This document shows, piece by piece, positions 1 through 64,000 of a stretch of 64,000 bases of DNA. The position numbers and the translations under genes were made by a program. Below the pieces are notes generated by a model. The model was not told the origin of the DNA, ran no database searches, and worked only from the letters and a program-made list of their open reading frames with translations. Within the stretch, counting starts at the first letter, position 1. Each line of letters starts with the position of its first letter. This stretch comes from a virus, in the IMG/VR virus record IMGVR_UViG_3300028920_001037, positions 11,063 to 75,062 of that record; one strand, written 5' to 3'.

Positions 1-328
1 CTTGAGCGTCTGCACCAAAAGCTATTTGAGTTAATGTATCTGGCATCTTATCCATTATCTTTTTGAATGTATCAAAAGACATATTAATTCCGTTAGGATT
101 ATTACTTTTGTAACAGAAAGGGCATAACTTTCCACCGGGTCCAGCACATTTAGTTGTAACTTCAATATCTAGAATCTCTGCACCGAATTCACAGAAGTCT
201 GGATCTCTTTCCTTTGTACTTCCCCAACGAGCAAATATACCATTCTTCTTATTGAATACATAATTATATTCGGGTGAAGAAAGAATTTTATAAGTTTTAT
301 TTTCTTTAATCTCGTAAGTTGTTTCCAT
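1..328 (-). CDS. Radical SAM protein, N-terminal part (runs off the window edge)
   Basis: Hand translation from ATG at 328: METTYEIK...EILDIEVTTKCAGPGGKLCPFCYKSNN...QIAFGAD; Cys triad C-x7-C-x2-C; not in the ORF track because truncated. Confidence 0.75.
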   Translation of the reverse strand, partial: METTYEIKENKTYKILSSPEYNYVFNKKNGIFARWGSTKERDPDFCEFGAEILDIEVTTKCAGPGGKLCPFCYKSNNPNGINMSFDTFKKIMDKMPDTLTQIAFGADAQ

Positions 329-596
329 ACTTAACTTCCTCATGTCTTGTATCATAAATTTCAAAATCTAACAGTTTATGTCTTGGTGTAGTAATTAACA
401 GAAATAGACCATCATGGTCACCTTTCCAATTAATATCAATGTCTATCCTAAGTAGTCCAAATCCTGTGTGCAATCGAAAACATTTCTTAGTGATAGTTAT
501 TTCACATCCGAAATTATAAACCGGATATTCATCCCAATTTTTTTCCGAACATATTTCTACATGACAATTTTTACTAACTGGAAAATCAATATTCAT
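306..596 (-). CDS. Hypothetical protein
   Basis: 96-aa ORF coupled to the pncB stop; no motif recognised. Confidence 0.5.
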   Translation of the reverse strand: MNIDFPVSKNCHVEICSEKNWDEYPVYNFGCEITITKKCFRLHTGFGLLRIDIDINWKGDHDGLFLLITTPRHKLLDFEIYDTRHEEVKYGNNLRD

Positions 597-1843
597 TAAT
601 AAACCGTCTCCACATCTGTTTGTTCAGGTTGAAAAATGCTCTGATACATTTGTATATAAGCTGGAGTTCCTGTTGCTTTCTTAATGTTATCGCTAAGCTT
701 AACTGTTTGTTCTTCATTGACACCAGTTGCTTTAATAACTATACTTAATGGTTTAATTCCAACAGAATTTGTAAGATCTGTTCCCCAACCGAAATATACT
801 TTAAACTTATCTTTAAACTCTTCTTGTATTTTAACCATCTTATCTACATTCAAACCATCCGAAAAGATAACCTTTTTCGTTTTAGTATCTATTCCGAACT
901 TCTTATAATGTTCAATCATTTTATAACCGAACTTAATTGGGTCGCCCGAATCTTGTCTAACACCTACACATTTAGTTGCAAGTTCTTCGTCAAAGTCTTT
1001 AAGGAAAGCATTAGTTCCAAACGTATCTGTAAGCATGATACTTAATGGTTCACCATAATAATCATACCATTCGTTCATAGCTTTCTTTTGGGCATCTAAT
1101 AAACTCTTAGAATCAGGAAGAGTTAAACAATCTCCTGCACTTCTTTCATACTCAATAGCTGCCCTAACCATAAAAAATTCATGAGCTTGTGTTCCTATTG
1201 GATTAAGACCAAGTTCTTTAGCCATTAAATAGTTCGATGTTCCCAATATATTATTAGGACATTCATCTCTACAAATTTCAAGAATAGCTTTCTGCCAGTT
1301 ACCCGAATGTCTTCGTCTTGTTCCAAAGTCTATAAACTTAATATCATGTTTTTTAATTATCTTTATTTTTTCTTGAAGCTTTCCAATAGCATCATTTCTC
1401 ATTTTATAAATACAAGTATCGGTTAATCCTTCTAATACCGATCTAGCAAACAGTTCGTTTATGATACCAAGAATCATTGTTTCATATAAAATCGAACATT
1501 GCCAACGATTAGTAAAATGCAAGTTGAGTTTATCATGTTGTAATTGATATGTAAATTCTGTATCATATTTTTGTCTTGCCAACATATTAATAAAATGGTC
1601 TTTATATTCTGGTTGGTTTTTTAAATATGTCAAATCATCATAGCTAAAGCGCAGGCTTTTCATATGATTGATTTGTTCAACTAGTTCATCCATGTCAAGA
1701 AAATTGGCTAGTTTTATTGACATTGTTCTATTACTAAACGAATAAGTAACTTTCTCATTTGGATACAGGTCATTAACAATTTGGCACATTGTTAGTTTAT
1801 ACTTATCCAAATCCAACATGCTATCAATAATAGGTTTATCCAT
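596..1843 (-). CDS. pncB: Nicotinate phosphoribosyltransferase
   Basis: DLDKYKLTM, DFGTRRRHS, GTSN, GTQAHE (phospho-His), LTDTFG, VRQDSGDP, FSDGL, FGWGT, KLSD motifs. Confidence 0.93.
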   Translation of the reverse strand: MDKPIIDSMLDLDKYKLTMCQIVNDLYPNEKVTYSFSNRTMSIKLANFLDMDELVEQINHMKSLRFSYDDLTYLKNQPEYKDHFINMLARQKYDTEFTYQLQHDKLNLHFTNRWQCSILYETMILGIINELFARSVLEGLTDTCIYKMRNDAIGKLQEKIKIIKKHDIKFIDFGTRRRHSGNWQKAILEICRDECPNNILGTSNYLMAKELGLNPIGTQAHEFFMVRAAIEYERSAGDCLTLPDSKSLLDAQKKAMNEWYDYYGEPLSIMLTDTFGTNAFLKDFDEELATKCVGVRQDSGDPIKFGYKMIEHYKKFGIDTKTKKVIFSDGLNVDKMVKIQEEFKDKFKVYFGWGTDLTNSVGIKPLSIVIKATGVNEEQTVKLSDNIKKATGTPAYIQMYQSIFQPEQTDVETVY

Positions 1844-1864
1844 ATAAAAATCCTTTCATATTAT

Positions 1865-1893
1865 AATATAATACAAAATGGGTTAAATGTCAA
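1865..1893 (-). promoter_or_regulatory. Sigma70-type (early) promoter
   Basis: TTGACA-17bp-TATATT upstream of pncB; one of seven matching copies. Confidence 0.8.
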
Positions 1894-1903
1894 GGTAAAT
1901 ATA

Positions 1904-2101
1904 TTAGTTACTTATTTTATTCTTTAGCCAGTAATCTCTAAATATAAAAAGCTTATCAGCAGCTTCATGTAGGTCTGCATCGGTAATTCCGTTGCCAACT
2001 TCGATTAATGTATCTAATACATCTTCAATAATTAGCCGGGCATCATCGTCTGTTAAATTCTTAACATCTTTATTTTTTTCTAAATCAAAAAAATATTTCA
2101 T
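1904..2101 (-). CDS. Hypothetical protein
   Basis: 65-aa ORF with GGAG RBS. Confidence 0.55.
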   Translation of the reverse strand: MKYFFDLEKNKDVKNLTDDDARLIIEDVLDTLIEVGNGITDADLHEAADKLFIFRDYWLKNKISN

Positions 2102-2362
2102 TTATTCTCCAATTGAGAGGTCAATTGTTTTATTAGGGTCATCAATATTAAAATCTTTAATTGGTGGGAACTGAATTAGTTGCAGACTTTCATCTTCAAA
2201 AAAGAAGTTTAGCTTTCCACTTCCATCACCATCAACGCTAATTTTAATATCACGACTAGCTCCCTGTCGGCCAAGACTTTGAATTGCAGAACATACTTTA
2301 AAGAATTCTGCAAGTTCAGTCTTACTACCCATTACAATCATTTTAGCTTTAAGTACATCCAT
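2102..2362 (-). CDS. Hypothetical protein
   Basis: Start reassigned to ATG 2362 (AGGAG RBS upstream); contains VDGDGSG. Confidence 0.55.
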   Translation of the reverse strand: MDVLKAKMIVMGSKTELAEFFKVCSAIQSLGRQGASRDIKISVDGDGSGKLNFFFEDESLQLIQFPPIKDFNIDDPNKTIDLSIGE

Positions 2363-2363
2363 A

Positions 2364-2537
2364 TTATCTCCTAAAATATTTTCTATGTTCTTCTGGCACA
2401 AGTACATGAGAAATAGGTTTAACTATTTCCCCTGCTTCAGTTACTGGTATAGCAACTAATCTTTTAATATTATTAACAATTAAAAGTGTATATAGTTTAT
2501 CATCCCTAGTATCTTTATATACTTTATATCTTTTCAT
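2364..2537 (-). CDS. Small hypothetical protein, possibly leaderless
   Basis: ATG 2537 lies about 7 nt downstream of the -10 box at 2544-2549. Confidence 0.4.
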   Translation of the reverse strand: MKRYKVYKDTRDDKLYTLLIVNNIKRLVAIPVTEAGEIVKPISHVLVPEEHRKYFRR

Positions 2538-2543
2538 ATATAT

Positions 2544-2572
2544 AATATAATACATTATTATTTAAAAGTCAA
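2544..2572 (-). promoter_or_regulatory. Sigma70-type (early) promoter
   Basis: TTGACT-17bp-TATATT. Confidence 0.78.
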
Positions 2573-2581
2573 GTTAAAAAT

Positions 2582-2685
2582 TATAAATATATTAAAGTAG
2601 GGAGACAGATGGTTGCAACCATTTTCTTTGCCTGAACAAAGATTATCTCTACATTAACTTCAATCACCTTTCAGGAGGTATTATG
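2582..2685 (+). ncRNA. Late promoter plus structured 5' leader (three-way junction, kissing loop over the RBS), copy 1
   Basis: TATAAATA 2582-2589; P1 GTAGGGA/TCTCTAC; GAC; P2 AGATGGT/ACCATTT; P3 TCTTTG-CCTGAA-CAAAGA; TTA; P4 ACCT-TTCAGG-AGGT just before ATG 2683. Confidence 0.7.
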
Positions 2686-3588
2686 TTTTCAACAGCGGAT
2701 TTTATTAAAAGAGCTAAACTTATTCATGGTAATAAATATGATTATTCTAAAACTAATCATATCAATTCAAAAACTAAACTTTGTATTATTTGTCCAAAAC
2801 ATAAAGAATTTTGGACTCTTCCACATAATCATTTAAAAGGTCAGGGTTGTCCAAATTGTTACAATGAAATTCGAGGAATCAAATCGAAAATATCTAAAAA
2901 ATTTTTTATTGATTCTTGTAATAAAATTCATAATAACAAATATAAATATGATATAAATACTTTCAATGGAATGACTAGCCGTATTAAAATTAAATGCCCT
3001 ATTCATGGTTTATTTTTTAAAATTGCATATGCTCATTTAACTTCTAAACAGGGTTGCCAAAAATGCTCTTATGAAAGCCAACTAAAACCTTTAAGCAGTT
3101 TTATAACCGAATCTAATAAAATTCATAATAATAAATATAAATATAACAATTTTATTTATTTAGGAGCATTTAAAAAAAGTTATATAACATGTTATATACA
3201 TGGCGATTTTTTACAAGATCCGCATTCACATTTAAAAGGCCATGGTTGCCCAAAATGTAATTCATCTAAAGGTGAATTAGTTGTTGAACAATATTTAAAA
3301 GAACATAATATTAAATTTAAACGTCAATATAAATTTAAAGATTGTAAAGATAAAAAACCTTTACCTTTTGATTTTTATTTGCCTAATTTTAATATATGTA
3401 TCGAATATGATGGTGAACAACATTTTGGTAAATGGTTTACAAAAATAAAAATAGATTTTAATATTATAAAATTACATGATAATATAAAAAACGAATATTG
3501 TAAAAATAATAATATTAAACTAATAAGAATACCTTATACTAAAATAAATAAAATTAATACTATATTATCTAATATAATGAACTATTAA
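2683..3588 (+). mobile_element. Free-standing putative homing endonuclease (repeated C-x-x-H...GCxxC modules plus C-terminal PD-(D/E)XK/Vsr-like domain)
   Basis: Three HxNKYxY...ICPxH...HL..GCPxC repeats; LPFDFYLP..NICIEYDGEQH; LIRIPY; oriented opposite to its neighbours. Confidence 0.8.
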
Positions 3589-4045
3589 AAGCTTTATAAA
3601 ATATATTAATAGCTTTTTGTTTTAACATATCATCAACAGTATCAAAATACCAACTTACCATATTACATATAAAAGGATGCTTTTTATATAGTTCATTATC
3701 GCTTATAAGAATAATAGGTTTCCTAAATTCATACGCAAAAGCTATTTCCATGATAGTTCCTAACATAGGTCTTTCAACACCAAAGTTTTCCATATAAGCT
3801 ATAAACAAATCACATGTTTTAATAGCTATATAATCTTTATCTAATATAGCTTTAGTTGGTACATTAGATGTTAATCCATCTGGTGATACATTATCTTCAC
3901 CATTCAAAGGGTTTAAAAAACAAAGGTCACCATAATTTTTACCTGTATTTTTCCAGTTAGTATAATGTTTAATTACTTTATGGCGCCACTCTCTACATTT
4001 TTCAATATTTTTTCCATCGATTATACCCGCAAGATAAACTTTCAT
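3569..4045 (-). CDS. Nucleoside 2-deoxyribosyltransferase / nucleotide N-glycosidase-like protein
   Basis: VYLAG, WR, LNP, D...I..CD, GT.MEIAFA...KPII. Confidence 0.75.
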   Translation of the reverse strand: MKVYLAGIIDGKNIEKCREWRHKVIKHYTNWKNTGKNYGDLCFLNPLNGEDNVSPDGLTSNVPTKAILDKDYIAIKTCDLFIAYMENFGVERPMLGTIMEIAFAYEFRKPIILISDNELYKKHPFICNMVSWYFDTVDDMLKQKAINIFYKAFNSSLY

Positions 4046-4047
4046 AA

Positions 4048-4572
4048 TTAAAACCTCCTTATATTAACATCGGCTCTTTCAATTGAAGCCTTTACTGTAT
4101 CTTCTAATGTATTATGAATCTTTGGTATACTTACTTTACCAAAACCTTTATCCAACCAAACAGCTTCCCACATAATATCTGAATAACTAATTCTATATGC
4201 ATTATCAGGTCTACCATAAACAACCTTATATAGTTCTCTACCAATCCAATATCCCAGTTCCCAATTAGTTGTAAGTCCAATTAATTCTCTCGTTCTTGGA
4301 ATCCAAAACAAAATACAATTGGCTCTTTTCAATCCATTAAACTCCCAAAGTGGAATCCAAGATTTGTTTTTATCTGATTCAGTTTTACTTACAAACTCGG
4401 GAACAACTAATGAACCGGTGAATCCTTGTCTTTCAAACTCTTCAATAGCAGCGAATCTCCACGAAGTTAAATGGGTTTGGTTACCTCTAACAGTCGGCCC
4501 TGCCAAAAAAATAACCGGACCTTTTACATTTTTAACCTGTTCTTTTGATTGTTCATACCTGAATACATTCAT
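4048..4572 (-). CDS. Nucleoside 2-deoxyribosyltransferase-like protein (second, divergent)
   Basis: IFLAGP, SWR, WE..GL..A..ILFWIPR, TTNWELG. Confidence 0.75.
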   Translation of the reverse strand: MNVFRYEQSKEQVKNVKGPVIFLAGPTVRGNQTHLTSWRFAAIEEFERQGFTGSLVVPEFVSKTESDKNKSWIPLWEFNGLKRANCILFWIPRTRELIGLTTNWELGYWIGRELYKVVYGRPDNAYRISYSDIMWEAVWLDKGFGKVSIPKIHNTLEDTVKASIERADVNIRRF

Positions 4573-5681
4573 TATAACCTCACTCTTGTTTTACTTTCTT
4601 CCCAACCCTGATTAGTTATTTCAACAAATTTTACTTTCTTTCTAAACTCTTCCCAGTTTCTACAACCAGCATAATATGAAACAGCAGATTGTAAATTGCC
4701 AATAATGTTATTAACAATTTCTTTTGTTTCACCTGTATATGGGATTTGACCTGATTCACCTTCAATTGAAATCGCAGTCTTTTCACTTTTAAGTTTACTT
4801 GAAGCTTCCTTACTTGCCATTCCACTATATGAAACCCATCTAATTTCTTTTGGATTCTCTGTTAAATCACCAGCTTCATCTAACTTATCTCCGTTAGAAA
4901 GACTAGTTGAGGCCAGCATCTTTCCCAACATACACATATCTGCACCGGCAGCTATTGCTTTGCATATATCTCCCGGTGTTTCTATTCCACCATCGGCAAT
5001 TAGATATGCTGTATCTTTAACTTTTGCACAATCAAAAACAGAAGTCAATGTAGGTAATCCAAAACCAGTATTAGTTCTTGTTGTACAAATACTGCCACCA
5101 CCAATACCAACTCTTATAAAGTTAGCACCAGCATCCTGTAGTCTTGCATATCCACTCCTTGTAGCAACATTTCCGGCCATGATATTTGTTGTTACCCAAT
5201 TTGGACTGTTTTTTGAAATAAACTTAATAGTTTCAATGCTTGCTTTGGTATCTCCATTTGCAACATCAACAACAAATCCAAAATTATATCTATTGGCATT
5301 TTTATATTCTAATAATCTTTCAATCCATTTTCTCCATTTAGCAACTATTCCAACAGCCAAAAAAACTGTAGGTTGTTGTTCTTCTTTAAATTCACAATCT
5401 TCATAGAATTGGATTTGTTCATTAACATTTGCAAAACATCTATCAATAGTTACTGGTAAATTAAATTCATGTGATAGACATTTAATCATTTTAACACTAC
5501 AAACTTTATCCATTGGTGAATTAATAATTGGCGCCTTTACTATAAAAGATTCACAGTTAGCTGGTAAGAAATCAGAACCATATTTATAGCTTATATCAGC
5601 ATCCGTTAGATGATCTAAATTAGAATTTCTAGGAACCAACAACACATCATTGTACGACAATACTCTACGAATGTCATTCAT
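4572..5681 (-). CDS. GMP reductase / IMP dehydrogenase family (no CBS domains; GMP reductase favoured)
   Basis: YNDVLLVP, SPMD, DVANG, AGNVAT, GIGGGSICTTR (catalytic Cys), IADGGI..GDICKA, YSGMAS; no Arg-Tyr flap dyad seen. Confidence 0.88.
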   Translation of the reverse strand: MNDIRRVLSYNDVLLVPRNSNLDHLTDADISYKYGSDFLPANCESFIVKAPIINSPMDKVCSVKMIKCLSHEFNLPVTIDRCFANVNEQIQFYEDCEFKEEQQPTVFLAVGIVAKWRKWIERLLEYKNANRYNFGFVVDVANGDTKASIETIKFISKNSPNWVTTNIMAGNVATRSGYARLQDAGANFIRVGIGGGSICTTRTNTGFGLPTLTSVFDCAKVKDTAYLIADGGIETPGDICKAIAAGADMCMLGKMLASTSLSNGDKLDEAGDLTENPKEIRWVSYSGMASKEASSKLKSEKTAISIEGESGQIPYTGETKEIVNNIIGNLQSAVSYYAGCRNWEEFRKKVKFVEITNQGWEESKTRVRL

Positions 5682-5683
5682 TT

Positions 5684-5878
5684 TTAATACCCCAATTCTC
5701 TTTCCGATATAAGTGTACGTGCATCATCAAACATTACAGCTAAACTATCATAAACTTCATAATCTTCATCAGAACAATCGTTCATAATTTCATGAACTTC
5801 ATTTCTTTTATTTAAAAGATAACTTTGAACTTCCTGTTTAATTTTTTCAGCGTTTGTCATACTTTTATTTAAATCCAT
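5684..5878 (-). CDS. Hypothetical protein
   Basis: Start reassigned to ATG 5878; abuts the next gene. Confidence 0.45.
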   Translation of the reverse strand: MDLNKSMTNAEKIKQEVQSYLLNKRNEVHEIMNDCSDEDYEVYDSLAVMFDDARTLISERELGY

Positions 5879-6188
5879 GTTTAATAACTCCTTCACCATG
5901 ACAACATTTACAAGTATCATATCCATCAATATCATATGATGATAACACACAATCCGTTGATGTTATTATTATTGTACCTAATGTGCAGTCTGAATTTCCA
6001 ACATTGATAATTTCAAGTTCGCACCAACATATCCCACAACCTTTAAGTTTAAGTAAAACAGATTCATCTATAAAACTACCTTTACCAGATTTTATTGAGT
6101 GTGAATATAACTTCCTATATTGTTTTGGTTTTATATTATTACCATAACATATAGACGATACTTTAAGGTGTTGGTTCATTTCATTCAT
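5865..6188 (-). CDS. Hypothetical Cys-rich protein
   Basis: CGIC and CKCC..EG motifs. Confidence 0.5.
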   Translation of the reverse strand: MNEMNQHLKVSSICYGNNIKPKQYRKLYSHSIKSGKGSFIDESVLLKLKGCGICWCELEIINVGNSDCTLGTIIITSTDCVLSSYDIDGYDTCKCCHGEGVIKHGFK

Positions 6189-6190
6189 AA

Positions 6191-6595
6191 CTAACCTTTC
6201 TCATATGGAAAAACCACCCATTTTGTATTCATCTTAGCATAGAAGTCCGGTTCAATTGGACTATCTTTATGTTTAAAAATGGTAGCTAACTTACATTTAG
6301 TCTTATCAAAGTTAAGTGAATTAATTGTTTCACCTGTATCACAAATGTCATCGACTATCAACATATTATTACATAACCTACAGTTAAGAATCTCTACAAA
6401 TTCTATACCTAATTGATGTGATATGATAGTTGCTGGAAATAAACCTCCACGGGGTATGCCATATACGCAATCAAACTTACTTTTAGATTGTTTGATTTTC
6501 TTTATCAATCTATTAATATAATATATATATTCGTCCCAGTCAAGTAAAAATTTACCTTTACCTCGACTTAGACTTCTTTGTCTGGCATTTTTCAT
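6191..6595 (-). CDS. Type I purine phosphoribosyltransferase (Gpt/Hpt-like)
   Basis: GIPRGG, PRPP loop LIVDDICDTGET, WVVFPYE. Confidence 0.85.
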   Translation of the reverse strand: MKNARQRSLSRGKGKFLLDWDEYIYYINRLIKKIKQSKSKFDCVYGIPRGGLFPATIISHQLGIEFVEILNCRLCNNMLIVDDICDTGETINSLNFDKTKCKLATIFKHKDSPIEPDFYAKMNTKWVVFPYEKG

Positions 6596-7331
6596 TTTGA
6601 ACCTTTAAATTCAATATTTCATCAAAACTATCAGACCAATTCTTTTTACAATAATCAGTTGTTACAAACCATTTAAGCCATCTACGATTAATTTCAGAAG
6701 TTTCAACACGAATATATTTAGGATTACGTTCTAATGTATGTCCAACAAAACCATCTTTGTTTTCGTATTTCTTTCCATTTTTAAACATAAAATATTTCTG
6801 ATGATTATTATATTCTTTTTTGGTTAGAAAATCTTCATCAGTCCATTCACCATAAGTCTTTAAAAACTTTTTGCCGATATTAATTAACAATTCTTCATAA
6901 GTTCTACCATTAGCATCAACACCGTGATACAATTGCCATTCTCTTATGTCATGATATTTTGATAAGTCTTTACCATGAAAAACTACAAAAGACATTTCGC
7001 CCCAGTATTCAACATGGTCAAACTTCCATTTCTCACCATAAATAACTTCATAAGGAACATCAGCATATATTAATGCAGAGAAATCCTTTTCACCTGATTC
7101 TTTTAGTTCCTTATCAAAGTATTTTTTATACTTAGCATAATTCTTTTTATTATAAGGAATATGAATTCCATCCTTACCAGCCCAATGTGAATAACCATGT
7201 TTACAAACTTCTTGTAGACTATGCCACAATAATTGCTCAACTGTATAAACAAGTGAACATGAAGTTGCTGGGTGCTGATTAAGCTTCGACAATATGTTAT
7301 TATATTTTTTACATATCTTTCTAGTAATCAT
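6558..7331 (-). CDS. Hypothetical protein
   Basis: 257-aa ORF in operon; no motif recognised. Confidence 0.6.
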   Translation of the reverse strand: MITRKICKKYNNILSKLNQHPATSCSLVYTVEQLLWHSLQEVCKHGYSHWAGKDGIHIPYNKKNYAKYKKYFDKELKESGEKDFSALIYADVPYEVIYGEKWKFDHVEYWGEMSFVVFHGKDLSKYHDIREWQLYHGVDANGRTYEELLINIGKKFLKTYGEWTDEDFLTKKEYNNHQKYFMFKNGKKYENKDGFVGHTLERNPKYIRVETSEINRRWLKWFVTTDYCKKNWSDSFDEILNLKVQNEKCQTKKSKSR

Positions 7332-7579
7332 ATTACATCACCATTTTCCTTTATTTTTAGATCCTCATAATGTGCAAGTATTCTACGTTCAATTTCATTT
7401 GCACATTGTCTTAGTTCTCCAATGAAATTTTTATAGTTATTATAACTTGGTTCAACAGTATCTTGACAGAATTTATATAGAACATAGTTAAGTTTACCAT
7501 CAGGTTTGACACCAGTATGTATCATATTACGAACAACCATATTCATTGTTGGTCTATCTTCTTTTTTAATATATGGCAT
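7328..7579 (-). CDS. Small conserved-type phage protein
   Basis: MPYIKKEDR...G.LNY...YEDLKIKENGDV; AAGGAG RBS before ATG 7579. Confidence 0.65.
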   Translation of the reverse strand: MPYIKKEDRPTMNMVVRNMIHTGVKPDGKLNYVLYKFCQDTVEPSYNNYKNFIGELRQCANEIERRILAHYEDLKIKENGDVI

Positions 7580-7598
7580 ATTAACTCCTTTCAATTAT

Positions 7599-7627
7599 AA
7601 TATAATATATTTCAATAGAAATGTCAA
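7599..7627 (-). promoter_or_regulatory. Sigma70-type (early) promoter
   Basis: TTGACA-17bp-TATATT. Confidence 0.78.
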
Positions 7628-8181
7628 GTGATATGATTTGTTCTAGCAAAATATTTCATTATCAATAATGCTTTAGCACCAAATTTTTTATCTTTTTGTA
7701 ATAGTAATTCTTTAACTTCTCCTTGATTCAATAAGAATTGTTCTATGTCTTCTGAAGCTTCTAAATTATTTATAGACAATTCTCCATTTGCTTTTACAAA
7801 AGCTATAGCAATACTTTCATCTGTAATACCAGGAGAATTAAAAACAAATGGAGTTACCTCATAAATTAACTCAAGGTCTAATCCAGTTTCTTCTTTTAGT
7901 TCTCTCCTAATACAATCTTCAACGGGCTCGTTTTCATCAATGAGTCCAGCAGGGAATCCCCATTCATAATCTTTAATGGAAACCCTAAACTCTTTTATGA
8001 TACATATCTTATTATTATCAGTTTCAGATTCAACAATAGGAATAATCATAACTGCTTTAATATTATTGGGTCTACTAACCCAACTCCATTCTTTATGATT
8101 ACCTTCATTATCTTCATATTGAGTTGAATGAAGCTGAAGATATTTAGATACATTTCTGCAATCGTCTTTCCAAATTTTCAT
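7624..8181 (-). CDS. Nudix hydrolase, ADP-ribose pyrophosphatase-like
   Basis: Nudix box GLIDENEPVEDCIRRELKEETG; EFR and SPG..DE typical of ADPRases. Confidence 0.82.
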   Translation of the reverse strand: MKIWKDDCRNVSKYLQLHSTQYEDNEGNHKEWSWVSRPNNIKAVMIIPIVESETDNNKICIIKEFRVSIKDYEWGFPAGLIDENEPVEDCIRRELKEETGLDLELIYEVTPFVFNSPGITDESIAIAFVKANGELSINNLEASEDIEQFLLNQGEVKELLLQKDKKFGAKALLIMKYFARTNHIT

Positions 8182-8768
8182 CGGTATAATCCATTCTGTT
8201 TAATATATTTTATAACATTTTTATACATAATTTTTTGTTGTAAGTCATTATCATTGTTAGCAATAGCTTCTCTTGCTTGTGTGGATGAATAATCTTTTTT
8301 GTGTTTTTTAAATACAACAGTAGATGGATCCCATTTCAATTCTTCATCATTATAACCTTCACGTTGAAAAACTATAAAAGGAACAGTCTTTAAAAGATCT
8401 TCCCACTTATACCATTTATCAATTTCAATTGCACAATCCATTCCAATAATTACATAAAAGTTTATATGCTTATAAGATTCCATTAAACTTCTTATTGTAT
8501 TATAAAATTTACCATCAGACTTCTTTTGAATTTCATGTAAACAAACCAACATATTATCTTTATGTTTTATTGAACGATAAATCATTTCTATCCTATGAAA
8601 AGAATCAGTAGATATTTTTCCAAGGTTATGAGAGAAACATGGCATAAACCAAACTTGATCAACCAAATCATATGATAAAACTGTTTCTGCAACTTCAACA
8701 TGACTCTTAGTACAAGGGTTAAAAGATCCACCAAAAATACCTACACGTATCTTTTGTTTATTCTTCAT
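8178..8768 (-). CDS. nadD: Nicotinate-nucleotide adenylyltransferase
   Basis: GIFGGSFNPCTKSH (T/HxxH), R..M, IIGMD...I.KWYKW, R.GY, YSST..R, V..YI.QNGLY. Confidence 0.88.
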   Translation of the reverse strand: MKNKQKIRVGIFGGSFNPCTKSHVEVAETVLSYDLVDQVWFMPCFSHNLGKISTDSFHRIEMIYRSIKHKDNMLVCLHEIQKKSDGKFYNTIRSLMESYKHINFYVIIGMDCAIEIDKWYKWEDLLKTVPFIVFQREGYNDEELKWDPSTVVFKKHKKDYSSTQAREAIANNDNDLQQKIMYKNVIKYIKQNGLYR

Positions 8769-9651
8769 TGAAAATATCTTTCCTATTAATTACAATAGGC
8801 CAGTTTCTTTTAAAATGTGTTGCTTTATATCTTTTGATAACTGGATGATTACTATATAGTTCTCTAAAATTAACAAAGCTTTCATAGTCTTCAAGTCTAT
8901 TCTTATACTTCAACCAATCATCCCAAGTAAAACTATCTTGGTCTTTTGTTAACCAAGTTTTTAAAAGCAGATCAACTTCTTCATATGATTTTGCACCAAG
9001 TTGATCTAAATCTGAATTAGAAACACCAAGACCGTCTGTTGGATTTGCTTCAACACAAATTCCTAAAGATGTTATTTTGTCTTGATCTTTTAAACAACTA
9101 TATTCATTAACAACAATCCATCTTGCAACTTCATATACCTCTGTTTTCCAAAGCTGTTGAATCATTCCATAATCTCCAACATCACCACAAAGCGTCCAGA
9201 AACCTAAATAATATTCAGTTAAGTTATCAGTTGAAAGAACTATTCCTTTTTTTACTTGTGCAAGATTATAAAGATAAATCATTCTTAATCTGGCTTTAAT
9301 GTTACCTCTTCTTATCTTGTCGGCTTTAGAATCCCACTCGACACAATCATGTAAATCATCTGTCAATTGATAATAAGAATGTATAAGACTTTGATCTTCC
9401 AAGAAATCGTGACAAAAGGATTCTCCAACTAATTTTGCTCTTTCAATTTCGTCTTGTTTGTTTGACTCAATTGGAAGACTTCTACCAATAAGAGGAATAT
9501 CCAATTCATCACAAACAGGTCTTGCTAATGCACAACATAAAGCTGAATCAATTCCACCAGAAACTCCAATGACTAAAGATTTTATATCATATTTAATAAT
9601 ATAATCCTTTAATTCTTTTTGGATATTTTTAACAACCAGTTCACAATTCAT
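8758..9651 (-). CDS. nadE: NH3-dependent NAD+ synthetase
   Basis: GVSGGIDSA, GNIKARLRM..LY, STDNLTE..LGFWT..GD, KTEV, PTDGL, D.DQLG. Confidence 0.92.
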   Translation of the reverse strand: MNCELVVKNIQKELKDYIIKYDIKSLVIGVSGGIDSALCCALARPVCDELDIPLIGRSLPIESNKQDEIERAKLVGESFCHDFLEDQSLIHSYYQLTDDLHDCVEWDSKADKIRRGNIKARLRMIYLYNLAQVKKGIVLSTDNLTEYYLGFWTLCGDVGDYGMIQQLWKTEVYEVARWIVVNEYSCLKDQDKITSLGICVEANPTDGLGVSNSDLDQLGAKSYEEVDLLLKTWLTKDQDSFTWDDWLKYKNRLEDYESFVNFRELYSNHPVIKRYKATHFKRNWPIVINRKDIFNEE

Positions 9652-9660
9652 ATTAATTTC

Positions 9661-9864
9661 TTACCAATCTTCTGAATGTGTTAAATCAAATTCTTCACCA
9701 CAAGCACACTTAATAGTTTTAATACAACCAAGTCCTGTGGGTGTAAAACAATATGTAAATCTTCCACCAATTGCTCCCTGTTTCATTGGGTCTGCAAACG
9801 GGCAAGTTTTATTATGTTCTTCTTTCCAATCTTGCAGTTCTTTATTATCCATCCGAAATTGCAT
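9661..9864 (-). CDS. Small hypothetical protein
   Basis: GAIGG...FTPTGLG....C.CG. Confidence 0.6.
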   Translation of the reverse strand: MQFRMDNKELQDWKEEHNKTCPFADPMKQGAIGGRFTYCFTPTGLGCIKTIKCACGEEFDLTHSEDW

Positions 9865-9873
9865 ATTAGTTCC

Positions 9874-10185
9874 TTATGGCAATATGATTCCACTATCGGT
9901 TTTCTTTGCAGCTATTGGTGGTTGACCACCCTGAATAACCTGAACTACTTGCTGTACATTATGATGAAGAACATTCATATTATTTGCAATGACATTAACC
10001 ATCTGAGCTAATCCACCCATATCATTACCAATGAAATCAATTGCCTCAAGCAATTCACCTTTAGTAACAGTTTCATCGGGATTCTCACTAAGCTTCTTAT
10101 GGAAAGCTTCATATGCTTTTTTATGTTCTTCCATTGCTTTTTTCATTTCTTCTTCAGTCATCTGTTTCTGTTCTTGTTTACTCAT
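9874..10185 (-). CDS. Hypothetical coiled-coil protein
   Basis: 103-aa ORF, ATGA overlap with upstream gene. Confidence 0.55.
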   Translation of the reverse strand: MSKQEQKQMTEEEMKKAMEEHKKAYEAFHKKLSENPDETVTKGELLEAIDFIGNDMGGLAQMVNVIANNMNVLHHNVQQVVQVIQGGQPPIAAKKTDSGIILP

Positions 10186-10703
10186 AGTTTGCTCCTAACT
10201 AGATTAAAATTATCTGGTAATGTATTCATTTTATCTTTTACTTGTTCCCAAGAATATGGGTAAAAATTATTAGTATCTACTCCACAATCAAAACTTTTAC
10301 CCCAAGGTTCTAACATTCCATGCGAGTGGCCATAAAGCGAAAAAGCATTATAATGAGATTTGTGCCATATCCTCATAGAACAATGAGATAAAGTTATATT
10401 TATTCCTTCTATTTTGGTATTTAATAATTGATTATATGAAGCAAATAAATGTTTACAGTTTTTAGTATTTTTATCATGAGAACCTAATATTAAATGAATA
10501 TTGCCATTTAATCTTCTTAAATGTTTTTGAACGTCACCAAAAGCAAAATCACCTAAATGATATACTATATCATTTTTTCTGACTACAGAATTCCAATTTG
10601 TAATAATAACCTCATCGTGTTCTTCTATAGAACTAAACGGTCTATTACAATATTTAATTATATTTCGGTGTGAAAAGTGCGTATCGGCTGTAAAATATAT
10701 CAT
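10182..10703 (-). CDS. Calcineurin-like metallophosphoesterase
   Basis: ADTHFSH, HLGDF, GSHD, SH, GHSH; start at ATG 10703 overlapping the GIY-YIG stop (ATGA). Confidence 0.88.
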   Translation of the reverse strand: MIYFTADTHFSHRNIIKYCNRPFSSIEEHDEVIITNWNSVVRKNDIVYHLGDFAFGDVQKHLRRLNGNIHLILGSHDKNTKNCKHLFASYNQLLNTKIEGINITLSHCSMRIWHKSHYNAFSLYGHSHGMLEPWGKSFDCGVDTNNFYPYSWEQVKDKMNTLPDNFNLVRSKL

Positions 10704-11317
10704 AATTGTTTTCTCAATTTCCACAGGCTAATATTTAATTTTCTACTGGCTTCTCTTAGCGATCCATATTCTATACCGTTTATAACTATTTGTATTGATT
10801 TTGGGTGTTCTTTTCCGGGTTTAAATGACGTTTTTAATTTTTTTCCATATAAATAATGTTCTTTTCCTCTATGATAATATCTATTAGCTATTTTCTTTTT
10901 TGAATCTTTTGAATGATGTTTTCCATAAAAGGGATTATTTTTTCCTAAAATATTTGGTCTTGGCCCCTTTAAGTTTTCAATATGTTTTTTTGATTTTGGT
11001 TTCCCTAATAAAGCCATTTTAATTTTTTGTTTATGAGTTTCTGATAAACTATCAACTCCATAACTTCCCAATCTCAAATTATAACCAATATTTGGATTAA
11101 TAGATTTTAATTTTTTAATCCAATAAATTTCTCTTTCATCAACTCCAGATATACAATGTTCAAGTATCTCTCTTTTAAAATTTTCTTTACCATATTTTTT
11201 AATATCTTCATTCAATTTAGATCCAGAACCTAAATATCCATCATCTGCACTACTATAATGTTTACCTACATAAATCTTTCCATTAACTAGATTTGTTGTT
11301 TTGTAAATAATACTCAT
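10700..11317 (-). mobile_element. Free-standing GIY-YIG (Seg-like) homing endonuclease with NUMOD3-like repeats
   Basis: IIYKTTNLVNGKIYVGKH, YLGSG, F.REILE, E.YWI, GYN; NPFYGKHHS. Confidence 0.9.
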
Positions 11318-11420
11318 AAGATACCCCCGATTAAGGTTTAAGTTGGAGATACCGGATAATCCTAAATCGGATAGGAAAGGTGATCAAACCCTGTCTCCAA
11401 GTATCCTATAAGTATTTATT
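11315..11420 (-). ncRNA. Late promoter plus structured 5' leader, copy 2
   Basis: AATAAATA; P1 GGATAC(T)TGGA/TCCGGTATCT; GAC; P2 AGGGT/ACCTT; P3 TCCTA-TCCGATT-TAGGA; TTA; P4 ACCT-TAATCGG-GGGT before ATG 11317. Confidence 0.7.
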
Positions 11421-11423
11421 ATT

Positions 11424-11717
11424 TTAAACCAATCCGAAGTGAACCAATAATTCATCATCAATCTTTCTATCTGGATTTCTATCTTTAATTATTTTAAAAC
11501 TGGAAAATTCTGCTTCTTTTAATTCATGTGTTATATATTTATCACATATATGTAACAGTCGAGTACTAATTCTACCTGGTCGTGAATTATAAAGATCTGA
11601 TGGACATACAAAAATTAATTCTTCATCGTTTTCACGAGCTTCTTCTCTTAATTTATATAAAGCTAAATCAAAATCTTTTACTAAAATATTTTTTAAATCA
11701 TCCCAAGTGACTATCAT
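11424..11717 (-). CDS. Hypothetical protein
   Basis: 97-aa ORF in operon. Confidence 0.55.
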   Translation of the reverse strand: MIVTWDDLKNILVKDFDLALYKLREEARENDEELIFVCPSDLYNSRPGRISTRLLHICDKYITHELKEAEFSSFKIIKDRNPDRKIDDELLVHFGLV

Positions 11718-11718
11718 A

Positions 11719-12012
11719 TTAACGACAACGACATATACTATAACATTTACTAGAAGTTTCCCAACCTAAATATCTACACCCATTACTATAAGTATGAATA
11801 AAAGCCGAGTCACCAATACCAACATCAACTAAAGTATATAGTATAAAAAATCTCTTATCAGTCTTAATCTGCATTTTAACAGGCTCATTCCATGAAGTCG
11901 GAACAACACTAGCATCTTTTATTATTCCAACATATTCCTTATTAACCATTATGGGTTGTTCAGAACAACCAATCAAAAACAATGCTACAACTAACAATAT
12001 CAATTTCTTCAT
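11719..12012 (-). CDS. Putative lipoprotein
   Basis: MKK plus hydrophobic stretch plus lipobox LIGC. Confidence 0.7.
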   Translation of the reverse strand: MKKLILLVVALFLIGCSEQPIMVNKEYVGIIKDASVVPTSWNEPVKMQIKTDKRFFILYTLVDVGIGDSAFIHTYSNGCRYLGWETSSKCYSICRCR

Positions 12013-12014
12013 AA

Positions 12015-12482
12015 TTACCTCAATCCATAGAAATAGAGTAAAGCCGCCCAGCCAGAGGGCAACATATTTGGAGCTTCTTTTAATTCTTTACCATATTTAA
12101 TTGCCATTTCTAACATAAACTTTGCATGAAAGAAAGCTTCCAACAAAGGTCTTGTATTCTTTTCCCAATGTTTGCCATGAGAAAGATGCTTATGGTTGGT
12201 TCCGTTTTTAAATATTTCCATAAAGGTTTCATTAAACTTTGTATCTTTAGGAGCTAAAGATTTTAACACATCAACAATCTTAATAGTTAGGTTTTGAATG
12301 TAATAGACCTTAGCTGAATAATGATAAAACCTATAGATACTATCTTCATAATTCCAATGACTGTTAATATCATCCCATAAATTATCTAAATCAGATAATC
12401 TATTTTGGATATTAGTTAACAGTTCTTGATTGCGTTTGGCTAATTCTTCAAAGTAGTTATTGTTCATTATTAAAAAACACAT
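12015..12482 (-). CDS. Hypothetical protein
   Basis: YRFYH.S.KV, LEAFFHAK, LPSGWAALLY; function unknown. Confidence 0.6.
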   Translation of the reverse strand: MCFLIMNNNYFEELAKRNQELLTNIQNRLSDLDNLWDDINSHWNYEDSIYRFYHYSAKVYYIQNLTIKIVDVLKSLAPKDTKFNETFMEIFKNGTNHKHLSHGKHWEKNTRPLLEAFFHAKFMLEMAIKYGKELKEAPNMLPSGWAALLYFYGLR

Positions 12483-13009
12483 TTAACAAAGTGGCAACCG
12501 GCATCTTTCATTTCTTGAATAGATGTTTCTGTATTTTTTTCATCAACACCAGCGATGGCATTCTCAAAAATATATACATCAATATTTCTTTTACGGAGTC
12601 CAAGTGCCGCGGCCTTAATACATACATCTGCGGCTACTCCTGCCAGCCATACTTCTGTAACCTTCTTATCTTTCAACCACTTATCAATATCTTTGTTGCC
12701 AAGTTTTCCATCGAATACATCATAAGTTTTCTTATCAAAGTAAACAGCCTTTTTAGTTTTAGTCTTAGCTTCTGGAATAAGTTCAGCGCCTGGCGTATCT
12801 GTGATACAATGAGGTGGAAATGTTTTAAATTCGGGGTCAGAACTATCATGTTGGTCTTGTGTAAAGAAAATATCACATTTGCGCTGTACTGCAAAACTAA
12901 CAAGGTTCTTTATATTTTTCTTAATGCTTGTCGCATTAGGAACATATAAATTTCCATTTTCATTCATAAAGTCATTCTGCACGTCTATGAAACCAAACAC
13001 TCTGTTCAT
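12470..13009 (-). CDS. pncA: Nicotinamidase (isochorismatase family)
   Basis: IDVQNDF, G.L.V, DQH, FPPHC...T.GA, K, GVAADVC (catalytic Cys); start at ATG 13009 after AAGGGG. Confidence 0.9.
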   Translation of the reverse strand: MNRVFGFIDVQNDFMNENGNLYVPNATSIKKNIKNLVSFAVQRKCDIFFTQDQHDSSDPEFKTFPPHCITDTPGAELIPEAKTKTKKAVYFDKKTYDVFDGKLGNKDIDKWLKDKKVTEVWLAGVAADVCIKAAALGLRKRNIDVYIFENAIAGVDEKNTETSIQEMKDAGCHFVKCVF

Positions 13010-13044
13010 ACGAACCCCTTTCAAATTGTTATATTTCTATATAT

Positions 13045-13073
13045 AATATAATTCTTTTTAAACGAAAAGTCAA
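13045..13073 (-). promoter_or_regulatory. Sigma70-type (early) promoter
   Basis: TTGACT-17bp-TATATT upstream of pncA. Confidence 0.8.
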
Positions 13074-13087
13074 GTCTTTTAGTTTAG

Positions 13088-13468
13088 TTATATTTTTAGA
13101 TCATCAATTATCTTTTGTTGTTTTTCCATTTCAATTTCTGTTCTCTCTCTAGCCTGTTCGTTTCTCATATTTTCATATCTTGTTTCTAATTCTTGTAGCT
13201 TTGCTGTAGCTATTGCCATTTTAAAGATATTAGCTAAGATAGCCATCGATTCTTTCTGCTTAACATTTTGTAGTAAATATAATAACATATCAAAAAACTT
13301 TACATATGTTAGTCTTTTACTTTTAAGCGATACAATTATATTTGCAACTATTCTTTTTTGAACCGTTGCAAACCTTAAATTAACCTCAAGTTTCAAAAGA
13401 TATTCTAAGAAGTCTTTTATATGTTCTTCTTTTGGTTTTAATGTTCTTGATACTCTTGGTATTTGCAT
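13088..13468 (-). CDS. Hypothetical protein
   Basis: 126-aa ORF after the ligase C-half. Confidence 0.55.
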   Translation of the reverse strand: MQIPRVSRTLKPKEEHIKDFLEYLLKLEVNLRFATVQKRIVANIIVSLKSKRLTYVKFFDMLLYLLQNVKQKESMAILANIFKMAIATAKLQELETRYENMRNEQARERTEIEMEKQQKIIDDLKI

Positions 13469-13471
13469 TTA

Positions 13472-14311
13472 TTACATTCCTATCATTTTAAAGAAATCTT
13501 CCTCACTAATGATTCTAATTCCTAGTTGATTTGCTTTCTTAGTCTTTGAAGATGTTGAACTAGGATCTGCTTGAATTAATCCAGATACACCCTTCTTAAC
13601 CGTCTTTTCACAAGAACCACCGTTCTCATAAACCAATTCCTGCAACATGTTTCTTGTGTACCTGTTTCCGTTTTCATCGATTCTCTGAACTGCACCAGTA
13701 AATACAAAAACTTCTCCATCCAATTGACTTGAACTCACTTCAACCTCCTTAGGTTTTTCAACACCTTTTATTGTGATAACTTCCAATAATTTTTTAATTG
13801 TAGTTTTCTTTTTGGACAATCCATAAACAATTTCTTCTGCAACTCTATCACCAATTCCTTTAATACGGACAAGTTCTTCCTCACCTATATTTAACATTTT
13901 ATCCAGAGTATCAATTCCATTTTCAATCAATAATTCTGCTCTAGACTTTGAAAAATTAGGAATGTTTAATCCATCAATGAAGGTTGCTAAATCTATTTCT
14001 TTCTTGTCATTAAAGTTCTTAATAATCTTCTTAGCTGACTTAGTTCCCATGCCCTGAAGATTTGCTATTCTGTTTTCATCAAGTCGATAGAAATCTGAAG
14101 GGTCATAGACTATTTCAGCATTTTCAAACAATTCAATAGTCTTTATACTTATTGCATCAATGTCAAGTGCATCAACCCATTTCTGAAGATTGCCTATCCT
14201 TAATCCTTTACATTCAGTATTTTCACACATTAAATAAGTTCCGTCGTTATTTAATTCTTCATTACACATTGGACACCATAAAGGCGGTTTGAAATATTTT
14301 TTATTCTCCAT
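13472..14311 (-). CDS. ligA: NAD-dependent DNA ligase, C-terminal half (Zn finger, HhH, BRCT)
   Basis: CPMC...C.N..C, GMGTKSA, L.IP, IKGIG HhH repeats, BRCT FVFTG..R...GG...K.KKA..LGI.IISE. Confidence 0.88.
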   Translation of the reverse strand: MENKKYFKPPLWCPMCNEELNNDGTYLMCENTECKGLRIGNLQKWVDALDIDAISIKTIELFENAEIVYDPSDFYRLDENRIANLQGMGTKSAKKIIKNFNDKKEIDLATFIDGLNIPNFSKSRAELLIENGIDTLDKMLNIGEEELVRIKGIGDRVAEEIVYGLSKKKTTIKKLLEVITIKGVEKPKEVEVSSSQLDGEVFVFTGAVQRIDENGNRYTRNMLQELVYENGGSCEKTVKKGVSGLIQADPSSTSSKTKKANQLGIRIISEEDFFKMIGM

Positions 14312-14314
14312 AAA

Positions 14315-14460
14315 CTATTCCCTTCTTTTCAAATATAATTTAAACTCTTTTTCTGTTTTTCCTTTTTTACTAAACTAATTTTATGTTTTTTAAGATGCGC
14401 GTTAATTATTTGTTTAAATTTTTGACCACAAATTTTACATCTAACAAAATTTTGATTCAT
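14315..14460 (-). pseudogene. Internally deleted homing-endonuclease remnant
   Basis: MNQNFVRCKICGQKFKQIINAHLKKH (C2H2-like) stops at 14329; another frame reads SKKGKTEKEFKLYLKRRE* (HNH-like C-terminus) ending at 14315. Confidence 0.6.
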
Positions 14461-14560
14461 AAAACCTCCACATTAGGTTAATAGCAGGAAGCATAAAGTA
14501 ATCCTTATGTGGAAAGGAAACGGAATGATCGCTAGTCCTTTATACTCCCTATTATTTATA
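14458..14560 (-). ncRNA. Late promoter plus structured 5' leader, copy 3
   Basis: TATAAATA 14560-14553; P1 AGGGAGTATAAAG/CTTTATGCTTCCT; GAC; weak P2; P3 TCCTT-TCCACAT-AAGGA; TTA; P4 AACCT-AATGTGG-AGGTT before ATG 14460. Confidence 0.72.
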
Positions 14561-14563
14561 ATT

Positions 14564-15691
14564 TTACTCAATAATTTTTTCAATTTGTGGTATAACATCT
14601 CCACGTCTAGAAATTAAAACTTTTGCATTTTTATAAGGTTTAAGTTCATTAAAAACTTTTAAATTATGTAATGATGCTTTTGTTACTACTACACCACCAA
14701 CTTTAACGGGTTTAAGTATAGCAACTGGTGTAATTCTACCACTAGATCCAGTCTGCCATTCTATATTTTCTAAAATAGTTTCAGCCTTCATTGCACCGAA
14801 TTTCCAGGCTATATGTGCCTTTGGATTTCCATTAAGTTCACCCAAAATTTTTTGTAATTTAACATTATTGCATTTTACTACGAGACCATCTATATCATAT
14901 TTAGTTTGTGCCCTTAAATGGTCTTCATAATCATTATAAACATTAACAGCATCATTAACTGTTACTTTTTTATAATAACATGTTTTAATATTATTATCTT
15001 TTAACCATTGTAGTTTTTGTTCTTCAGTTTCCCAATCACCTGTAATATCATAATACAATACTGTAAGGTATTCTGAATTAGTTCCATCATATCGTTTTGA
15101 TATACCACTAGCTGCATTTCTTGGATTCTTCATTTCTTTTTCACATCGTTCCATCAAAATGAAGTTTAGTTTCTCAAAATCAGAAACAAGCATTATAATT
15201 TCTCCACGAAGGGAACCTGTAAAATTTTTAATGTTACCCAACACATTCTTCATTTTCCTAACATTGTTGAGTATATTTTCACCTTCAATTCCATCTCCAC
15301 GGGTAATTGCCTTAACTAATTTGCCGTTTTCATACTCAAGGTCAACGCTAATTCCATCCAATTTATCCATGATTATATAGTGCGAATCTCCGATGGTATC
15401 AGACCATTTGATAAATTCTTCTTGCGTATTTACCTTATTTAGGGAACACATGGGGATTTTATGGGTAGCCTTCTCCCATTCTGTGACACCAACTTTAGCT
15501 CCGATGCGATTAACGAAATCATCTGTGGGAAATCTTTCAGCATATATTTTAGTAGCTTCGTCAAACTCTTGGTCTGACATGGTTGGTTCTGATTTGTTAT
15601 AATAGTGGTCGCTAGCTTCAAGTAGCATTTTTTTGAGGTCTTCTTGTTTCATATGTCTAAACACATCATATAAATTTATTACCGACATCAT
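14564..15691 (-). CDS. ligA: NAD-dependent DNA ligase, N-terminal half (Ia, adenylation, OB)
   Basis: YY....P.MSD.EFD, H..PM.SL, KLDG, TRGDG..GE, RGE, NPRNAASG, DGLVVK, AWKF, GRITPVA, ASLHN, RRGDVIP then TAA. Confidence 0.92.
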   Translation of the reverse strand: MMSVINLYDVFRHMKQEDLKKMLLEASDHYYNKSEPTMSDQEFDEATKIYAERFPTDDFVNRIGAKVGVTEWEKATHKIPMCSLNKVNTQEEFIKWSDTIGDSHYIIMDKLDGISVDLEYENGKLVKAITRGDGIEGENILNNVRKMKNVLGNIKNFTGSLRGEIIMLVSDFEKLNFILMERCEKEMKNPRNAASGISKRYDGTNSEYLTVLYYDITGDWETEEQKLQWLKDNNIKTCYYKKVTVNDAVNVYNDYEDHLRAQTKYDIDGLVVKCNNVKLQKILGELNGNPKAHIAWKFGAMKAETILENIEWQTGSSGRITPVAILKPVKVGGVVVTKASLHNLKVFNELKPYKNAKVLISRRGDVIPQIEKIIE

Positions 15692-15719
15692 CTACAACTC
15701 CTTAATTTTTACAGTTATA

Positions 15720-15790
15720 ATATTCCTATGTGTGCCATATTCCTAATCAGTAATATTGCCCATATAGGAATATAGAATATTGACCATATA
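15720..15790. repeat. Short direct and inverted repeats in the ligase 5' leader
   Basis: ATATTCCTA at 15720 and 15737, inverted at 15765-15773; AATATTG[C/A]CCATATA at 15752 and 15776. Confidence 0.5.
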
Positions 15791-15792
15791 AT

Positions 15793-15821
15793 AATATAAT
15801 AGTTTATTGTTGAAATGTCAA
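15793..15821 (-). promoter_or_regulatory. Sigma70-type (early) promoter
   Basis: TTGACA-17bp-TATATT upstream of the ligase. Confidence 0.8.
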
Positions 15822-15824
15822 GGG

Positions 15825-15869
15825 AAAAATAAAGAAGGATGTAACCCTCTCGTGAGTTAGGTTACATCC
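15825..15869 (-). terminator. Intrinsic terminator
   Basis: 10-bp stem GGATGTAACC/GGTTACATCC followed by TTCTTTATTTTT on the minus strand. Confidence 0.8.
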
Positions 15870-15914
15870 CATCTATGAATAACGCTCCGATGTCTATTAC
15901 TCGTTGCGTAGTTC

Positions 15915-16307
15915 TTATCTTATCTCCATCGTTTTTGGTGATGCTGAAAGACTAAAACTAAAATTTTGGTCTAAGGTTAAGAAAGGTTTCTCACAGGGTC
16001 CACCTTTTCCCCCAAATTCTACATGATTACATCTATGAGCAGTTATCTGAGCTTTAGCTTTGGGTCCTATTAAACTTTTAATTGCATTAAATACTGCACT
16101 AGTATTGTTTTCATCCTCGTAAACTGCATCAATATAAACTCCTGTTGATACTTCTTTTATTTTATTACTACCAAGAACTTGTGTTTTCAATGCTGGTTTA
16201 GATTGTTTAGTATCAGTTACAATATCAGTTGATGTATTCAAAATATTTTCAAGTTGAGAAAGTTTATTTTCTCCTTCAACATATCCTGTTATTCTTATTA
16301 CTGCCAT
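15915..16307 (-). CDS. Hypothetical protein
   Basis: 130-aa ORF; H.C.H...C motif. Confidence 0.55.
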   Translation of the reverse strand: MAVIRITGYVEGENKLSQLENILNTSTDIVTDTKQSKPALKTQVLGSNKIKEVSTGVYIDAVYEDENNTSAVFNAIKSLIGPKAKAQITAHRCNHVEFGGKGGPCEKPFLTLDQNFSFSLSASPKTMEIR

Positions 16308-16309
16308 TT

Positions 16310-16513
16310 TTATTTTTCTTCGGAAATTACTTTATTAATACTACTTAATATGGTATTTTTAACAGCGCTTGTACTTTCAATTCTGATGTCATTATCTTCG
16401 TTGGGAAGATATTTCATATTTGCCGCTACCTCACTAACAACATCTTCTATATCTTGGTTATCGCGGTGGCTGATTGTCATTTTGATTTCAACATTGGATG
16501 TGGTAAGTTTCAT
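16310..16513 (-). CDS. Hypothetical protein
   Basis: 67-aa ORF in operon. Confidence 0.5.
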   Translation of the reverse strand: MKLTTSNVEIKMTISHRDNQDIEDVVSEVAANMKYLPNEDNDIRIESTSAVKNTILSSINKVISEEK

Positions 16514-16514
16514 A

Positions 16515-16889
16515 TTAATACATCTCTGAAGCTGGTGTTCCGTAGTCTTCGTCTGTTCCGTAACCTGCTGAAGCTAATGTATCGGCATCTGCTTCTACAT
16601 CGCTCATATCAACAGGCTCATCATATTCTTCCTCTGCGCTAGATTCAATATAGCTTTTAAGAGCTGAAAGAATATTATAGTCATCATCAAAGACTTGTGG
16701 GTTAGCTGATTTCATATCACTAACAAAATCTGCTATAATACTTTTAACATCACCCATCATTTCTTCAAGAGTGTTTTTCTTTTCTGTTTCCTTAGAGAGG
16801 TCTACGACTTCTTCAGGACCATCTTTTAAATTGAGATTAAGGTTTTCTTCTTGCGATAAACCTTCTTTTAAATATTTTTCGAAACTCAT
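16515..16889 (-). CDS. Putative capsid-targeted internal protein
   Basis: N-terminus MSFEKYLKE; acidic C-terminus. Confidence 0.6.
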   Translation of the reverse strand: MSFEKYLKEGLSQEENLNLNLKDGPEEVVDLSKETEKKNTLEEMMGDVKSIIADFVSDMKSANPQVFDDDYNILSALKSYIESSAEEEYDEPVDMSDVEADADTLASAGYGTDEDYGTPASEMY

Positions 16890-17189
16890 ATTAAATATCC
16901 TCTATTTCATATGCATTTAAATCCCAAATAAATTCTTTAATAGTTAAACCATGCTGTTCTAAAATTTTATTAATATCTTTTCTCATATTTATCATAAAAG
17001 CTTTTTGTTCTGGAGTTGGTTTATAATTTTTCATCGTTTGTCCAGTAACGCCGCGACCCATAAAAGCTTTTGTAAACCTATGTTCTTTTGGTCTAATTCG
17101 CATGGTAATATCATATTCTGCCACTTCTTCATTTGGATTTATATCTGAGTATATATTTTCTTTTAAATATTTTTCGAAACTCATATTAA
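16863..17189. repeat. 32-bp perfect direct repeat flanking gene 16891-17184
   Basis: TTCTTTTAAATATTTTTCGAAACTCATATTAA at 16863-16894 and 17158-17189 (upstream stop, ATG and MSFEKYLKE on the minus strand). Confidence 0.85.
16891..17184 (-). CDS. Putative capsid-targeted internal protein
   Basis: N-terminus MSFEKYLKE. Confidence 0.6.
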   Translation of the reverse strand: MSFEKYLKENIYSDINPNEEVAEYDITMRIRPKEHRFTKAFMGRGVTGQTMKNYKPTPEQKAFMINMRKDINKILEQHGLTIKEFIWDLNAYEIEDI

Positions 17190-17830
17190 TAGCCCCCTTC
17201 TTTATCTAGCTTATCACTTTTCTGATAAGTCATATGGTCTGGATTAGTTTTAATATCTTCTGGTTTTTCATAGACATCAAAAGTTTCTTCGTTGTCATTA
17301 AGTTTTGTATAGGCCATTTCCATTGAGGTCTGGTCTTCTTTGAGTTCTTCTCTTGTGAAGATAAATCTGTTATAAATCTTTTCTTCGCCTTCATCATTTG
17401 AAACATCATAGTTCTTATCTCTATCTTCAGTTATAGCAGATTCGTCTATAAAATTATAATCTTTAATTTTCTTCGCTAACGCTTTAGCAATATTATTATA
17501 GGCAGGATATTTTTCGGATGCTCTCCAGTAGAACTTAGTTGGGTTTTTAAGTTCAACCCATTCTGAAAGAGCCTCAACAAAAGCATTTTCAACTTCTTTT
17601 GTTTCTTCTATGGTTTCGGTATTGCCTAACCATTTCTTACGGAGTTGAAGTTTCCATGCACCGTCATCATATTCTGTACCTTCTGATTCAGCTATACATG
17701 AATATGTTGTTCCACCAACTTTAAAATAAATTTCGAACCCACCTTTCGCTCTATCAAACCAGACATTACATCTGCCCATTCTCATGTTTGGTGATTCTAA
17801 TTCTTCTGTAAGATACTTTTGAAAACTCAT
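17186..17830 (-). CDS. Putative capsid-targeted internal protein
   Basis: N-terminus MSFQKYLTE; first gene after a late box. Confidence 0.6.
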   Translation of the reverse strand: MSFQKYLTEELESPNMRMGRCNVWFDRAKGGFEIYFKVGGTTYSCIAESEGTEYDDGAWKLQLRKKWLGNTETIEETKEVENAFVEALSEWVELKNPTKFYWRASEKYPAYNNIAKALAKKIKDYNFIDESAITEDRDKNYDVSNDEGEEKIYNRFIFTREELKEDQTSMEMAYTKLNDNEETFDVYEKPEDIKTNPDHMTYQKSDKLDKEGGY

Positions 17831-17873
17831 GTTGACTCCTTTAAAAATTAAAAGCTTATAACACTCTTTATTA

Positions 17874-17881
17874 TATTTATA
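17874..17881 (-). promoter_or_regulatory. T4-type late promoter
   Basis: TATAAATA in an intergenic gap. Confidence 0.65.
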
Positions 17882-17884
17882 ATA

Positions 17885-19069
17885 TTATATTTCAAGAAAA
17901 TCAGCTAATCCCTTTTTTTGTCCGGTTTTTACAGGTTCTTTTTCAGGTTCATCCTCATGGAAACCAAACATATCTTTAACGTAATCAGCTGGTAACCTAT
18001 TTTTATCCTTAGATTTAAGGCTTTTAAACACATCTGGATCTTTATCAATTGCCATTCTCATTATATCAATATCAGGATCTTCTATATAAGTAACTGCATA
18101 TGGATCAGCCTTAACAGCGGCTTGTTGAACTTCTCTTGGTGGATCTTTAATATTTTTAATTCCTAATGGCGATTTAGTAACTGCTCTAAGCATATCTTCT
18201 ATTTCGACTTTTGCTCTTTCACTTTCAGCAGTTTTACCATAAACATCTTTAACATAAGCTGCCCAAGGACCTCTTAAATCTTGACTAATTCTAGTAAGAC
18301 CTTTATATGGATTATCAAAATAAAATGACATTGGATTACTAATATATCTTTTATCATCTAGTATTTTTTTAATCCTAAATGAATCCAACTCTTTATTCTT
18401 TGTAAATATTGAACCTGTATTATGTTCTAAATCAAATACATAATCCAAATATTCAAACTGTTTACGCTGGTTTACATTAGGAACATCTAATGCTTGAATA
18501 GCTGATTCCGCTATATTCTTCCACGCACTTCCACCATATTGATCGCTTATCCAACCACTTCCATCTGCAAATGCAAACTTAGCAAACTCAAATAAATCAA
18601 AAGGTCTATATCCATATTTCTTCATAAATTCTTTTGTCATTTCATAAACATCTTTATAACCTTGTGCATAACTTACTTTATGTGGTTCCAATATAAGTTT
18701 ATCCGATGATGTTCTCTTGTCTGGGTCTGCAAAATATTTAACATAATCCAAGAAAAATTTCTTTACTCTATCTCCACCTTTTAACCATTTTGGTGGCTCA
18801 CCTTCTAATGCTGATGGTTTTCTAAAATGTAAATAGTGCGCGATTTCAGCTGATATTGCTAATTTTAAATTATATAAAAGTTCTTTATACCAATAATCTA
18901 TAATGGTTTTTTGTGCATCCTTTAAAGCATAAGCTAGATCTTCATCTCTTAAAGAATCTGGATTTATAACAGACAATGCATAAAAATCATACATGGCAGA
19001 ATAAAAGTCTTCTGGTTTATAATGCCAGTTAGAAAAAAGTTCTTTAAGATAATAATCTTTAAATCTCAT
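17885..19069 (-). CDS. Putative capsid-targeted protein with YGG..W / D..HN.G domain and C-terminal helical (DUF4116-like) repeats
   Basis: MRFKDYYLKE; YGGSAWKNIA, DLEHNTGSIFTK; AVK.DP.A..YI repeats. Confidence 0.6.
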   Translation of the reverse strand: MRFKDYYLKELFSNWHYKPEDFYSAMYDFYALSVINPDSLRDEDLAYALKDAQKTIIDYWYKELLYNLKLAISAEIAHYLHFRKPSALEGEPPKWLKGGDRVKKFFLDYVKYFADPDKRTSSDKLILEPHKVSYAQGYKDVYEMTKEFMKKYGYRPFDLFEFAKFAFADGSGWISDQYGGSAWKNIAESAIQALDVPNVNQRKQFEYLDYVFDLEHNTGSIFTKNKELDSFRIKKILDDKRYISNPMSFYFDNPYKGLTRISQDLRGPWAAYVKDVYGKTAESERAKVEIEDMLRAVTKSPLGIKNIKDPPREVQQAAVKADPYAVTYIEDPDIDIMRMAIDKDPDVFKSLKSKDKNRLPADYVKDMFGFHEDEPEKEPVKTGQKKGLADFLEI

Positions 19070-19340
19070 TTTTTATTCTCCATATATTTTTTATCTGTTC
19101 TTCTAACTATTTTATAACCTTTTGTATATAAATAATTTATTATATTGCAAGATTCTTTAAATGCTGGATCTTGATTGTTAACTGCATATAACAAATCAAC
19201 TTCGGCATTTTTAATAGCATCTATCATTATATTTCTAGTTTCTTCTATAATTTGAAGATCTATATCATCACTTTTACTTTCAAGTATTTCATTTTCTTTC
19301 AGTTGTAAAAAATCTTTAAATCTCATTTTTTATTCTCCAT
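19054..19340. repeat. 30-bp perfect direct repeat flanking gene 19066-19326
   Basis: AATCTTTAAATCTCATTTTTTATTCTCCAT at 19054-19083 and 19311-19340 (MENKK-stop, GGAG RBS, MRFKD). Confidence 0.85.
19066..19326 (-). CDS. Putative capsid-targeted internal protein
   Basis: N-terminus MRFKDFLQLKE. Confidence 0.55.
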   Translation of the reverse strand: MRFKDFLQLKENEILESKSDDIDLQIIEETRNIMIDAIKNAEVDLLYAVNNQDPAFKESCNIINYLYTKGYKIVRRTDKKYMENKK

Positions 19341-19586
19341 TCTCTTTTGACCTACTTTACCAAAATAACTTATTCCGTTTGCTAATGAATAAAGAACTAT
19401 AACACTTTGTGGAATAGTTTGTATTGCTCCTTTACTTAAACACAATCCCGTCCAAACTCCCCAGAAACAAAGATTAGAAAGTACAACACAAGTTAAGAAA
19501 CCAAACCTTACAGATGACCAATGTTCTCCACCATTCTTAAACATTGATGATAGTCTATGCAATAATGTATCGATAAATTGTTTCAT
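19323..19586 (-). CDS. Small two-TM membrane protein (holin-like topology)
   Basis: WSSVR followed by two hydrophobic segments; AAGGA RBS before ATG 19586. Confidence 0.55.
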   Translation of the reverse strand: MKQFIDTLLHRLSSMFKNGGEHWSSVRFGFLTCVVLSNLCFWGVWTGLCLSKGAIQTIPQSVIVLYSLANGISYFGKVGQKRMENKK

Positions 19587-19597
19587 ATTTATATCCT

Positions 19598-19774
19598 TTA
19601 CATAAATAAGTCTTTTATTTTTGACCAATTTGTTTTTGGTTGTTGTGGTGTTGATTTAGCTTTTTTAACTTTTGTTTGTAAAGTTTTTATAGTATCAACA
19701 GAATCGGATTTGATTTCCATTGAGTACGAAATACTTAAAAAAATTAAAGTAATTATAAGTATTATTTTTTTCAT
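19598..19774 (-). CDS. Small secreted protein (58 aa, below the ORF-track cutoff)
   Basis: MKKIILIITLIFLSISYS signal-like peptide; ATGA overlap. Confidence 0.55.
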   Translation of the reverse strand: MKKIILIITLIFLSISYSMEIKSDSVDTIKTLQTKVKKAKSTPQQPKTNWSKIKDLFM

Positions 19775-20070
19775 TTTGTAAATTTTCCTTTTAATTTTTT
19801 AGCTTCTTCTAGTGCTATTTTATATTCTTCATTTGTTGGAAACCTTTCGGTTAATCTTTTAATAGCATTTACAATCATCTTTTTATTTTCTTCATCTAGA
19901 AAACCACGACCAATCATAGTATAATAAAAACCATTTAAGATTTCATCAGAAGATAAATTACTATTATTAACTTCATCTAATTCTTTATCGGTTGGATCTC
20001 TGTATATAGTTTCATTAAATATACTAGGTTTGCTATTAATGTTTTCTTTTAAATATTGTTTAAAGCTCAT
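19771..20070 (-). CDS. Putative capsid-targeted internal protein
   Basis: Start at ATG 20070 gives MSFKQYLKE. Confidence 0.55.
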   Translation of the reverse strand: MSFKQYLKENINSKPSIFNETIYRDPTDKELDEVNNSNLSSDEILNGFYYTMIGRGFLDEENKKMIVNAIKRLTERFPTNEEYKIALEEAKKLKGKFTK

Positions 20071-21518
20071 GATTCTTTCCAATCCTTAACTAGTTGTTCT
20101 ATAGTTTCCATATCGTCTAATGGTATTTCATTATCCATAACATAATCAGTTACGTCTTTAATAATGTCGCCCATTTTCGGTCCTGGTTTTATATCCGGGC
20201 GGATCCGCATAATCAATTTACCATTGATAACTTTTCTAACAGCATCAACTGCGTCTTTACCTTTTGACCATTCTTTAATCTTATTTATCTTTTCTTGTAT
20301 TTCATTCCACTCTTTCTGGTCATATAAACTTCCTCTTGCTTTAGTATCTGCCAATGCAACTTGTTGTAACACATCAAAATATGGAGATTTCAATAATTGT
20401 GCAATGGTCGAGTTACTCATCTTTGGAATATTAAAATAGTTCATATGATTACTAGCCGCAAAAATTAAAGCGTCTTTCATCTTATTTTGTAGTTTAAGTC
20501 TGTCTGCAATTTTTTCCAATATGCGTTTTGACTCTCCTTCATGACCATGATATGTATGAGTTCCTTTTTCTGTATCAAACTTATATGTTTCTGGTTTACC
20601 AACATCATGTAAAAGTATAGCCATATTAACTGTTGGGTCATTTCCTTTGTAAGTTCTAAGAGCTGCAATTGTGTGTTGAATGACGTTGCCTTCTGGATGG
20701 TGAGCAGGTGTATGCTGAAACCCTTCCATAACATCAATCTCTGGAAGAATGTATTGTAATAGTCCAACATCTTTCATCATTAAGATGGCATCAGCAAATT
20801 TAGTTCCCGGTTCTTTAGCCATCTTTAAAACTTCTTTCATTATTCTTTCGGCGGCTTGACCCTTAATTTTATCAGACTGTGATTGAATTGCTTTAAAAGT
20901 TTCTGGCTCTACATTAAATCCCATACGAGAGGCAAAACGAATTGCTCTAAGCATTCTAATATAATCTTCTGTAAATCTTTCTTCTGGATTACCAACAGTT
21001 CTAAGAACTTTATCTTTAATATCTTTCTTACCATCAAAATAGTCTAGAATATTTCCATCTCTATCTATTGCCATTGCATTAATTGTAAAATCTCTACGAG
21101 CAGCGTCATCTTTAAAGTCTGGAACTATTGTTACTTTATCCGGATGTCTGCCATCAGTATACGTTCCATCTGAACGAAAATTAGAAATTTCAAAATTATA
21201 ACCTTTATATTCTACAACCACAATACCAAATTCTTTATTTCTTCCGATGTCATGTGATGGAAATAATCTATCGACAGTTTCCATAGGAACATTGGTTGCT
21301 ATATCAACATCATCGAAATCTTTTCCTAATATAATATCTCTGACTGCACCACCAACGATATAGTTCTTTGAATCTGGTTTAGCTTTCTTTAGTTTATCTA
21401 ATATTTCAACACCTGCTTTAAGTGGTGGAGTTTTTTCAACGTATTCTTCCCAGTCACCAAAGCGATCTTCGTCTTCAATATAGCCTTCTTTAAAAATATA
21501 AAATTCTTTAAATCTCAT
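20067..21518 (-). CDS. cca: Class II CCA-adding tRNA nucleotidyltransferase with HD domain
   Basis: VGGAVRD, DVDIAT, RRDFTINAMA, EDYIRMLRA (EDxxR templating motif), ERI..E, HT...LLHDVGK; N-terminus MRFKEFYIFKE. Confidence 0.9.
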   Translation of the reverse strand: MRFKEFYIFKEGYIEDEDRFGDWEEYVEKTPPLKAGVEILDKLKKAKPDSKNYIVGGAVRDIILGKDFDDVDIATNVPMETVDRLFPSHDIGRNKEFGIVVVEYKGYNFEISNFRSDGTYTDGRHPDKVTIVPDFKDDAARRDFTINAMAIDRDGNILDYFDGKKDIKDKVLRTVGNPEERFTEDYIRMLRAIRFASRMGFNVEPETFKAIQSQSDKIKGQAAERIMKEVLKMAKEPGTKFADAILMMKDVGLLQYILPEIDVMEGFQHTPAHHPEGNVIQHTIAALRTYKGNDPTVNMAILLHDVGKPETYKFDTEKGTHTYHGHEGESKRILEKIADRLKLQNKMKDALIFAASNHMNYFNIPKMSNSTIAQLLKSPYFDVLQQVALADTKARGSLYDQKEWNEIQEKINKIKEWSKGKDAVDAVRKVINGKLIMRIRPDIKPGPKMGDIIKDVTDYVMDNEIPLDDMETIEQLVKDWKES

Positions 21519-21527
21519 TTTTATTCC

Positions 21528-22154
21528 TTAAAAAATAAATTTATTTACTAGTGTATATCTAATATTAAAGATACCAAACAATATTTGAATCTCTTTAAGA
21601 CATTCATTCATTCCACCACCACATAAAAGACAGTTATTAAAATCTCTTTTTAGTTCAGCTATATTTATATCTGGATTCCATATTGTTATACCTTCATCTT
21701 CTATAGCTTCAAATCCATTATTATAATCTTCTTCTGATAATATATTCTTCCATTGATCTAAAGGTACATCTCTACTATCAGTAATTTTATTATTATACAT
21801 ATATCTTAAAGTTTGTTTAACTCCATTTTCACTAATACCATGATCTAAAAAGTCACGAAAGAATGAATAACCTTTATCATAAAAATCAACATTATTCCAA
21901 TCCCAATCAGTATAAAGACTTTCATTGTATTCTGCAAGCCAGCTTCTAATAACATCAGGTGAATCCTCACTTGCTATTGTTTCGGGGCCATTATAGAAAT
22001 ATAATATATTTTTCTTGATACTAGTTAAAAAATCTCCAAATTCTGTTAGGTCAAACTTAATATTATCTTTATATAAAGGTTGCACATCAACAACGACTAG
22101 GCTACGAAATGTGCTTCCCATACGTTCATTTAGATAATATTCTTTGAATCTCAT
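21528..22154 (-). CDS. Isochorismatase-fold protein, putatively capsid-targeted
   Basis: MRFKEYYLNE; LVVVDVQP, DKGY, LCGG..NECL. Confidence 0.55.
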   Translation of the reverse strand: MRFKEYYLNERMGSTFRSLVVVDVQPLYKDNIKFDLTEFGDFLTSIKKNILYFYNGPETIASEDSPDVIRSWLAEYNESLYTDWDWNNVDFYDKGYSFFRDFLDHGISENGVKQTLRYMYNNKITDSRDVPLDQWKNILSEEDYNNGFEAIEDEGITIWNPDINIAELKRDFNNCLLCGGGMNECLKEIQILFGIFNIRYTLVNKFIF

Positions 22155-22897
22155 TATTTACCGCGTCTCTTTTCTAACCAGTTAGAATACGACATATAGT
22201 CTTTTAAAAGTGTTATAACATCATTATATGTTTTAAGTTCGTTTAAATCTTTTATCTTTGCATATTTGCTTCTTTTGGTAAGGAAAAGTATTTGTTTAGG
22301 TAAAACCATCCAGTATCTTTGTATATCAAATATTATTTCTTCTTCACCACCAACAGGCGGAAGTTCATTATTATATTCCTTATATGTTTGATGAATCTTA
22401 TCAAGAACATCGTTATATTCTTCTTCATTCTCAATATCTTTTATAGGTGTAGTTAAATCTCCCATATTTAATTCTTTTGGGCTTTTATCCGATAAGATTG
22501 CAATATCATTTGTAATTGGTGATACAAAAGACTTAAATGGTTTAATTGGAACCATAATTCCTGGATTTCCAAAAACAGAAAAGGTATGTAATTTGTAAGT
22601 TGCAAATGCTGGTTTTCTAATTCCTAACTTTCTTCTCACCATATCGGCTGCTAATTGATTTCGACCAACTAAAAAACTACCACGAAATACAACATCACCA
22701 TCGACTTCTTTCCTATCATTAATAACTTCTACAGCAGGCCACGGCCCTCTATTTACAGAAAAGGATCTCCACACAATATCCTTATTTGATAAATCAAGAC
22801 TATTAATATCATTAATTATCAATGGCAAACTATCGGTCAGCTTGCCTCGTTCTGGATAGACTATATCTTCTGATAAATAATAATCTTTAAATCTCAT
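22154..22897 (-). CDS. Putative capsid-targeted protein, possibly ADP-ribosyltransferase-like
   Basis: MRFKDYYLSE; IVWRS, AFAT, EEEIIF loosely match the R-S-E ART signature. Confidence 0.4.
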   Translation of the reverse strand: MRFKDYYLSEDIVYPERGKLTDSLPLIINDINSLDLSNKDIVWRSFSVNRGPWPAVEVINDRKEVDGDVVFRGSFLVGRNQLAADMVRRKLGIRKPAFATYKLHTFSVFGNPGIMVPIKPFKSFVSPITNDIAILSDKSPKELNMGDLTTPIKDIENEEEYNDVLDKIHQTYKEYNNELPPVGGEEEIIFDIQRYWMVLPKQILFLTKRSKYAKIKDLNELKTYNDVITLLKDYMSYSNWLEKRRGK

Positions 22898-22915
22898 ATA
22901 CTTATACCTCTTATA

Positions 22916-22923
22916 TATTTATA
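22916..22923 (-). promoter_or_regulatory. T4-type late promoter
   Basis: TATAAATA upstream of 22897. Confidence 0.65.
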
Positions 22924-22927
22924 TTTA

Positions 22928-25900
22928 TTAGTTTAACATCATAACACGATTATTTAAGGATACTACAGCACCTGAACTAGAACTTGATTCAGAAGACTCT
23001 GAACTGCTAGATTCAGATGAACTACTAGACTCTGAACTTGAGCTTTCAGATGATGAGCTAGATTCACTAGAACTAGATGATGAACTTGACTCGGATGATG
23101 ATGAGCTAGATTCTGATGATGAACTTTCAGATGAACTGCTTGATTCGGAAGAAGATTCTTGTGCCAGTTCTAAATAAAGTTTACTTATATAAAATTCATG
23201 AAACTGACTTCCAGTAGATTCATGATCTATTCTTAATATAATATCTCCAGCACTTAAATAATCAGAAGAATCTAAAAGACTAAATGCTGAAGTGTATGGA
23301 GAACTAGCATCTGGAAAATCTGTAGTTGCACTTGTTACATCATCCCATTGTGATAGAGTATAATTCCATTGTTTCAATTTTACATTATGTGATGGGCTTC
23401 CATCATAATATCCAGTAAAGTTTAAAATAATATCAGTAGATGGTACATCATCATATTCACCATATTTAAAATCATATACAAAACCTGGAGTACCACTAGT
23501 TTCACCCAATACTAAATTATTACTGCTACTTTCTTTATATACGTCTGATAATTGACCAGCCAGTATACTACCAACTACAACATTTAAGGATGAAGGATTC
23601 CACCAATTATCAGCCTCACTACTACTAGATTCAGAACTTGAGCTCGACTCACTAGAACTTGACTCTGAACTTGAACTTGATTCAGATGATGAGCTTTCTG
23701 ACGAACTTGATGATTCTGAACTTGAACTTTCCGATGATGAGCTAGATTCACTAGAGCTACTAGACTCCGAACTTGAACTTTCAGATGATGAGCTAGATTC
23801 ACTAGAGCTAGATTCTGATGAACTGCTTGACTCACTTGAACTTGATTCAGATGAAGAACTTGACTCACTAGAACTCGACTCAGACGAACTTGACGATTCA
23901 GAACTACTTGATTCCGAACTAGAACTCTCTGATGAACTTGACGACTCAGAACTAGAAGATTCAGACGATGAACTAGACTCTGATGAACTAGAACTTGACT
24001 CAGATGAAGAACTTGACTCAGATGAACTAGATGATTCAGAACTAGAACTTTCCGATGAAGAACTTGATTCACTTGAACTGCTACTAGATTCGGAACTTGA
24101 ACTTGACTCAGATGAGCTACTCGACTCAGATGAGCTACTACTTGATTCACTTGAACTAGATGACTCAGATGAGCTACTACTTGATTCACTTGAACTAGAT
24201 GACTCAGATGAGCTACTTGATTCAGATGAACTAGAAGAAGAACTTTCAGAACTAGAACTTGAAGATTCACTACTACTACTTGACTCAGACGAACTACTAC
24301 TTGATGACTCTGAACTTGAGCTAGACTCTGAACTTGAGCTACTAGATTCCGATGAAGAACTAGATTCCGATGAAGAACTAGAACTAGATTCGCTTGAGCT
24401 ACTTGACTCCGATGATGAACTAGACTCAGAGGAGCTAGAACTAGATTCACTTGAGCTAGATGATTCTGATGATGAGCTTGACTCAGAGGAACTAGAACTT
24501 GATTCTGAACTACTACTTGACTCACTTGAACTGCTAGATTCAGATGAGGAACTAGATGATTCAGAACTAGAACTTGACTCACTAGAACTACTTGATTCTG
24601 AACTTGAGCTACTAGATTCACTAGAACTACTTGATTCACTTGAACTAGATGACGAACTTTCAGAACTAGAACTAGACTCACTTGAGCTACTGCTTGATTC
24701 TGAACTGCTACTTGATTCAGAGGAACTAGAACTTGATGATTCTGAACTACTACTTGACTCAGAACTAGAACTAGAACTTTCTGATGAACTACTTGACTCA
24801 GATGATGAACTTGACTCAGAGCTAGAACTCGATGATTCTGAACTGCTACTCGACTCACTTGAACTTGATGATGAACTTTCTGAACTTGAGCTTGATTCAC
24901 TTGAGCTACTGCTTGACTCGGAAGAACTTGACGATTCAGAACTACTGCTTGACTCAGAACTGGAACTAGAACTTTCCGAACTGCTAGAAGATTCTGATGA
25001 ACTTGATGATGAACTTTCTGAACTTGAGCTTGATTCACTTGAGCTACTGCTTGACTCAGAAGAACTTGACGATTCAGAAGAGCTAGAAGATTCACTACTT
25101 GAACTTGATTCAGAGGAACTACTGCTAGATTCCGATGAAGAACTAGATTCCGATGAAGAACTAGAACTAGATTCTGATGAACTACTAGATTCACTTGAAC
25201 TGCTACTAGATTCTGATGAACTGCTTGATTCGGATGAAGAACTAGATTCTGATGAACTTGAGCTTGACTCTGATGATGAACTTGACTCACTAGAGCTAGA
25301 TGATGAACTCTCCGATGATGAGCTTGACTCAGATGAACTAGAACTCGATTCACTAGAACTGCTTGATTCTGAACTTGAGCTAGATGACTCAGATGATGAA
25401 CTTGATTCTGATGAAGAACTTGATTCACTTGAACTAGAACTTGACTCCGATGATGAACTAGACTCACTCGAGCTACTACTTGATGATTCAGAACTACTAC
25501 TAGACTCACTTGAGCTACTACTTGATTCCGATGAACTTGATGACTCAGATGAAGAACTAGAACTCGACTCACTTGAGCTAGATGATTCTGATGAACTAGA
25601 TGATGAACTTTCCGAACTAGAGCTAGATTCTGAACTTGAACTAGAAGATTCCGAACTACTACTAGACTCACTTGAGCTACTGCTTGATGATTCACTGGAG
25701 CTACTTGATTCGCTAGAACTAGAACTTGATTCAGAACTACTGCTAGATTCTGAACTAGAACTTGACTCTGAACTTGAACTACTAGATTCAGATGATGAAC
25801 TTGACTCAGAACTAGAACTACTACTTGATTCAGATGAAGAACTAGACTCACTTGAGCTACTACTTGATTCACTAGAGCTAGACGATTCTGATGAAGAGCT

Positions 25901-28012
25901 TGAGCTAGACTCAGAAGAACTAGAAGATTCCGAACTACTACTAGATGATTCACTTGAGCTAGATGACTCTGATGATGAACTAGAACTTGATTCAGAAGAA
26001 CTAGAAGATTCAGATGAGGAACTAGATGATTCAGAACTAGAACTTGACTCACTAGAACTACTTGATTCTGAACTTGAACTTGATGACTCAGAAGAACTAC
26101 TAGACTCCGATGAGCTTGATGATGAACTTTCTGAACTTGAGCTTGACTCAGAACTAGAACTACTTGACTCACTTGAGCTAGATGACTCTGATGATGAACT
26201 AGAACTTGACTCACTAGAACTACTTGACTCAGAGCTAGAACTTGAAGATTCCGATGAACTACTTGATTCAGAACTACTACTTGACTCTGATGAAGAACTT
26301 GATGATTCAGAACTACTACTTGATTCAGATGAACTAGAACTTGACGACTCAGAAGAACTACTTGACTCCGATGAGCTAGAACTCGATTCTGATGAAGAAC
26401 TTGATTCAGAACTACTACTTGACTCAGAAGAACTAGAACTTGACTCGCTAGAGCTACTAGATTCACTAGAACTTGATGATGAACTTTCAGAACTAGAACT
26501 AGACTCAGAAGAACTAGAACTTGATTCAGAACTACTACTTGACTCACTAGAACTACTTGACTCAGAACTTGAGCTACTTGATTCTGATGAGCTAGATGAT
26601 TCTGATGAAGAACTAGAACTTGATTCACTTGAGCTAGATGATTCTGATGAACTAGAACTCGATTCTGATGAACTACTTGACTCTGATGAACTAGAAGATT
26701 CACTACTTGAACTTGATGATTCAGAACTAGAGCTTGACTCGGAAGAACTAGATGACGAACTTTCAGAACTAGAACTAGACTCACTTGAGCTACTGCTTGA
26801 TTCTGAACTGCTACTTGATTCTGAACTTGAACTTGATTCTGATGAGCTACTGCTTGACTCAGATGAGCTACTTGATTCAGATGAACTAGAAGAAGAACTT
26901 TCAGAACTAGAGCTTGACTCAGAACTAGAGCTACTCGATTGACTAGAACTTGATGACTCAGAGGAACTACTAGATTCAGACGAGCTAGAACTTGATTCTG
27001 ATGAAGAACTAGATTCCGAACTGCTACTTGACTCAGAAGAACTAGAACTTGACTCGGAACTACTGCTAGATTCACTAGAACTAGATGAAGATGATTCGGA
27101 ACTAGAACTTGATTCAGAACTACTGCTTGAACTTGACTCACTAGAACTGCTTGACTCCGATGACGAGCTTGATGACTCAGAAGAGCTACTTGATTCTGAT
27201 GAAGAACTCGATGAACTCGATTCACTCGAACTTGACTCGCTTGAACTTGATTCAGATGAAGAACTTGACGAACTTGACTCGCTTGAACTTGATTCAGATG
27301 AAGAACTTGACGAACTCGATTCAGAACTTGAAGAATCTGCTGAAGCAATTTCAGGTCCTCCCTCGCTTACAAATGTCGGGCCACCACCAGCAGTAAAATT
27401 ACCACCACTACCCATATTAGTGGTTCCCTGCGCTTCAATATAAACAATAGGGGAATAACCACTTCCTGCGGTTGCAGGGGCTTTACCACTTAAATAGAAA
27501 AGGTCTCTGTTTGAAGATTGGGAAAGGTCAATATATGTACCATGTATCTCCCATATTTCAGAAAGAGAACCTTTGAAGTCCTTTGTTACATTCGGAGCAG
27601 TACCAATGGAGTAGTTAATATATTTAAGGTCAATGGTATCATTTGTATATGTGATGACGTTTAGCTCATCAACACCATCAACATACAGATGCCGTTTGCT
27701 TGTGTCAGACATATCCACTGAAAACATGAAGTGATGCCATGCAGTATCAGTAAATGTGGATGTGCTTTTTAATTGAAGAATAGTACTACCAGAGGAATTT
27801 TTACCTATAATCTCTATTTTATCATCTGTTTGAAGTGATACAATTCCTCTTGCATTGTTACCGCATAGACGTGCCAAAACACCATGATTACCATCACGCT
27901 TAAACCACAAAGATACAGTCCACAGCTTACTATCAGCATCACCTGTAAGAGTACCACCCCTTACATACCTATCATTTACACCATCGTAATATACTGTATC
28001 TTTGAAAGCCAT
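22928..28012 (-). CDS. Giant serine-rich protein: N-terminal LamG/ConA-like domain, about 1240-aa Ser/Glu tract, C-terminal beta-rich domain
   Basis: WTVSLWFK, WHH, LYVDG, FKGSLSEI; continuous S(n)E repeats; second short Ser tract near the C-terminus. Confidence 0.8.
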   Translation of the reverse strand: MAFKDTVYYDGVNDRYVRGGTLTGDADSKLWTVSLWFKRDGNHGVLARLCGNNARGIVSLQTDDKIEIIGKNSSGSTILQLKSTSTFTDTAWHHFMFSVDMSDTSKRHLYVDGVDELNVITYTNDTIDLKYINYSIGTAPNVTKDFKGSLSEIWEIHGTYIDLSQSSNRDLFYLSGKAPATAGSGYSPIVYIEAQGTTNMGSGGNFTAGGGPTFVSEGGPEIASADSSSSESSSSSSSSESSSSESSSSSSSSESSSSESSSSESSSSSSSSESSSSSESSSSSSESSSSSESSSSSSSESSSSSESSSSSSSESSSSSESSSSSSESSSSSESSSSSESSSSSSESSSSSESSSSSQSSSSSSESSSSSESSSSSSSESSSSSESSSSSSESSSSSESSSSSESSSSSSESSSSSESSSSSSSESSSSSESSSSSSESSSSSESSSSSESSSSSSESSSSSESSSSSSSESSSSSESSSSSSESSSSSESSSSSESSSSSSESSSSSESSSSSSSESSSSSESSSSSSESSSSSESSSSSESSSSSSESSSSSESSSSSSSESSSSSESSSSSSESSSSSESSSSSESSSSSSESSSSSESSSSSSSESSSSSESSSSSSESSSSSESSSSSSSESSSSSESSSSSSESSSSSESSSSSESSSSSSESSSSSESSSSSSSESSSSSESSSSSSESSSSSESSSSSSSESSSSSESSSSSSESSSSSESSSSSSSESSSSSESSSSSSESSSSSESSSSSESSSSSSESSSSSESSSSSSSESSSSSESSSSSSESSSSSESSSSSSSESSSSSESSSSSSSESSSSSESSSSSSESSSSSESSSSSSSESSSSSESSSSSSESSSSSESSSSSESSSSSSESSSSSESSSSSSESSSSSESSSSSSSESSSSSESSSSSSESSSSSESSSSSESSSSSSESSSSSESSSSSSSESSSSSESSSSSSESSSSSESSSSSESSSSSESSSSSSESSSSSESSSSSSSESSSSSESSSSSSESSSSSESSSSSESSSSSSESSSSSESSSSSSSESSSSSESSSSSSESSSSSESSSSSESSSSSSESSSSSESSSSSSSESSSSSESSSSSSESSSSSESSSSSSSESSSSSESSSSSSESSSSSESSSSSESSSSSSESSSSSESSSSSESSSSSSESSSSSESSSSSESSSSSSESSSSSESSSSSESSSSSSSESSSSSESSSSSSESSSSSESSSSSSSESSSSSESSSSSSESSSSSSSESSSSSESSSSSESSSSSSESSSSSESSSSSSESSSSSESSSSSESSSSSSESSSSSESSSSESSSSSESSSSSESSSSSSESSSSSESSSSESSSSSESSSSESSSSESSSSSESSSSESSSSSESSSSESSSSSESSSSESSSSSESSSSESSSSSESSSSSESSSSESSSSSESSSSESSSSSESSSSESSSSSESSSSEADNWWNPSSLNVVVGSILAGQLSDVYKESSSNNLVLGETSGTPGFVYDFKYGEYDDVPSTDIILNFTGYYDGSPSHNVKLKQWNYTLSQWDDVTSATTDFPDASSPYTSAFSLLDSSDYLSAGDIILRIDHESTGSQFHEFYISKLYLELAQESSSESSSSSESSSSESSSSSSESSSSSSSSESSSSSESSSSESSSSSESSSSESSESSSSSGAVVSLNNRVMMLN
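23615..27336 (-). repeat. Low-complexity coding repeat (Ser3-7-Glu)n with mixed synonymous codons
   Basis: Only Ser and Glu (one Gln) over about 3.7 kb; TCN and AGY codons intermixed. Confidence 0.9.
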
Positions 28013-28065
28013 AGAATCTATCCTATATAAGAATAGTTTTAATTAAATAATAATTTACTTGACTG

Positions 28066-29124
28066 TTACTTTGTAAATGTTAAAGTTACAGCAAGTCCAT
28101 TTGGAGGAGTTACGTTGACAGAATCTACATCAATATACAGTTGGTCTCCAGTATTAACATCATCATTAGAAGTATCTATTACTCCATCTCTAGCAAAATA
28201 TTCACCATTTGATAATGTAATAGGAGTGGATAACATATCTACATCAGAACCACTTCTTTTTCTACGAATTTGTATATCTGTAGTACTTCCACCAGAACCC
28301 GCATCATATACAGTTGCTACTGCATCTGTCAATTTCCACCCATTAATTTCTAATGGAACTCCGAATGCAATAGTACCATTTCCAGTTGAAATAGCCTGTG
28401 TAGACTCAAAAGGAGTTATACAAACAGATTTTGTATGAGTATGGTCGTCTAATGTATCAAAAGATTTTTGAATAGTATTATCGGCCGATGTAAGAATATC
28501 ATCAAAATTATTTGTATCTACACTAGCTGATTTTGCTCTACTAGTTATTAATCTAATGGTATCATTTTCACCAAGACCGCCACCAAGAAATCCACTTTTA
28601 ACGGTCATCAAATTCTGTTCAATAAAACTTAAAAATTCTCTTTTAAGGTCTTCATTTCCAGATAATAACTTCAGAAAACTTTCAACCGTCATTTTACCGG
28701 CTTTACCAGTCTTACCAGGTTTTCCATTCTTACCATCTTTACCCGGTGGTCCTGGTGGGCCTTGTGGGCCTTGTGGGCCTTCGGTTACTAAACCATCTTT
28801 ACCCGGTGGTCCTGGTGGGCCTTGTGGGCCTGTTATAGAAAGTCCATCTTTACCAGGCGGACCTTGTTCTCCCTTAATTTTTTGTATAAAATCTTCGTGA
28901 GTATTAAGAAATTCTATAATAAAGTTTAAATCATTCTCTGTAAGAAGTGTTTTGCCTTTTAAATCTTCTCGGCCCTCTTTTATAAGAAAATAATCTAAAA
29001 TGTCTTTTCTTACATTTTTAATTAATAATTCTTCTAGTGGAACACTTTCAAGAGATGATATTTCTTTTTTGCGGAGAAACTTTATTATTTGATCTCTCTC
29101 AAATTTTGGTATTCTTTTTTTCAT
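28066..29124 (-). CDS. Collagen-like (Gly-X-Y) structural/fibre protein
   Basis: [10 protein letters not shown]...[13 protein letters not shown]...[10 protein letters not shown]; near-duplicated DNA at about 28732-28830; beta-rich C-terminus. Confidence 0.75.
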
Positions 29125-29133
29125 AATGCAAAA

Positions 29134-29439
29134 TTAGACCATTTGTTGAAGTCTTGTAAGTGCTTCTTCTGACTCAAGATACTGATTACCCTTCTCTGTA
29201 ATTTCTTTCTCTTTAAGATATTCAAAAGCATTAAGCTCTTCAATGGCTTCTGCATATTTTTGCTCATCAAGATTTTCACCATTTGCCTTAACAACCAAGG
29301 CTACAAGTGCATTATCACTAAGCTCGCTTCTTAATAAAACATGCTTTTTAATAATGTTTTTAAGCTCTGGATTCTCTTGAAGAATATTAACTTTGGGTGT
29401 ATCTTTTGTGGCTCTGAAATTTTTAAAATTAGTTTTCAT
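29134..29439 (-). CDS. Hypothetical late protein
   Basis: GGAGGAG RBS; downstream of a late box. Confidence 0.6.
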   Translation of the reverse strand: MKTNFKNFRATKDTPKVNILQENPELKNIIKKHVLLRSELSDNALVALVVKANGENLDEQKYAEAIEELNAFEYLKEKEITEKGNQYLESEEALTRLQQMV

Positions 29440-29493
29440 TGAAACTCCTCCAGAATTTGTTATAAATTAAATACTTATATAGTACCTCTATTA

Positions 29494-29501
29494 TATTTAT
29501 A
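29494..29501 (-). promoter_or_regulatory. T4-type late promoter
   Basis: TATAAATA heading the collagen and Ser-rich genes. Confidence 0.65.
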
Positions 29502-29505
29502 ATTT

Positions 29506-29853
29506 TTAATCTAACCTTCCACCAACAGTTCTTCTTATAATATCAGGACCTTCCATAGATACCCAGTAAATCTCATAAACAACTGAATCTTTATTAGCCT
29601 TAAATTTGTGTATAAGTTTTGGTGGAACAGTTGATTGGTCAAAAGCCTTCAAGACTGTAGTTTCATTAATGCCGTTTTCCTGGAATATAGTAACTTCTAT
29701 TTCACCACTCTCTACAAAGAATTGATTATACTTATAGTCATGGAAATGTTCACTACAATATCCACCTTTATCTATTTCTATTCGGTGGATTTCTACATTG
29801 TTAAGTTCAAATATTTTACTTGTTATTCCCCAAATTTTTGATTGTTTAACCAT
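29506..29853 (-). CDS. Cupin (sugar isomerase-like)
   Basis: KIWG, CSEH.H..K...F.V.SG, VPP...H.F, DI.R. Confidence 0.75.
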   Translation of the reverse strand: MVKQSKIWGITSKIFELNNVEIHRIEIDKGGYCSEHFHDYKYNQFFVESGEIEVTIFQENGINETTVLKAFDQSTVPPKLIHKFKANKDSVVYEIYWVSMEGPDIIRRTVGGRLD

Positions 29854-30719
29854 TATAAACTCCTTTTTTCCAATATTCTGGTAACTTTAATAGCAGTATC
29901 AACATTTGATAAATATTTATTATCTAATAAATCTTTAAAATATTCCATCGAATTTTTAAGGTTATTTTTTTCATCATACATCAAACCCTTTTTATCAGTT
30001 ATTAAATCTTCTGAAAGATCCTTATACGTTTTATCATACCAAGTTATCATCAATGGTATATCATCTAATGGATTATATCTAGCAAAAGCTTTAGTTCCAT
30101 AAAAATTAATATTGAAATCCTTTTTATAATAATCTAAACTTACATTTATTTTTACAGTTACTTTTTTATTTTTACAGGTAATAGACCCTGTTGTACAAAT
30201 ATTATTATTAAACATATAATCATCAAACTTATATTCAAATGAATTCAAATCAAAAAACATATCCAATACGGATAAATGATGTGAAGCCAGTAACCAATAA
30301 ACATCAAACTCCATAAATCTGCCAAGATGTTTAGTTGACATTTCAATATATTTAATCTGACCAATATCATATTTTGAAAATTCTAATAAACACTTTGAAA
30401 ACATTTGTGTATATTCAACTGCCAACTTCAATTGTTTTTCTTTAGCTATTTCTTTAAGCTCTATAGCTTCGTTTAAATGTAAACTAATAGGTTTCTCAAC
30501 ATAAACATTTTTTCCGTTTAATAAAGCTTCTTTAGTTAATTTATAATGTGTATCTATTGGTGTTGCTATAATGACAGATTCAACTTCATTATCTTTCCAT
30601 ATTTGATTAAGATCAAATTTAGAATTAGCTATATACTTAACATCAAAAGATACATACATATAATTTAATATTTTACTGCCCCAATATCCACATCCAATTA
30701 AGGCTATTTTACTTTTCAT
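29853..30719 (-). CDS. Gfo/Idh/MocA oxidoreductase
   Basis: IGCGYWG, IATP..TH, VEKP, LASH. Confidence 0.85.
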   Translation of the reverse strand: MKSKIALIGCGYWGSKILNYMYVSFDVKYIANSKFDLNQIWKDNEVESVIIATPIDTHYKLTKEALLNGKNVYVEKPISLHLNEAIELKEIAKEKQLKLAVEYTQMFSKCLLEFSKYDIGQIKYIEMSTKHLGRFMEFDVYWLLASHHLSVLDMFFDLNSFEYKFDDYMFNNNICTTGSITCKNKKVTVKINVSLDYYKKDFNINFYGTKAFARYNPLDDIPLMITWYDKTYKDLSEDLITDKKGLMYDEKNNLKNSMEYFKDLLDNKYLSNVDTAIKVTRILEKRSL

Positions 30720-31642
30720 AATTCTTCTATTATCCTTTTAAACTGTTCAAACCTATGATACTCTGTATGATTTTCTAAAACAAACTTTTTACCATTCTCT
30801 CTTATATGTTCATAATCTTCTGGATGATTTATAATATCTTTAATTGTTTTTTCAAGATTTTCCTCATTAACTTCTACATAATTGACTGATGGTATAAACC
30901 CAAGTTTCTTCATGTCTTCACATGTATCTGATAATAAAATAGAACCTGTGGATGGTATTTCAAAGTTTTTTCTAACCGTATATTTATAAATTGAACAAGA
31001 CGATAAACAACACAAATATTTATGTAAATGACTTACATAATCATATTTAATTAATGGTTTTTTGGTAAACTTAGGAGTTTTTAAAATATCAATTAAATTG
31101 TCTTTACTTAAATATTTTGAAGCAAAGAATCTTAAAGGATAATATTTTTTTCTTATTGCTCCAGATATAAGACATTTATTTATTGGATTTATATTCTCTG
31201 GCATTTTTTTTACAAAATCTGAAAGACTTAAAAATTGTGGTATCCACTCAGCCTTTTCAATAAATTGCGGCCATCTGTTTTTAAAAGCTTCATCATATGT
31301 ATATACTATTTTATCACATCTTTCCATTAACTTAGAAAATCGTTTTCTCCTTGTTTTTGTTGACGCTGTTCTATGCATATCTACAAAATATCCAATAACT
31401 TTAATATTTTTAGGAAGATTAAAAACAATATCTTCACTCTGAAAAACTTTAAGATGACTAGGAAATCTAAAAGTTATAACAACATCATAATCATATAATT
31501 TTTTAAAACTATCAGCATCTTGCCATATAATTCTTTCAAATCCTAAATTTTTCTCTATTAATTCAAATAATGGAACATATGCTCCATATCCACAATATCC
31601 ACTGCCACCACGCAAATTAGGAATAAATATACAACCTTTCAT
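30716..31642 (-). CDS. GT-B glycosyltransferase (CgeB/Glyco_trans_1_2-like)
   Basis: YPLR, K.FEIP..G.ILL, G..FVLENHT..HR. Confidence 0.72.
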   Translation of the reverse strand: MKGCIFIPNLRGGSGYCGYGAYVPLFELIEKNLGFERIIWQDADSFKKLYDYDVVITFRFPSHLKVFQSEDIVFNLPKNIKVIGYFVDMHRTASTKTRRKRFSKLMERCDKIVYTYDEAFKNRWPQFIEKAEWIPQFLSLSDFVKKMPENINPINKCLISGAIRKKYYPLRFFASKYLSKDNLIDILKTPKFTKKPLIKYDYVSHLHKYLCCLSSCSIYKYTVRKNFEIPSTGSILLSDTCEDMKKLGFIPSVNYVEVNEENLEKTIKDIINHPEDYEHIRENGKKFVLENHTEYHRFEQFKRIIEEL

Positions 31643-31658
31643 TTATTAATCTCTCCTT

Positions 31659-32381
31659 TTATCTTTGCATATTAATATTAAATTCTTTATCAATAATTCT
31701 ATAATGTTCAATATGAATAACTGCTGATAAATCAAAAACAAGTTTTCTTTCTCCAATTCTATTTCTAAATCTTTTATCACTTCTAGTTCCCATAAATCCC
31801 ATTGGTTTATCTCCATAATAATCTGGTCTTACATAAAAACCTTTACCTTTATCAAGTATAACTTTTTTTCTAACTAATTGAGCACCTCCATTAGGAACTT
31901 TTCTCTTATATACTTTAGTAATACCAAACGATTTTGCAACATCATAAGCGGAATCAATATACATTTTAAAACAATCAAAAAATTCATTAGCATTCTTTAA
32001 TTTAGTATGAGCAGTTAAAGGAAAACCGATTACTCCTTGAAACTTAGGATCAAGATAATTTTTCATTCCTTTTAAAAAATATGGATCATATATAAGATCA
32101 CTATCATTAAAAAATAACCATTCTTCTGTTGAATTTTTTACTTGTATATTTCTAATTAAACCTCTTGTTTTTAATTCTTCATCATAAGGTGTAAGTTTAA
32201 ACTTCAATCCTTTTTGTTCATAAAATTTTACTATAGTTTCTATATCTGGACTTCCAATACCTTTAACATAAGCTACATTAATTATAAAATCTGGTGGGTC
32301 TATTTGTTGAACTAAAGATGAAAGTTGCATAACCCATCTTCTTTGAAAATTAGTACATACTGTACATATTTCAATTGTCAT
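31659..32381 (-). CDS. GT2-like glycosyltransferase
   Basis: RN......EWLFFNDSD (DxD), D..F, HIEH. Confidence 0.7.
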   Translation of the reverse strand: MTIEICTVCTNFQRRWVMQLSSLVQQIDPPDFIINVAYVKGIGSPDIETIVKFYEQKGLKFKLTPYDEELKTRGLIRNIQVKNSTEEWLFFNDSDLIYDPYFLKGMKNYLDPKFQGVIGFPLTAHTKLKNANEFFDCFKMYIDSAYDVAKSFGITKVYKRKVPNGGAQLVRKKVILDKGKGFYVRPDYYGDKPMGFMGTRSDKRFRNRIGERKLVFDLSAVIHIEHYRIIDKEFNINMQR

Positions 32382-33342
32382 TTTGCTCTTTTCCTTTTTG
32401 CAACAAATCAGTTAATATTTTATCATAAAAATTTAAAAATTTTTCTGGGTTACTTCTTATTTCACCTTTCCAAGCATGATAATGAGCAGATTTATTATCT
32501 ACCCAAACATTTTTTCTATGAATATCTTTATAATATTTTTCTGTATTAATAATATTTCTATCCATCAATCTTAAATCAAGTTCTTCTGCATGTTCAGGAA
32601 ATTTTTTTCTTATTGTTTGTATAAATTTAGAATCTGCATGTGGAAGTCTCCAAAAATTTTCATACCAAAGAGGAAGATAAATTTCTCTATATTTTTTCAT
32701 ATTAAAAACAACTAGCCCAACACTTACATTAGAATCATCATAATAATTTGTTAGACAAAAAGTTTCTGTATTTTTATTAATTTCTTCTTGAATATAATCT
32801 GTACATTCGTTTGTACAAACTGTATCTATATCAGACATTATTGCATATGGAGTCCTAACATAATTTAAACCATGATATTTTGCACGATAACCAAGTCCAA
32901 GCATAGAAACAGTTGGATTAACAGATAAACCACTTCTGTGCAAAGAAACATATTTATTACTTAAATAATTATAACTATTACTTACATGATCAATTTTAAG
33001 TTTAATCGGTTCTGGTACTTTTAAAAAATCTAAATTAAAATCTTCAAATAAATTTAAAAGATATTTTGGAAAAAGTTGAAATTTTCTTTCTGGATCTCTT
33101 CTAATAGAACGAGTATCTGTTGGAACATCCCATCCACAAATAATTTTTGGAACAGTTTTTTCATTAATAATAATACTTGACATTAAAGCTGCACCTTGAG
33201 CCTGTAAATCTTCAAAATCTGTTCGTCCTTTAATAATACCAAAAGTCCAAGAAAGATTATTATTTATTGGTTTATCCAGTTGATTTGCAATCTTCCAAAT
33301 CTCTTTTATCTTTTCATTAAAGTTTTCTGAAATAATTCCCAT
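32371..33342 (-). CDS. GT-A (GT8-like) glycosyltransferase
   Basis: MSDIDT DxD, SVGLVVFN, D, HYH. Confidence 0.55.
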   Translation of the reverse strand: MGIISENFNEKIKEIWKIANQLDKPINNNLSWTFGIIKGRTDFEDLQAQGAALMSSIIINEKTVPKIICGWDVPTDTRSIRRDPERKFQLFPKYLLNLFEDFNLDFLKVPEPIKLKIDHVSNSYNYLSNKYVSLHRSGLSVNPTVSMLGLGYRAKYHGLNYVRTPYAIMSDIDTVCTNECTDYIQEEINKNTETFCLTNYYDDSNVSVGLVVFNMKKYREIYLPLWYENFWRLPHADSKFIQTIRKKFPEHAEELDLRLMDRNIINTEKYYKDIHRKNVWVDNKSAHYHAWKGEIRSNPEKFLNFYDKILTDLLQKGKEQNDN

Positions 33343-34734
33343 TTAATTTCCTTTTATATTGTTTAATGCTTTTTTCCAACTCTCACTAATTTCTTCAACA
33401 TTAGTTGTATGTTTGCTTTTACAATTACTATGACCACAATATTTACATATGCTTTGTATTTGTTTTAATAAATTTTCTGATGTTATATCTTCAAATTTTT
33501 TAACTGCAATATCCATTTGAAATATTTTTGCTAATGAAGCTCCAGCACCACAAACAAAATATCCATTTGGCGTTAGGGCTATTCCACAACGCCAAGGAAT
33601 TGAACAAGCCTTTATTTCTGTTTCACCATTATCTATCGGAGCAGAATTATAAGAATCAAAAGATTGTTCCTTACTTTTTTTATTAGAATTTCTTATACTA
33701 ACCCAATTAGGTATTTCTTTTAACTTTTCAGTAACATATTTACCTAATCCATTTGTACTAAATCTAATTTTACATTTTGGATTCCAATTCTTATATACTT
33801 TTATTATATCAAACATTTCTTTGAAATGTGGATAGTAAGTTGGTTCTCCACCTATAATATCTATACGCGACCATTTCTTACAGCTTTTGATTGATTTATC
33901 TACAAACTCTTCTATTTTATCTAATGGAATATATGATTTGTCTTTATATATTCCACAGTTCCTATCACAATTAAAACATCCCAATTGACAAAAAGATGTA
34001 ACTTCAAGTTGTATATTATCAAGTAAATGGTCTCTTAAATATTTATTATTACTATCAGCTGTAGCACAAACTCCTTCTCTTATTGCTTTCCATTTTCCAG
34101 AATGACCAACTCCACGCTTTCTAATATTTTTAGATCCCCAACTTCTATCAGTCATCCTATCTGCAAAATACCACAGAACAGTATCGTGACTCGGAACAGG
34201 AAGTCTATCTCCAAATTTGTTAGCTAATGTCTTTACAAATTCGGTTTTATGAAGGCAACATATACTCTGTATTCTTTTTTCTGTATATCGTTTTCCATAA
34301 TTACCTGTATCTTTACCTGTATAATATTTATCAAGTTGATTTATCCAGTATCCAGGTTTCGTATATCCCCATCTATGAGAAACAACATCATGTCTAAAAT
34401 CTTTCTTTACAAATACATCTTCAGCATTTGTAAAATATGTATCAGCATCAATTTTAACAAAGTAATCAGTCTTAATATATTTAGCTGAACCTAATATAAA
34501 AGATGATAGCATTAGTTCTCTAACATTATCATATTCGGGCATATCCCAATTAATAAATTCTACATCAAAATGATCTTTAACAAAATTAAGGGGTTGTAAA
34601 TTATCAAATCCATGGTGAAACAGAATTATTTTCTTATCTCTAAATTGTGGTTTAATATTCCAAGAAGGTAAACTCCATTTAAGTTTATCTATATAATTTG
34701 GTGTGCAGGCTGTTACTATTGTAAAATTCTTCAT
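33343..34734 (-). CDS. Glycosyltransferase (GT-A) fused to a radical SAM domain
   Basis: N-terminal KIDADT; C-terminal CQLGCFNC, GGEPT, STNG, and Cys cluster C..P..CG...C...CKYC. Confidence 0.75.
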   Translation of the reverse strand: MKNFTIVTACTPNYIDKLKWSLPSWNIKPQFRDKKIILFHHGFDNLQPLNFVKDHFDVEFINWDMPEYDNVRELMLSSFILGSAKYIKTDYFVKIDADTYFTNAEDVFVKKDFRHDVVSHRWGYTKPGYWINQLDKYYTGKDTGNYGKRYTEKRIQSICCLHKTEFVKTLANKFGDRLPVPSHDTVLWYFADRMTDRSWGSKNIRKRGVGHSGKWKAIREGVCATADSNNKYLRDHLLDNIQLEVTSFCQLGCFNCDRNCGIYKDKSYIPLDKIEEFVDKSIKSCKKWSRIDIIGGEPTYYPHFKEMFDIIKVYKNWNPKCKIRFSTNGLGKYVTEKLKEIPNWVSIRNSNKKSKEQSFDSYNSAPIDNGETEIKACSIPWRCGIALTPNGYFVCGAGASLAKIFQMDIAVKKFEDITSENLLKQIQSICKYCGHSNCKSKHTTNVEEISESWKKALNNIKGN

Positions 34735-36437
34735 TTATCCCTCTTTGGTAAATATTTTCTCAATTGTCTATCAAATTCAATATTATCCTTAATAAAATCT
34801 AATTCTTTAATCTTATCAAACTCTGCATACCATTTGTCACTATTAAATATGTATTTTCCATCTTTATCTAATCTACAATGTTTTCTGCCATGAAAGTGAA
34901 GAATCTTTGTCTTTTTGGTAACTTTATCATATTTACAACTTGTATTATAATCATTTGATACTATACTGTTTTTATATTTAGGTAATAGTAAATGACATGA
35001 TTGTTCATCAGGTATAAACATATCTGTGCCATGCTTGGCATAGTCAAACCAATGTTTCATTAGTTCGCTGTCTTTTTTAAAGGCATATACACCAACATTA
35101 ATTGAGGCTCTTGGTTCAAGAGCTTCATCCATCATATCTGGAAATATTTCTCTAAACTCAAGAATTCTTTTCTTTATTACACTTCTTTGGTTCGTCCAAT
35201 CAGAAAACTGTGTTACGACAAACTCATTCTTATCAGCAGCGTCATGAAGTTCATCAAAACTTTTTAAAACGATTGTATCAGAATCTATGAATATTGTATT
35301 CTCATATGGTGTGTATGTATGTGCTAAACATTTATTTAAAAGGATTTCTTTACGATTAAGTTTCTCTAAATCAATGATTTTTATATTAACTCCAAAATGT
35401 TTCGCTATTTTTTTACATTCATCATATCCACCATAATCTGATAGTATTGTTATTTTTTCTTTGGGGTAATGGTTTACACAAGTTGATAGAGAAACTGCAA
35501 GTCTAACCAATGCACCCTTACCAACATTATAATAAATTAATCCACATGAACCTTTAATGGGTTTTTCTGATTTTTTAATTTTTTCAATCTTGACTTTTAT
35601 ATCTTTATCTTTTTTATTTTGTTTTTTATCATTTTTCTCGGCGTCAAATCTATCGTACATTCCCTCAACCTTTTCTGTTTTTATATCTGGAAAATTCTTT
35701 AAAGATAATTTAATAGCTTCATCAAAATCTATAAAAGGAAAAACTTTAAGCTCTGAATCGGGATTGCAATTGTAAACATGAAAATCATTTTTTTCAAAAA
35801 TGGGCTGAAGCTGAATATATCTTTCATTCATTTTATTATATGAATTGTTATTTTGTTTAATCGAACCTGTACTTCTTGTCTGATTCCAAGAATAATTTGC
35901 TTGACCACCTTTCATCTTGAAATCACAACCAAGAAGAAAGACATTTTTAAAACCAAGTACATAACACATTTTAAGAACTGCCATCATTATACTACGACCA
36001 CCACCATATTTTTTATGGTTTCCCCAATTAATAGTCTTTTCAGTTAAATATGTATCTTTATTGAAGTGTTCATTTCTATGATAGTAAATTACATTAGGGC
36101 AATCCATAACTCTTAATTCTGTTTTTTTCCAATTAAAATTATCAAATAAAGTGGTATCAGATTTAGTTATAGGAACAAACTTAGTAATATTAGGGTCTTT
36201 CCAAACACTAATCATAAACCTTGATGGATGGTCAACACATGACCACAAATTAGGTCTAAAGGTTTTTGCAGAATTATTTACACCAAATGTTATTATACCG
36301 GGTTGTTTAAGTTTATTCAGGTCATGATTATTTAATGAAGGTCCAGATAAAACCAAGAAGCATGATTTATTTTTATAATGGTTTTCAATTGGAATTGGTT
36401 TCTTGTCAAATGTACTAAAGGTCAACTCATCACTCAT
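34731..36437 (-). CDS. Maf/DUF115-like (sialyltransferase-type fold) domain fused to a GT8-like domain
   Basis: LVLSGPSL, GVNN, LGFKNVFLLGCDF, VYNCN; FIDSDT, NVGV, DEQ, HFHG. Confidence 0.68.
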   Translation of the reverse strand: MSDELTFSTFDKKPIPIENHYKNKSCFLVLSGPSLNNHDLNKLKQPGIITFGVNNSAKTFRPNLWSCVDHPSRFMISVWKDPNITKFVPITKSDTTLFDNFNWKKTELRVMDCPNVIYYHRNEHFNKDTYLTEKTINWGNHKKYGGGRSIMMAVLKMCYVLGFKNVFLLGCDFKMKGGQANYSWNQTRSTGSIKQNNNSYNKMNERYIQLQPIFEKNDFHVYNCNPDSELKVFPFIDFDEAIKLSLKNFPDIKTEKVEGMYDRFDAEKNDKKQNKKDKDIKVKIEKIKKSEKPIKGSCGLIYYNVGKGALVRLAVSLSTCVNHYPKEKITILSDYGGYDECKKIAKHFGVNIKIIDLEKLNRKEILLNKCLAHTYTPYENTIFIDSDTIVLKSFDELHDAADKNEFVVTQFSDWTNQRSVIKKRILEFREIFPDMMDEALEPRASINVGVYAFKKDSELMKHWFDYAKHGTDMFIPDEQSCHLLLPKYKNSIVSNDYNTSCKYDKVTKKTKILHFHGRKHCRLDKDGKYIFNSDKWYAEFDKIKELDFIKDNIEFDRQLRKYLPKRDK

Positions 36438-36460
36438 ATAAACTCCTATCTATTTCAAGA

Positions 36461-36496
36461 TATTTATAATATAATATATTATTCGTAAAAAGTCAA
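36461..36496 (-). promoter_or_regulatory. Tandem sigma70-type and late promoter
   Basis: TTGACT-17bp-TATATT (36496-36468) immediately followed by TATAAATA (36468-36461). Confidence 0.72.
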
Positions 36497-36523
36497 CTTA
36501 TGTTTGAAACTTAAATAATATAT

Positions 36524-37135
36524 TTACCTATTGTCAAATCTTTCATCCTGTTCGGTTTCAACCGGAATTGCATTTATCAAATTATAAATAATATCTTTTT
36601 GTTCATCTGTAAACTTCCATCTTTTATTTACATTTTTATCAGCCCAGTCTTTAACTGAAGAGCCTTTTTCTTCTGACATTGCTAACCAATCAGCCATCAT
36701 CTCAGCAACATATATATCAGGCATTTTAGTTGCATCGACTAATTGATCTGGTACGGCATCTCTATCTTTTGTATTAATGTTTGCTGTATCTCCAGCCCAA
36801 CATTCCGGATGATGTTTATTAACCTTAACATGATGTAAAGTTGCCTCATTACATTTATCCTTAACTCCATCTGGCATTGTATAGTCTTTACCCAAGTCTT
36901 TACAATGATAATCCCATGAGATGAAGATATAAGGAATTTTCTCTACATCATCTTCAAGTTTACTTTTATCATGTTCTTCAGTTTGTTTTGATAAACCTTC
37001 ATATCGTTTATCATAGTCTTCAATTTTCTTTGCATATTTTTGAACTCGACCAATGTGTTTTTTAGTTCTTTGTTCAAACCAGTCTTTCATTTCATCAGTA
37101 TAATTCATACTTTCATAAAAACTTTTAAATGTCAT
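36524..37135 (-). CDS. HD-like phosphohydrolase (DUF5662-like), putatively capsid-targeted
   Basis: MTFKSFYES; H...V, HDKSK, HH...NKHHPE, EM.ADW.AM. Confidence 0.68.
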   Translation of the reverse strand: MTFKSFYESMNYTDEMKDWFEQRTKKHIGRVQKYAKKIEDYDKRYEGLSKQTEEHDKSKLEDDVEKIPYIFISWDYHCKDLGKDYTMPDGVKDKCNEATLHHVKVNKHHPECWAGDTANINTKDRDAVPDQLVDATKMPDIYVAEMMADWLAMSEEKGSSVKDWADKNVNKRWKFTDEQKDIIYNLINAIPVETEQDERFDNR

Positions 37136-37145
37136 ACTAACTCCT

Positions 37146-37769
37146 TTATTTTTCTCCTACTTTAGATGATCCTCCACCCATTTTCCATGCATGTTTTGTC
37201 CAACCTGTTTGAGGGCTTCCACTCTTTTTTTCTTCACCTTCTTCTGGTGAGGTAGCTGCCATTATTTTTTCGTCATCTGAATCTGTTTCGGATTTTCCTA
37301 TATTAGTTTTATCAAGTAAAAGTTTCATAACTAAGTATACAACATCACCATCAGTTTCTGTATTTTTACTTAAAATTTTATTAAGTTTATAATATCCACC
37401 TATACTCGGTTCTGTTTCTAAAAATATTTCAAATTTAGCAACTTCTGGTTTAATAAAACTTTCAATTGCTTCTTTAACATCATCAACATTTGAGTTAACT
37501 TTTTCTGCTAAATTTGAAAGATTAATTTTTTGTATAAGTTTAATAGAATTTCCTTGTTTACCATCAAACATATAACCATCTATTTCTGGTTTTTGGAATT
37601 CTTCATCTTCTTTACCCCATAAATTTAATGCATGAGAATCGTCTACTTTAATTAATGTAAAGTCTTTTTGCCCCTCTTGTTGTGGTGCTAAATATGGTTT
37701 AAGTTGATCTTTAACATCTTCAAAAAAAGTATTAAGTTTATTATACAAAAATTGTTTATGTTCCCTCAT
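37146..37769 (-). CDS. Hypothetical protein
   Basis: 207-aa ORF with GGAGG RBS. Confidence 0.6.
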   Translation of the reverse strand: MREHKQFLYNKLNTFFEDVKDQLKPYLAPQQEGQKDFTLIKVDDSHALNLWGKEDEEFQKPEIDGYMFDGKQGNSIKLIQKINLSNLAEKVNSNVDDVKEAIESFIKPEVAKFEIFLETEPSIGGYYKLNKILSKNTETDGDVVYLVMKLLLDKTNIGKSETDSDDEKIMAATSPEEGEEKKSGSPQTGWTKHAWKMGGGSSKVGEK

Positions 37770-37926
37770 TATTTCCTCCCAAGTTTTCTAAAAATGATAA
37801 TTGTTTATCTACATACCAGTTATATTCTAAATAATTATTAAATTGTTTATCTCTAGCATTAACATCTTCATTAATACTTTTATCGTCATTCATTTTTTCA
37901 TTTAAATATTTATCAAAGTTTTCCAT
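37756..37926 (-). CDS. Small putative capsid-targeted protein (56 aa, below the ORF-track cutoff)
   Basis: Hand translation MENFDKYLNEK...; fills the gap between genes. Confidence 0.5.
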   Translation of the reverse strand: MENFDKYLNEKMNDDKSINEDVNARDKQFNNYLEYNWYVDKQLSFLENLGGNNEGT

Positions 37927-37927
37927 A

Positions 37928-38902
37928 TTAAACCGATACCTTTTCTTTTTCTTTAGATGTTACAAATTGTTTTCTAGATTCTCTTATTTTATTTATAAAA
38001 CCTCTCAAAATATCTTCTAGATTATCTTTTTTAATTTCATATACTATTGATGTATTTGTTTCGGGATCTGTAAACTGTGCCATATTAATATAACTATAAC
38101 CAGGAGGAATATCCCAGAAACCATCAAACTTTAATCCTGTTTTATCAGCTAAGTATTTAGCTATCTGAACAATACTTGTATCAATTTTTTCAATTCCATT
38201 TTCTTCTGTAAGCAATCTAATACTATTATTTTTACTATAAAAAGATAACATTTTTTCAGTTATATATTTTTCATAATTATTTACAGACTCTTCCTTTTCT
38301 TCTTCATCTTGTAATTCAGGTTCAAGTTTATCTTTATAAGGATAAAGGTCTATTTTAAAGAAGTCTGTATCTTCAAATTTAATGAATTCAGCTTTTTGGT
38401 CTTTATCTTCAATCTCTATTTTTTTCCAATCACCTTCTTCGTCCATATATTCTTTAACTGCATCTATAGGAACATTGGCAACAAACACAATGCTAACTTC
38501 TTCATCTTCTTCCATATCAGCAGCTTTAGAAGGTTCTAATGTTGCCATAACATATTTACCTTCTTCAAAGTCTTTGTATTTCTCTTTATCTTTAACACCA
38601 TAGTAGAAATCAAAAAGTTCACCTTCAATAGCCTTTTCTGGTTCTGGTTGAGCAGCTGGTGCTCCCATACCAGGCATATTTTTTCTTTTCTTTGCCTTAT
38701 CATATTTACTAGTTTTCTTTTTCTTTCTAGCCAAGTCGATTGGTTTATATTTCATTTGTTCTTCAGGTGCCAAAGACTTAATCTTAACATAATGCATTTC
38801 ACCTGATTTGGTTCTGTGCCAAACTCTTCTTTCGCGCCATGCGATTGAAGGTGGTTTATAGTCTTTTGAATACTCGTTTAATAAATGATCTAATATACTC
38901 AT
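37928..38902 (-). CDS. Hypothetical protein, putatively capsid-targeted
   Basis: MSILDHLLNE; internal YEKYITE / LLTE motifs. Confidence 0.55.
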   Translation of the reverse strand: MSILDHLLNEYSKDYKPPSIAWRERRVWHRTKSGEMHYVKIKSLAPEEQMKYKPIDLARKKKKTSKYDKAKKRKNMPGMGAPAAQPEPEKAIEGELFDFYYGVKDKEKYKDFEEGKYVMATLEPSKAADMEEDEEVSIVFVANVPIDAVKEYMDEEGDWKKIEIEDKDQKAEFIKFEDTDFFKIDLYPYKDKLEPELQDEEEKEESVNNYEKYITEKMLSFYSKNNSIRLLTEENGIEKIDTSIVQIAKYLADKTGLKFDGFWDIPPGYSYINMAQFTDPETNTSIVYEIKKDNLEDILRGFINKIRESRKQFVTSKEKEKVSV

Positions 38903-38913
38903 TTGTTATCCTT

Positions 38914-40275
38914 TTATAATTCGAATTCGTTTATATCTGTAATATCAGCTTCTACTTGGAAAAATTTTAAAAAGTAACCCAATCCTTTCTTAATAATTTG
39001 AACTATGGCGTTGTAAATTCTTTTCATAAAATTAACAACTACAGTACCATACTTTTTAATTTTATCCATAAAACCTTCATTAAGATCTTCTGTAATTAAA
39101 TCACAATCTATTCCTAATGATTCGGCATATTCAAATAATTTACAAACATTTATTTCAGTTGTTTCTTTCTTTACAGGCACTTCTTGAACATCAAGAATAG
39201 TTGAAGAACCGCTGTTACCACTAGTCTTCCAATTAACCAAAATCTTAACTTGATTAGCTAATTTTTTAATTTTACTACTAATAATTGCAAACTCAATTAC
39301 TGATGCATCACTATTAAATTTTAAAAAGTAGTTTGCCTTTGGTGGTTGTTCAATGAATTTTAAATCTCCGGTAACGGCCTCTTTAATAAATTCTTGTTTA
39401 AATCGACTATTGTTTGCTACAATATTATTTAAAATTCTTTCAAACTCTTTGTGGTTTAATCCTATTTTTGTTTTAGCTTCTAAATCTTTTACATTTCTTC
39501 CTAATAAAGCTTCTTCACTAGATTCTGGTTTAACCCATTTATCTACGGTTTTAATAAATTCATCACCAACATTTGCCTTATTTAAAGCATTATAGATGAG
39601 AGCTTGACCTTCACCATGTATTACCTGTGGTGATGCTAAACGAATTCGACCAGTTTTACTCATTAACTTTAATGACATTCTATATGCTTCACTAATTAAA
39701 ACGTCAGTTTTTGGCGTTCTATCTGGTGATCTTTTTGAATTTACCAATGATACATATTGTCTACTCAATTGATAATTTTTATTGGCTCCTATATTAATAG
39801 CTGGTTGATTAGTTTTAATTTGTTTATCAATATAATCAGCTATTTTTTTACCAACAGTATTATCCATTGATGTTGGTTCTTTAACTTTGAATTCCTTAAT
39901 ATGTTTTTTATTCCAAGCATTAGTTATAGCAGCTTCATATGTTGTACCTTTTTCTAAAGATCTTGATACGAATTCCTTTGTCTTAACTATATGTGCTAAT
40001 CTATATTTTTCACCATCACTACCTATAAATAAAATATTTTTAATATTCTCATCTCTATCTTTTAACATTTTAATTGCTTTTGAATTTAAATTTACAGGGA
40101 AAGTAATTTCTTTAGTTTCACCTTTTTTTCTTATGGCAAATTTCGATTCATCTTTAATCTTTTTTAAAAATGTATCGACTCTACCAGGTCTATTAAATAA
40201 ACTTACATAACTAAAAGTACCACGACCAGCATGTTTGTCTTCGGACTCAGTAAAATAATGTTCTCTAAATCTCAT
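38914..40275 (-). CDS. PD-(D/E)XK restriction-nuclease-like protein, putatively capsid-targeted (paralog A)
   Basis: MRFREHYFTE; YE..I, TPKTDV...RMSLK, EA.TG..KF; amphipathic C-terminus. Confidence 0.55.
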   Translation of the reverse strand: MRFREHYFTESEDKHAGRGTFSYVSLFNRPGRVDTFLKKIKDESKFAIRKKGETKEITFPVNLNSKAIKMLKDRDENIKNILFIGSDGEKYRLAHIVKTKEFVSRSLEKGTTYEAAITNAWNKKHIKEFKVKEPTSMDNTVGKKIADYIDKQIKTNQPAINIGANKNYQLSRQYVSLVNSKRSPDRTPKTDVLISEAYRMSLKLMSKTGRIRLASPQVIHGEGQALIYNALNKANVGDEFIKTVDKWVKPESSEEALLGRNVKDLEAKTKIGLNHKEFERILNNIVANNSRFKQEFIKEAVTGDLKFIEQPPKANYFLKFNSDASVIEFAIISSKIKKLANQVKILVNWKTSGNSGSSTILDVQEVPVKKETTEINVCKLFEYAESLGIDCDLITEDLNEGFMDKIKKYGTVVVNFMKRIYNAIVQIIKKGLGYFLKFFQVEADITDINEFEL

Positions 40276-40284
40276 TGTTACTCC

Positions 40285-41373
40285 TTATAAATCTGTAAAA
40301 TCAATAGGTTCAGCTTCTATTACTGGAATTATTCCCCAAAAATTACAAAAATCGTCAAAACCTTTTTTAAGCATGTTTATTAATTTATTAAAAATATTCT
40401 TAAAAAAGTCCCATATTTTTTGTAATACTCCTTGTTCTTCTTCATTTAACAAAGATAATTCTTTATCTAGATATTTATATTCCTGTACAAGAAAATCATT
40501 CCAACATGTTGCTTCCTTAGTTGGGTCTTTTGCTTCATATCTATGTGATGTTCTATAATATAAATTGGATGGGTCATGTTTATCCTTATCCGTTTTATAT
40601 GAAATTCTAAACTTAGATTTCTGCATTACCTTATCTATAAAATTATCATCTGTTAAAATATCATAATATCCTATTTTCTTAGCATCATTTGTAAAAGAAA
40701 GCATTTTATAGGCCGCGGCTTTTGGTTCTGTTGATGAAAATTTAATTTGTCCTGACAAAGCTTCCTTAACAATATCCCTATTAAATTCCTCATTTTGAAA
40801 TATATCTTTTAACATAACCTGTATTTTATCATCAAGTTCTTTTGTTTTATCTGCTATTTCTTTTTTACGACTTGCCGGTGCCTTAAATCTATCCATAAAT
40901 CCTTGTTCCATAGTTCTATTTAATTCTACAACTTGGTTCTGTAATCCTTGATATAGTTCCTTTTTGCTGTTCATAACTGCAAAAAACAATGCCATAGATT
41001 CTGTTTTGGCTCCACTTGAGAGTGTTGACTTCTCACCCTTTGCACCAGCTTTAAGTGATAGATTAATCTGTTTAGGACTGTTAACTACTATGTCGGATTT
41101 TGATTTTGATTTACCAGCAGGATATTCAGTTCCTGTTTCTGGATCAACAAATGCAAATGCTTTACTTACTTGAAATGGTACCGGACCTATAGCTTCGGAT
41201 TCTACATCTCCAGTTATATTTTCTCTTTTAAAAAAGTCTTCACAAACTTTTTTAGTCGCTTCTGCAAGTTCTGGAAATGATTCAACACGACCAGTATTTA
41301 AATATTCATTGACAGTAACTTCAAATTGATCACCAATAGTTGCTTCTGTTAAATAAAATTCCTTAAATCTCAT
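40285..41373 (-). CDS. PD-(D/E)XK restriction-nuclease-like protein, putatively capsid-targeted (paralog B)
   Basis: MRFKEFYLTE; FE..V, KSKSDI...NLSLK, EA.SG..KF; amphipathic C-terminus. Confidence 0.55.
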   Translation of the reverse strand: MRFKEFYLTEATIGDQFEVTVNEYLNTGRVESFPELAEATKKVCEDFFKRENITGDVESEAIGPVPFQVSKAFAFVDPETGTEYPAGKSKSKSDIVVNSPKQINLSLKAGAKGEKSTLSSGAKTESMALFFAVMNSKKELYQGLQNQVVELNRTMEQGFMDRFKAPASRKKEIADKTKELDDKIQVMLKDIFQNEEFNRDIVKEALSGQIKFSSTEPKAAAYKMLSFTNDAKKIGYYDILTDDNFIDKVMQKSKFRISYKTDKDKHDPSNLYYRTSHRYEAKDPTKEATCWNDFLVQEYKYLDKELSLLNEEEQGVLQKIWDFFKNIFNKLINMLKKGFDDFCNFWGIIPVIEAEPIDFTDL

Positions 41374-41377
41374 CGGA

Positions 41378-42850
41378 TTAACCTTTCTTTGCCATTGCCC
41401 ATCTATGTGCTAAAGCTTTACTTGTTTTTATCTTCTCACCCTTCTCAGCGGCTTCTTTTGCTTTCTCAAGTGTTGCTTTTAGTTTTGACCACTTATCAAT
41501 ACCTGATTGCTTTCCCTTACCAGCTGTAACAGCAGCCACAGCCGCTTCCATATTCTTTTCAAACTTTCCTGTAAGAGAATCAATCGATCTTGCTATACCA
41601 AGTTTCGATGCTTCGGCTTCTCCACCAGCTTGATATTCTTTTCCATAAGTTTCTAAATCCTTAATGAAGTTTGCAACATCCAATTTTCCAGAAACTAACT
41701 TTACAAATAAGTCTATTCTATCTTTTCTGATAGGAACAAGATGCATTAATTCTTGACCCAATTCCTTATCTTGATAAACAATCTTATATAAAGATTCTGC
41801 CTTTTCAGGAACAGTTTGGTCTGAATTGACTATATTCACAAACTCAGGGTTATTTACAACAGAACTAATAATCTTCTCGACTCTATTATCATACTTTGTT
41901 CCTGCACCATGAATAGGAAGAAAGATATGTTTCTTTTCTTTCTTCTTACAATAGTTACACTTTCTACAGTCACCTATACAATGACGAGCAATTGTAACTG
42001 GTGAACCATAATACTCTTGACCTTTAATAGTTTTGTCTTTAATCTTCTTCATTATGTCAATGAATTCATCATACTCGACTGCTATAAATGCATTATCTAA
42101 CATATACTGTGAACCATTAACACATACATTAGGTCCTAAATCTCCAACATCTAAATCGGTTCTATGTGTATATGTGTATATTTGTAAAGGTGAACCTATG
42201 TTATTTAGTTCTGCTCCGACTTGTGCAAGTTTTTTAACATCATCTGCTGTTCCTATTTTTGCTTTCATCTCATCAGGAACTTTTGCTAGAAGTGCAGGGT
42301 CAGTTGGAATATTTCTAAATTCACCTGCTTCATTGACTCTTACATACTTAATCTTCTTTAAAGCCTTTGCAATCTCATCTAATCCTTTTGCAATACCAGC
42401 TGGAGTCAAACATGCCCATTGTTTTTCATGTCTTATATTCTTTGCTAATGGTGATCCTGGTTTATCCCCCCATCTCTTTTCTGGAGCCAATGCATAACAA
42501 TTACCATCAGCGGCTAGTTTACACAAACCAATCTTGGCAGACATACAATCCGTTGCTGTTGACATATTCATTAAAATAGTATCGCCACCTATTTTAATAT
42601 TACCTTTACCAACTTCAAAGTGTCTTTCTTCTCCTGTGTCCGGGTCTTTATAAGTTATTGACGGAGATTTATACTTATCATCTTTTTCTTCTGTAAGAGT
42701 TATTTCCTTTAATGCCCCTTCTTTAATAAGAGTTGGAAAATATTTGTCAGGAATTCCAATGTGCAACTTTCCACTTTCATCAAAATAACAAAGTTCAAAA
42801 TGAATAGGAATGTTAAGTTCAGGCTGATTATAATGTTCTGTAAATCTCAT
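41378..42850 (-). CDS. GP88-like Cys-containing phage protein
   Basis: MRFTEHY; C.....C......CYA, VR.NEAGEF, YTYT, C..DC..C..C. Confidence 0.55.
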   Translation of the reverse strand: MRFTEHYNQPELNIPIHFELCYFDESGKLHIGIPDKYFPTLIKEGALKEITLTEEKDDKYKSPSITYKDPDTGEERHFEVGKGNIKIGGDTILMNMSTATDCMSAKIGLCKLAADGNCYALAPEKRWGDKPGSPLAKNIRHEKQWACLTPAGIAKGLDEIAKALKKIKYVRVNEAGEFRNIPTDPALLAKVPDEMKAKIGTADDVKKLAQVGAELNNIGSPLQIYTYTHRTDLDVGDLGPNVCVNGSQYMLDNAFIAVEYDEFIDIMKKIKDKTIKGQEYYGSPVTIARHCIGDCRKCNYCKKKEKKHIFLPIHGAGTKYDNRVEKIISSVVNNPEFVNIVNSDQTVPEKAESLYKIVYQDKELGQELMHLVPIRKDRIDLFVKLVSGKLDVANFIKDLETYGKEYQAGGEAEASKLGIARSIDSLTGKFEKNMEAAVAAVTAGKGKQSGIDKWSKLKATLEKAKEAAEKGEKIKTSKALAHRWAMAKKG

Positions 42851-43341
42851 ATAAGTTCGAATCCTTCCTCTTTTATTTTTGATTTGGTTTCTTCAAACTT
42901 CTTTTGCATTTTATCTATAATATGGTCAGGTACATCTGATCTATCTTTACCTGCTTCAATATCTTTTCTAATTCTTCTTTTCGATTCTTCTGGGTCAATT
43001 TCAAAAATTTTTGCCTTAAGTTTAATATCTTTTGGCATTTGTTTAATTAGACTTCTTCTTTTTTCTGTATCAACATTGGTTGCATCATATATTACAGAAT
43101 CTCCACCTTCCAAGAATCTCTTGGTTGCTTCTTCTGCCATTTGAAAGACTTGAGCATTCATTGACTGGTCTGAAATATCGTCTGCCATTTCGCGTCTTAT
43201 TTCATCAGGTGAAACAATTTTATATTTATTACCTTTATTGAATTCCTTTATCCAAGTAGACTTACCGGATCCAGGAATTCCAATCGGAAGAACTAGTTCC
43301 GGTTTATCATCTTCAGTATAAAATTCTTTAAATCTATTCAT
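42847..43341 (-). CDS. P-loop kinase (AAA_33 / polynucleotide-kinase-like)
   Basis: GIPGSGKST, SPDEIR, YDATN, R...R lid; N-terminus MNRFKEFYTE. Confidence 0.85.
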   Translation of the reverse strand: MNRFKEFYTEDDKPELVLPIGIPGSGKSTWIKEFNKGNKYKIVSPDEIRREMADDISDQSMNAQVFQMAEEATKRFLEGGDSVIYDATNVDTEKRRSLIKQMPKDIKLKAKIFEIDPEESKRRIRKDIEAGKDRSDVPDHIIDKMQKKFEETKSKIKEEGFELI

Positions 43342-43346
43342 AAATA

Positions 43347-43354
43347 TATTTATA
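43347..43354 (-). promoter_or_regulatory. T4-type late promoter
   Basis: TATAAATA 5 nt upstream of the kinase ATG (leaderless-like). Confidence 0.55.
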
Positions 43355-43360
43355 ATTTAA

Positions 43361-43627
43361 TTAATGTGATAGATATAAGTCTATAGTTTTCTTATCAAAA
43401 CCAATATCTATTAAATATTTCTCTTGTGCTTCCGATAATCTTTTAACTGCCACAAACATATTTTCATTATTATTATTTAAATGTGTAACTTTTACCCATC
43501 CTTTTTGTTCTAACTCTTGTTCTGTAAATCCAATTTTTTCTGAAAACTTAACATGTTCACCATAACCACAAGGATAAAAATTGCCATCTCTATCTATCCA
43601 CCCTGTTGTTGGTGTTGTTTCTTTCAT
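43361..43627 (-). CDS. Hypothetical protein
   Basis: GWID.DG.FYPC..GEH...GWVK. Confidence 0.55.
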   Translation of the reverse strand: MKETTPTTGWIDRDGNFYPCGYGEHVKFSEKIGFTEQELEQKGWVKVTHLNNNNENMFVAVKRLSEAQEKYLIDIGFDKKTIDLYLSH

Positions 43628-44129
43628 ATTTGTCTAGCTCCTTAATTGTATCATTAGTTGATTTGTGTAGTAATCCAATACCTCCAGCTTTTTCCCACCT
43701 GTCTATATTCCCTTTCATATCATCAACTAATATACTTTTATTATCAGCATATTTTTCTTTATTTCTGTCTATTATATATTCAACATCATTTCCTAACTCT
43801 CTTTTAATCCAATCTATTTTACCTTTCTTTACAATATCAATATTTTGAGTGCCTGGAGATGATAGTATTATTGGATTAAATTGTTTCAAAAAATCCCACA
43901 GTTCTTTTCCATCTTTAGTCCAGGGAAGATTTGCCCACCAATCTGAACCTGCATCATGAATTAATTTCCACGCTTCAACATCTTTACCTTCAGCTTCCCA
44001 TTCATCCATAGTTTTACCTGGACTTAATTTATCAAACCCATCAACCCAACTTACAATAACACTATCCATGTCAACATATAACTTATAGTTTTTTAAATCT
44101 TCTGTAAAATAAAATAGCTTAAAACGCAT
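43590..44129 (-). CDS. HAD-family 5'(3')-nucleotidase/phosphatase
   Basis: YVDMDSV (DxD), WANLPW, ILSSP, K..W, LVDD...N...W...GG; N-terminus MRFKLFYFTE. Confidence 0.8.
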   Translation of the reverse strand: MRFKLFYFTEDLKNYKLYVDMDSVIVSWVDGFDKLSPGKTMDEWEAEGKDVEAWKLIHDAGSDWWANLPWTKDGKELWDFLKQFNPIILSSPGTQNIDIVKKGKIDWIKRELGNDVEYIIDRNKEKYADNKSILVDDMKGNIDRWEKAGGIGLLHKSTNDTIKELDKYERNNTNNRVDR

Positions 44130-44160
44130 GTATCTAATCCTTTATATAATATGCTATATA

Positions 44161-44168
44161 TATTTATA
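44161..44168 (-). promoter_or_regulatory. T4-type late promoter
   Basis: TATAAATA upstream of 44129. Confidence 0.6.
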
Positions 44169-44187
44169 ATAATATTGAAAGGATGTT

Positions 44188-44475
44188 ATGTACTATTGTG
44201 AATTGTGTGACTATAAAACCGAGAACAGGAACAATATTGAGTATCATCATATAGTTCCTAAGGAGTTAGAAGGTTCTGATAAATTGTTTAATCGTGTATA
44301 TCTATGCCCCAACCATCATAAAATGGTCTACATAGAAGATAGTAAGGCAGGAATTCACTCGATTAGGAACAGCGACTCTATCATTATAAGGGGTTGGTTT
44401 AAGTCAACTACAGGTGATGTTCTACTAACAGAAGCGCAAGGCATTGAAAAATATATAGACCGAAAGAATTTGTAA
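44188..44475 (+). CDS. Small HNH endonuclease
   Basis: CELC, HHIVP, N...LCPNHH. Confidence 0.8.
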   Translation: MYYCELCDYKTENRNNIEYHHIVPKELEGSDKLFNRVYLCPNHHKMVYIEDSKAGIHSIRNSDSIIIRGWFKSTTGDVLLTEAQGIEKYIDRKNL

Positions 44476-44521
44476 CTATAATTTTTTTCTTCTTTTGTTT
44501 TTAATTTTTTTAATTAGTTTA

Positions 44522-44562
44522 ATAAATCCCCTAATCTGTTTAGGCAGAGTTAAGGGATTTAT
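44522..44562. terminator. Hairpin between convergent genes, probable terminator
   Basis: ATAAATCCC/GGGATTTAT stem. Confidence 0.55.
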
Positions 44563-44591
44563 ACTAATTGTAATTTTTTCTACAGGTAATT

Positions 44592-44921
44592 TCATTTCTT
44601 TTTAAATAAGCCTATGATTTTTGAGAAGTTAATGAGAAGGTCGAGAGAATATTCTACAATTTGTTCTACTTTGTCATCTTGTAAATCTATTTCTTCCTTT
44701 ACCATATTACAAAGATCGGCTCTCTCATCGTCTGTAAGATCCATAAACTCTTCAGGAACTTCCTGTATTCCGTTAACTGCCTTGATTGCTTTAGGTAAAA
44801 GCTTGGTAACTTTTGGAAGAATAGTAAGAATGTTTAATTTCTTGCCCTTAAGTTCATCAACCATTTTTCCGGTAGCTGCTAAAAAAACTACTACATCTTT
44901 TGTTTCATCAATACCCTTCAT
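44592..44921 (-). CDS. Hypothetical late protein
   Basis: AAGGAGG RBS; late box at 44949-44956. Confidence 0.6.
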   Translation of the reverse strand: MKGIDETKDVVVFLAATGKMVDELKGKKLNILTILPKVTKLLPKAIKAVNGIQEVPEEFMDLTDDERADLCNMVKEEIDLQDDKVEQIVEYSLDLLINFSKIIGLFKKK

Positions 44922-44948
44922 AGAATCCTCCTTAGTTTGATTCTTATA

Positions 44949-44956
44949 TATTTATA
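44949..44956 (-). promoter_or_regulatory. T4-type late promoter
   Basis: TATAAATA. Confidence 0.6.
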
Positions 44957-44960
44957 TTTT

Positions 44961-45587
44961 TTATTTAGTTGCATCTTTAAATTTCTTATTCAATAATTTA
45001 ATAGCTTCTTCTATATTATCTGGTAAGGAAACATTTTCTAATAACATAAGTTTACAAAAAGCTCCACTAAATAAAAAATCAAAATCTTCCATTTTTAAAC
45101 TATTGTCTAACAAATCACCAAATATATCTATAACATCTTCTTTTGTTAAATCCCATTTTGGATAATTAGTTGGAATACAAGTTATGTTTTGTCTTGTATA
45201 TAATCTTGTTTTTACAGTTTCTATTGGGTTTCTAATTTTAATTCTTCTTATAGGACTTCCAGCATAAACGGAATCTTTATTTAATTTACCAGAAACCACA
45301 CTAGACATTCCTATTAAACACCTTCTTTCAATAGTTGTTCCCGGTACAATAGAAACTCCATATCCTATCCACACATCTTTCTCTATATTAGTTTTTAATC
45401 TTTCAATTGATATTCCATTTATTGGGCAATGTGTTGCAACAAAGGATCCTCCACCTAAAGTTGAATAATCTCCAATACTTACACATTTAAAATGTTGGTC
45501 TATTGTACCCCATATTCGGGCTCCTTTACCTATTTTGAAACCCATTTTTCTATATGATTCGTTTGTGTTGTGTGTTAGTGATGCCAT
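44961..45587 (-). CDS. Hexapeptide-repeat (LbH) acyltransferase
   Basis: IGKGARI, IGDYS, VWIG..V.I.PG, YAGSP. Confidence 0.8.
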   Translation of the reverse strand: MASLTHNTNESYRKMGFKIGKGARIWGTIDQHFKCVSIGDYSTLGGGSFVATHCPINGISIERLKTNIEKDVWIGYGVSIVPGTTIERRCLIGMSSVVSGKLNKDSVYAGSPIRRIKIRNPIETVKTRLYTRQNITCIPTNYPKWDLTKEDVIDIFGDLLDNSLKMEDFDFLFSGAFCKLMLLENVSLPDNIEEAIKLLNKKFKDATK

Positions 45588-46729
45588 TATTTACCCTTCT
45601 TATAATATGTTTCATTTATTTCTAAACCCATTCGATTACATCTTAATCCTTTATCAAAACACATTTTTTTACAATCCCAATTTGGATTATAATTATCCAT
45701 AATCATTTTATTAAATTCGTCTAAATCATAAGTTACCTTACCAATTCTACATTGTTTTCCGGTTGGTGTTGCAACTGTACTACATTTATATACATATCCA
45801 TCTGCACCAATTGTAATCTGATAATATCCATAAATACATTGTTTAAAATTAAACCTATCTACATCTGTAAATTCGGGTCCGGTATAAAATATATATGGTT
45901 TTTCATTTTGGTTTTTTGATAAATATGGTTCTAATCTATTATAATAATTATCATTATCCGGAAGCTCTCTATTATATTTATACTCTCTTACCTTATCAAA
46001 TGTTTGATTATAATTTGCAAAAGGAATGGAAAACCTTAAACTGTCGGCTCCTATTCTTTTAGCGTGTTCTACAATTGCTTTAAAGTTTTCATCATTATCA
46101 CTATCATGAGATATAAGATAACACATTCTTATAGCATGACTTGGTTTACCAACTTTATCACGAATACTAGCAGCCATTTCAAGACCCTTAATAATTTCAT
46201 CATTAAATATATAACTCTTTTTTGTTCCTTTAGTCTTAGCCCAAGACTCAGACAATCCAGCATCAATACTCACAGAAAGATAATCAACATCATCTGTTGA
46301 AATTCTATTCAACTCGGTCAAGAACCCTATACTATTTTCAAGTGTTGCTAAAAGACTTCCATTAGTGTGAATTCCAAAATGATTTCCATAATACTTAGTT
46401 GTTGCAAGATAAGCCATATAATATGGATTCATCATGGGTTCTGTATATGCACCGCCGTAAATATGGAAAGGAATTGCACCTTTAAGTTTGTGTAACAAAT
46501 CTAGCCCTTCAATTTCCCAATTTCCTAAAGATTTATCAAATAATTTTCCAGCGCAATGAGGACAATGAAGATTACAAGATCTTTTATGATCGGCTGGTAA
46601 ATGTATTTCAAACTGTCTTGGATACACTAATTTACCATTAAAAAATACATCTTCATTATTGTTAAGATGTTTCATTAGCTGTTTATAATAATGATAAACT
46701 TCTGGTCTTGTATCTTTCATTTTATTCAT
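45587..46729 (-). CDS. Radical SAM protein with SPASM/twitch-like C-terminus
   Basis: CNLHCPHC, GG..TEP, TNG, SIDA, C......I..DG.VY.C. Confidence 0.85.
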   Translation of the reverse strand: MNKMKDTRPEVYHYYKQLMKHLNNNEDVFFNGKLVYPRQFEIHLPADHKRSCNLHCPHCAGKLFDKSLGNWEIEGLDLLHKLKGAIPFHIYGGAYTEPMMNPYYMAYLATTKYYGNHFGIHTNGSLLATLENSIGFLTELNRISTDDVDYLSVSIDAGLSESWAKTKGTKKSYIFNDEIIKGLEMAASIRDKVGKPSHAIRMCYLISHDSDNDENFKAIVEHAKRIGADSLRFSIPFANYNQTFDKVREYKYNRELPDNDNYYNRLEPYLSKNQNEKPYIFYTGPEFTDVDRFNFKQCIYGYYQITIGADGYVYKCSTVATPTGKQCRIGKVTYDLDEFNKMIMDNYNPNWDCKKMCFDKGLRCNRMGLEINETYYKKGK

Positions 46730-48386
46730 CCTTTAAAAAATTGTTCATATAATTTAGAAAATTAACTAGTTCATCTTTCTTGCATTTATAAACTTTCTCA
46801 AAAAAATCATCCCATATTGGTTGAGTTTTTTTCCAACTAAAATTTTCTTCAACATAATTACGGTTTCTTATTCCAACTTCTTTTCTTTTTCTATGATTTT
46901 TAAACAAATAATTTAATCTTTCATTTACCTGTTTAACTACTTTTTCTTCTGGGTTTACATCAACTATCCATTCCTTACCAAGAAGCATACTTATACAACC
47001 AACATTAGTTGCAATGACTGGTAATCCCATTGACATTGCTTCTAATATAACTCTAGGCATACATTCAGTGTTACTAAGTAAAATTAAAACATCAATAGAT
47101 TTATAAAATTCTTTCATATGGTCTTGTGTTTTCTTAGTCCAAAATTTACTTCCCCAATCACATTTTTTAATAACAGGAAAATCTAATCTTGAAAATAAAT
47201 GTATTCTTTTCAAAGGAACTGTACTTCCAGCATATCCAACATTAAATCTTTTTTTATCAAAAATTACATCAGAAGAAAAATAATTTGTATCAATTGATTC
47301 GGGTAAAAATACTATCGGTTTTTTATAATTCTTCTTTGCAAAATCATATGTTTCTGGTGATATTGTTGCTATAACATCGGCATATGGATATGTAGAATTA
47401 ACCATTCCACCATAACCACCAACAATGGGAATACCCCTATCCCTGCAGTTTTGTATCAATACATCTGTAGTCTTAGGATGCATATCAGGGCCATGAAAAT
47501 ACATTACATCTATATTATCTAAATTGACTGTTACTTCATTATATTTTTGTAAAATAATATTATGTTTTGTATATCTTTGCTGTTCTATACCAATATAATA
47601 ATAAGCCCAACCCCATTGGTCTATAATTTTAACTATGTTTAATTTTTTTGGTCTTTCATTCATAAATGTCTTTATTTTTATAAATTCATCTTTTTTACCA
47701 TCAACATAGCTTTTTTCTTCATTGTCTATATCTTTTTTAATAATACTAGTATATGCACCAAGTAGTGCATATAAATTTTTTTTAGATGGATTTTTCTGTA
47801 AAATTCTTAACAGTTTATTAGGTATATTAGCTAACCAACTATATTCATATTTTTTATATTTTTCCATCAAATTATAATATCTTTCAAATATATTATCATC
47901 TGTCCACTTAGGACTATGATCTCCCAACACTATTTCTTTAGTTATAAATTTATAACCACGACTTTTCATTCTATTAGTCTGTTCAACCTCACACGAAAGA
48001 CACGATAAGTTATATGGAAAATTTTTAAATATTTTATGTTTATATATTTTGACTCCATCTATAATAAAATCTAAATGAATATCTTTAAGTTTAAAACATA
48101 TCATTGCTTCTTTTTTATCAGAATTGATTATAGCATTATACATAGTTTCAATAGAATTAGGATACATAATCATATCATCATCAACCTGAATATAATATGG
48201 CGTTTTACAATTATCAATCATTTTTTGAAATGCTCTAGACATTGGATAAAAATTTCTAATAACAACAATATTAAATATTGAATTTTGACTTTTTAAAGCC
48301 TCGATACAATCATTATAATTAACACTTCTATCAGTTGTAATAACAAAAACTGTTAACTCGTTTGTCAAATCAATACTAGACATCAA
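46722..48386 (-). CDS. Bifunctional glycosyltransferase (GT2-like plus GT4-like)
   Basis: QVDDDM; S..E..PRVILEAMS.GLPVIAT.VG, FSW. Confidence 0.8.
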   Translation of the reverse strand: MMSSIDLTNELTVFVITTDRSVNYNDCIEALKSQNSIFNIVVIRNFYPMSRAFQKMIDNCKTPYYIQVDDDMIMYPNSIETMYNAIINSDKKEAMICFKLKDIHLDFIIDGVKIYKHKIFKNFPYNLSCLSCEVEQTNRMKSRGYKFITKEIVLGDHSPKWTDDNIFERYYNLMEKYKKYEYSWLANIPNKLLRILQKNPSKKNLYALLGAYTSIIKKDIDNEEKSYVDGKKDEFIKIKTFMNERPKKLNIVKIIDQWGWAYYYIGIEQQRYTKHNIILQKYNEVTVNLDNIDVMYFHGPDMHPKTTDVLIQNCRDRGIPIVGGYGGMVNSTYPYADVIATISPETYDFAKKNYKKPIVFLPESIDTNYFSSDVIFDKKRFNVGYAGSTVPLKRIHLFSRLDFPVIKKCDWGSKFWTKKTQDHMKEFYKSIDVLILLSNTECMPRVILEAMSMGLPVIATNVGCISMLLGKEWIVDVNPEEKVVKQVNERLNYLFKNHRKRKEVGIRNRNYVEENFSWKKTQPIWDDFFEKVYKCKKDELVNFLNYMNNFLKDE

Positions 48387-48402
48387 ATTATCCTTTAAAA
48401 AA

Positions 48403-49389
48403 CTATAACCATTTTTCTTTTACCGCATTCAAAACTTTTAATACTCTTTGTTTTGTGGTATGATTTTCAGCAATTAATTGTTTACCATTCCAAGCAATTA
48501 ATTCAGCTTTTGGATTATTAAGCCAATTAAACTGACTATTAAAATTATCATAATTAATAGGTATATAATTTTCATATTCTATTAAACCTAATTCATTAAA
48601 GTCTTTTGTTTTTTCTAAGAATCCCAAACAACCCATTCCTAACGATTCATAAACCTTTTTTAATGTATAATCCAATGGATGTTTAATCTTTGGGTCATAT
48701 CCAGGACTTCCACCAGAAGCCGTTGTAGCTATCATTCCTTTAAATGTAGCTATATATTCAAGAAAATTCTTTCCATGATATTTGTGTAAATACTTACCAT
48801 TATTATAATCTTCTTTTCTACCAGTATTATAACCGCTATGCGGTAAAATTTCAAGTAAGGAATGGGGTGATGCTTTAATTATTTGTCTTAATTTATAAAA
48901 CTTACTATCAGCACCTGAAAATAAAATATTGTGTTTTTTTTGATTCCATTGAATATTAAAATCTATCATTCTTTCGGGTAACCACCAGAACAAAGAAACA
49001 AATTTATTTTTAAATTCTTTAAAAACATCATATGCTATAGTAGTTCTATAATACGGCGTGAAAATTAAGTCATGTTCTTTAAATAATTTTAATCTCATTT
49101 GTAACTGTGATAAATACCACCAATGTATATCTGTAATTAATATAGCTTTTTTAATTGATTTAGAATTATCATTTAAACCATTACCCCAGTAATTTAAAAT
49201 TCCATCAACTTGTACTCCAGATTTAATTAATTCTTTTGATGATACATTTTCATGATATACAATATCAATACCCATTGTATTAGCTAAATCATTATATTTT
49301 CTTAAACCTTCAAATAAATCTGTAACATTTAAAGATAAATCATTTATAAAGCTATTAAAATTCAATACGTGTAATTTAAACATTATCAT
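48403..49389 (-). CDS. GT-B glycosyltransferase (Glyco_trans_1_2-like)
   Basis: Y.LR, HSGY, K.YE..G.GCL, IA.NG..LI..NHT..QR; paralogous to 30716-31642. Confidence 0.65.
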   Translation of the reverse strand: MIMFKLHVLNFNSFINDLSLNVTDLFEGLRKYNDLANTMGIDIVYHENVSSKELIKSGVQVDGILNYWGNGLNDNSKSIKKAILITDIHWWYLSQLQMRLKLFKEHDLIFTPYYRTTIAYDVFKEFKNKFVSLFWWLPERMIDFNIQWNQKKHNILFSGADSKFYKLRQIIKASPHSLLEILPHSGYNTGRKEDYNNGKYLHKYHGKNFLEYIATFKGMIATTASGGSPGYDPKIKHPLDYTLKKVYESLGMGCLGFLEKTKDFNELGLIEYENYIPINYDNFNSQFNWLNNPKAELIAWNGKQLIAENHTTKQRVLKVLNAVKEKWL

Positions 49390-49814
49390 TTTCCTTTAAA
49401 CTGTTTCATGTGTTCAATAAACTTTTGATGCCTTTTTAAATCTTTTGAATTTTCGTTTAATTTTCTAACAATTCTTGGTGGATTTCCAACAACTAATGAC
49501 CAATCTGGAATTGAATGAGCTTTAGTAACAACCGTTCTTGCTCCTACAACACAATTGTTTCCTATAACAGAACCCGGTAATATTAAAGCATTCCAGCCAA
49601 TATAACAATTATCACCAATCATAATTGAATTCCATTCACTAGAATAACCATGACATAATAAATAAGCCTGTGAAGCTATTAAACAACCAGAACCAATTGT
49701 AATAAGTTCAGGTTTATCTAAATCCAATATTCCAAATATTAAAGTACCATCACCTATTTTTGCTCCTCTTGATCTGGCTTCACTAGCTTTAATTATTGGG
49801 TTATTATTTGACAT
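49386..49814 (-). CDS. Hexapeptide-repeat (LbH) acyltransferase
   Basis: IGDNCYIG..A.ILPG..IG.NCVVGA, VGNP. Confidence 0.85.
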   Translation of the reverse strand: MSNNNPIIKASEARSRGAKIGDGTLIFGILDLDKPELITIGSGCLIASQAYLLCHGYSSEWNSIMIGDNCYIGWNALILPGSVIGNNCVVGARTVVTKAHSIPDWSLVVGNPPRIVRKLNENSKDLKRHQKFIEHMKQFKGK

Positions 49815-49816
49815 TT

Positions 49817-50401
49817 TTATTCCTTATAATAATTAAAATCATCCTTATATATATCTTTTATAACTTTCTTCATTTCTTCATCATATAAAGACATATAATC
49901 TTTTTTATTTTTAGTTGCGTTTAAATGTGGTAATTGTTGATCAACTTTTAATAAATTAGTTAGTTTTTTCCAATCTTCTTGTAAATTTTCATATTTACCT
50001 ATAAAATCTAATTTATATTGGTCATGATTTATAAAATAATTTAAAGGTAAAATATGATAAAATTGTTTGGATAATTCATATTTTATTTTATAATCAATTT
50101 TTTCAGGTAAAAATTTATATAAATTTAAAACAAAATCTTTAAATGTTTTACTTTCTGAAAACATTTTTTTCTGCACATAAGTTTGAATCTTTGTTCCATA
50201 ATATGCTGATGCTATTCTAGTATATGGATTTCTTATGAATGCCCATTTTATAAAATTAGGATTAAAATTACTTTCTTTAGATATATTATAAAAATTAATA
50301 TGGCCGTTTCCACCTACAAAATACAAATGTTCCATCGATGATCCAGCACATTTAGGTATGTGTATAAACATATTTTTATATTCAACATTAATAAAAGACA
50401 T
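49817..50401 (-). CDS. Sulfotransferase (Sulfotransfer_2-like)
   Basis: PAPS-binding motifs FIHIPKCAGSS and FIRNPY.R..SAY; GKYENLQEDW, Y..DF. Confidence 0.82.
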   Translation of the reverse strand: MSFINVEYKNMFIHIPKCAGSSMEHLYFVGGNGHINFYNISKESNFNPNFIKWAFIRNPYTRIASAYYGTKIQTYVQKKMFSESKTFKDFVLNLYKFLPEKIDYKIKYELSKQFYHILPLNYFINHDQYKLDFIGKYENLQEDWKKLTNLLKVDQQLPHLNATKNKKDYMSLYDEEMKKVIKDIYKDDFNYYKE

Positions 50402-51096
50402 TATCCACCTTTATAAAATTCTTTATGTTTAATTTTTAACTGTTCTTTAATTTCATTAACATGAAGATGAGAAACAGAATCGATCATAGTTTCGTTTGTT
50501 CTTCTATATAGTAAATGTGTTTTTTCACATTTTTTAAAATTAAATCCTAATTTAGCTGCTCTTAACCAAAAATCATAATCTTCAGAACCATATATAAAAG
50601 ATTCATCATATCCACCAACTTTTTCCCATACTTCTCGTCTATACATAGCAGCACAATGAATAAAATTATTTTGCCTTAATATTTCTATATTAAAATTAGG
50701 CCAATTAAATCGTTTATTTATTGTACCAAAACATTGTGAATCTGAATATGAAATGTCTACTCCATTATCTATAATTTTAATATTCTCTTGAATATAATTA
50801 TCGGGAATTAAATCATCGGCATCTAAACATATTATATAATTACCATTTGAATTTTTAATACCTTTGTTTCTTGTATAAGGAAGTTTTTTATTAATATCAT
50901 TTTTAATAACCTTACAAAAATTAAAAGTCTGTTCTAATTTTTTAGCTATCTCAAAAGAGTTATCTGTACTTGCATCATCAACTATAATTATCTCAATATC
51001 CAAATCAGTTACATTATTAATTACTGATTTAACACATTCTTCAAGATACTTACCATAATTATAACAGGGTATTATTATTGACATTAAATTGTTCAT
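50401..51096 (-). CDS. GT2 glycosyltransferase
   Basis: IIIPCYN, VDDASTD, RN.GI, LDADD, GGYDE, EDYDFW. Confidence 0.92.
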   Translation of the reverse strand: MNNLMSIIIPCYNYGKYLEECVKSVINNVTDLDIEIIIVDDASTDNSFEIAKKLEQTFNFCKVIKNDINKKLPYTRNKGIKNSNGNYIICLDADDLIPDNYIQENIKIIDNGVDISYSDSQCFGTINKRFNWPNFNIEILRQNNFIHCAAMYRREVWEKVGGYDESFIYGSEDYDFWLRAAKLGFNFKKCEKTHLLYRRTNETMIDSVSHLHVNEIKEQLKIKHKEFYKGG

Positions 51097-51815
51097 TAAT
51101 GACTTCCACTATAATAATATAAAGGCGCATCTATGACTACATGAGATTTAAGATAGTATAATGCTTCCATATTAAACTCATAATCTTCTGTTTTTGTTCT
51201 TGGATGTGGCGCAAAAAGCAATTCATTTGGACCTTTCCATTTTATTTTTTGTAAAACTTCTTTTCTAATAGATACTATACCAGCATGTACCGGAAAATTA
51301 AAACCGCCACCAAAAGCTCCGGTATATTTTAAACAATCTGTTAACTTATTTTCTGGAAAATAACGATTATAAAGTTCATTAGAATATACTTCTTTAATTT
51401 TATCAAAATTATTATTAATTTTTTCATTATTAAGTACAAAAGAATGATTTAATAATAAAATTTTAGAATCATTTTCAAAATATTTTTTAACTATTTCAAC
51501 TCTTCTTTTATGTGGCAAATCATCATCATCTTGATATAAAATAATATCACCGCTACATAAATTAGCAGCCATTTGTCTATTTGGCCCGGCATATAATCTT
51601 TCTTTTATTAAATTTAACATTACTTTATCATGATATTTATTTACAAAATTATTAATAATTATAGGATCTATTTGTTGAAACATAGACAAATTAACAATAA
51701 TTTCATCTGGTTTAATAGTTCCGTTTAAATAAATATCAACAATGTTAAAAACATTATTAAAATTTTTAGGAATACTTGGTATAAAAATTGATGTTTTCAC
51801 ATTTTCTCTTTTCAT
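51096..51815 (-). CDS. GT2-like glycosyltransferase
   Basis: PDEII, AG.NR, YQDDDD..H..R, ED..F. Confidence 0.72.
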   Translation of the reverse strand: MKRENVKTSIFIPSIPKNFNNVFNIVDIYLNGTIKPDEIIVNLSMFQQIDPIIINNFVNKYHDKVMLNLIKERLYAGPNRQMAANLCSGDIILYQDDDDLPHKRRVEIVKKYFENDSKILLLNHSFVLNNEKINNNFDKIKEVYSNELYNRYFPENKLTDCLKYTGAFGGGFNFPVHAGIVSIRKEVLQKIKWKGPNELLFAPHPRTKTEDYEFNMEALYYLKSHVVIDAPLYYYSGSH

Positions 51816-52921
51816 TTTGTTTTGTAATTATTTAGAACCTTTATTAGTTGGTCTATATCATCGTCCATAAAAGGGTGTATTGGTAAACTTATGGCATGGT
51901 CACAATAAAAATTTGTTCTTTTATTTTCATATGGTGTTAAAAACATCTTCATTTTTTCAATTGGGATTGGATAATGAATATTTGATTGTACATCATTTTC
52001 ATTCAAATAATTTTGAAAGTGTTCTCTGCTTTCTACTGTTACAAATAACACATGGTAAACATTATTTGTGCAATAATGTGGAGTTTTCATAAATGTTAAG
52101 TTTGAATTAACAGTCTCTGTAATTATTCTTTTCGCAAATTCAGTTCTTCTTTTATTCCATTCATCAAGATATTTTAATTTTTCATCTAGTATTATTGCTT
52201 GTATCGTATCCAGTCTGTGATTATGCCCTAGTGTTACATGATTAAATTTTTCTATAAAACCAATATTTCTTTTTTTTAAAATTATATTATAAAATTTATC
52301 ACTATTAGTAGTTATAACACCAGCGTCTCCAAATGCTCCTAGGTTCTTTCCTGGATAACAAGAGAATCCATTTACAACACCAATATTACCAACCTTTATA
52401 TTATTACACTCAGCACCATGAGCTTGTGAACAATCTTCTACAATGAAAGCATTATACTTTTTAGCAATTTTCGATAACGAATCTATATCACATGCCATAC
52501 CAAACATATGTACAGGAGTAATAATACAATCATCCCAATTATTTCTGTTTTCTTTTAATATTTGTTCAAGAGCTTTACAATCCATCTCATAATATTCATC
52601 AACATCACAAAAAATTATATCAGCATTTGGATAAGAGTATTTCGCAGCCATAGCAGTCGCCACATATGTATTTGCTTGAATTATAATACCAACTTTACCT
52701 TGAAGTTCTAAACTCTCATAACATAATTTTAAAGCATCAGTACCATTTGATACACCAATAGCATATTTTGTTCCTATAAATTTTGCAAAGTTTTCTTCAA
52801 ATATCTTAACATCAGGTCCCAAAATATAAGAACTCGTTACAAACAAATTTTCAAGGCGCTTATTAGCTGATTCTTTTATATAATTCCATTGTTTATTTAA
52901 GTCATTAAATCTTATCATCAT
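51812..52921 (-). CDS. DegT/DnrJ/EryC1/StrS sugar aminotransferase
   Basis: SNGTDAL, PVH.FG, EDCSQAHG, FSCYPGKNLGAFGDAG (PLP Lys), N.RLD..QA. Confidence 0.92.
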   Translation of the reverse strand: MMIRFNDLNKQWNYIKESANKRLENLFVTSSYILGPDVKIFEENFAKFIGTKYAIGVSNGTDALKLCYESLELQGKVGIIIQANTYVATAMAAKYSYPNADIIFCDVDEYYEMDCKALEQILKENRNNWDDCIITPVHMFGMACDIDSLSKIAKKYNAFIVEDCSQAHGAECNNIKVGNIGVVNGFSCYPGKNLGAFGDAGVITTNSDKFYNIILKKRNIGFIEKFNHVTLGHNHRLDTIQAIILDEKLKYLDEWNKRRTEFAKRIITETVNSNLTFMKTPHYCTNNVYHVLFVTVESREHFQNYLNENDVQSNIHYPIPIEKMKMFLTPYENKRTNFYCDHAISLPIHPFMDDDIDQLIKVLNNYKTK

Positions 52922-53763
52922 GCCTCCAATATTTGTGTAATTGAATTTGTTAAATCTTCCTGTTCAAAATTACTGCTTAAAAATGTCTTAATAGATTTAA
53001 TTAGTGGTGATTCTAAGTTTAATATCTCTTTTGAATAATCTTGATGTTGTCCTTTTAGTTTTTGACTGTTATCATCCCAAACGATAATATCTTTATCAAA
53101 CTCAAAAACACATCTGCGGTCTTTCTGTGAATAACACCAACTTGCATTAATCAATACATCAAAATCTTCATATTCAATAATGCCAAACGTACTATCTTCT
53201 TGATATGACCTTTTATTTCGCTTAAAATTATACCACTTGACTATTTTAGGTATTTTATTAAAAATAAATTGTATAATAGAAACATCATGAGAAGCCAAGT
53301 CCCATTTAGCATTTGTATCCATTCTTTCTGGACCTGAATTTATTCTGTTCATAGTAATACTTCTAATTTTACCCAACCGACCAGACTCATATAATTCCTT
53401 TAAAAATAAGACTGATGAATTAAATGTAAATATCCAATCAACAAAAAGTTTACAATTATTTTGTTTTGCTAATTCGTATAGCTCAGTAACAGTATACTTA
53501 TTTTCAGTAAGAGGTTTTTCACAAAATACATTCTTTTTATTGGCAAGGAAATATTTACAGATTTCATAATGTTGTGTAAATGGAGCAACGATAAAAATAT
53601 TATCACATTGCAATAATTCAAATACATCGGTCACAGTAGTATGTCCGTTGTATAATCCATTTTCTAAATATTTATCATAGATTATAATGTCATCGGTAAT
53701 GGTTTCTAAGTTCTTTAATAGAATTTTTCCCCAATACCCTAAACCAACTAATCCTAATTTCAT
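52918..53763 (-). CDS. Gfo/Idh/MocA oxidoreductase (WbpB-like)
   Basis: GLGYWG, CEKP, WDLASHD. Confidence 0.85.
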   Translation of the reverse strand: MKLGLVGLGYWGKILLKNLETITDDIIIYDKYLENGLYNGHTTVTDVFELLQCDNIFIVAPFTQHYEICKYFLANKKNVFCEKPLTENKYTVTELYELAKQNNCKLFVDWIFTFNSSVLFLKELYESGRLGKIRSITMNRINSGPERMDTNAKWDLASHDVSIIQFIFNKIPKIVKWYNFKRNKRSYQEDSTFGIIEYEDFDVLINASWCYSQKDRRCVFEFDKDIIVWDDNSQKLKGQHQDYSKEILNLESPLIKSIKTFLSSNFEQEDLTNSITQILEA

Positions 53764-53816
53764 ATTTTTCTTTCCTTTTTATACATTTCTTAATACCTTC
53801 ATTTCATATATCATAT

Positions 53817-54251
53817 CTATTCTTTTTTACTCAATACTTTAGCTGGATTGCCTGCAACTATCACATTATCTGGAATATCTTTTGTTACAACTGCACCAGC
53901 TCCTATTATCACATTATCACCTATTGTTACTGGTAATATAGTTGCATTTGACCCTATTCTTACGTTATTACCTATTTTTGTATATTTTATTTTCCAATTT
54001 GAATAATGATCAGAATCAGAAAACAAATCATTAATAAACATAACGCCGTGTCCAATAAAACAATCATGTCCAATAGTCACACCTTCGCAAATAAACGAAT
54101 GACTACTAATCTTTGTGTTTTTATCTATAAATACTCTTTTTTGAATTTCAACAAAAGGGCCAATAACACAGTTTTCTTTTATTGTACAACCATATAAGTT
54201 AACTAAATATGGGTTAATAATATTTACAGACTTGTCTATATTCAATTTCAT
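53817..54251 (-). CDS. Sugar N-acetyltransferase (WbpD/QdtC-like LbH)
   Basis: NLYGC.I, FVEIQK, ISSHSFICEGV, GHGVMFIND, IGSNATILP, AGNPA. Confidence 0.88.
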   Translation of the reverse strand: MKLNIDKSVNIINPYLVNLYGCTIKENCVIGPFVEIQKRVFIDKNTKISSHSFICEGVTIGHDCFIGHGVMFINDLFSDSDHYSNWKIKYTKIGNNVRIGSNATILPVTIGDNVIIGAGAVVTKDIPDNVIVAGNPAKVLSKKE

Positions 54252-55030
54252 AATTTATCAATTTCCTTTTGAACTATATTTGCCCAATAATTATATGTTA
54301 GTTTCTCTCTATCAAATGGCTGATTTTGTTTCTCTCGTATCTTAGATTTTAACAGTTCTTCATTCCTTAAATCATTATAATTTTCCAATAACAATATAGG
54401 AAAATTAAACCACAATTTTTCATACATTCTTCTGTTAAAAGTTATTGGTATTCTACCCAAGTATAAAGTTTCATAAATTCTATGATTATCTCCGGGCCCA
54501 TTACCTTGAGCGCAAACAACTGCTTCGTGTTCTAATATCTGTTGTAAAAAATGTTCGTATTCTTGTCCATACTCTCCCCATGTTATGAAACTCATTTCTT
54601 GACAAATATTTCTTACTGGAACTCTTTCATATATATTTGTATTAATATTAAAATTAGCATATATAAATTTTGTTGGTTGTTGTTGAAGACCAATATATCT
54701 TTGTATTATTTTTTCTTTTGGTATAGCATGTGGCCATACAATACCATGTTGCATATTATTAATTTTACATGGAACCGCACTTTCTATACCTAATGGTAAA
54801 GGAATGATTCTATCATCATCAACCAAAGCATTTTGTGCAAACCATTTTATTATATTTTTTGGAAATATATTTTGTTGTACATAATGATCTGAATTGCCTG
54901 AAATCAAAATAACATTATGTTTTTTGATTGAAATTTCCTTCAAAACCAATCCTAGTCTATTCATATGCGTAAAAATAACATTCTCACCATTATGAAAATG
55001 GCTAAATTTATTAAATTGAATTGTGTTCAT
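54248..55030 (-). CDS. Exostosin (GT47)-like glycosyltransferase
   Basis: WFAQN, PLG, C..GNG..D.HR.YE.LYLG.IPI. Confidence 0.68.
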   Translation of the reverse strand: MNTIQFNKFSHFHNGENVIFTHMNRLGLVLKEISIKKHNVILISGNSDHYVQQNIFPKNIIKWFAQNALVDDDRIIPLPLGIESAVPCKINNMQHGIVWPHAIPKEKIIQRYIGLQQQPTKFIYANFNINTNIYERVPVRNICQEMSFITWGEYGQEYEHFLQQILEHEAVVCAQGNGPGDNHRIYETLYLGRIPITFNRRMYEKLWFNFPILLLENYNDLRNEELLKSKIREKQNQPFDREKLTYNYWANIVQKEIDKL

Positions 55031-55661
55031 TATCTTTATCTCTCATGTGTTGTAGACATACCAAATATCCATTCCTTTCAAAAAGTGCATCAGCAAGAAT
55101 TTCAAACGAAGCATCATCTAAAATCTCTTGACGAATCTTATTACACTTTAAAGTTCTTGTATCATCCAATACAATAATTCTACTTCTATCTTTTAGCTTA
55201 TGAAATTCGGTGTATGTTGAAAACTCACCGCCGTCTAAAATTAATAAGTCTATTGATTCTGGAATCAAGTGTTCAACATTCGGCACGTTCGTACAGTTAT
55301 TAACATCAGTCTTCAACCAACCTTTCTGAATCTCACGAGAATGCTCCACAAAAAACAAATCAGAAACTTCATCAAGATTCAAAAAATCTTGTGGTGTGAC
55401 CAATGTTCCCAAAATCAAATTGAAATTTTCGAGACCCATTGAATTCTTTATGGCTTTATCATACATATTACGGTCTGTTTCTAAAGAATACACCAAATAA
55501 TCTTTCTTACCAGAATCAACAATAGATTGCTCAATACATCTCGTAGAACCCATACCATTCCACATACCAATCTCAAAAATAACACGAACATCATCTTGTT
55601 TCACAATGTCATAAATCATACAACCTAAGCTACTATCAAGATTAATTTGGCCTCTTTCCAT
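55011..55661 (-). CDS. Class I SAM-dependent methyltransferase-like protein
   Basis: FEIG.WNG.GST, SLE, DLLILDGGEF, LDD. Confidence 0.65.
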   Translation of the reverse strand: MERGQINLDSSLGCMIYDIVKQDDVRVIFEIGMWNGMGSTRCIEQSIVDSGKKDYLVYSLETDRNMYDKAIKNSMGLENFNLILGTLVTPQDFLNLDEVSDLFFVEHSREIQKGWLKTDVNNCTNVPNVEHLIPESIDLLILDGGEFSTYTEFHKLKDRSRIIVLDDTRTLKCNKIRQEILDDASFEILADALFERNGYLVCLQHMRDKDNEHNSI

Positions 55662-55719
55662 TAGAAACTCCTATTTCATCAAAAGTAATGTGAAGTTTTT
55701 TGCTAACATATCCATTGAT

Positions 55720-56337
55720 TTAATACTTTCTTTCCTTGATAAAATTATTATATAGTAAAATATCAAAAAAATTGCGTTCTTTTATTTTTTGTTTTTGTTC
55801 TTCTGTCATTACATTTTTTGGCCATCTATTTTTGATAGGGATTGTTATACCATCTTGATTATTACCGCTAATTAAGTATAGTAGTTTTTTAACAGAAACA
55901 TCAAAATCTTCAAATAACCCTACAAAGAAAAAATTATCTAAATTATTTTTACTTTGTTGATATATTTCTTGGTTGACATTATGCCTAATACAGCCTGCTA
56001 TTTGTTGACACGCTAAATTATTAACTTCCCAACAGTTGTTTAAAAATTCATCAAAATCGTTTATATACTTATTCCAAGGATTAGAAGGGTCTCGTTTTAC
56101 CATTTGCCAATAAGACCAACAACGAGAAATAGGTTCTCTTAGAAAAGTAAAATATTTATATTCTTCTGGTGGTCGTAATTTACTAATAGGTCTATGAACT
56201 CCTTGTGCAACATTTATAGTTTTATTCAAAATATCAGGACATTCTTTTATCATATATCTAACTGTTGTTCCACCAGTTTTAGGAATATGGATAAATGCTA
56301 TTTTGTCTACTCCAAACTGATAATCTTCTTTATACAT
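55720..56337 (-). CDS. Sulfotransferase
   Basis: FIHIPKTGGTT, FLREP..R..SY, N..D..LY. Confidence 0.8.
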   Translation of the reverse strand: MYKEDYQFGVDKIAFIHIPKTGGTTVRYMIKECPDILNKTINVAQGVHRPISKLRPPEEYKYFTFLREPISRCWSYWQMVKRDPSNPWNKYINDFDEFLNNCWEVNNLACQQIAGCIRHNVNQEIYQQSKNNLDNFFFVGLFEDFDVSVKKLLYLISGNNQDGITIPIKNRWPKNVMTEEQKQKIKERNFFDILLYNNFIKERKY

Positions 56338-56375
56338 TTCTTAATATCTCCATTTCATATACCATCTCTATTCTT

Positions 56376-57077
56376 TTATTCATAAACTCTCCAATTTAGC
56401 TTTGAATTAGTCCTATTCATCTTTGAATTGCCTCGCACATAAACATGATAGAATAGACCATCTGTCTTAACTTCGGTTAAACTATCTATAATCAATCTGA
56501 ATGAAGAATCCATGCAATGAATTTCACTAGCATTCTCAATCAAATACAAATAGTCAAATATATTTTCAGTCAAACCTTTCTTTGGGAAAAACACTGGCAA
56601 CGAGCTTTGAATTAATTTCCGATTGATTTCATACCCACGACTCACATCATCATGCAAAAAGATGTATTCTCCTTCTACTAGTTCTGTTTTTTCAAACAGT
56701 TTTCTTTCCGCATCCAAATCCCTCTGAACAAAAAAACTATCCCATCGTTTACTAAAGTCAATACCCATTTGAGTATAAAATGCTTCATCAAAGTTTAAAT
56801 GACCGAATCTAAACATCTCTTGGTGCCCGACACGAAATACATTATAGATTTGATTTTGACGTAAATATTGTTCAACTTCAACATCGTTGTTAAAAGGTAG
56901 GACTTCCAAATCTTCTAAGTCTCTAAACATAAACCGAACAGCATTTGCGTTGTGGTGTTTGGCAAAGAGTTTTATAGGCTTTTCAGTTTTATAAAGTTCC
57001 CTAACCAAACCATTACAGATAATATGGTCTCCCAATCCAAGATGATGATATATATAAATCATTATTAAAAATTCCAA
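56376..57077 (-). CDS. Glycosyltransferase-like protein (GT9-like signature)
   Basis: HLGLGD.I..NG, A.EIHC.DSSF; likely start at MIYIY. Confidence 0.55.
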   Translation of the reverse strand: MEFLIMIYIYHHLGLGDHIICNGLVRELYKTEKPIKLFAKHHNANAVRFMFRDLEDLEVLPFNNDVEVEQYLRQNQIYNVFRVGHQEMFRFGHLNFDEAFYTQMGIDFSKRWDSFFVQRDLDAERKLFEKTELVEGEYIFLHDDVSRGYEINRKLIQSSLPVFFPKKGLTENIFDYLYLIENASEIHCMDSSFRLIIDSLTEVKTDGLFYHVYVRGNSKMNRTNSKLNWRVYE

Positions 57078-57661
57078 TCTTTATAATAATATTCAAAATC
57101 TAATTTATAAACAGATTCAATAATAGACTTCATATCATTATCATACAATGAAAGATAATTTGTTGGTTTTTTTGTTGTTTTATTAATATGATATAATTTT
57201 GAATTAACTCCAATTAATTTAGTTAATTTTTTCCAATCTTCTTGCAAATTCTCAAATCTTCCAATAAAATTCATTTCATACTTATCATCCTTTAAATAAT
57301 AATATAAGGGCAAAATATGATAAACTTGATACCCTCCATACTCAACTTTATAATCAATTGATTTTGGAAGATATTTATAAATATTCATTATAAAATCTTT
57401 GAATGTTTTATGTTCTCTTTTAATTATTCTTTCAGTTTCAGTTACTCCTGACATTGCAAAATAAGCTGATGCTATTCTAGTATATGGATTTCTAATGAAT
57501 GCCCATCTTATAAAACTTTTATTAAAATTAGGTCTCCTAGTAATATGATACAAATTCATATGAGCCGCTCCACCCACAAAATATAATCTTTCCATAGATG
57601 ATCCTGCACATTTTGGAACATGAATAAAAACATTTTTATAATTAACATTAATATTGGACAT
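57065..57661 (-). CDS. Sulfotransferase (paralog of 49817-50401)
   Basis: FIHVPKCAGSS, FIRNPYTRIASAY, GRFENLQEDW. Confidence 0.82.
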   Translation of the reverse strand: MSNINVNYKNVFIHVPKCAGSSMERLYFVGGAAHMNLYHITRRPNFNKSFIRWAFIRNPYTRIASAYFAMSGVTETERIIKREHKTFKDFIMNIYKYLPKSIDYKVEYGGYQVYHILPLYYYLKDDKYEMNFIGRFENLQEDWKKLTKLIGVNSKLYHINKTTKKPTNYLSLYDNDMKSIIESVYKLDFEYYYKDWNF

Positions 57662-57676
57662 TTAAATTCTCCCTTA

Positions 57677-58351
57677 TTATATTAGTGGATTTCTTCTATT
57701 TTCATTCAATGGATTATTATATTCGTCAAAAACTTGTCCTATAAACATACCATTATCTAGTTGTATCTGAAAATCTTTTTCATTACCAATTATTTTAATT
57801 AAACTATGTGCTAAATGAATATTTTTAATCTTCGGCCAAACCTTATTATTCAAAAAGTTCTGGTCTAAGTTATAAAATTTCTTGTATTGCGTTTCACCAT
57901 TTTGACTAATAAATTCCCTAACTTTTTCTTTAAAATTTTTTATAGAACCACCAAGACCTCCCCACATTCCACCCTGTATAGGAAGTGTATGACATCTATT
58001 ATCTCTCATAATATGAAACGGTTTTCCAGATTCTATCCATTCTTTAACAGCCAAAGCTTCACGAATGTTTATTCTTGAATCACAATCTCTAACAATAAAC
58101 CTTGAAATACTTTTATCACCAGCCGGATAAAACCTCCAAAACAGTCTTTTAAATCCATCATCCGGTTCCATCATAACAATTTCAGAACCCAACCTTTTTA
58201 ATTCGTCTATAGTCTTTTGTGGAACAGTTTTATCTACATAATACCTACATATCCAATTGGGATATATAAATGGTCTAAGTTTAACATTCTCAATAGCACC
58301 AATATTATATATTGGCAAATCTCCCCATAAACTAAAACTAATTATATTCAT
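57677..58351 (-). CDS. GT-A-like glycan modification protein
   Basis: ISFSLWG, WRF, VRDCDSR..RE..AV.EW, MRD..H...GGMWG, DQ.FL. Confidence 0.62.
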   Translation of the reverse strand: MNIISFSLWGDLPIYNIGAIENVKLRPFIYPNWICRYYVDKTVPQKTIDELKRLGSEIVMMEPDDGFKRLFWRFYPAGDKSISRFIVRDCDSRINIREALAVKEWIESGKPFHIMRDNRCHTLPIQGGMWGGLGGSIKNFKEKVREFISQNGETQYKKFYNLDQNFLNNKVWPKIKNIHLAHSLIKIIGNEKDFQIQLDNGMFIGQVFDEYNNPLNENRRNPLI

Positions 58352-59061
58352 CCTAACAAAGCCTCAATCTTATGTGATTTCTTCTGCCAATGCCTTAGAA
58401 CTCCAGGTATATAAAAGTTTTTCTTGTTACTCATTAAAGTAAAAACTGTAAGACATCTTTCGTGTACATGAGCTCCTAATTTATCATGTTTAAATATTGT
58501 TGTGATAGGATAAAACCAATCAACAAAAGATTTTAAATTATCATAACTTAATGTACGATTAGAAGTTGAACACCAACTATTTTTTCCAGTTGTTTGTATA
58601 TGTTTGTTAATTAATTCCAATACACTAAAACTATAAATTTTTTCAACACTAGATGGAAACCAAGGAGTAGCATATAAAAACAATGGATTGTTTAATGGAT
58701 AAACAACATAACCTATAAAACCTTCTGGATTTCTTCTTAAACAATCTAAATTCTTTTTATAAAAATCTGAATACAAATCAATATCATACTCCAATATAGA
58801 TACATATTTTGTCTTAACTAAATTATTTTTAGCCAATGCATACCAAGATGTAAAACTTACCAGTAATTTATCGTCTTCAATATTATTTGGTAAATCTCTA
58901 CAAATTATAACTTTTTTGTTATTTTTAATTAGATTAGTATCGCCTGAGCCTACAAAAAGGTAACGATATAATGGTAGGTCTGAAAACTTCTTTTTGTTCT
59001 CATAATCAACTATAATGTTTTGGTCATGGCTTACAATGAAGACTTCAAGGTCATCAACCAT
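58348..59061 (-). CDS. Putative glycosyltransferase
   Basis: LEYD, H.HER motifs; first gene of the glycan cluster. Confidence 0.45.
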   Translation of the reverse strand: MVDDLEVFIVSHDQNIIVDYENKKKFSDLPLYRYLFVGSGDTNLIKNNKKVIICRDLPNNIEDDKLLVSFTSWYALAKNNLVKTKYVSILEYDIDLYSDFYKKNLDCLRRNPEGFIGYVVYPLNNPLFLYATPWFPSSVEKIYSFSVLELINKHIQTTGKNSWCSTSNRTLSYDNLKSFVDWFYPITTIFKHDKLGAHVHERCLTVFTLMSNKKNFYIPGVLRHWQKKSHKIEALLG

Positions 59062-59149
59062 AAACTATCCTTTCAAATTAACAACAAGGCATTGGATTCC
59101 TTTTTACTTTAGTCTTAAAGACCTTCTTTAACGAAATTTTCTTAATCAT

Positions 59150-59178
59150 AATATAATATCTTTTTCTATAAATGTCAA
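59150..59178 (-). promoter_or_regulatory. Sigma70-type (early) promoter
   Basis: TTGACA-17bp-TATATT heading the 59-45 kb glycan cluster. Confidence 0.78.
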
Positions 59179-59181
59179 CAG

Positions 59182-59928
59182 TTATTTCCAATTATCTGTT
59201 TTTATTTTTGTTTCAATAGCAAGCTCAACCGAATCAGGTAAACCTGGAAAAAAATCTATATCAGATAAAGCCTGCACATAATCTATAGATCTAACATAAC
59301 TCTTTAAAGGTAATATACCTCTATTATTCGGTATCACAAAAGCAATTCCATGTACATCGTCACCCATTTCAACTATTACCTTATAAAAATGTGTGGGTAT
59401 TATTATACCACTCGTTTCAAGTTTTTCTCTTTCCTTAAACACAGGGCCGCTCACAATATATATAGCATTCTTTTCCTTTGCCCATTTGCGACATTTTTTC
59501 TCTAATCTTTTCCATATACCACGATTGAATGAAGGTTTCTGTGGACTCATATTAGTCATTAAAAATGTTTGATTCATTGAACCTTGTGAATACTTAAAGT
59601 CAGCTGCAGGAACTAAATGACCTCTATCATATCCAGTTCCCCAATAATCCATAGGATAAACAACTTGATTTGCCTTGACTATATTAGAATCTGCTCTAAA
59701 CTTATTCTTTCTTCTTGCTTTACCTTCAAGTTCTTCTGCTCTTAATTCATGAATAGTCCATATAGATTGCTTATACTTATAGCAATATCCTAATGAAAAA
59801 CCTTCATATTCTAATACTTGAACAGGAAGTCTATGACCAAACATGACTTCAGGGTAATATAATTTAATATTACTCTGTCCAAAGCATAAAAATGCTACAG
59901 TTAATAGTATCGAAAATAGTTTAATCAT
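59182..59928 (-). CDS. Secreted DNA/RNA non-specific endonuclease (NucA/EndA family)
   Basis: YDRGHLVPA, NMSPQ...FNRGIW..LE, P.HFYK; signal-like MIKLFSILLTVAFLCFG from ATG 59928. Confidence 0.88.
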   Translation of the reverse strand: MIKLFSILLTVAFLCFGQSNIKLYYPEVMFGHRLPVQVLEYEGFSLGYCYKYKQSIWTIHELRAEELEGKARRKNKFRADSNIVKANQVVYPMDYWGTGYDRGHLVPAADFKYSQGSMNQTFLMTNMSPQKPSFNRGIWKRLEKKCRKWAKEKNAIYIVSGPVFKEREKLETSGIIIPTHFYKVIVEMGDDVHGIAFVIPNNRGILPLKSYVRSIDYVQALSDIDFFPGLPDSVELAIETKIKTDNWK

Positions 59929-60569
59929 GCAAATGTTAAGGCTCGGCGGATCCAACCTTTAAGAAATTTGATTTGTGAGTTATTTTTGACAACCAAATTA
60001 ATATAAAAATCAACTCTTTTTTCCAAATACATTCTTACAATATCTTTTGGTTGTAACTTTTTAACATTTTCAAGTGTCTTAGGACCAACAACTCCATCAG
60101 CTTTAGCATTAACTGACCTTTGTAAGAACTTATTTGCTTGTCTAACACCACAATTAACAGTAGCGTCGAAATGAATCAATGCAACTGCTTTGGGAAGCTT
60201 ATCACATTTTGCCTTCAACCAATAGTTCTCTTTATAAATATCTTCAACTTCTTCATGTGAAATCTTTTTAACGGACTGTACAGGAAGTTTCTTTGACTTA
60301 CGATACTTATCATAGACTTTTTTAATGATACCTTTATTAGTTTCTCCACCAGCGTCATCGGGGTCATTAACATATCCACCCTCAAACCTAAGTACCATTG
60401 CTAAAGCTTGTGGGAAGTTATCTTCTTCATAGTATGATGTTTCTGGTATGCTTATTGTTCCCATATCTACATGCTCTGATGTATTTACTGTTTCTGATAC
60501 TGGGCCTAAATCATCAACTGGTTCCGGAAATATAAAATCTAAAACCTTTTTCAATAAACTCATATTCAA
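59925..60569 (-). CDS. Endolysin, glycoside hydrolase family 108 with PG-binding domain
   Basis: EGGYVNDPDD.GGETN.GI, Y...YW, FD..VN.G, DG.VGP.T, F..GW..R. Confidence 0.88.
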   Translation of the reverse strand: MNMSLLKKVLDFIFPEPVDDLGPVSETVNTSEHVDMGTISIPETSYYEEDNFPQALAMVLRFEGGYVNDPDDAGGETNKGIIKKVYDKYRKSKKLPVQSVKKISHEEVEDIYKENYWLKAKCDKLPKAVALIHFDATVNCGVRQANKFLQRSVNAKADGVVGPKTLENVKKLQPKDIVRMYLEKRVDFYINLVVKNNSQIKFLKGWIRRALTFA

Positions 60570-60575
60570 CCTCCA

Positions 60576-60788
60576 TTAGTCTACTACAAAGAAATTACCT
60601 GGAATAGTATTACCCATCACATTTGTAGCTAAGTCTGCTTGAAAATCATTAACTTTATCTTTACTGATTCTAAAACGAACTTTAAACTCATCATCATCAA
60701 CAACTCTGTACTTGATGTCATTATCGTCAAGTCTTTTTTTAAGTTCATTGTGTGCATCTCTGTTACATGCATTAAACTCTAAATTCAT
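60576..60788 (-). CDS. Hypothetical protein
   Basis: AGGAGG RBS before ATG 60788. Confidence 0.5.
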   Translation of the reverse strand: MNLEFNACNRDAHNELKKRLDDNDIKYRVVDDDEFKVRFRISKDKVNDFQADLATNVMGNTIPGNFFVVD

Positions 60789-60798
60789 ATCAAACCTC

Positions 60799-61137
60799 CT
60801 ATTGTTTTTTTGGAACTCTAACTCTTCCAAGTCTTCTTTTTAACTTGGTTAAAAACTTATCTTTTTCATCTGTAACAACTTTATGTATTCTCTTTTTAAT
60901 CTTAATAACTTCCTTGTTATCCATTGCACCTATATATTTTCTTACCTCGTTATAAATCTTGTCATCGAATGTTCCAAACTGAGGATATAAAGTATCAAGA
61001 TAATTAACTAACTTAATAAGAAAAGCATTATCTAAAGGTTCTTTACCATCATCAGCCATTGTAATCTGCTCTACATATGATGGATCATTTTCATCTTCAT
61101 ATAGATAATCTTCTTTTAAATAATCTAATACAGCCAT
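60799..61137 (-). CDS. Hypothetical protein, putatively capsid-targeted
   Basis: MAVLDYLKE. Confidence 0.5.
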   Translation of the reverse strand: MAVLDYLKEDYLYEDENDPSYVEQITMADDGKEPLDNAFLIKLVNYLDTLYPQFGTFDDKIYNEVRKYIGAMDNKEVIKIKKRIHKVVTDEKDKFLTKLKRRLGRVRVPKKQ

Positions 61138-61138
61138 T

Positions 61139-61741
61139 TTATTCCCCTATTTTTTTATCTAGCAATTCATATATGTATTTATCAAATTTAGGATATAAAG
61201 TTTCGAATAACTCTTTCTTCTTATTTTCATCATCACCTTGAAATATTTCTCTTATTCTAGTTCCCGAAATTGGTTTACCCTCAAAGTTAACAACACTTTC
61301 ATCCTTGCTCAAGATATAAACATAACCATGTTCTTTATATCCATTCATTTGTTTATCATCTTTATAAGATTCAAAATATTTACCTGTATCTACCTTCAAT
61401 CTATCAGCATCCTTGTTACCAACCGCAAAGACTACTGGTGTTTTTTCAGGGTGTTTACTAGTTATTTCAATTGCTATATATGGATTCTTTACCTGAACAA
61501 CCTTATCTTCCGGTATATCAAACATTGTAGTTATTATTTTCTTCTTTTCATCGAAAGAAAATGGACTGTTTGGCGGTACAATCTTATTACTTGTTGCAAC
61601 ATATACATTATCTTTTCCAAACTTATTTACCAGGCTCTGATATGATTTATAATGACCTGCATGGAATGGATGAAATCTTCCAGGATAAATAACTATAAGG
61701 TTATTATTAGCTTCAGTAAAATAATGTTTTAAAAAACTCAT
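61139..61741 (-). CDS. HxGH cytidylyltransferase-like nucleotidyltransferase
   Basis: YPGRFHPFHAGH, SPF.F.EK, VG.KD..R, ISGT.IR; N-terminus MSFLKHYFTE. Confidence 0.78.
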   Translation of the reverse strand: MSFLKHYFTEANNNLIVIYPGRFHPFHAGHYKSYQSLVNKFGKDNVYVATSNKIVPPNSPFSFDEKKKIITTMFDIPEDKVVQVKNPYIAIEITSKHPEKTPVVFAVGNKDADRLKVDTGKYFESYKDDKQMNGYKEHGYVYILSKDESVVNFEGKPISGTRIREIFQGDDENKKKELFETLYPKFDKYIYELLDKKIGE

Positions 61742-62628
61742 AATATATTTTCCTGTTTATATTTTTTAACAACATTTGAAACAGAAGCCTTACAACAATC
61801 CAACTGTTTAGATATATCTATTTGGCTTATTCCACTTTTATATAAATCAATAATTTTAATTTTATTAATTGGTTTTCTATTTTTTCTAGCCTCTCTAAGA
61901 GCCTTTTTGTGTTCATTTGTTTTAATTTTATTTTTTAAACTATTAGATATTTTATTACGAGTATCACTAGAAACAACATGACCTTTAAGACCATCTGATA
62001 ATTTTTTATAATATTCTGGATTAGATAAAACATTAACCATCGCTTCTTTAGTTTTTTGTGATATTTTATTTCGAACTTCTTCAGTTTTCATTATATCAGA
62101 ATGTTTAGAATTTCTAATTCCTTTACTTATATTATCTTTAGTTTTTTGACTTCTTTTTCTTCCTGTGTGTGTTTTCTTAGCATTTTCTGATAACCATCCT
62201 TTTTTATCATTATCCGACCACATGTGTTTACCTTTATTCCATGGTGTTATCTTTGTTAATCTTGCTTTTAATTTATTAGACATTTCTATTCCATATATTT
62301 CTTCCCACGATTTTCCTTTGCGTTTTTTTCTATTAATCTCTGAAGTTATACTATAATCACTACTACCTTTTAAAATATTATATCCTTTATTCGGATTTAT
62401 AGAATCATAAACATCAATCCAATATATTTCTTTATCAATAACATTATTTATATTACAATATTCAAGTATTTCTCTTTTAAAATTTTCTCTACCATATTTT
62501 CTAATATCTTTCTTAATTTTATTACCTGAACCCAAATAATTATCATTATCTTTATTATGTCTACCAATATAAATTAGACCATTTATCAAATTTGTGGTTT
62601 TATAAATTATCAAATTATCATCTACCAT
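61738..62628 (-). mobile_element. Free-standing GIY-YIG (Seg-like) homing endonuclease
   Basis: IIYKTTNLINGLIYIG, YLGSG, FKREILE, GYN; NUMOD3-like repeats; C-terminal HTH. Confidence 0.88.
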
Positions 62629-63877
62629 ATCTTCCCATTCCTAAAATTGAGTTTAAAGGGGAAAATTTGCCGGTAAGTTTATAAAGTTGTCCATTATACA
62701 TAAAAACTATACCTTCACTAGGTACAATATCTTCAATACCACCAATATCATTAAGTCTTTGTAATTCATATGCTAACTTCTTTTTTGCTTCCATATCAGA
62801 AGCTGACTCAATTTCCTTTATTTTGTCATTTAATCGCTGTAAAATCTTCTGTGCCGACTCATCTGTATTCGCACTAAGGAAGTTCTGTATGTTCTTTAAA
62901 ATGACAACTCCTAGCTTCAAAAACAATATTTCTAACGGCCTTATGACCTGCTTATACATAGCCTTAAGTTCAGCACTTTCAAAGTTTTTATACCAGTTAA
63001 AAAATTCTTCGTTGTCTACCTGTTTCTTTATCTGCGACATCTTCAATGACTTATCATCTAATGCTAACCTGTTTGATAACTTTTCTAACATATCTTTTGG
63101 AATATCATAGTCGAATTCTTTAGTCTTATCTCTAACCATCTTCCTAAATTTACGTTTCTTATAGTCAGCAATTGTATCATTATCATCCATTTTACCTTTA
63201 ATCTTGTCAACCATAGCTGCAAAATCTGCTATTTGTTGATTGACTTTAGGTATTTTGAACCTAACATTCTCAGGAACTTTAATCTGAAAACGCTTCTGCA
63301 CATCATTGTTAGTGTCTTTAATGACTTGTGCTAACTGTTTTGCAGGCTCTCTATCTCGACCAACCGGATTGCCTGACTCATCATATTCAACAACTTCATG
63401 TGGTATCAACATACTTAGTCCATACGGAATAACATTTTCAGTTGCTGGATACATTACCTCAAATGATATGAACTTCTTACCATTTTGAAATGTTTCATTT
63501 AAGGTTTCAGGTGGAAGTTTGGATAGTGCATTCTGTAAATCAGCCATAGCAAATTCAAATGCTTCTTGAATCTTGCCACGACCTTTAAACATATTTGCTA
63601 TGCCTTTAATATCTAAGGCGTTTTGACCTGCATTTTTGATGTGACTTTTGTTTCTTGCTCCGATTAGTTTACCATCTTTCCAAGAAACCATTATGTTTTG
63701 ACCATCGGTCTTTTCTTCTTGGACTTTCATTTTACCACGAAGAACATCATTTATCATCTTCTTTATGTTAGCAAATGACAATTCGTTATCCTCAAAAGGG
63801 TGAATTAAGTGTCCATAAGCGCCCCCTTCAGTCAACAATTGTTCTTTATGAAAGTAATGTTCTGTAAATCTAATCAT
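62618..63877 (-). CDS. Ligase-superfamily nucleotidyltransferase (RNA-ligase-like), putatively capsid-targeted
   Basis: EKTDGQN (motif I), SFE (III), SEGIVF (IV), YKLTG (V); N-terminus MIRFTEHY...LLTE. Confidence 0.6.
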   Translation of the reverse strand: MIRFTEHYFHKEQLLTEGGAYGHLIHPFEDNELSFANIKKMINDVLRGKMKVQEEKTDGQNIMVSWKDGKLIGARNKSHIKNAGQNALDIKGIANMFKGRGKIQEAFEFAMADLQNALSKLPPETLNETFQNGKKFISFEVMYPATENVIPYGLSMLIPHEVVEYDESGNPVGRDREPAKQLAQVIKDTNNDVQKRFQIKVPENVRFKIPKVNQQIADFAAMVDKIKGKMDDNDTIADYKKRKFRKMVRDKTKEFDYDIPKDMLEKLSNRLALDDKSLKMSQIKKQVDNEEFFNWYKNFESAELKAMYKQVIRPLEILFLKLGVVILKNIQNFLSANTDESAQKILQRLNDKIKEIESASDMEAKKKLAYELQRLNDIGGIEDIVPSEGIVFMYNGQLYKLTGKFSPLNSILGMGRYGR

Positions 63878-63893
63878 AGTTTTTCCTCATTTA

Positions 63894-63901
63894 TATTTAT
63901 G
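63894..63901 (-). promoter_or_regulatory. T4-type late promoter (variant)
   Basis: CATAAATA just downstream of a terminator and upstream of 63877. Confidence 0.5.
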
Positions 63902-63914
63902 ATTTTAAACATTT

Positions 63915-63946
63915 AAAATAAAAAAGGGGCTTTTAAAAAAGCCCCT
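63915..63946 (-). terminator. Intrinsic terminator
   Basis: AGGGGCTTT/AAAGCCCCT stem followed by TTTTTATTTT on the minus strand. Confidence 0.8.
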
Positions 63947-64000
63947 CAGAAAACACATCTTGTCAACTTGGTTCAACATTTCAATTTATTTTTTATCTTT

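Follow-up and report, generated by a model that had tools for sequence, protein, structure and literature searches.

A predicted deamidating nicotinamide salvage route with an ADP-ribose-type Nudix hydrolase in a marine-sediment phage

Gene content of the locus

The window analyzed here, a stretch of 64,000 nucleotides, belongs to a 75-kb IMG/VR phage fragment that is about 29% complete and derives from an uncultured large phage of marine sediment. Between positions 596 and 13009, the minus strand carries intact genes for PncB, a Nudix hydrolase, NadD, NadE, and PncA (Table 1). All five are full length and lie where a preliminary description of this DNA had placed them. They are dispersed over 12.4 kb, with unrelated genes and two homing endonucleases in between. 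The nadE and nadD frames overlap by 11 nt, and a 4-nt overlap joins the end of nadD to the start of nudix. No NrtR-, NadR-, or NiaR-type regulator was found near the salvage genes.

Table 1. Features of the salvage region (positions in the window)
Feature	Position	Strand	Matches or type
pncB, type I (ATP-coupled) nicotinate phosphoribosyltransferase, 415 aa	596..1843	-	family profiles, PDB match
Promoter motif TTGACA-N17-TATATT, pncB upstream	1865..1893	-	sigma-70-like
Two tandem nucleoside 2-deoxyribosyltransferase-like (DrHyd/NDT superfamily) genes	3569..4572	-	PF05014, PF15891
GMP reductase / IMP dehydrogenase family enzyme	4572..5681	-	PF00478, 1e-63
Xanthine/guanine-type phosphoribosyltransferase, 134 aa	6191..6595	-	PF00156, 2.6e-12
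Nudix, ADP-sugar / ADP-ribose pyrophosphatase type, 185 aa	7624..8181	-	PF00293, PDB matches
nadD, nicotinate-mononucleotide adenylyltransferase, 196 aa	8178..8768	-	TIGR00482, PDB 1KAM
nadE, NH3-dependent NAD+ synthetase, 297 aa, one domain	8758..9651	-	TIGR00552, PF02540
Metallophosphoesterase, between pncA and nadE	10182..10724	-	PDB 1XM7, 7.5e-13
pncA, nicotinamidase, 179 aa	12470..13009	-	PF00857, PDB matches
Promoter motif TTGACT-N17-TATATT, pncA upstream	13045..13073	-	sigma-70-like
NAD-dependent DNA ligase, C-terminal piece (HhH + BRCT)	13472..14311	-	HHH_5, HHH_2, BRCT matches
NAD-dependent DNA ligase, N-terminal piece (adenylation + OB domains)	14564..15691	-	PF01653, PF03120, phrog_3869
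Promoter motif, ligase gene upstream	15793-15821	-	sigma-70-like

Adjoining the module is an NAD consumer, the NAD-dependent DNA ligase, encoded by two separate genes with a 252-nt spacer between them; its N-terminal piece matches PF01653 (1e-47), PF03120 (7e-22), and phrog_3869 (3e-99). Metallophosphoesterase homologs lie less than 10 kb from PncB in seven other viral loci, and one of the loci compared (L037) has the contiguous order NDT-like, metallophosphoesterase, PncB. The first NDT-like gene shows weak similarity to a trypanosomal NDT (E 0.02-0.03), with the GT..E motif aligned, and NDT-like genes occur beside PncA or PncB in phage Phosso and in G037, G035, and L037. Whether the metallophosphoesterase and the NDT-like genes belong to the salvage module is uncertain. 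The GMPR/IMPDH-family enzyme, which scores below all NCBIfam equivalog cut-offs, is a purine-salvage neighbor outside the NAD route. The xanthine/guanine-type phosphoribosyltransferase (NF006613, 5.8e-15; phrog_8995, 5e-17) is no PRPP synthetase but a second PRPP consumer.

A sigma-70-like motif, TTGACW-N17-TATATT, has eight exact matches against 0.22 expected, all on the minus (coding) strand. It precedes pncB and pncA by 20-35 nt, stands upstream of the ligase gene as well, and is also found at 36496 and 59178, away from the salvage genes. Downstream of the pncB motif, an AAAGGA ribosome-binding site is followed by the ATG at 1843, and AAAGGGG precedes the ATG of pncA. The nadE-nadD-nudix unit lacks its own copy of the motif; going upstream, the first copy is met at 13073, and the stretch from the pncA promoter to the unit contains a terminator-like hairpin (12043-12063). 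Thus, the earlier placement of the whole set downstream of early-type promoters holds for pncB and pncA, but not in the same direct sense for nadE-nadD-nudix. With strong sigma-70-like promoters immediately upstream, pncA and pncB are probably transcribed early.

Predicted enzymes and route to NAD+

Curated family cut-offs are exceeded by PncB, NadD, and NadE. PncB scores 409 bits against NF003704 (cut-off 379) and 343.5 bits against TIGR01514 (cut-off 269.55), contains the Pfam domains PF04095 and PF17767, and has 1YBE as its top PDB match (6e-70, residues 4-408). GTRRR, DSGD, and the GTxAHE histidine, the autophosphorylated residue, are invariant in the PncB alignment (A1). PncB clearly belongs with the NAPRTase-type enzymes rather than with Nampt. 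NadD scores 115.9 bits against TIGR00482 (cut-off 112.45); its top PDB match is the Bacillus subtilis NaMN adenylyltransferase 1KAM (9e-25, full length), and its GGSFNP..TKSH and SSTQAR segments align with NadD motifs. NadE scores 119.3 bits against TIGR00552 (cut-off 63.65) and also matches PF02540. Its top PDB matches are NH3-dependent synthetases, with the SGGIDS P-loop aligned to those of 3FIU and 2E18, and a glutaminase domain is absent.

PncA matches PF00857 with 114 bits, and its top PDB matches are nicotinamidases (1ILW/1IM5, 2e-20; Mycobacterium tuberculosis PncA 3PL1, 1e-17). Structure alignments show conservation of the Asp, Lys, Cys triad and of the Asp-His-His metal ligands. The Nudix protein (PF00293, 3e-15) most closely matches human NUDT5 ADP-sugar pyrophosphatase (1e-14) and next E. 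coli NudE; it has a full Nudix box and keeps, farther downstream, the ADPRase-type Pro-Gly that aligns with NUDT5. We infer the substrate specificities of the enzymes, and in particular the exact substrates of PncA and Nudix, because these two score below NCBIfam equivalog cut-offs (PRK11609 for PncA, NudE and YffH for Nudix).

In the proposed route, PncA would convert nicotinamide to nicotinate and NH3, PncB would combine nicotinate with PRPP in an ATP-driven reaction to yield NaMN, NadD would adenylate NaMN to NaAD, and the NH3-dependent NadE would amidate NaAD to NAD+, possibly using PncA-derived NH3. The Nudix hydrolase, translationally coupled to nadD, would most likely split free ADP-ribose into AMP and ribose-5-phosphate and thus correspond, as a separate protein, to the fused NadM-Nudix of NARP2/KVP40. 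PRPP would come from the host or from the unrecovered part of the phage genome. The preliminary description had reported no PRPP synthetase in the window, and the absence extends to the whole 75-kb record, in which we likewise found no Prs/Adps homolog and no PnuC, PncC, kinase, or PP2C. Family scores and conservation of the active sites give good support to the predicted chemistry, also put forward in that description, and PncA and NadE, both encoded here, speak against an amidated route of the NARP2 kind. Overall, we consider it probable that the phage specifies a functional deamidating route of four steps from nicotinamide to NAD+, plus an ADP-ribose Nudix, the net effect of which would be to maintain or increase cellular NAD+ during infection. 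Against this reading count the price of the deamidating route, which for each NAD would consume PRPP and several ATP and so be far costlier than NARP1, the missing PRPP synthetase, the dispersal of the five genes, and the lack of a promoter motif before nadE-nadD-nudix.

Recurrence and relation to known systems

Among 49 other PncB-bearing viral records, NadE is present in 30, an isochorismatase-family gene in 24 (23 above the Pfam cut-off), and NadD in 17 (7 above the TIGR00482 cut-off). All four functions occur together in 8-9 of the 49, and three loci (L022, L046, L040) have compact salvage clusters. The clustering is not due to chance: on other viral contigs, too, PncB is accompanied by these partners. 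The gene set is real, recurs in many other phages, and is not unique to this one. Of 12 near-complete phage genomes with PncB, only 2 encode a PRPP synthetase.

The cultured Sinorhizobium phage Phosso (PV764938) packs the same five functions into about 6 kb of a single strand, at 268-274 kb. Specifically, its cluster comprises an NDT-like gene, a hypothetical gene, a PncA-like hydrolase, an adenylyltransferase, a MutT-like Nudix, PncB, and an NH3-dependent NadE. Agrobacterium phage Atu_ph07 (NC_042013, gp237-gp242) has a cytidylyltransferase, an ADP-ribose pyrophosphatase, and PncB close together. Both are jumbo phages of alphaproteobacteria, unrelated to the window phage; their salvage genes are known from database annotation alone, their proteins share only 25-34% identity with those of the window, and their PncB falls in another clade.

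The same four families, with the same motifs, make up bacterial PncA-PncB-NadD-NadE salvage (nicotinamidase plus Preiss-Handler; Enterobacteria, Bacillus), whereas the window set is virus encoded, accompanied by phage early-type promoters, and joined to a Nudix gene. The preliminary view of a candidate third NAD-reconstitution route has been overtaken: NARP3 consists of PnuC and NadR (PMC13464706), and phage Preiss-Handler clusters were published in 2024 (PMC11662467). In the latter work, Li et al. (2024, Microbiome) reported from sequence pncB-nadD-nadE clusters in "NAD-jumbo phages," for example Kuafu_71 and Kuafu_19, and already proposed a counter-defense role for them. Those phages share PncB, NadD, NadE, and frequently an NAD-dependent ligase with the window phage. 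They differ in coming from animal guts, with predicted Bacteroidota hosts, and in holding the genes in one tight cluster. The window phage additionally possesses PncA and the ADP-ribose-type Nudix, so its route would start from nicotinamide rather than nicotinate.

NARP2, comprising Nampt/NadV and the bifunctional Nmnat-Nudix NatV of Vibrio phage KVP40 (Lee et al. 2017; Osterman et al. 2024), is likewise a phage-encoded, PRPP-dependent nicotinamide salvage that pairs an adenylyltransferase with an ADP-ribose-type Nudix. NARP2 takes two amidated steps via NMN, whereas the window route would take four, via nicotinate, NaMN, and NaAD, and would need PncA and NadE; the Nudix, fused in NARP2, is a separate gene here. 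NARP1 (Adps plus Namat) and NARP3 also rebuild NAD+ during infection. However, NARP1 re-uses ADP-ribose directly via ADPR-PP, whereas the window Nudix would destroy it, and NARP3 imports nicotinamide riboside, whereas the window record lacks the PnuC importer.

Possible roles in general NAD supply and counter-defense

It is quite possible, if somewhat short of probable, that the genes form a general auxiliary metabolic module, providing NAD(P) for phage enzymes and for hosts with weak salvage, with any effect on NADase defenses incidental. The users would be the adjoining ligase, the IMPDH/GMPR-type enzyme, and sugar-modifying enzymes of glycan operons. The module lies within a broader early nucleotide-salvage region (Gpt-like phosphoribosyltransferase, GMPR/IMPDH-like, and NDT-like genes), Li et al. 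(2024, PMC11662467) report for such phages many NAD-consuming enzymes as well as salvage routes complementary to the host's own, and NARP2 raises NAD+ even without a defense system (10.1101/2024.02.11.579819). Against this reading, PncA and the ADP-ribose hydrolase would act on both products of NAD glycohydrolysis. Moreover, the ligase, which the preliminary description had the module supplying, is weakly linked to it: LigA releases NMN rather than nicotinamide, the module could not recycle that NMN since the NMN deamidase PncC is absent from the record, and LigA occurs in only 5 of the 12 near-complete PncB-bearing genomes.

A role for the Nudix protein outside salvage is unlikely. Like many phage Nudix proteins, for which such functions have been proposed, it would then degrade immune signals derived from ADP-ribose, clear toxic free ADP-ribose, or act on different dinucleotides (Ap3A, NADH, NAD-capped RNA). 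Its sub-cut-off NudE and YffH scores fit such a role, NudE-type enzymes of E. coli are by family name broad "ADP compounds hydrolases," and in the view of Iyer et al. (2022), soluble ADPr signals are what phage Nudix, Macro, and SLOG domains chiefly act against. Yet the gene is coupled translationally to nadD, the NadD-Nudix pair is found again in L040, Phosso, and Atu_ph07 and has a parallel in the NadM-Nudix fusion of KVP40/NARP2, and the nearest structural relatives are ADP-sugar and ADP-ribose pyrophosphatases. Finally, recent capture of host housekeeping genes, or an assembly chimera, lacking a selected phage role is very improbable: the closest named PncB relatives do come from CPR/DPANN-type MAGs (about 40-47% identity) and viral PncBs do spread over several separate clades, but no cellular relative closer than 55% identity was found, GC content matches the remaining phage sequence, strand and promoter motif are common to the rest of the record, the five frames are intact, the same stretch is present in two marine-sediment runs, and the set recurs in many viral records.

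With respect to defense, no feature ties the module specifically to that role over general NAD supply. NARP2, also a PRPP-dependent phage salvage route, has overcome Thoeris and other NADase systems in experiments (10.1101/2024.02.11.579819). A general-supply role fits the data just as well as an anti-defense role, which is plausible. The salvage module would take in nicotinamide and ADP-ribose, exactly what NAD glycohydrolysis releases, and could therefore blunt NAD-depleting defenses of the host.

Predicted enzymes of a route from nicotinamide to NAD+

Every step from nicotinamide to NAD+ is encoded in the window; a source of PRPP is absent from the 29%-complete record. The positions that the preliminary description gave for pncB, the Nudix gene, nadD, nadE, and pncA are borne out, and every gene is full length. 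Judged from its sequence, PncB is a type I nicotinate phosphoribosyltransferase (NAPRTase). Specifically, it scores 343.5 bits against TIGR01514 (cut-off 269.55), 409 against NF003704 (cut-off 379), and 4.7e-21 against PF17767, and NAPRTases of known structure align with it from one end to the other. Residues H221 (in GTxAHE), R176-R178 (GTRRR), and D298-D301 (DSGD) are invariant in our alignment of PncB relatives and align to 1YBE and 3OS4. We take the histidine of GTxAHE to be the autophosphorylated residue, and GTRRR and DSGD to bind PRPP. Nampt-type models reach only 15 bits on PncB. Assignment of PncB as a Nampt or a Namat is rejected on these family scores and on the lack of an Adps in the record.

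The two following steps would fall to NadD and NadE. NadD passes TIGR00482 narrowly (115.9 bits versus a cut-off of 112.45). It aligns over its full length with the Bacillus subtilis NaMN adenylyltransferase, and its TKSH ((H/T)xxH) and SSTQAR (SxTxxR) nucleotidyltransferase motifs match. The best-supported assignment is a nicotinate-nucleotide adenylyltransferase with a predicted preference for NaMN over NMN. NadE scores 119.3 bits against TIGR00552 (cut-off 63.65), and its SGGIDS P-loop (SGGxDS) is aligned. A Pfam search of the 297-aa protein reveals no glutaminase (CN-hydrolase) domain; because the protein has a single domain, NadE is assigned to the NH3-dependent type.

PncA, the putative entry enzyme, has an isochorismatase fold, scores 114 bits against PF00857 (cut-off 27), and has nicotinamidases as its best solved relatives. 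It falls below the E. coli-type NCBIfam equivalog NF008623 (58.9 bits versus a cut-off of 174). Its Asp-Lys-Cys catalytic triad aligns with those of Pyrococcus horikoshii and Mycobacterium tuberculosis PncA, the former being D10, K94, and C133. The Asp-His-His metal-binding site, which separates nicotinamidases from other isochorismatase-like hydrolases, is likewise present, with QDQH...PPHC aligned to RDWH...PRHC of 1IM5. The Nudix protein carries a complete GX5EX7REUXEEXGU box, GFPAGLIDENEPVEDCIRRELKEETGL, that aligns to the box of human NUDT5. Its nearest relatives are NUDT5, an ADP-sugar pyrophosphatase, and then E. coli NudE; no Nudix protein of a deposited cultured phage is close. The Pro-Gly element, with the proline ~15-16 residues past the box, also aligns with NUDT5, yet the protein scores 56 bits against the NudE model (cut-off 169) and 41 against YffH/AdpP (cut-off 79.55).

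Taken together, the data are best read as a functional nicotinamide-to-NAD+ route via nicotinate, NaMN, and NaAD. In this scheme, phage enzymes would carry nicotinamide through all four conversions, the Nudix enzyme would split free ADP-ribose into AMP and ribose-5-phosphate, and the host would supply PRPP. Possibly, the NH3 released by PncA is reused by NadE. The preliminary description had proposed a deamidated route, and the presence of PncA and NadE and the NAPRTase-type scores of PncB support it. These same features disfavor a route resembling NARP2, the Nampt/NadV plus Nmnat-Nudix pathway, because PncA and NadE would be needless in an amidated route and PncB scores as an NAPRTase.

The earlier statement that the window lacks a PRPP synthetase extends to the whole 75-kb record. 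Searches of that record also found no PnuC, CinA/PncC, Macro, SIR2, ADP-ribosyltransferase toxin, protein kinase, or PP2C domain; since the record is only ~29% complete, these absences are weak. Two neighboring proteins were considered as hidden PRPP synthetases and rejected. The 134-aa phosphoribosyltransferase (PRT) is of the xanthine/guanine-PRT type, and the confident structural model of the 257-aa protein has no PRT- or Prs-like match. Among 12 near-complete PncB-bearing phage genomes, only two encode a PRPP synthetase; in one of these, the gene is 8 kb away from a cluster of all four enzymes.

Features of the NAD module, its surroundings, and the repeated promoter-like motif
Feature	Position in window	Strand	Basis or remark
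pncB	596-1843	-	NF003704 and TIGR01514 passed; PF17767 N-terminal domain
Treble-clef (DUF4379/DUF723) endonuclease-like gene	2683-3588	+	Region's sole sizeable plus-strand gene
Two tandem NDT/DrHyd-superfamily genes	3569-4572	-	First: weak trypanosomal NDT alignment (E 0.02-0.03), GT..E motif
GMP reductase/IMPDH-family gene and 134-aa xanthine/guanine-type PRT	4572-6595	-	Family searches
257-aa protein	6558-7331	-	Between DUF6899 gene and Gpt-like PRT
Nudix	7624-8181	-	Full Nudix box; NUDT5-like
nadD	8178-8768	-	TIGR00482 marginally passed
nadE	8758-9651	-	TIGR00552 passed; 297 aa, single Pfam domain
Metallophosphoesterase	10182-10724	-	Resembles Aquifex aq_1665 (1XM7)
150-aa protein	12015-12467	-	Starts 2 nt past pncA stop
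pncA	12470-13009	-	PF00857; ATG preceded by AAAGGGG ribosome-binding site
NAD-dependent DNA ligase, C-terminal gene	13472-14311	-	HhH and BRCT domains
NAD-dependent DNA ligase, N-terminal gene	14564-15691	-	Adenylation and OB domains
TTGACW-N17-TATATT copies	1865-1893, 2544-2572, 6515-6543, 7599-7627	-	Exact match
TTGACW-N17-TATATT copies	13045-13073, 15793-15821, 36468-36496, 59150-59178	-	Exact match

Gene arrangement, promoters, and neighbors

The five genes are dispersed over 12.4 kb of a wider nucleotide-metabolism region. Overlaps of 11 nt between nadE and nadD and of 4 nt between nadD and the Nudix gene make these three genes a single translationally coupled unit. While a general sigma-70 scan yielded no enrichment over shuffled sequence, the motif TTGACW-N17-TATATT has eight exact matches versus 0.22 expected, all on the minus (coding) strand. 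Six lie within the first 16 kb, and three precede pncB, pncA, and the ligase gene by 20-35 nt. Most copies extend to TTGACWTTT...ATTATATT, and the motif is a candidate consensus for the early promoters of the phage. Thus, the early-type promoters claimed for the whole module are real motifs at pncB and pncA; the nadE-nadD-Nudix unit lacks a copy, and it is separated from the pncA promoter by a hairpin that resembles a terminator.

The same region also contains a gene for a DUF6899 protein, several small unknown genes, a GIY-YIG endonuclease gene, and the oppositely oriented treble-clef endonuclease gene. The GMP reductase/IMPDH-family gene and the PRT gene suggest that the phage, with its 30%-GC genome, directs purine interconversion; a GMP reductase-like gene also lies near pncB in three other viral loci (L012, L013, and L015). 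NDT-like genes adjoin pncA or pncB in Sinorhizobium phage Phosso and in the viral loci G037 (L044), G035 (L042), and L037, and in L088 one adjoins a homolog of the 257-aa family. The viral DrHyd domains reported by Iyer et al. (2022) are of the ARC type only. The metallophosphoesterase may have an accessory role in the NAD module. Its homologs occur within 10 kb of pncB in seven other viral loci, and L037 has NDT-like, metallophosphoesterase (9079-9690), and PncB genes contiguous in that order.

Two further neighbors belong to families that have no Pfam entry. The 150-aa protein belongs to a strongly conserved family of more than 800 members at 50-64% identity; no copy turned up close to PncB in the other viral loci. 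Its AF2 model is all-helical (pLDDT 94); a Foldseek search of the PDB returned nothing at E<=0.001, and the fold search gave no significant match; the highest VIA Z, 7.2, was to a helical bundle of generic type, and some rows were HEPN-like. The 257-aa protein has 142 cluster representatives in a library of 1.8 billion; nothing in the PDB matches its AF2 model (pLDDT 93.6) significantly, and the top Z, 5.2, is to a dsRBD-like sub-structure. In the related viral locus L090, its homolog lies one gene upstream of PncB.

Immediately upstream of the module, a ligase is encoded in two pieces separated by a 252-nt spacer. Within the spacer are a TATAAATA box and, at ~14329-14460, an ORF of 43 codons that shows a CxxC...HxxxH pattern. 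This arrangement looks like the genes-in-pieces layout left by a mobile element.

Source record and recurrence in other phages

The window comprises bases 11063-75062 of a 75,062-bp record that CheckV rates as 29% complete. These values imply a full genome of ~260 kb (unassembled), compared with the >200 kb jumbo-phage criterion of Li et al. (2024). GC content is ~30%, and all sizeable ORFs lie on the minus strand apart from the one plus-strand gene in the module region. PHROG matches to a tail fiber, homing endonucleases, a CobS-like ATPase, a tRNA nucleotidyltransferase, and an NAD-dependent ligase point to a phage. The same DNA is present in two marine-sediment metagenome runs; no RNA run is listed among those that carry it. 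At the DNA level, no deposited phage is close to the window, and Rfam has no match in positions 1-17000.

A first scan of viral contigs using a single protein as the query returned no close relative. The PncB alignment was then used as the query against IMG/VR, revealing more than 570 viral contigs that carry a PncB relative. In 49 other PncB-bearing metagenomic viral records searched whole with HMMs, NadE occurs in 30, an isochorismatase-family protein in 24, and a NadD-like protein in 17; eight or nine records possess all four enzymes. Gene order in the compact clusters varies: PncB-NadD-PncA-NadE in the viral contig L022 and PncB-NadD-NadE-PncA in L046, each within ~5 kb, and PncA-like, an intervening gene, NadE, an endonuclease, NadD, Nudix, and PncB over 5.5 kb in L040. 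The NadE and Nudix proteins of L040 are 42-43% identical to those of the window. The endonuclease that breaks the NadE-NadD cluster of L040 (3238-4227) is a DUF4379-domain protein, likewise on the opposite strand. In the same 14.4-kb contig (1-6774), a tRNA-His guanylyltransferase (Thg1) gene lies directly upstream of the cluster, and in Agrobacterium phage Atu_ph07 (NC_042013) Thg1 is a few kb from the NadD-Nudix-PncB genes.

Deposited phages carry analogous sets. Like the window, Phosso (PV764938) encodes an NDT-like protein, a PncA-like hydrolase, an adenylyltransferase, a MutT-like Nudix protein, PncB, and an NH3-dependent NadE, on one strand within ~6 kb. Similarly, Atu_ph07 groups an adenylyltransferase, an ADP-ribose pyrophosphatase, and PncB. 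The recurrent pairing of adenylyltransferase and Nudix as separate genes parallels the fused NadM-Nudix of Vibrio phage KVP40. The nearest homologs of the window's PncB are unlabelled metagenome sequences on short contigs (52-55% identity). In a quick IQ-TREE phylogeny, viral PncBs fall into several clades and the window's protein groups with unlabelled metagenome sequences; the tree allows no donor to be named for it.

Selected benefit and relation to known phage NAD pathways

The benefit for which the module was selected may be counter-defense against NADases. The inputs of the module match NADase products, and NARP2 supplies a precedent; set against this, the genes around the module are general salvage genes, and the route costs much ATP and PRPP. 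Alternatively, the benefit may be general NAD supply. The suggestion that the module serves the phage ligase is weak because LigA turnover releases NMN and the record encodes no NMN deamidase; LigA is present in five of the 12 near-complete PncB-bearing phage genomes.

A more ambitious proposal is that the deamidating set and a free ADP-ribose pyrophosphatase constitute a fourth distinct phage NAD+ reconstitution pathway that beats Thoeris, DSR, SIR2, and SEFIR-type depletion, with PncA-derived NH3 feeding NadE, and with the NDT/DrHyd-like glycosidases and the metallophosphoesterase as accessories that process ADP-ribose-derived or nucleotide by-products. We hold this proposal tentatively and consider it rather unlikely as a whole.

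NARP1 and NARP2 were defined by Osterman et al. (10.1101/2024.02.11.579819), who also mentioned further possible routes, the deamidating one not among them; the survey by Iyer et al. (2022) covers NadV, NadM, and NadR only. In their 2024 study (PMC11662467), Li et al. presented 174 "NAD-jumbo phages" that encode salvage or Preiss-Handler pathways, described pncB-nadD-nadE clusters, mentioned phage pncA, found NAD-dependent ligases to be frequent, and suggested counter-defense against Sir2-type depletion. The window carries pncB, nadD, and nadE in one phage record, which is the gene criterion of that study. The billing of the set as a third NAD-reconstitution route does not survive: the name NARP3 already denotes PnuC plus NadR (PMC13464706), and the clusters were published in 2024. 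Thus, the set is a further instance of a phage NAD module already known from sequence. Distinctive here are the nicotinamide start, the free ADP-ribose-type Nudix coupled to nadD, and the dispersal among other early salvage genes. Our literature search turned up no study that put a deamidating route of a phage to experimental test.

The window provides a concrete five-gene test set, and natural compact versions exist in the viral contigs L040, L022, and L046 and in the cultured phage Phosso, in which knock-outs are possible. Should the set prove to rescue NAD+ in cells attacked by NADases, a host-type four-enzyme route would join the three known phage NAD-rebuilding pathways. Such a role would also account for the joint presence of PncB with NadE, PncA, and NadD on hundreds of large-phage contigs.

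Follow-up and report, generated by a model that had tools for sequence, protein, structure and literature searches.

The DNA analysed here (the window) is a stretch of 64,000 nt from an uncultured T4-like phage in which three nuclease genes carry a structured leader. A preliminary description had placed three elements, here called E1, E2 and E3, each running from a late-promoter-like box to an ATG. Reading of the sequence confirms their positions (Table 1), and also the common fold proposed for them, all parts of which are present in the three copies. In each element the late box is followed by helix P1, the nucleotides GAC, helices P2 and P3, the nucleotides UUA, the second strand of P1 (P1'), a linker of 9–13 nt, and a 4-bp hairpin of the type ACCU-loop-RGGU, which contains the Shine-Dalgarno sequence (SD).

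The genes that follow are not alike. The E1 nuclease has a weak PvuRts1I-like match at its N-terminus and matches phrog_559/9084 (homing endonuclease), while E2 precedes a GIY-YIG gene. E3 lies inside a ligase gene, whose nearest cultured relatives are just ~35% identical. The gene behind E3 had been described as decayed and HNH-like; the short reading frame, with its CxxC...HxxxH start, is indeed a remnant, but an HNH origin could not be demonstrated. A group I intron at this site was considered and rejected: there is no match to RF00028, the intervening stretch is just 252 nt long, the ligase is divided into an N-terminal piece closed by its own stop codon and a C-terminal piece with a separate SD and ATG, and the same leader also fronts free-standing genes. 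A split-intein reading of the split ligase was likewise rejected.

Table 1 Positions of the leader elements and associated genes in the window. Minus-strand features are given in the direction of the transcript, except for the genes.
Feature	Position	Strand	Basis or remarks
E1, whole	2582 (box start) to ATG 2683-2685	+	Sequence reading
E1 late-promoter-like box TATAAATA	2582..2589	+	P1 begins 8 nt downstream
E1 three-way junction	2597..2652	+	MFE and centroid fold, model match, covariation
E1 P1	2597-2603 with 2646-2652	+	
E1 GAC	2604-2606	+	
E1 P2	2607-2624	+	14-nt perfect palindrome, UGCA loop
E1 P3	2625-2630 with 2637-2642	+	P3 loop (L3) CCUGAA 2631-2636
E1 UUA	2643-2645	+	
E1 linker	2653-2665	+	
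E1 SD hairpin	ACCU 2666-2669, loop UUCAGG 2670-2675, AGGU 2676-2679	+	Loop pairs with L3 at 2631-2636
E1 nuclease gene, 301 aa	2683..3588	+	DUF4379 and DUF723 zinc modules
E2, whole	11420 (box start) to ATG 11317-11315	-	Sequence reading
E2 late-promoter-like box AATAAATA	11420-11413	-	
E2 three-way junction	11403-11349	-	Model match, covariation
E2 P1	11403-11396 with 11356-11349	-	
E2 GAC	11395-11393	-	
E2 P2	11392-11377	-	UGAUCA within loop
E2 P3	11376-11372 with 11364-11360	-	Kissing strand CCGAUU 11370-11365
E2 UUA	11359-11357	-	
E2 linker	11348-11338	-	
E2 SD hairpin	ACCU 11337-11334, loop with AAUCGG 11332-11327, GGGU 11326-11323	-	
E2 long-range helix P0	11416-11401 with 11324-11309	-	16 bp, -18.4 kcal/mol
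E2 nuclease gene, 205 aa	10700..11317	-	GIY-YIG (SegE-like) and NUMOD3
E3, whole	14560 (box start) to ATG 14460-14458	-	Sequence reading
E3 late-promoter-like box TATAAATA	14560-14553	-	Starts 4 nt past the stop codon of the ligase N-terminal piece
E3 three-way junction	14545-14491	-	Fold, model match, covariation
E3 P1	14545-14538 with 14498-14491	-	
E3 GAC(U)	14537-14534	-	
E3 P2	14533-14519	-	
E3 P3	14518-14514 with 14506-14502	-	Kissing strand CCACAU 14512-14507
E3 UUA	14501-14499	-	
E3 linker	14490-14479	-	
E3 SD hairpin	ACCU 14478-14475, loop with AUGUGG 14473-14468, AGGU 14467-14464	-	
E3 remnant ORF, 43 aa	14329..14460	-	CxxC...HxxxH start; no family match

The pairs of loops reported for the three elements (CCUGAA/UUCAGG, CCGAUU/AAUCGG and CCACAU/AUGUGG) are exact matches. 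A search of the whole 75-kb contig for start sites with an ACCY-loop-RGGY hairpin and an upstream complement of its loop returned just E1, E2 and E3, the complement invariably being 33–35 nt upstream. A covariance model made from a single foreign copy of the leader found the same three elements in the window (E = 1.8e-10, 1.5e-7 and 4.9e-7, the last being E1), with the next match at E = 0.66.

In total, 35 distinct intact copies were collected. The model search found 13 copies in one complete phage of 254 kb and 5 in a contig of 42 kb; a loose first pattern run against IMG/VR had given 117 loci, only 2 of them real. MAFFT alignments of three or five copies were structurally wrong, and single-sequence models and model-based alignments were used instead. 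Over all copies, the columns of the three-way junction are 99–100% identical, whereas those of the stems are just 40–70% identical. This invariant core consists of GAC, the first pairs of P2 (AG/UU), the first pairs of P3 (UC/GA) and UUA, with junction strands of 3, 0 and 3 nt. A perfect GGAGG with ideal spacing is retained in nearly all copies, and every copy has a box of the NATAAATA type. In 24 of the 25 copies measured, 5–9 nt separate the end of this box from the first P1 column of the model; in the other (L136) the two abut. By eye only, P1 can be seen to be extended by 3 bp (RGA/UCU). Pairing between the linker and the spacer next to the box did not exceed that in cross controls.

Covariation, which the preliminary description had expected among homologues, is found in all five helices, the loop-loop helix included. 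Among 26 distinct copies, 94.1% of the cells pair, compared with 70.0% in shuffles, and there are double changes at 25 of 29 pairs; none of 500 shuffles reached any of these measures. The loop-loop (kissing) helix was absent both from the search patterns and from the covariance model. The P3 loop is nevertheless complementary to the loop of the SD hairpin over 5–7 bp in all 35 intact copies, using about 26 different 6-nt sequences, and five of its six pairs show double changes among the 26 distinct copies. When loops from different copies were combined as a control, 6 bp were reached in just 17 of 628 pairings. The local fold of the SD region amounts to only about -3.8 kcal/mol on average, and a kissing duplex, where correctly identified, contributes a further -6 to -9 kcal/mol. 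A GUUUCU/GGAGGU pairing produced by a naive complement search was discarded as meaningless, being rich in wobble pairs and worth -1.1 kcal/mol.

The view that the leader is not a known family stands. Rfam 15 has no match to the window at the gathering threshold; a scan of the E1 region that allowed E values up to 10 gives nothing but noise, located elsewhere or on the opposite strand, and in seven copies searched at E up to 5 nothing falls at the leader. Full-text literature searches found no description of this RNA, and the main text of a survey of phage structured RNAs (PMC10690425) does not treat it. Like int-alpA (RF02996), it is an orphan candidate RNA associated with phages, but that model, even when E values up to 10 are allowed, fails to match any of the five records searched (G000, G001, G002, G003 and G006, 24 copies together), and it is absent from the other Rfam scans too. 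The docking of a loop from the 5' domain onto the loop of an RBS hairpin resembles the L5-L13 contact of cobalamin riboswitches. Here, however, the aptamer-like part is just a small three-way junction; there is no Rfam match to RF00174 or its relatives, and no B12 box or four-way aptamer.

The closest functional parallel is with T-even phages, where I-TevI, I-TevII, I-TevIII, segB and Aeh1 mobE are regulated by structures that sequester the RBS and have embedded late promoters (PMC2988022). In both cases a cis RNA structure pairs the SD of an endonuclease gene, and a late promoter of the TATAAATA type is built into the cassette. The T-even structures are single hairpins, gene-specific in sequence and non-homologous between genes, whereas the present leader is one family of ~90 nt and five helices, homologous across genes and genomes. 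Its SD is paired both by AGGU/ACCU and by GG plus 4 nt with the P3 loop, and both pairings covary. It also differs in that the box ends before P1, so that the core lock would stay on the late transcript.

On the basis of these observations, we consider that the leader is probably a cis-acting lock on translation initiation of homing endonuclease mRNAs driven by late promoters. Each element would form the complete 5' leader of such an mRNA. If transcription starts ~6 nt after the box, as assumed from T4, the first pair of P1 would be at about +1 or +2. The three-way junction would hold out the P3 loop. The SD (GGAGGU) is placed in a weak 4-bp hairpin 9–13 nt downstream. Its AGGU pairs with ACCU, and the P3 loop takes up the two leading Gs of the SD together with four free loop bases. 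None of the SD would thus be left outside a stacked helix of roughly 10 bp, and we propose that few ribosomes would therefore start and little DNA-cutting enzyme would be made. Because the stem and the loop-loop helix pair the whole GGAGGU, covary, are linked to nucleases and lie outside Rfam, an OFF element is the natural reading. What the sequences show is the fold, the kissing helix and where it sits on the SD, the constant late box and the exclusive association with nuclease genes; repression by the leader at the RNA level, like the start point ~6 nt after the box, is inferred.

A subset of the leaders may add a second layer. In 16 copies of the GIY-YIG type, including E2, a long-range helix (P0) of 13–18 bp and on average -15.2 kcal/mol is predicted, in which the box-proximal spacer would pair with the spacer, AUG and codons 2–3. 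In E2 its 5' strand comprises the end of the late box, the spacer and the first 3 nt of P1, and its 3' strand the end of the SD, the spacer, AUG and codons 2–3. An own-versus-cross comparison of box and start region is uninformative here, both strands being conserved across copies, and shuffle and accessibility tests were used instead. P0 has z-scores of -4 to -7 in 13 of the 16 copies (-4.2 and -6.0 for E2 in two folding tests); two copies carry an A-U to G-C double change, and L132 has a compensated 1-nt indel. The predicted cost of opening positions -13 to +6 in E2 is 21.9 kcal/mol for a read-through transcript and 9.6 kcal/mol for the late form. As the late box of E2 lies within the 5' strand of P0, a late start would cut P0 exactly as in T4 I-TevI. 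P0 should be able to form only on read-through transcripts, so that leaders of the GIY-YIG type would add the T4 rule, by which late transcripts escape. The earlier view that late transcripts would keep the complete structure therefore holds for the junction and the SD hairpin but not for the 16-bp P0 of E2. Outside this subtype the predicted accessibility of the start site is equal for read-through and late transcripts, and therefore no route to an ON state is visible.

All copies precede homing endonuclease genes or their remnants, as the proposed nuclease association implies, and these belong to at least four families: DUF4379/PvuRts1I-like, GIY-YIG with NUMOD3, HNH with NUMOD3, and endonuclease VII-like. 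The idea that the leader travels with nucleases across families is thus borne out in that unrelated families are accompanied by it, but the leader is missing from 26 of 28 other IMG/VR contigs with homologues of the E1-type nuclease. The leader therefore belongs to a phage lineage rather than to a nuclease family. A blastn search of a phage collection with one copy (the G001 leader, L126:1480-1600) found no copy in cultured phages. The sequencing runs listed for this DNA are two of marine-sediment DNA, and no RNA run is among them. It is worth adding that cleavage of GGAG by RegB was considered; RegA is present in G001, and a search for a RegB homologue had no match in five records, which is a weak test given that the control also matched nowhere.

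The alternative that survives best is that the leader does not damp translation constantly but acts as a regulated switch. A small ligand or a protein of phage or host bound at the core, pairing of two leaders through their often self-complementary P2 loops, or RNase cleavage in the AU-rich linker, which would detach the junction, would then decide whether the P3 loop holds the SD. We regard this as unlikely, although a serious possibility. A plain hairpin would suffice to hide the SD, and the near-identity of the junction columns and the retention of a perfect SD hint at something beyond constant damping. RNase E processing near the RBS has been reported for T4 seg genes and mobE (PMC2988022). 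The P2 loop also points this way. It contains a palindrome of at least 4 nt in 17 of 26 copies, more than in any of 2000 shuffles (mean 8.9, maximum 16), and of at least 6 nt in 9 of 26; a search of the rest of the same RNA gave no partner for it. Nearly identical leaders from a single genome are told apart by this loop alone, and both versions are palindromic (UUGCAA/GUCGAC and UAGCUA/UCAUGA). Several copies have a purine-flanked 6-nt palindrome (A-GUCGAC-A, A-GUCAUGA) reminiscent of the HIV-1 SL1/DIS loop, and as there, palindromy is kept while the letters change. Unlike the DIS, this is a phage mRNA leader and not part of a retroviral genome, the palindrome is absent in 9 of 26 copies (loops such as GGCA, GACG, UCGCU and CAUU), and some loops have 4 nt, among them the palindromic loop of E1, which is too small to kiss. 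Against a regulated switch in general, no ligand, protein or alternative ON-state pairing has been identified, and no riboswitch model matches.

A bolder form of this idea, which we offer tentatively and hold to be rather doubtful, is that the leader is an addressable RNA switch, in which the junction is a scaffold for two hypervariable 'codes', the pair formed by the P3 and SD loops and the self-complementary P2 loop. If so, the first code would lock each mRNA only to itself, and the second would let only identical leaders pair, so that a nuclease mRNA would gauge how much of itself is present, or detect a common ligand or protein at the core, and adjust its translation to match.

It is improbable that the leader serves chiefly in stability or processing of the 5' end, or as a small ribozyme, with a fully paired 5' end that shields the late mRNA or a fold that directs cleavage of the nuclease mRNA from the upstream message. 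Base-paired 5' ends do stabilise bacterial mRNAs, and P1 with its RGA/UCU extension starts at the seventh nucleotide after the box, about +1/+2 under the T4 rule, as such a function would favour. This reading nevertheless does not account for the constant choice of the SD loop as kissing partner, or for its covariation. The suggestion of a ribozyme-like module finds no support: the ribozyme families of Rfam give no match even with E values of up to 5–10 allowed, no motif like a catalytic core is seen, and the junction strands are too small for hammerhead-like cores. A signal in the DNA (a nuclease target, recombination site or operator) would account for the perfect palindromes in P2, such as the 14 bp in E1, and for a GTCAAG word that precedes the box in 8 of 26 copies, but this is very improbable, as is chance resemblance, since compensatory changes keep pairing, G-U pairs (such as the invariant G-U of P2) occur solely on the sense strand, which points to RNA rather than DNA, loop-loop complementarity is meaningless in duplex DNA, and the model scores and the cross-copy control exclude chance.

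A phage has to keep selfish genes such as homing endonucleases under tight restraint, and T4 does so by simple, gene-specific hairpins. Here, by comparison, nuclease genes of at least four unrelated families share a single conserved, modular RNA, with up to 13 copies per genome. The sequence of the loop-loop helix differs in almost every copy while its complementarity is kept, so that these leaders would amount to naturally occurring, mutually orthogonal RBS locks built on one scaffold; the set is useful as a model for the evolution of tertiary RNA contacts and possibly a parts list for synthetic translational control. The leader family merits an entry in Rfam, and would help to annotate the cassettes of homing endonucleases in uncultured phages, those that have decayed among them. 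For the phages themselves, the finding shows exchange or homogenisation of promoter-plus-leader modules among the mobile genes of a genome.

Read from late box to ATG, the three leaders of the window share one organisation, as the preliminary description had it. Each begins with a NATAAATA box, which is TATAAATA in E1 and E3 and AATAAATA in E2. The box is followed after 7–9 nt by helix P1 of a three-way junction, by the first junction strand (GAC in E1 and E2, GACU in E3), and by P2, whose opening pairs are always A-U then G-U. P3 abuts P2 without a gap, opens with U-A and C-G pairs, and is followed by the UUA junction strand, the P1 return strand (P1') and a pyrimidine-rich linker of 11–13 nt. 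The last element is a 4-bp hairpin, ACCU-loop-RGGU, with a spacer of 3–5 nt between it and the ATG. The Shine-Dalgarno sequence (SD), GGAGGU (GGGGGU in E2), covers the final two loop bases and the 3' stem of this hairpin. ViennaRNA predicts the junction of E1 and E3; the minimum-energy fold of E2 is dominated by another long-range helix, P0.

Locations of the leaders and associated features; positions are those of the window unless a locus or genome is named.
Feature	Location	Strand	Description
E1 leader	2582-2685	+	late box to ATG
E1 P2	2607-2624	+	14-nt perfect palindrome, UGCA loop
E2 leader	11420-11315	-	late box to ATG
E2 P2	11392-11377	-	self-complementary UGAUCA at or near loop
E2 P0, 5' strand	11416-11401	-	end of late box to first three P1 bases
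E2 P0, 3' strand	11324-11309	-	end of SD, spacer, AUG, codons 2-3
E3 leader	14560-14458	-	late box to ATG
E3 P2	14533-14519	-	GAUC, overlapping stem
GTCAAG word	2568-2573	+	upstream of late box
DNA ligase	13472-15691	-	NAD-dependent, in two pieces
Ligase N-terminal piece	14564-15691	-	adenylation and OB domains, own stop
Ligase C-terminal piece	13472-14311	-	HhH and BRCT, own SD (GAAGGGA) and ATG
Truncated leader	L139:1501-1579	-	G001
Truncated leader	L126:2542-2641	+	G001
Near-identical leader	L126:1501-1590		G001
Near-identical leader	L130:1501-1589		G001
RegA-type repressor	L183 (G001:239485-239829)		PF01818, E 2.5e-23

Over the whole 75-kb contig, E1–E3 are the only hairpin-plus-start sites with an upstream complement of the loop, which lies 33–35 nt upstream each time. 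A covariance model of nested helices only, built from one foreign copy found by a pattern scan of IMG/VR, matches the window copies at E values of 1.8e-10, 1.5e-7 and 4.9e-7, and no other match in the window is better than 0.66. With it, 13 copies were recovered in G001, a complete phage genome of 253,664 bp with terminal repeats, 5 in G006, a 42-kb contig, and one or two in each of several other records. The collected set comprises 35 distinct copies that are intact and another two that are truncated.

Among 26 distinct copies, standard pairs fill 94.1% of cells, versus 70.0% in shuffles, and both sides have changed at 25 of 29 pairs; the alignment was fitted to four of the helices, and these counts thus lean towards structure. 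When the partners are shifted by 1–3 columns, every covariation measure collapses. The kissing helix was absent from both the search patterns and the model, so that the complementarity of the P3 loop and the SD-hairpin loop is an independent test. It amounts to 5–7 bases in all 35 intact copies, with about 26 different sequences (e.g. CCUGAA, CCGAUU, CCACAU, CCAAUU, CUUACC, CCAGUA, CUCACU, CCGCAA, CUACAG). When P3 loops were matched instead to the downstream regions of copies other than their own, 6 bp were reached in just 17 of 628 pairings. In the first kissing pair, which is nearly always C-G, the G is the one that opens the SD. Only the sense strand admits G-U pairs, which points to RNA and not DNA. 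Compensatory change, first noted for the kissing helix of three copies, is present in all five helices across the family.

Behind every copy lies a gene of homing-endonuclease type, or what remains of such a gene, which bears out the proposed association with nucleases. Four families are represented: a DUF4379/DUF723 zinc-module protein with a weak PvuRts1I-like match (phrog_559/9084; the E1 type), GIY-YIG with NUMOD3 (E2), HNH with NUMOD3, and an endonuclease VII-like protein. Broken genes are frequent, with open frames of 2, 15, 23, 26, 32, 43 and 44 aa. The 43-aa frame behind E3 is indeed a decayed nuclease, though it could not be assigned to HNH as had been suggested. The two truncated copies keep the whole junction but have lost the SD hairpin and most of the gene, so that the 5' half of the leader is now joined to an HNH C-terminal stub.

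The E3 cassette is flanked by the two separately translated pieces of a DNA ligase, which in G001 is one frame of 645 aa. Aeh1 nrdA/mobE likewise forms genes in pieces; the window ligase differs in that its nuclease has decayed.

The leader is present at only two of 28 other IMG/VR loci encoding E1-type nuclease homologues, and thus belongs to no single nuclease family. Judged by this distribution, it is a trait of a phage lineage. The late boxes of the lineage resemble those of T4, whose gp55 reads TATAAATA, and the RegA-type translational repressor encoded in G001 supports the view that it would have T4-like post-transcriptional control. No close cultured relative of the lineage was found; the window contig comes from marine sediment. 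Eight of 26 copies (E1, L126, L130, L131, L133, L137, L141 and L124), all of E1 or HNH type, have a GTCAAG word (often TTGTCAAG) upstream of their late box. Its distance to the box is 7–9 nt in six copies, 2 in L133 and 16 in L124. The word may serve the lineage as a middle-promoter or operator element.

Local folding of the SD region is weak, at about -3.8 kcal/mol on average, and a further -6 to -9 kcal/mol comes from kissing helices where these are correctly identified, so that occlusion of the SD requires the junction to hold out the P3 loop. What the sequences show is the fold and where it lies; from this we infer repression, the leader being most likely a translational lock that would act in cis.

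The GIY-YIG-type copies carry in addition P0, which would hide the AUG on read-through transcripts. In E2 this helix has 16 bp (-18.4 kcal/mol). It is found in 16 copies whose frame starts AUGAGU, with 13–18 bp and a mean of -15.2 kcal/mol, and for 13 of these the comparison with shuffles gives z of -4 to -7. A double change from A-U to G-C occurs in two copies, L132 has lost one nucleotide from each strand, and the remaining variation consists only of transitions compatible with pairing. If late transcription is assumed, on the T4 rule, to begin some 6 nt past the box, late transcripts would lack most of the 5' strand of P0. The predicted cost of opening positions -13 to +6 of E2 is 21.9 kcal/mol in the read-through transcript and 9.6 in the late one; the drop is similar in L127, L132 and L138 and smaller in L135 (10.5 to 7.5). 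No such difference is seen for E1, E3, HNH-type and E1-type copies. The expectation that the late transcript holds the whole structure is therefore correct for these copies and incomplete for E2, where P0 would be lost. In most copies P1 is lengthened, by eye, by three pairs (RGA with UCU); the first paired base of the extended helix is the seventh nucleotide after the box, so that late mRNA would start flush with it. The P0 arrangement is that of I-TevI/II/III, segB and mobE (PMC2988022).

Three features hint at more than constant damping: the junction core is 99–100% identical in all copies while the stems covary freely, the SD has stayed perfect and ideally spaced, and the scaffold bears two hypervariable parts, the kissing strands and the P2 loop. 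A switch that dimerises, binds a ligand or a protein, or is activated by RNase is to us the less likely reading. Two G001 leaders (L126 and L130), with divergent flanks on both sides and nucleases of different families downstream, share 50 of 51 positions across P1, P2 and P3, yet in each kissing strand 5 of the 6 positions are different. Such a pattern suggests that the scaffold underwent gene conversion or was exchanged as a module, while each copy kept its own code. Leader pairs in G006 differ only in the P2 loop, which is palindromic both ways (UUGCAA/GUCGAC and UAGCUA/UCAUGA). A palindrome of at least 4 nt occurs in the P2 loop region of 17 of 26 copies (mean 8.9, maximum 16 in 2000 shuffles), GAUC being the commonest self-complementary word in the family; a palindrome is, however, missing from the other nine copies, and no partner of the P2 loop was found elsewhere in its own RNA.

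The ribozyme-like module also put forward is without support, there being no Rfam 15 match at the leaders, even at E up to 5–10. Rfam 15 gave no match on the window at the gathering threshold, and RF02996 (int-alpA) none at E up to 10 in five records; the leader was not described in the full-text literature searched. As first thought, it thus matches no family known from these sources.

As a probable translational lock, the leader would work like the RBS hairpins of T-even nuclease genes, from which it is set apart as a conserved family of multi-helix folds whose tertiary contact covaries. New here are the covarying helix P0, the predicted start of the late mRNA flush with P1, a distribution specific to lineage and not to nuclease, and near-identical leaders that differ only in their codes. 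The lock would hold nuclease output low on every transcript, and P0 would add temporal control in the Seg-like copies.
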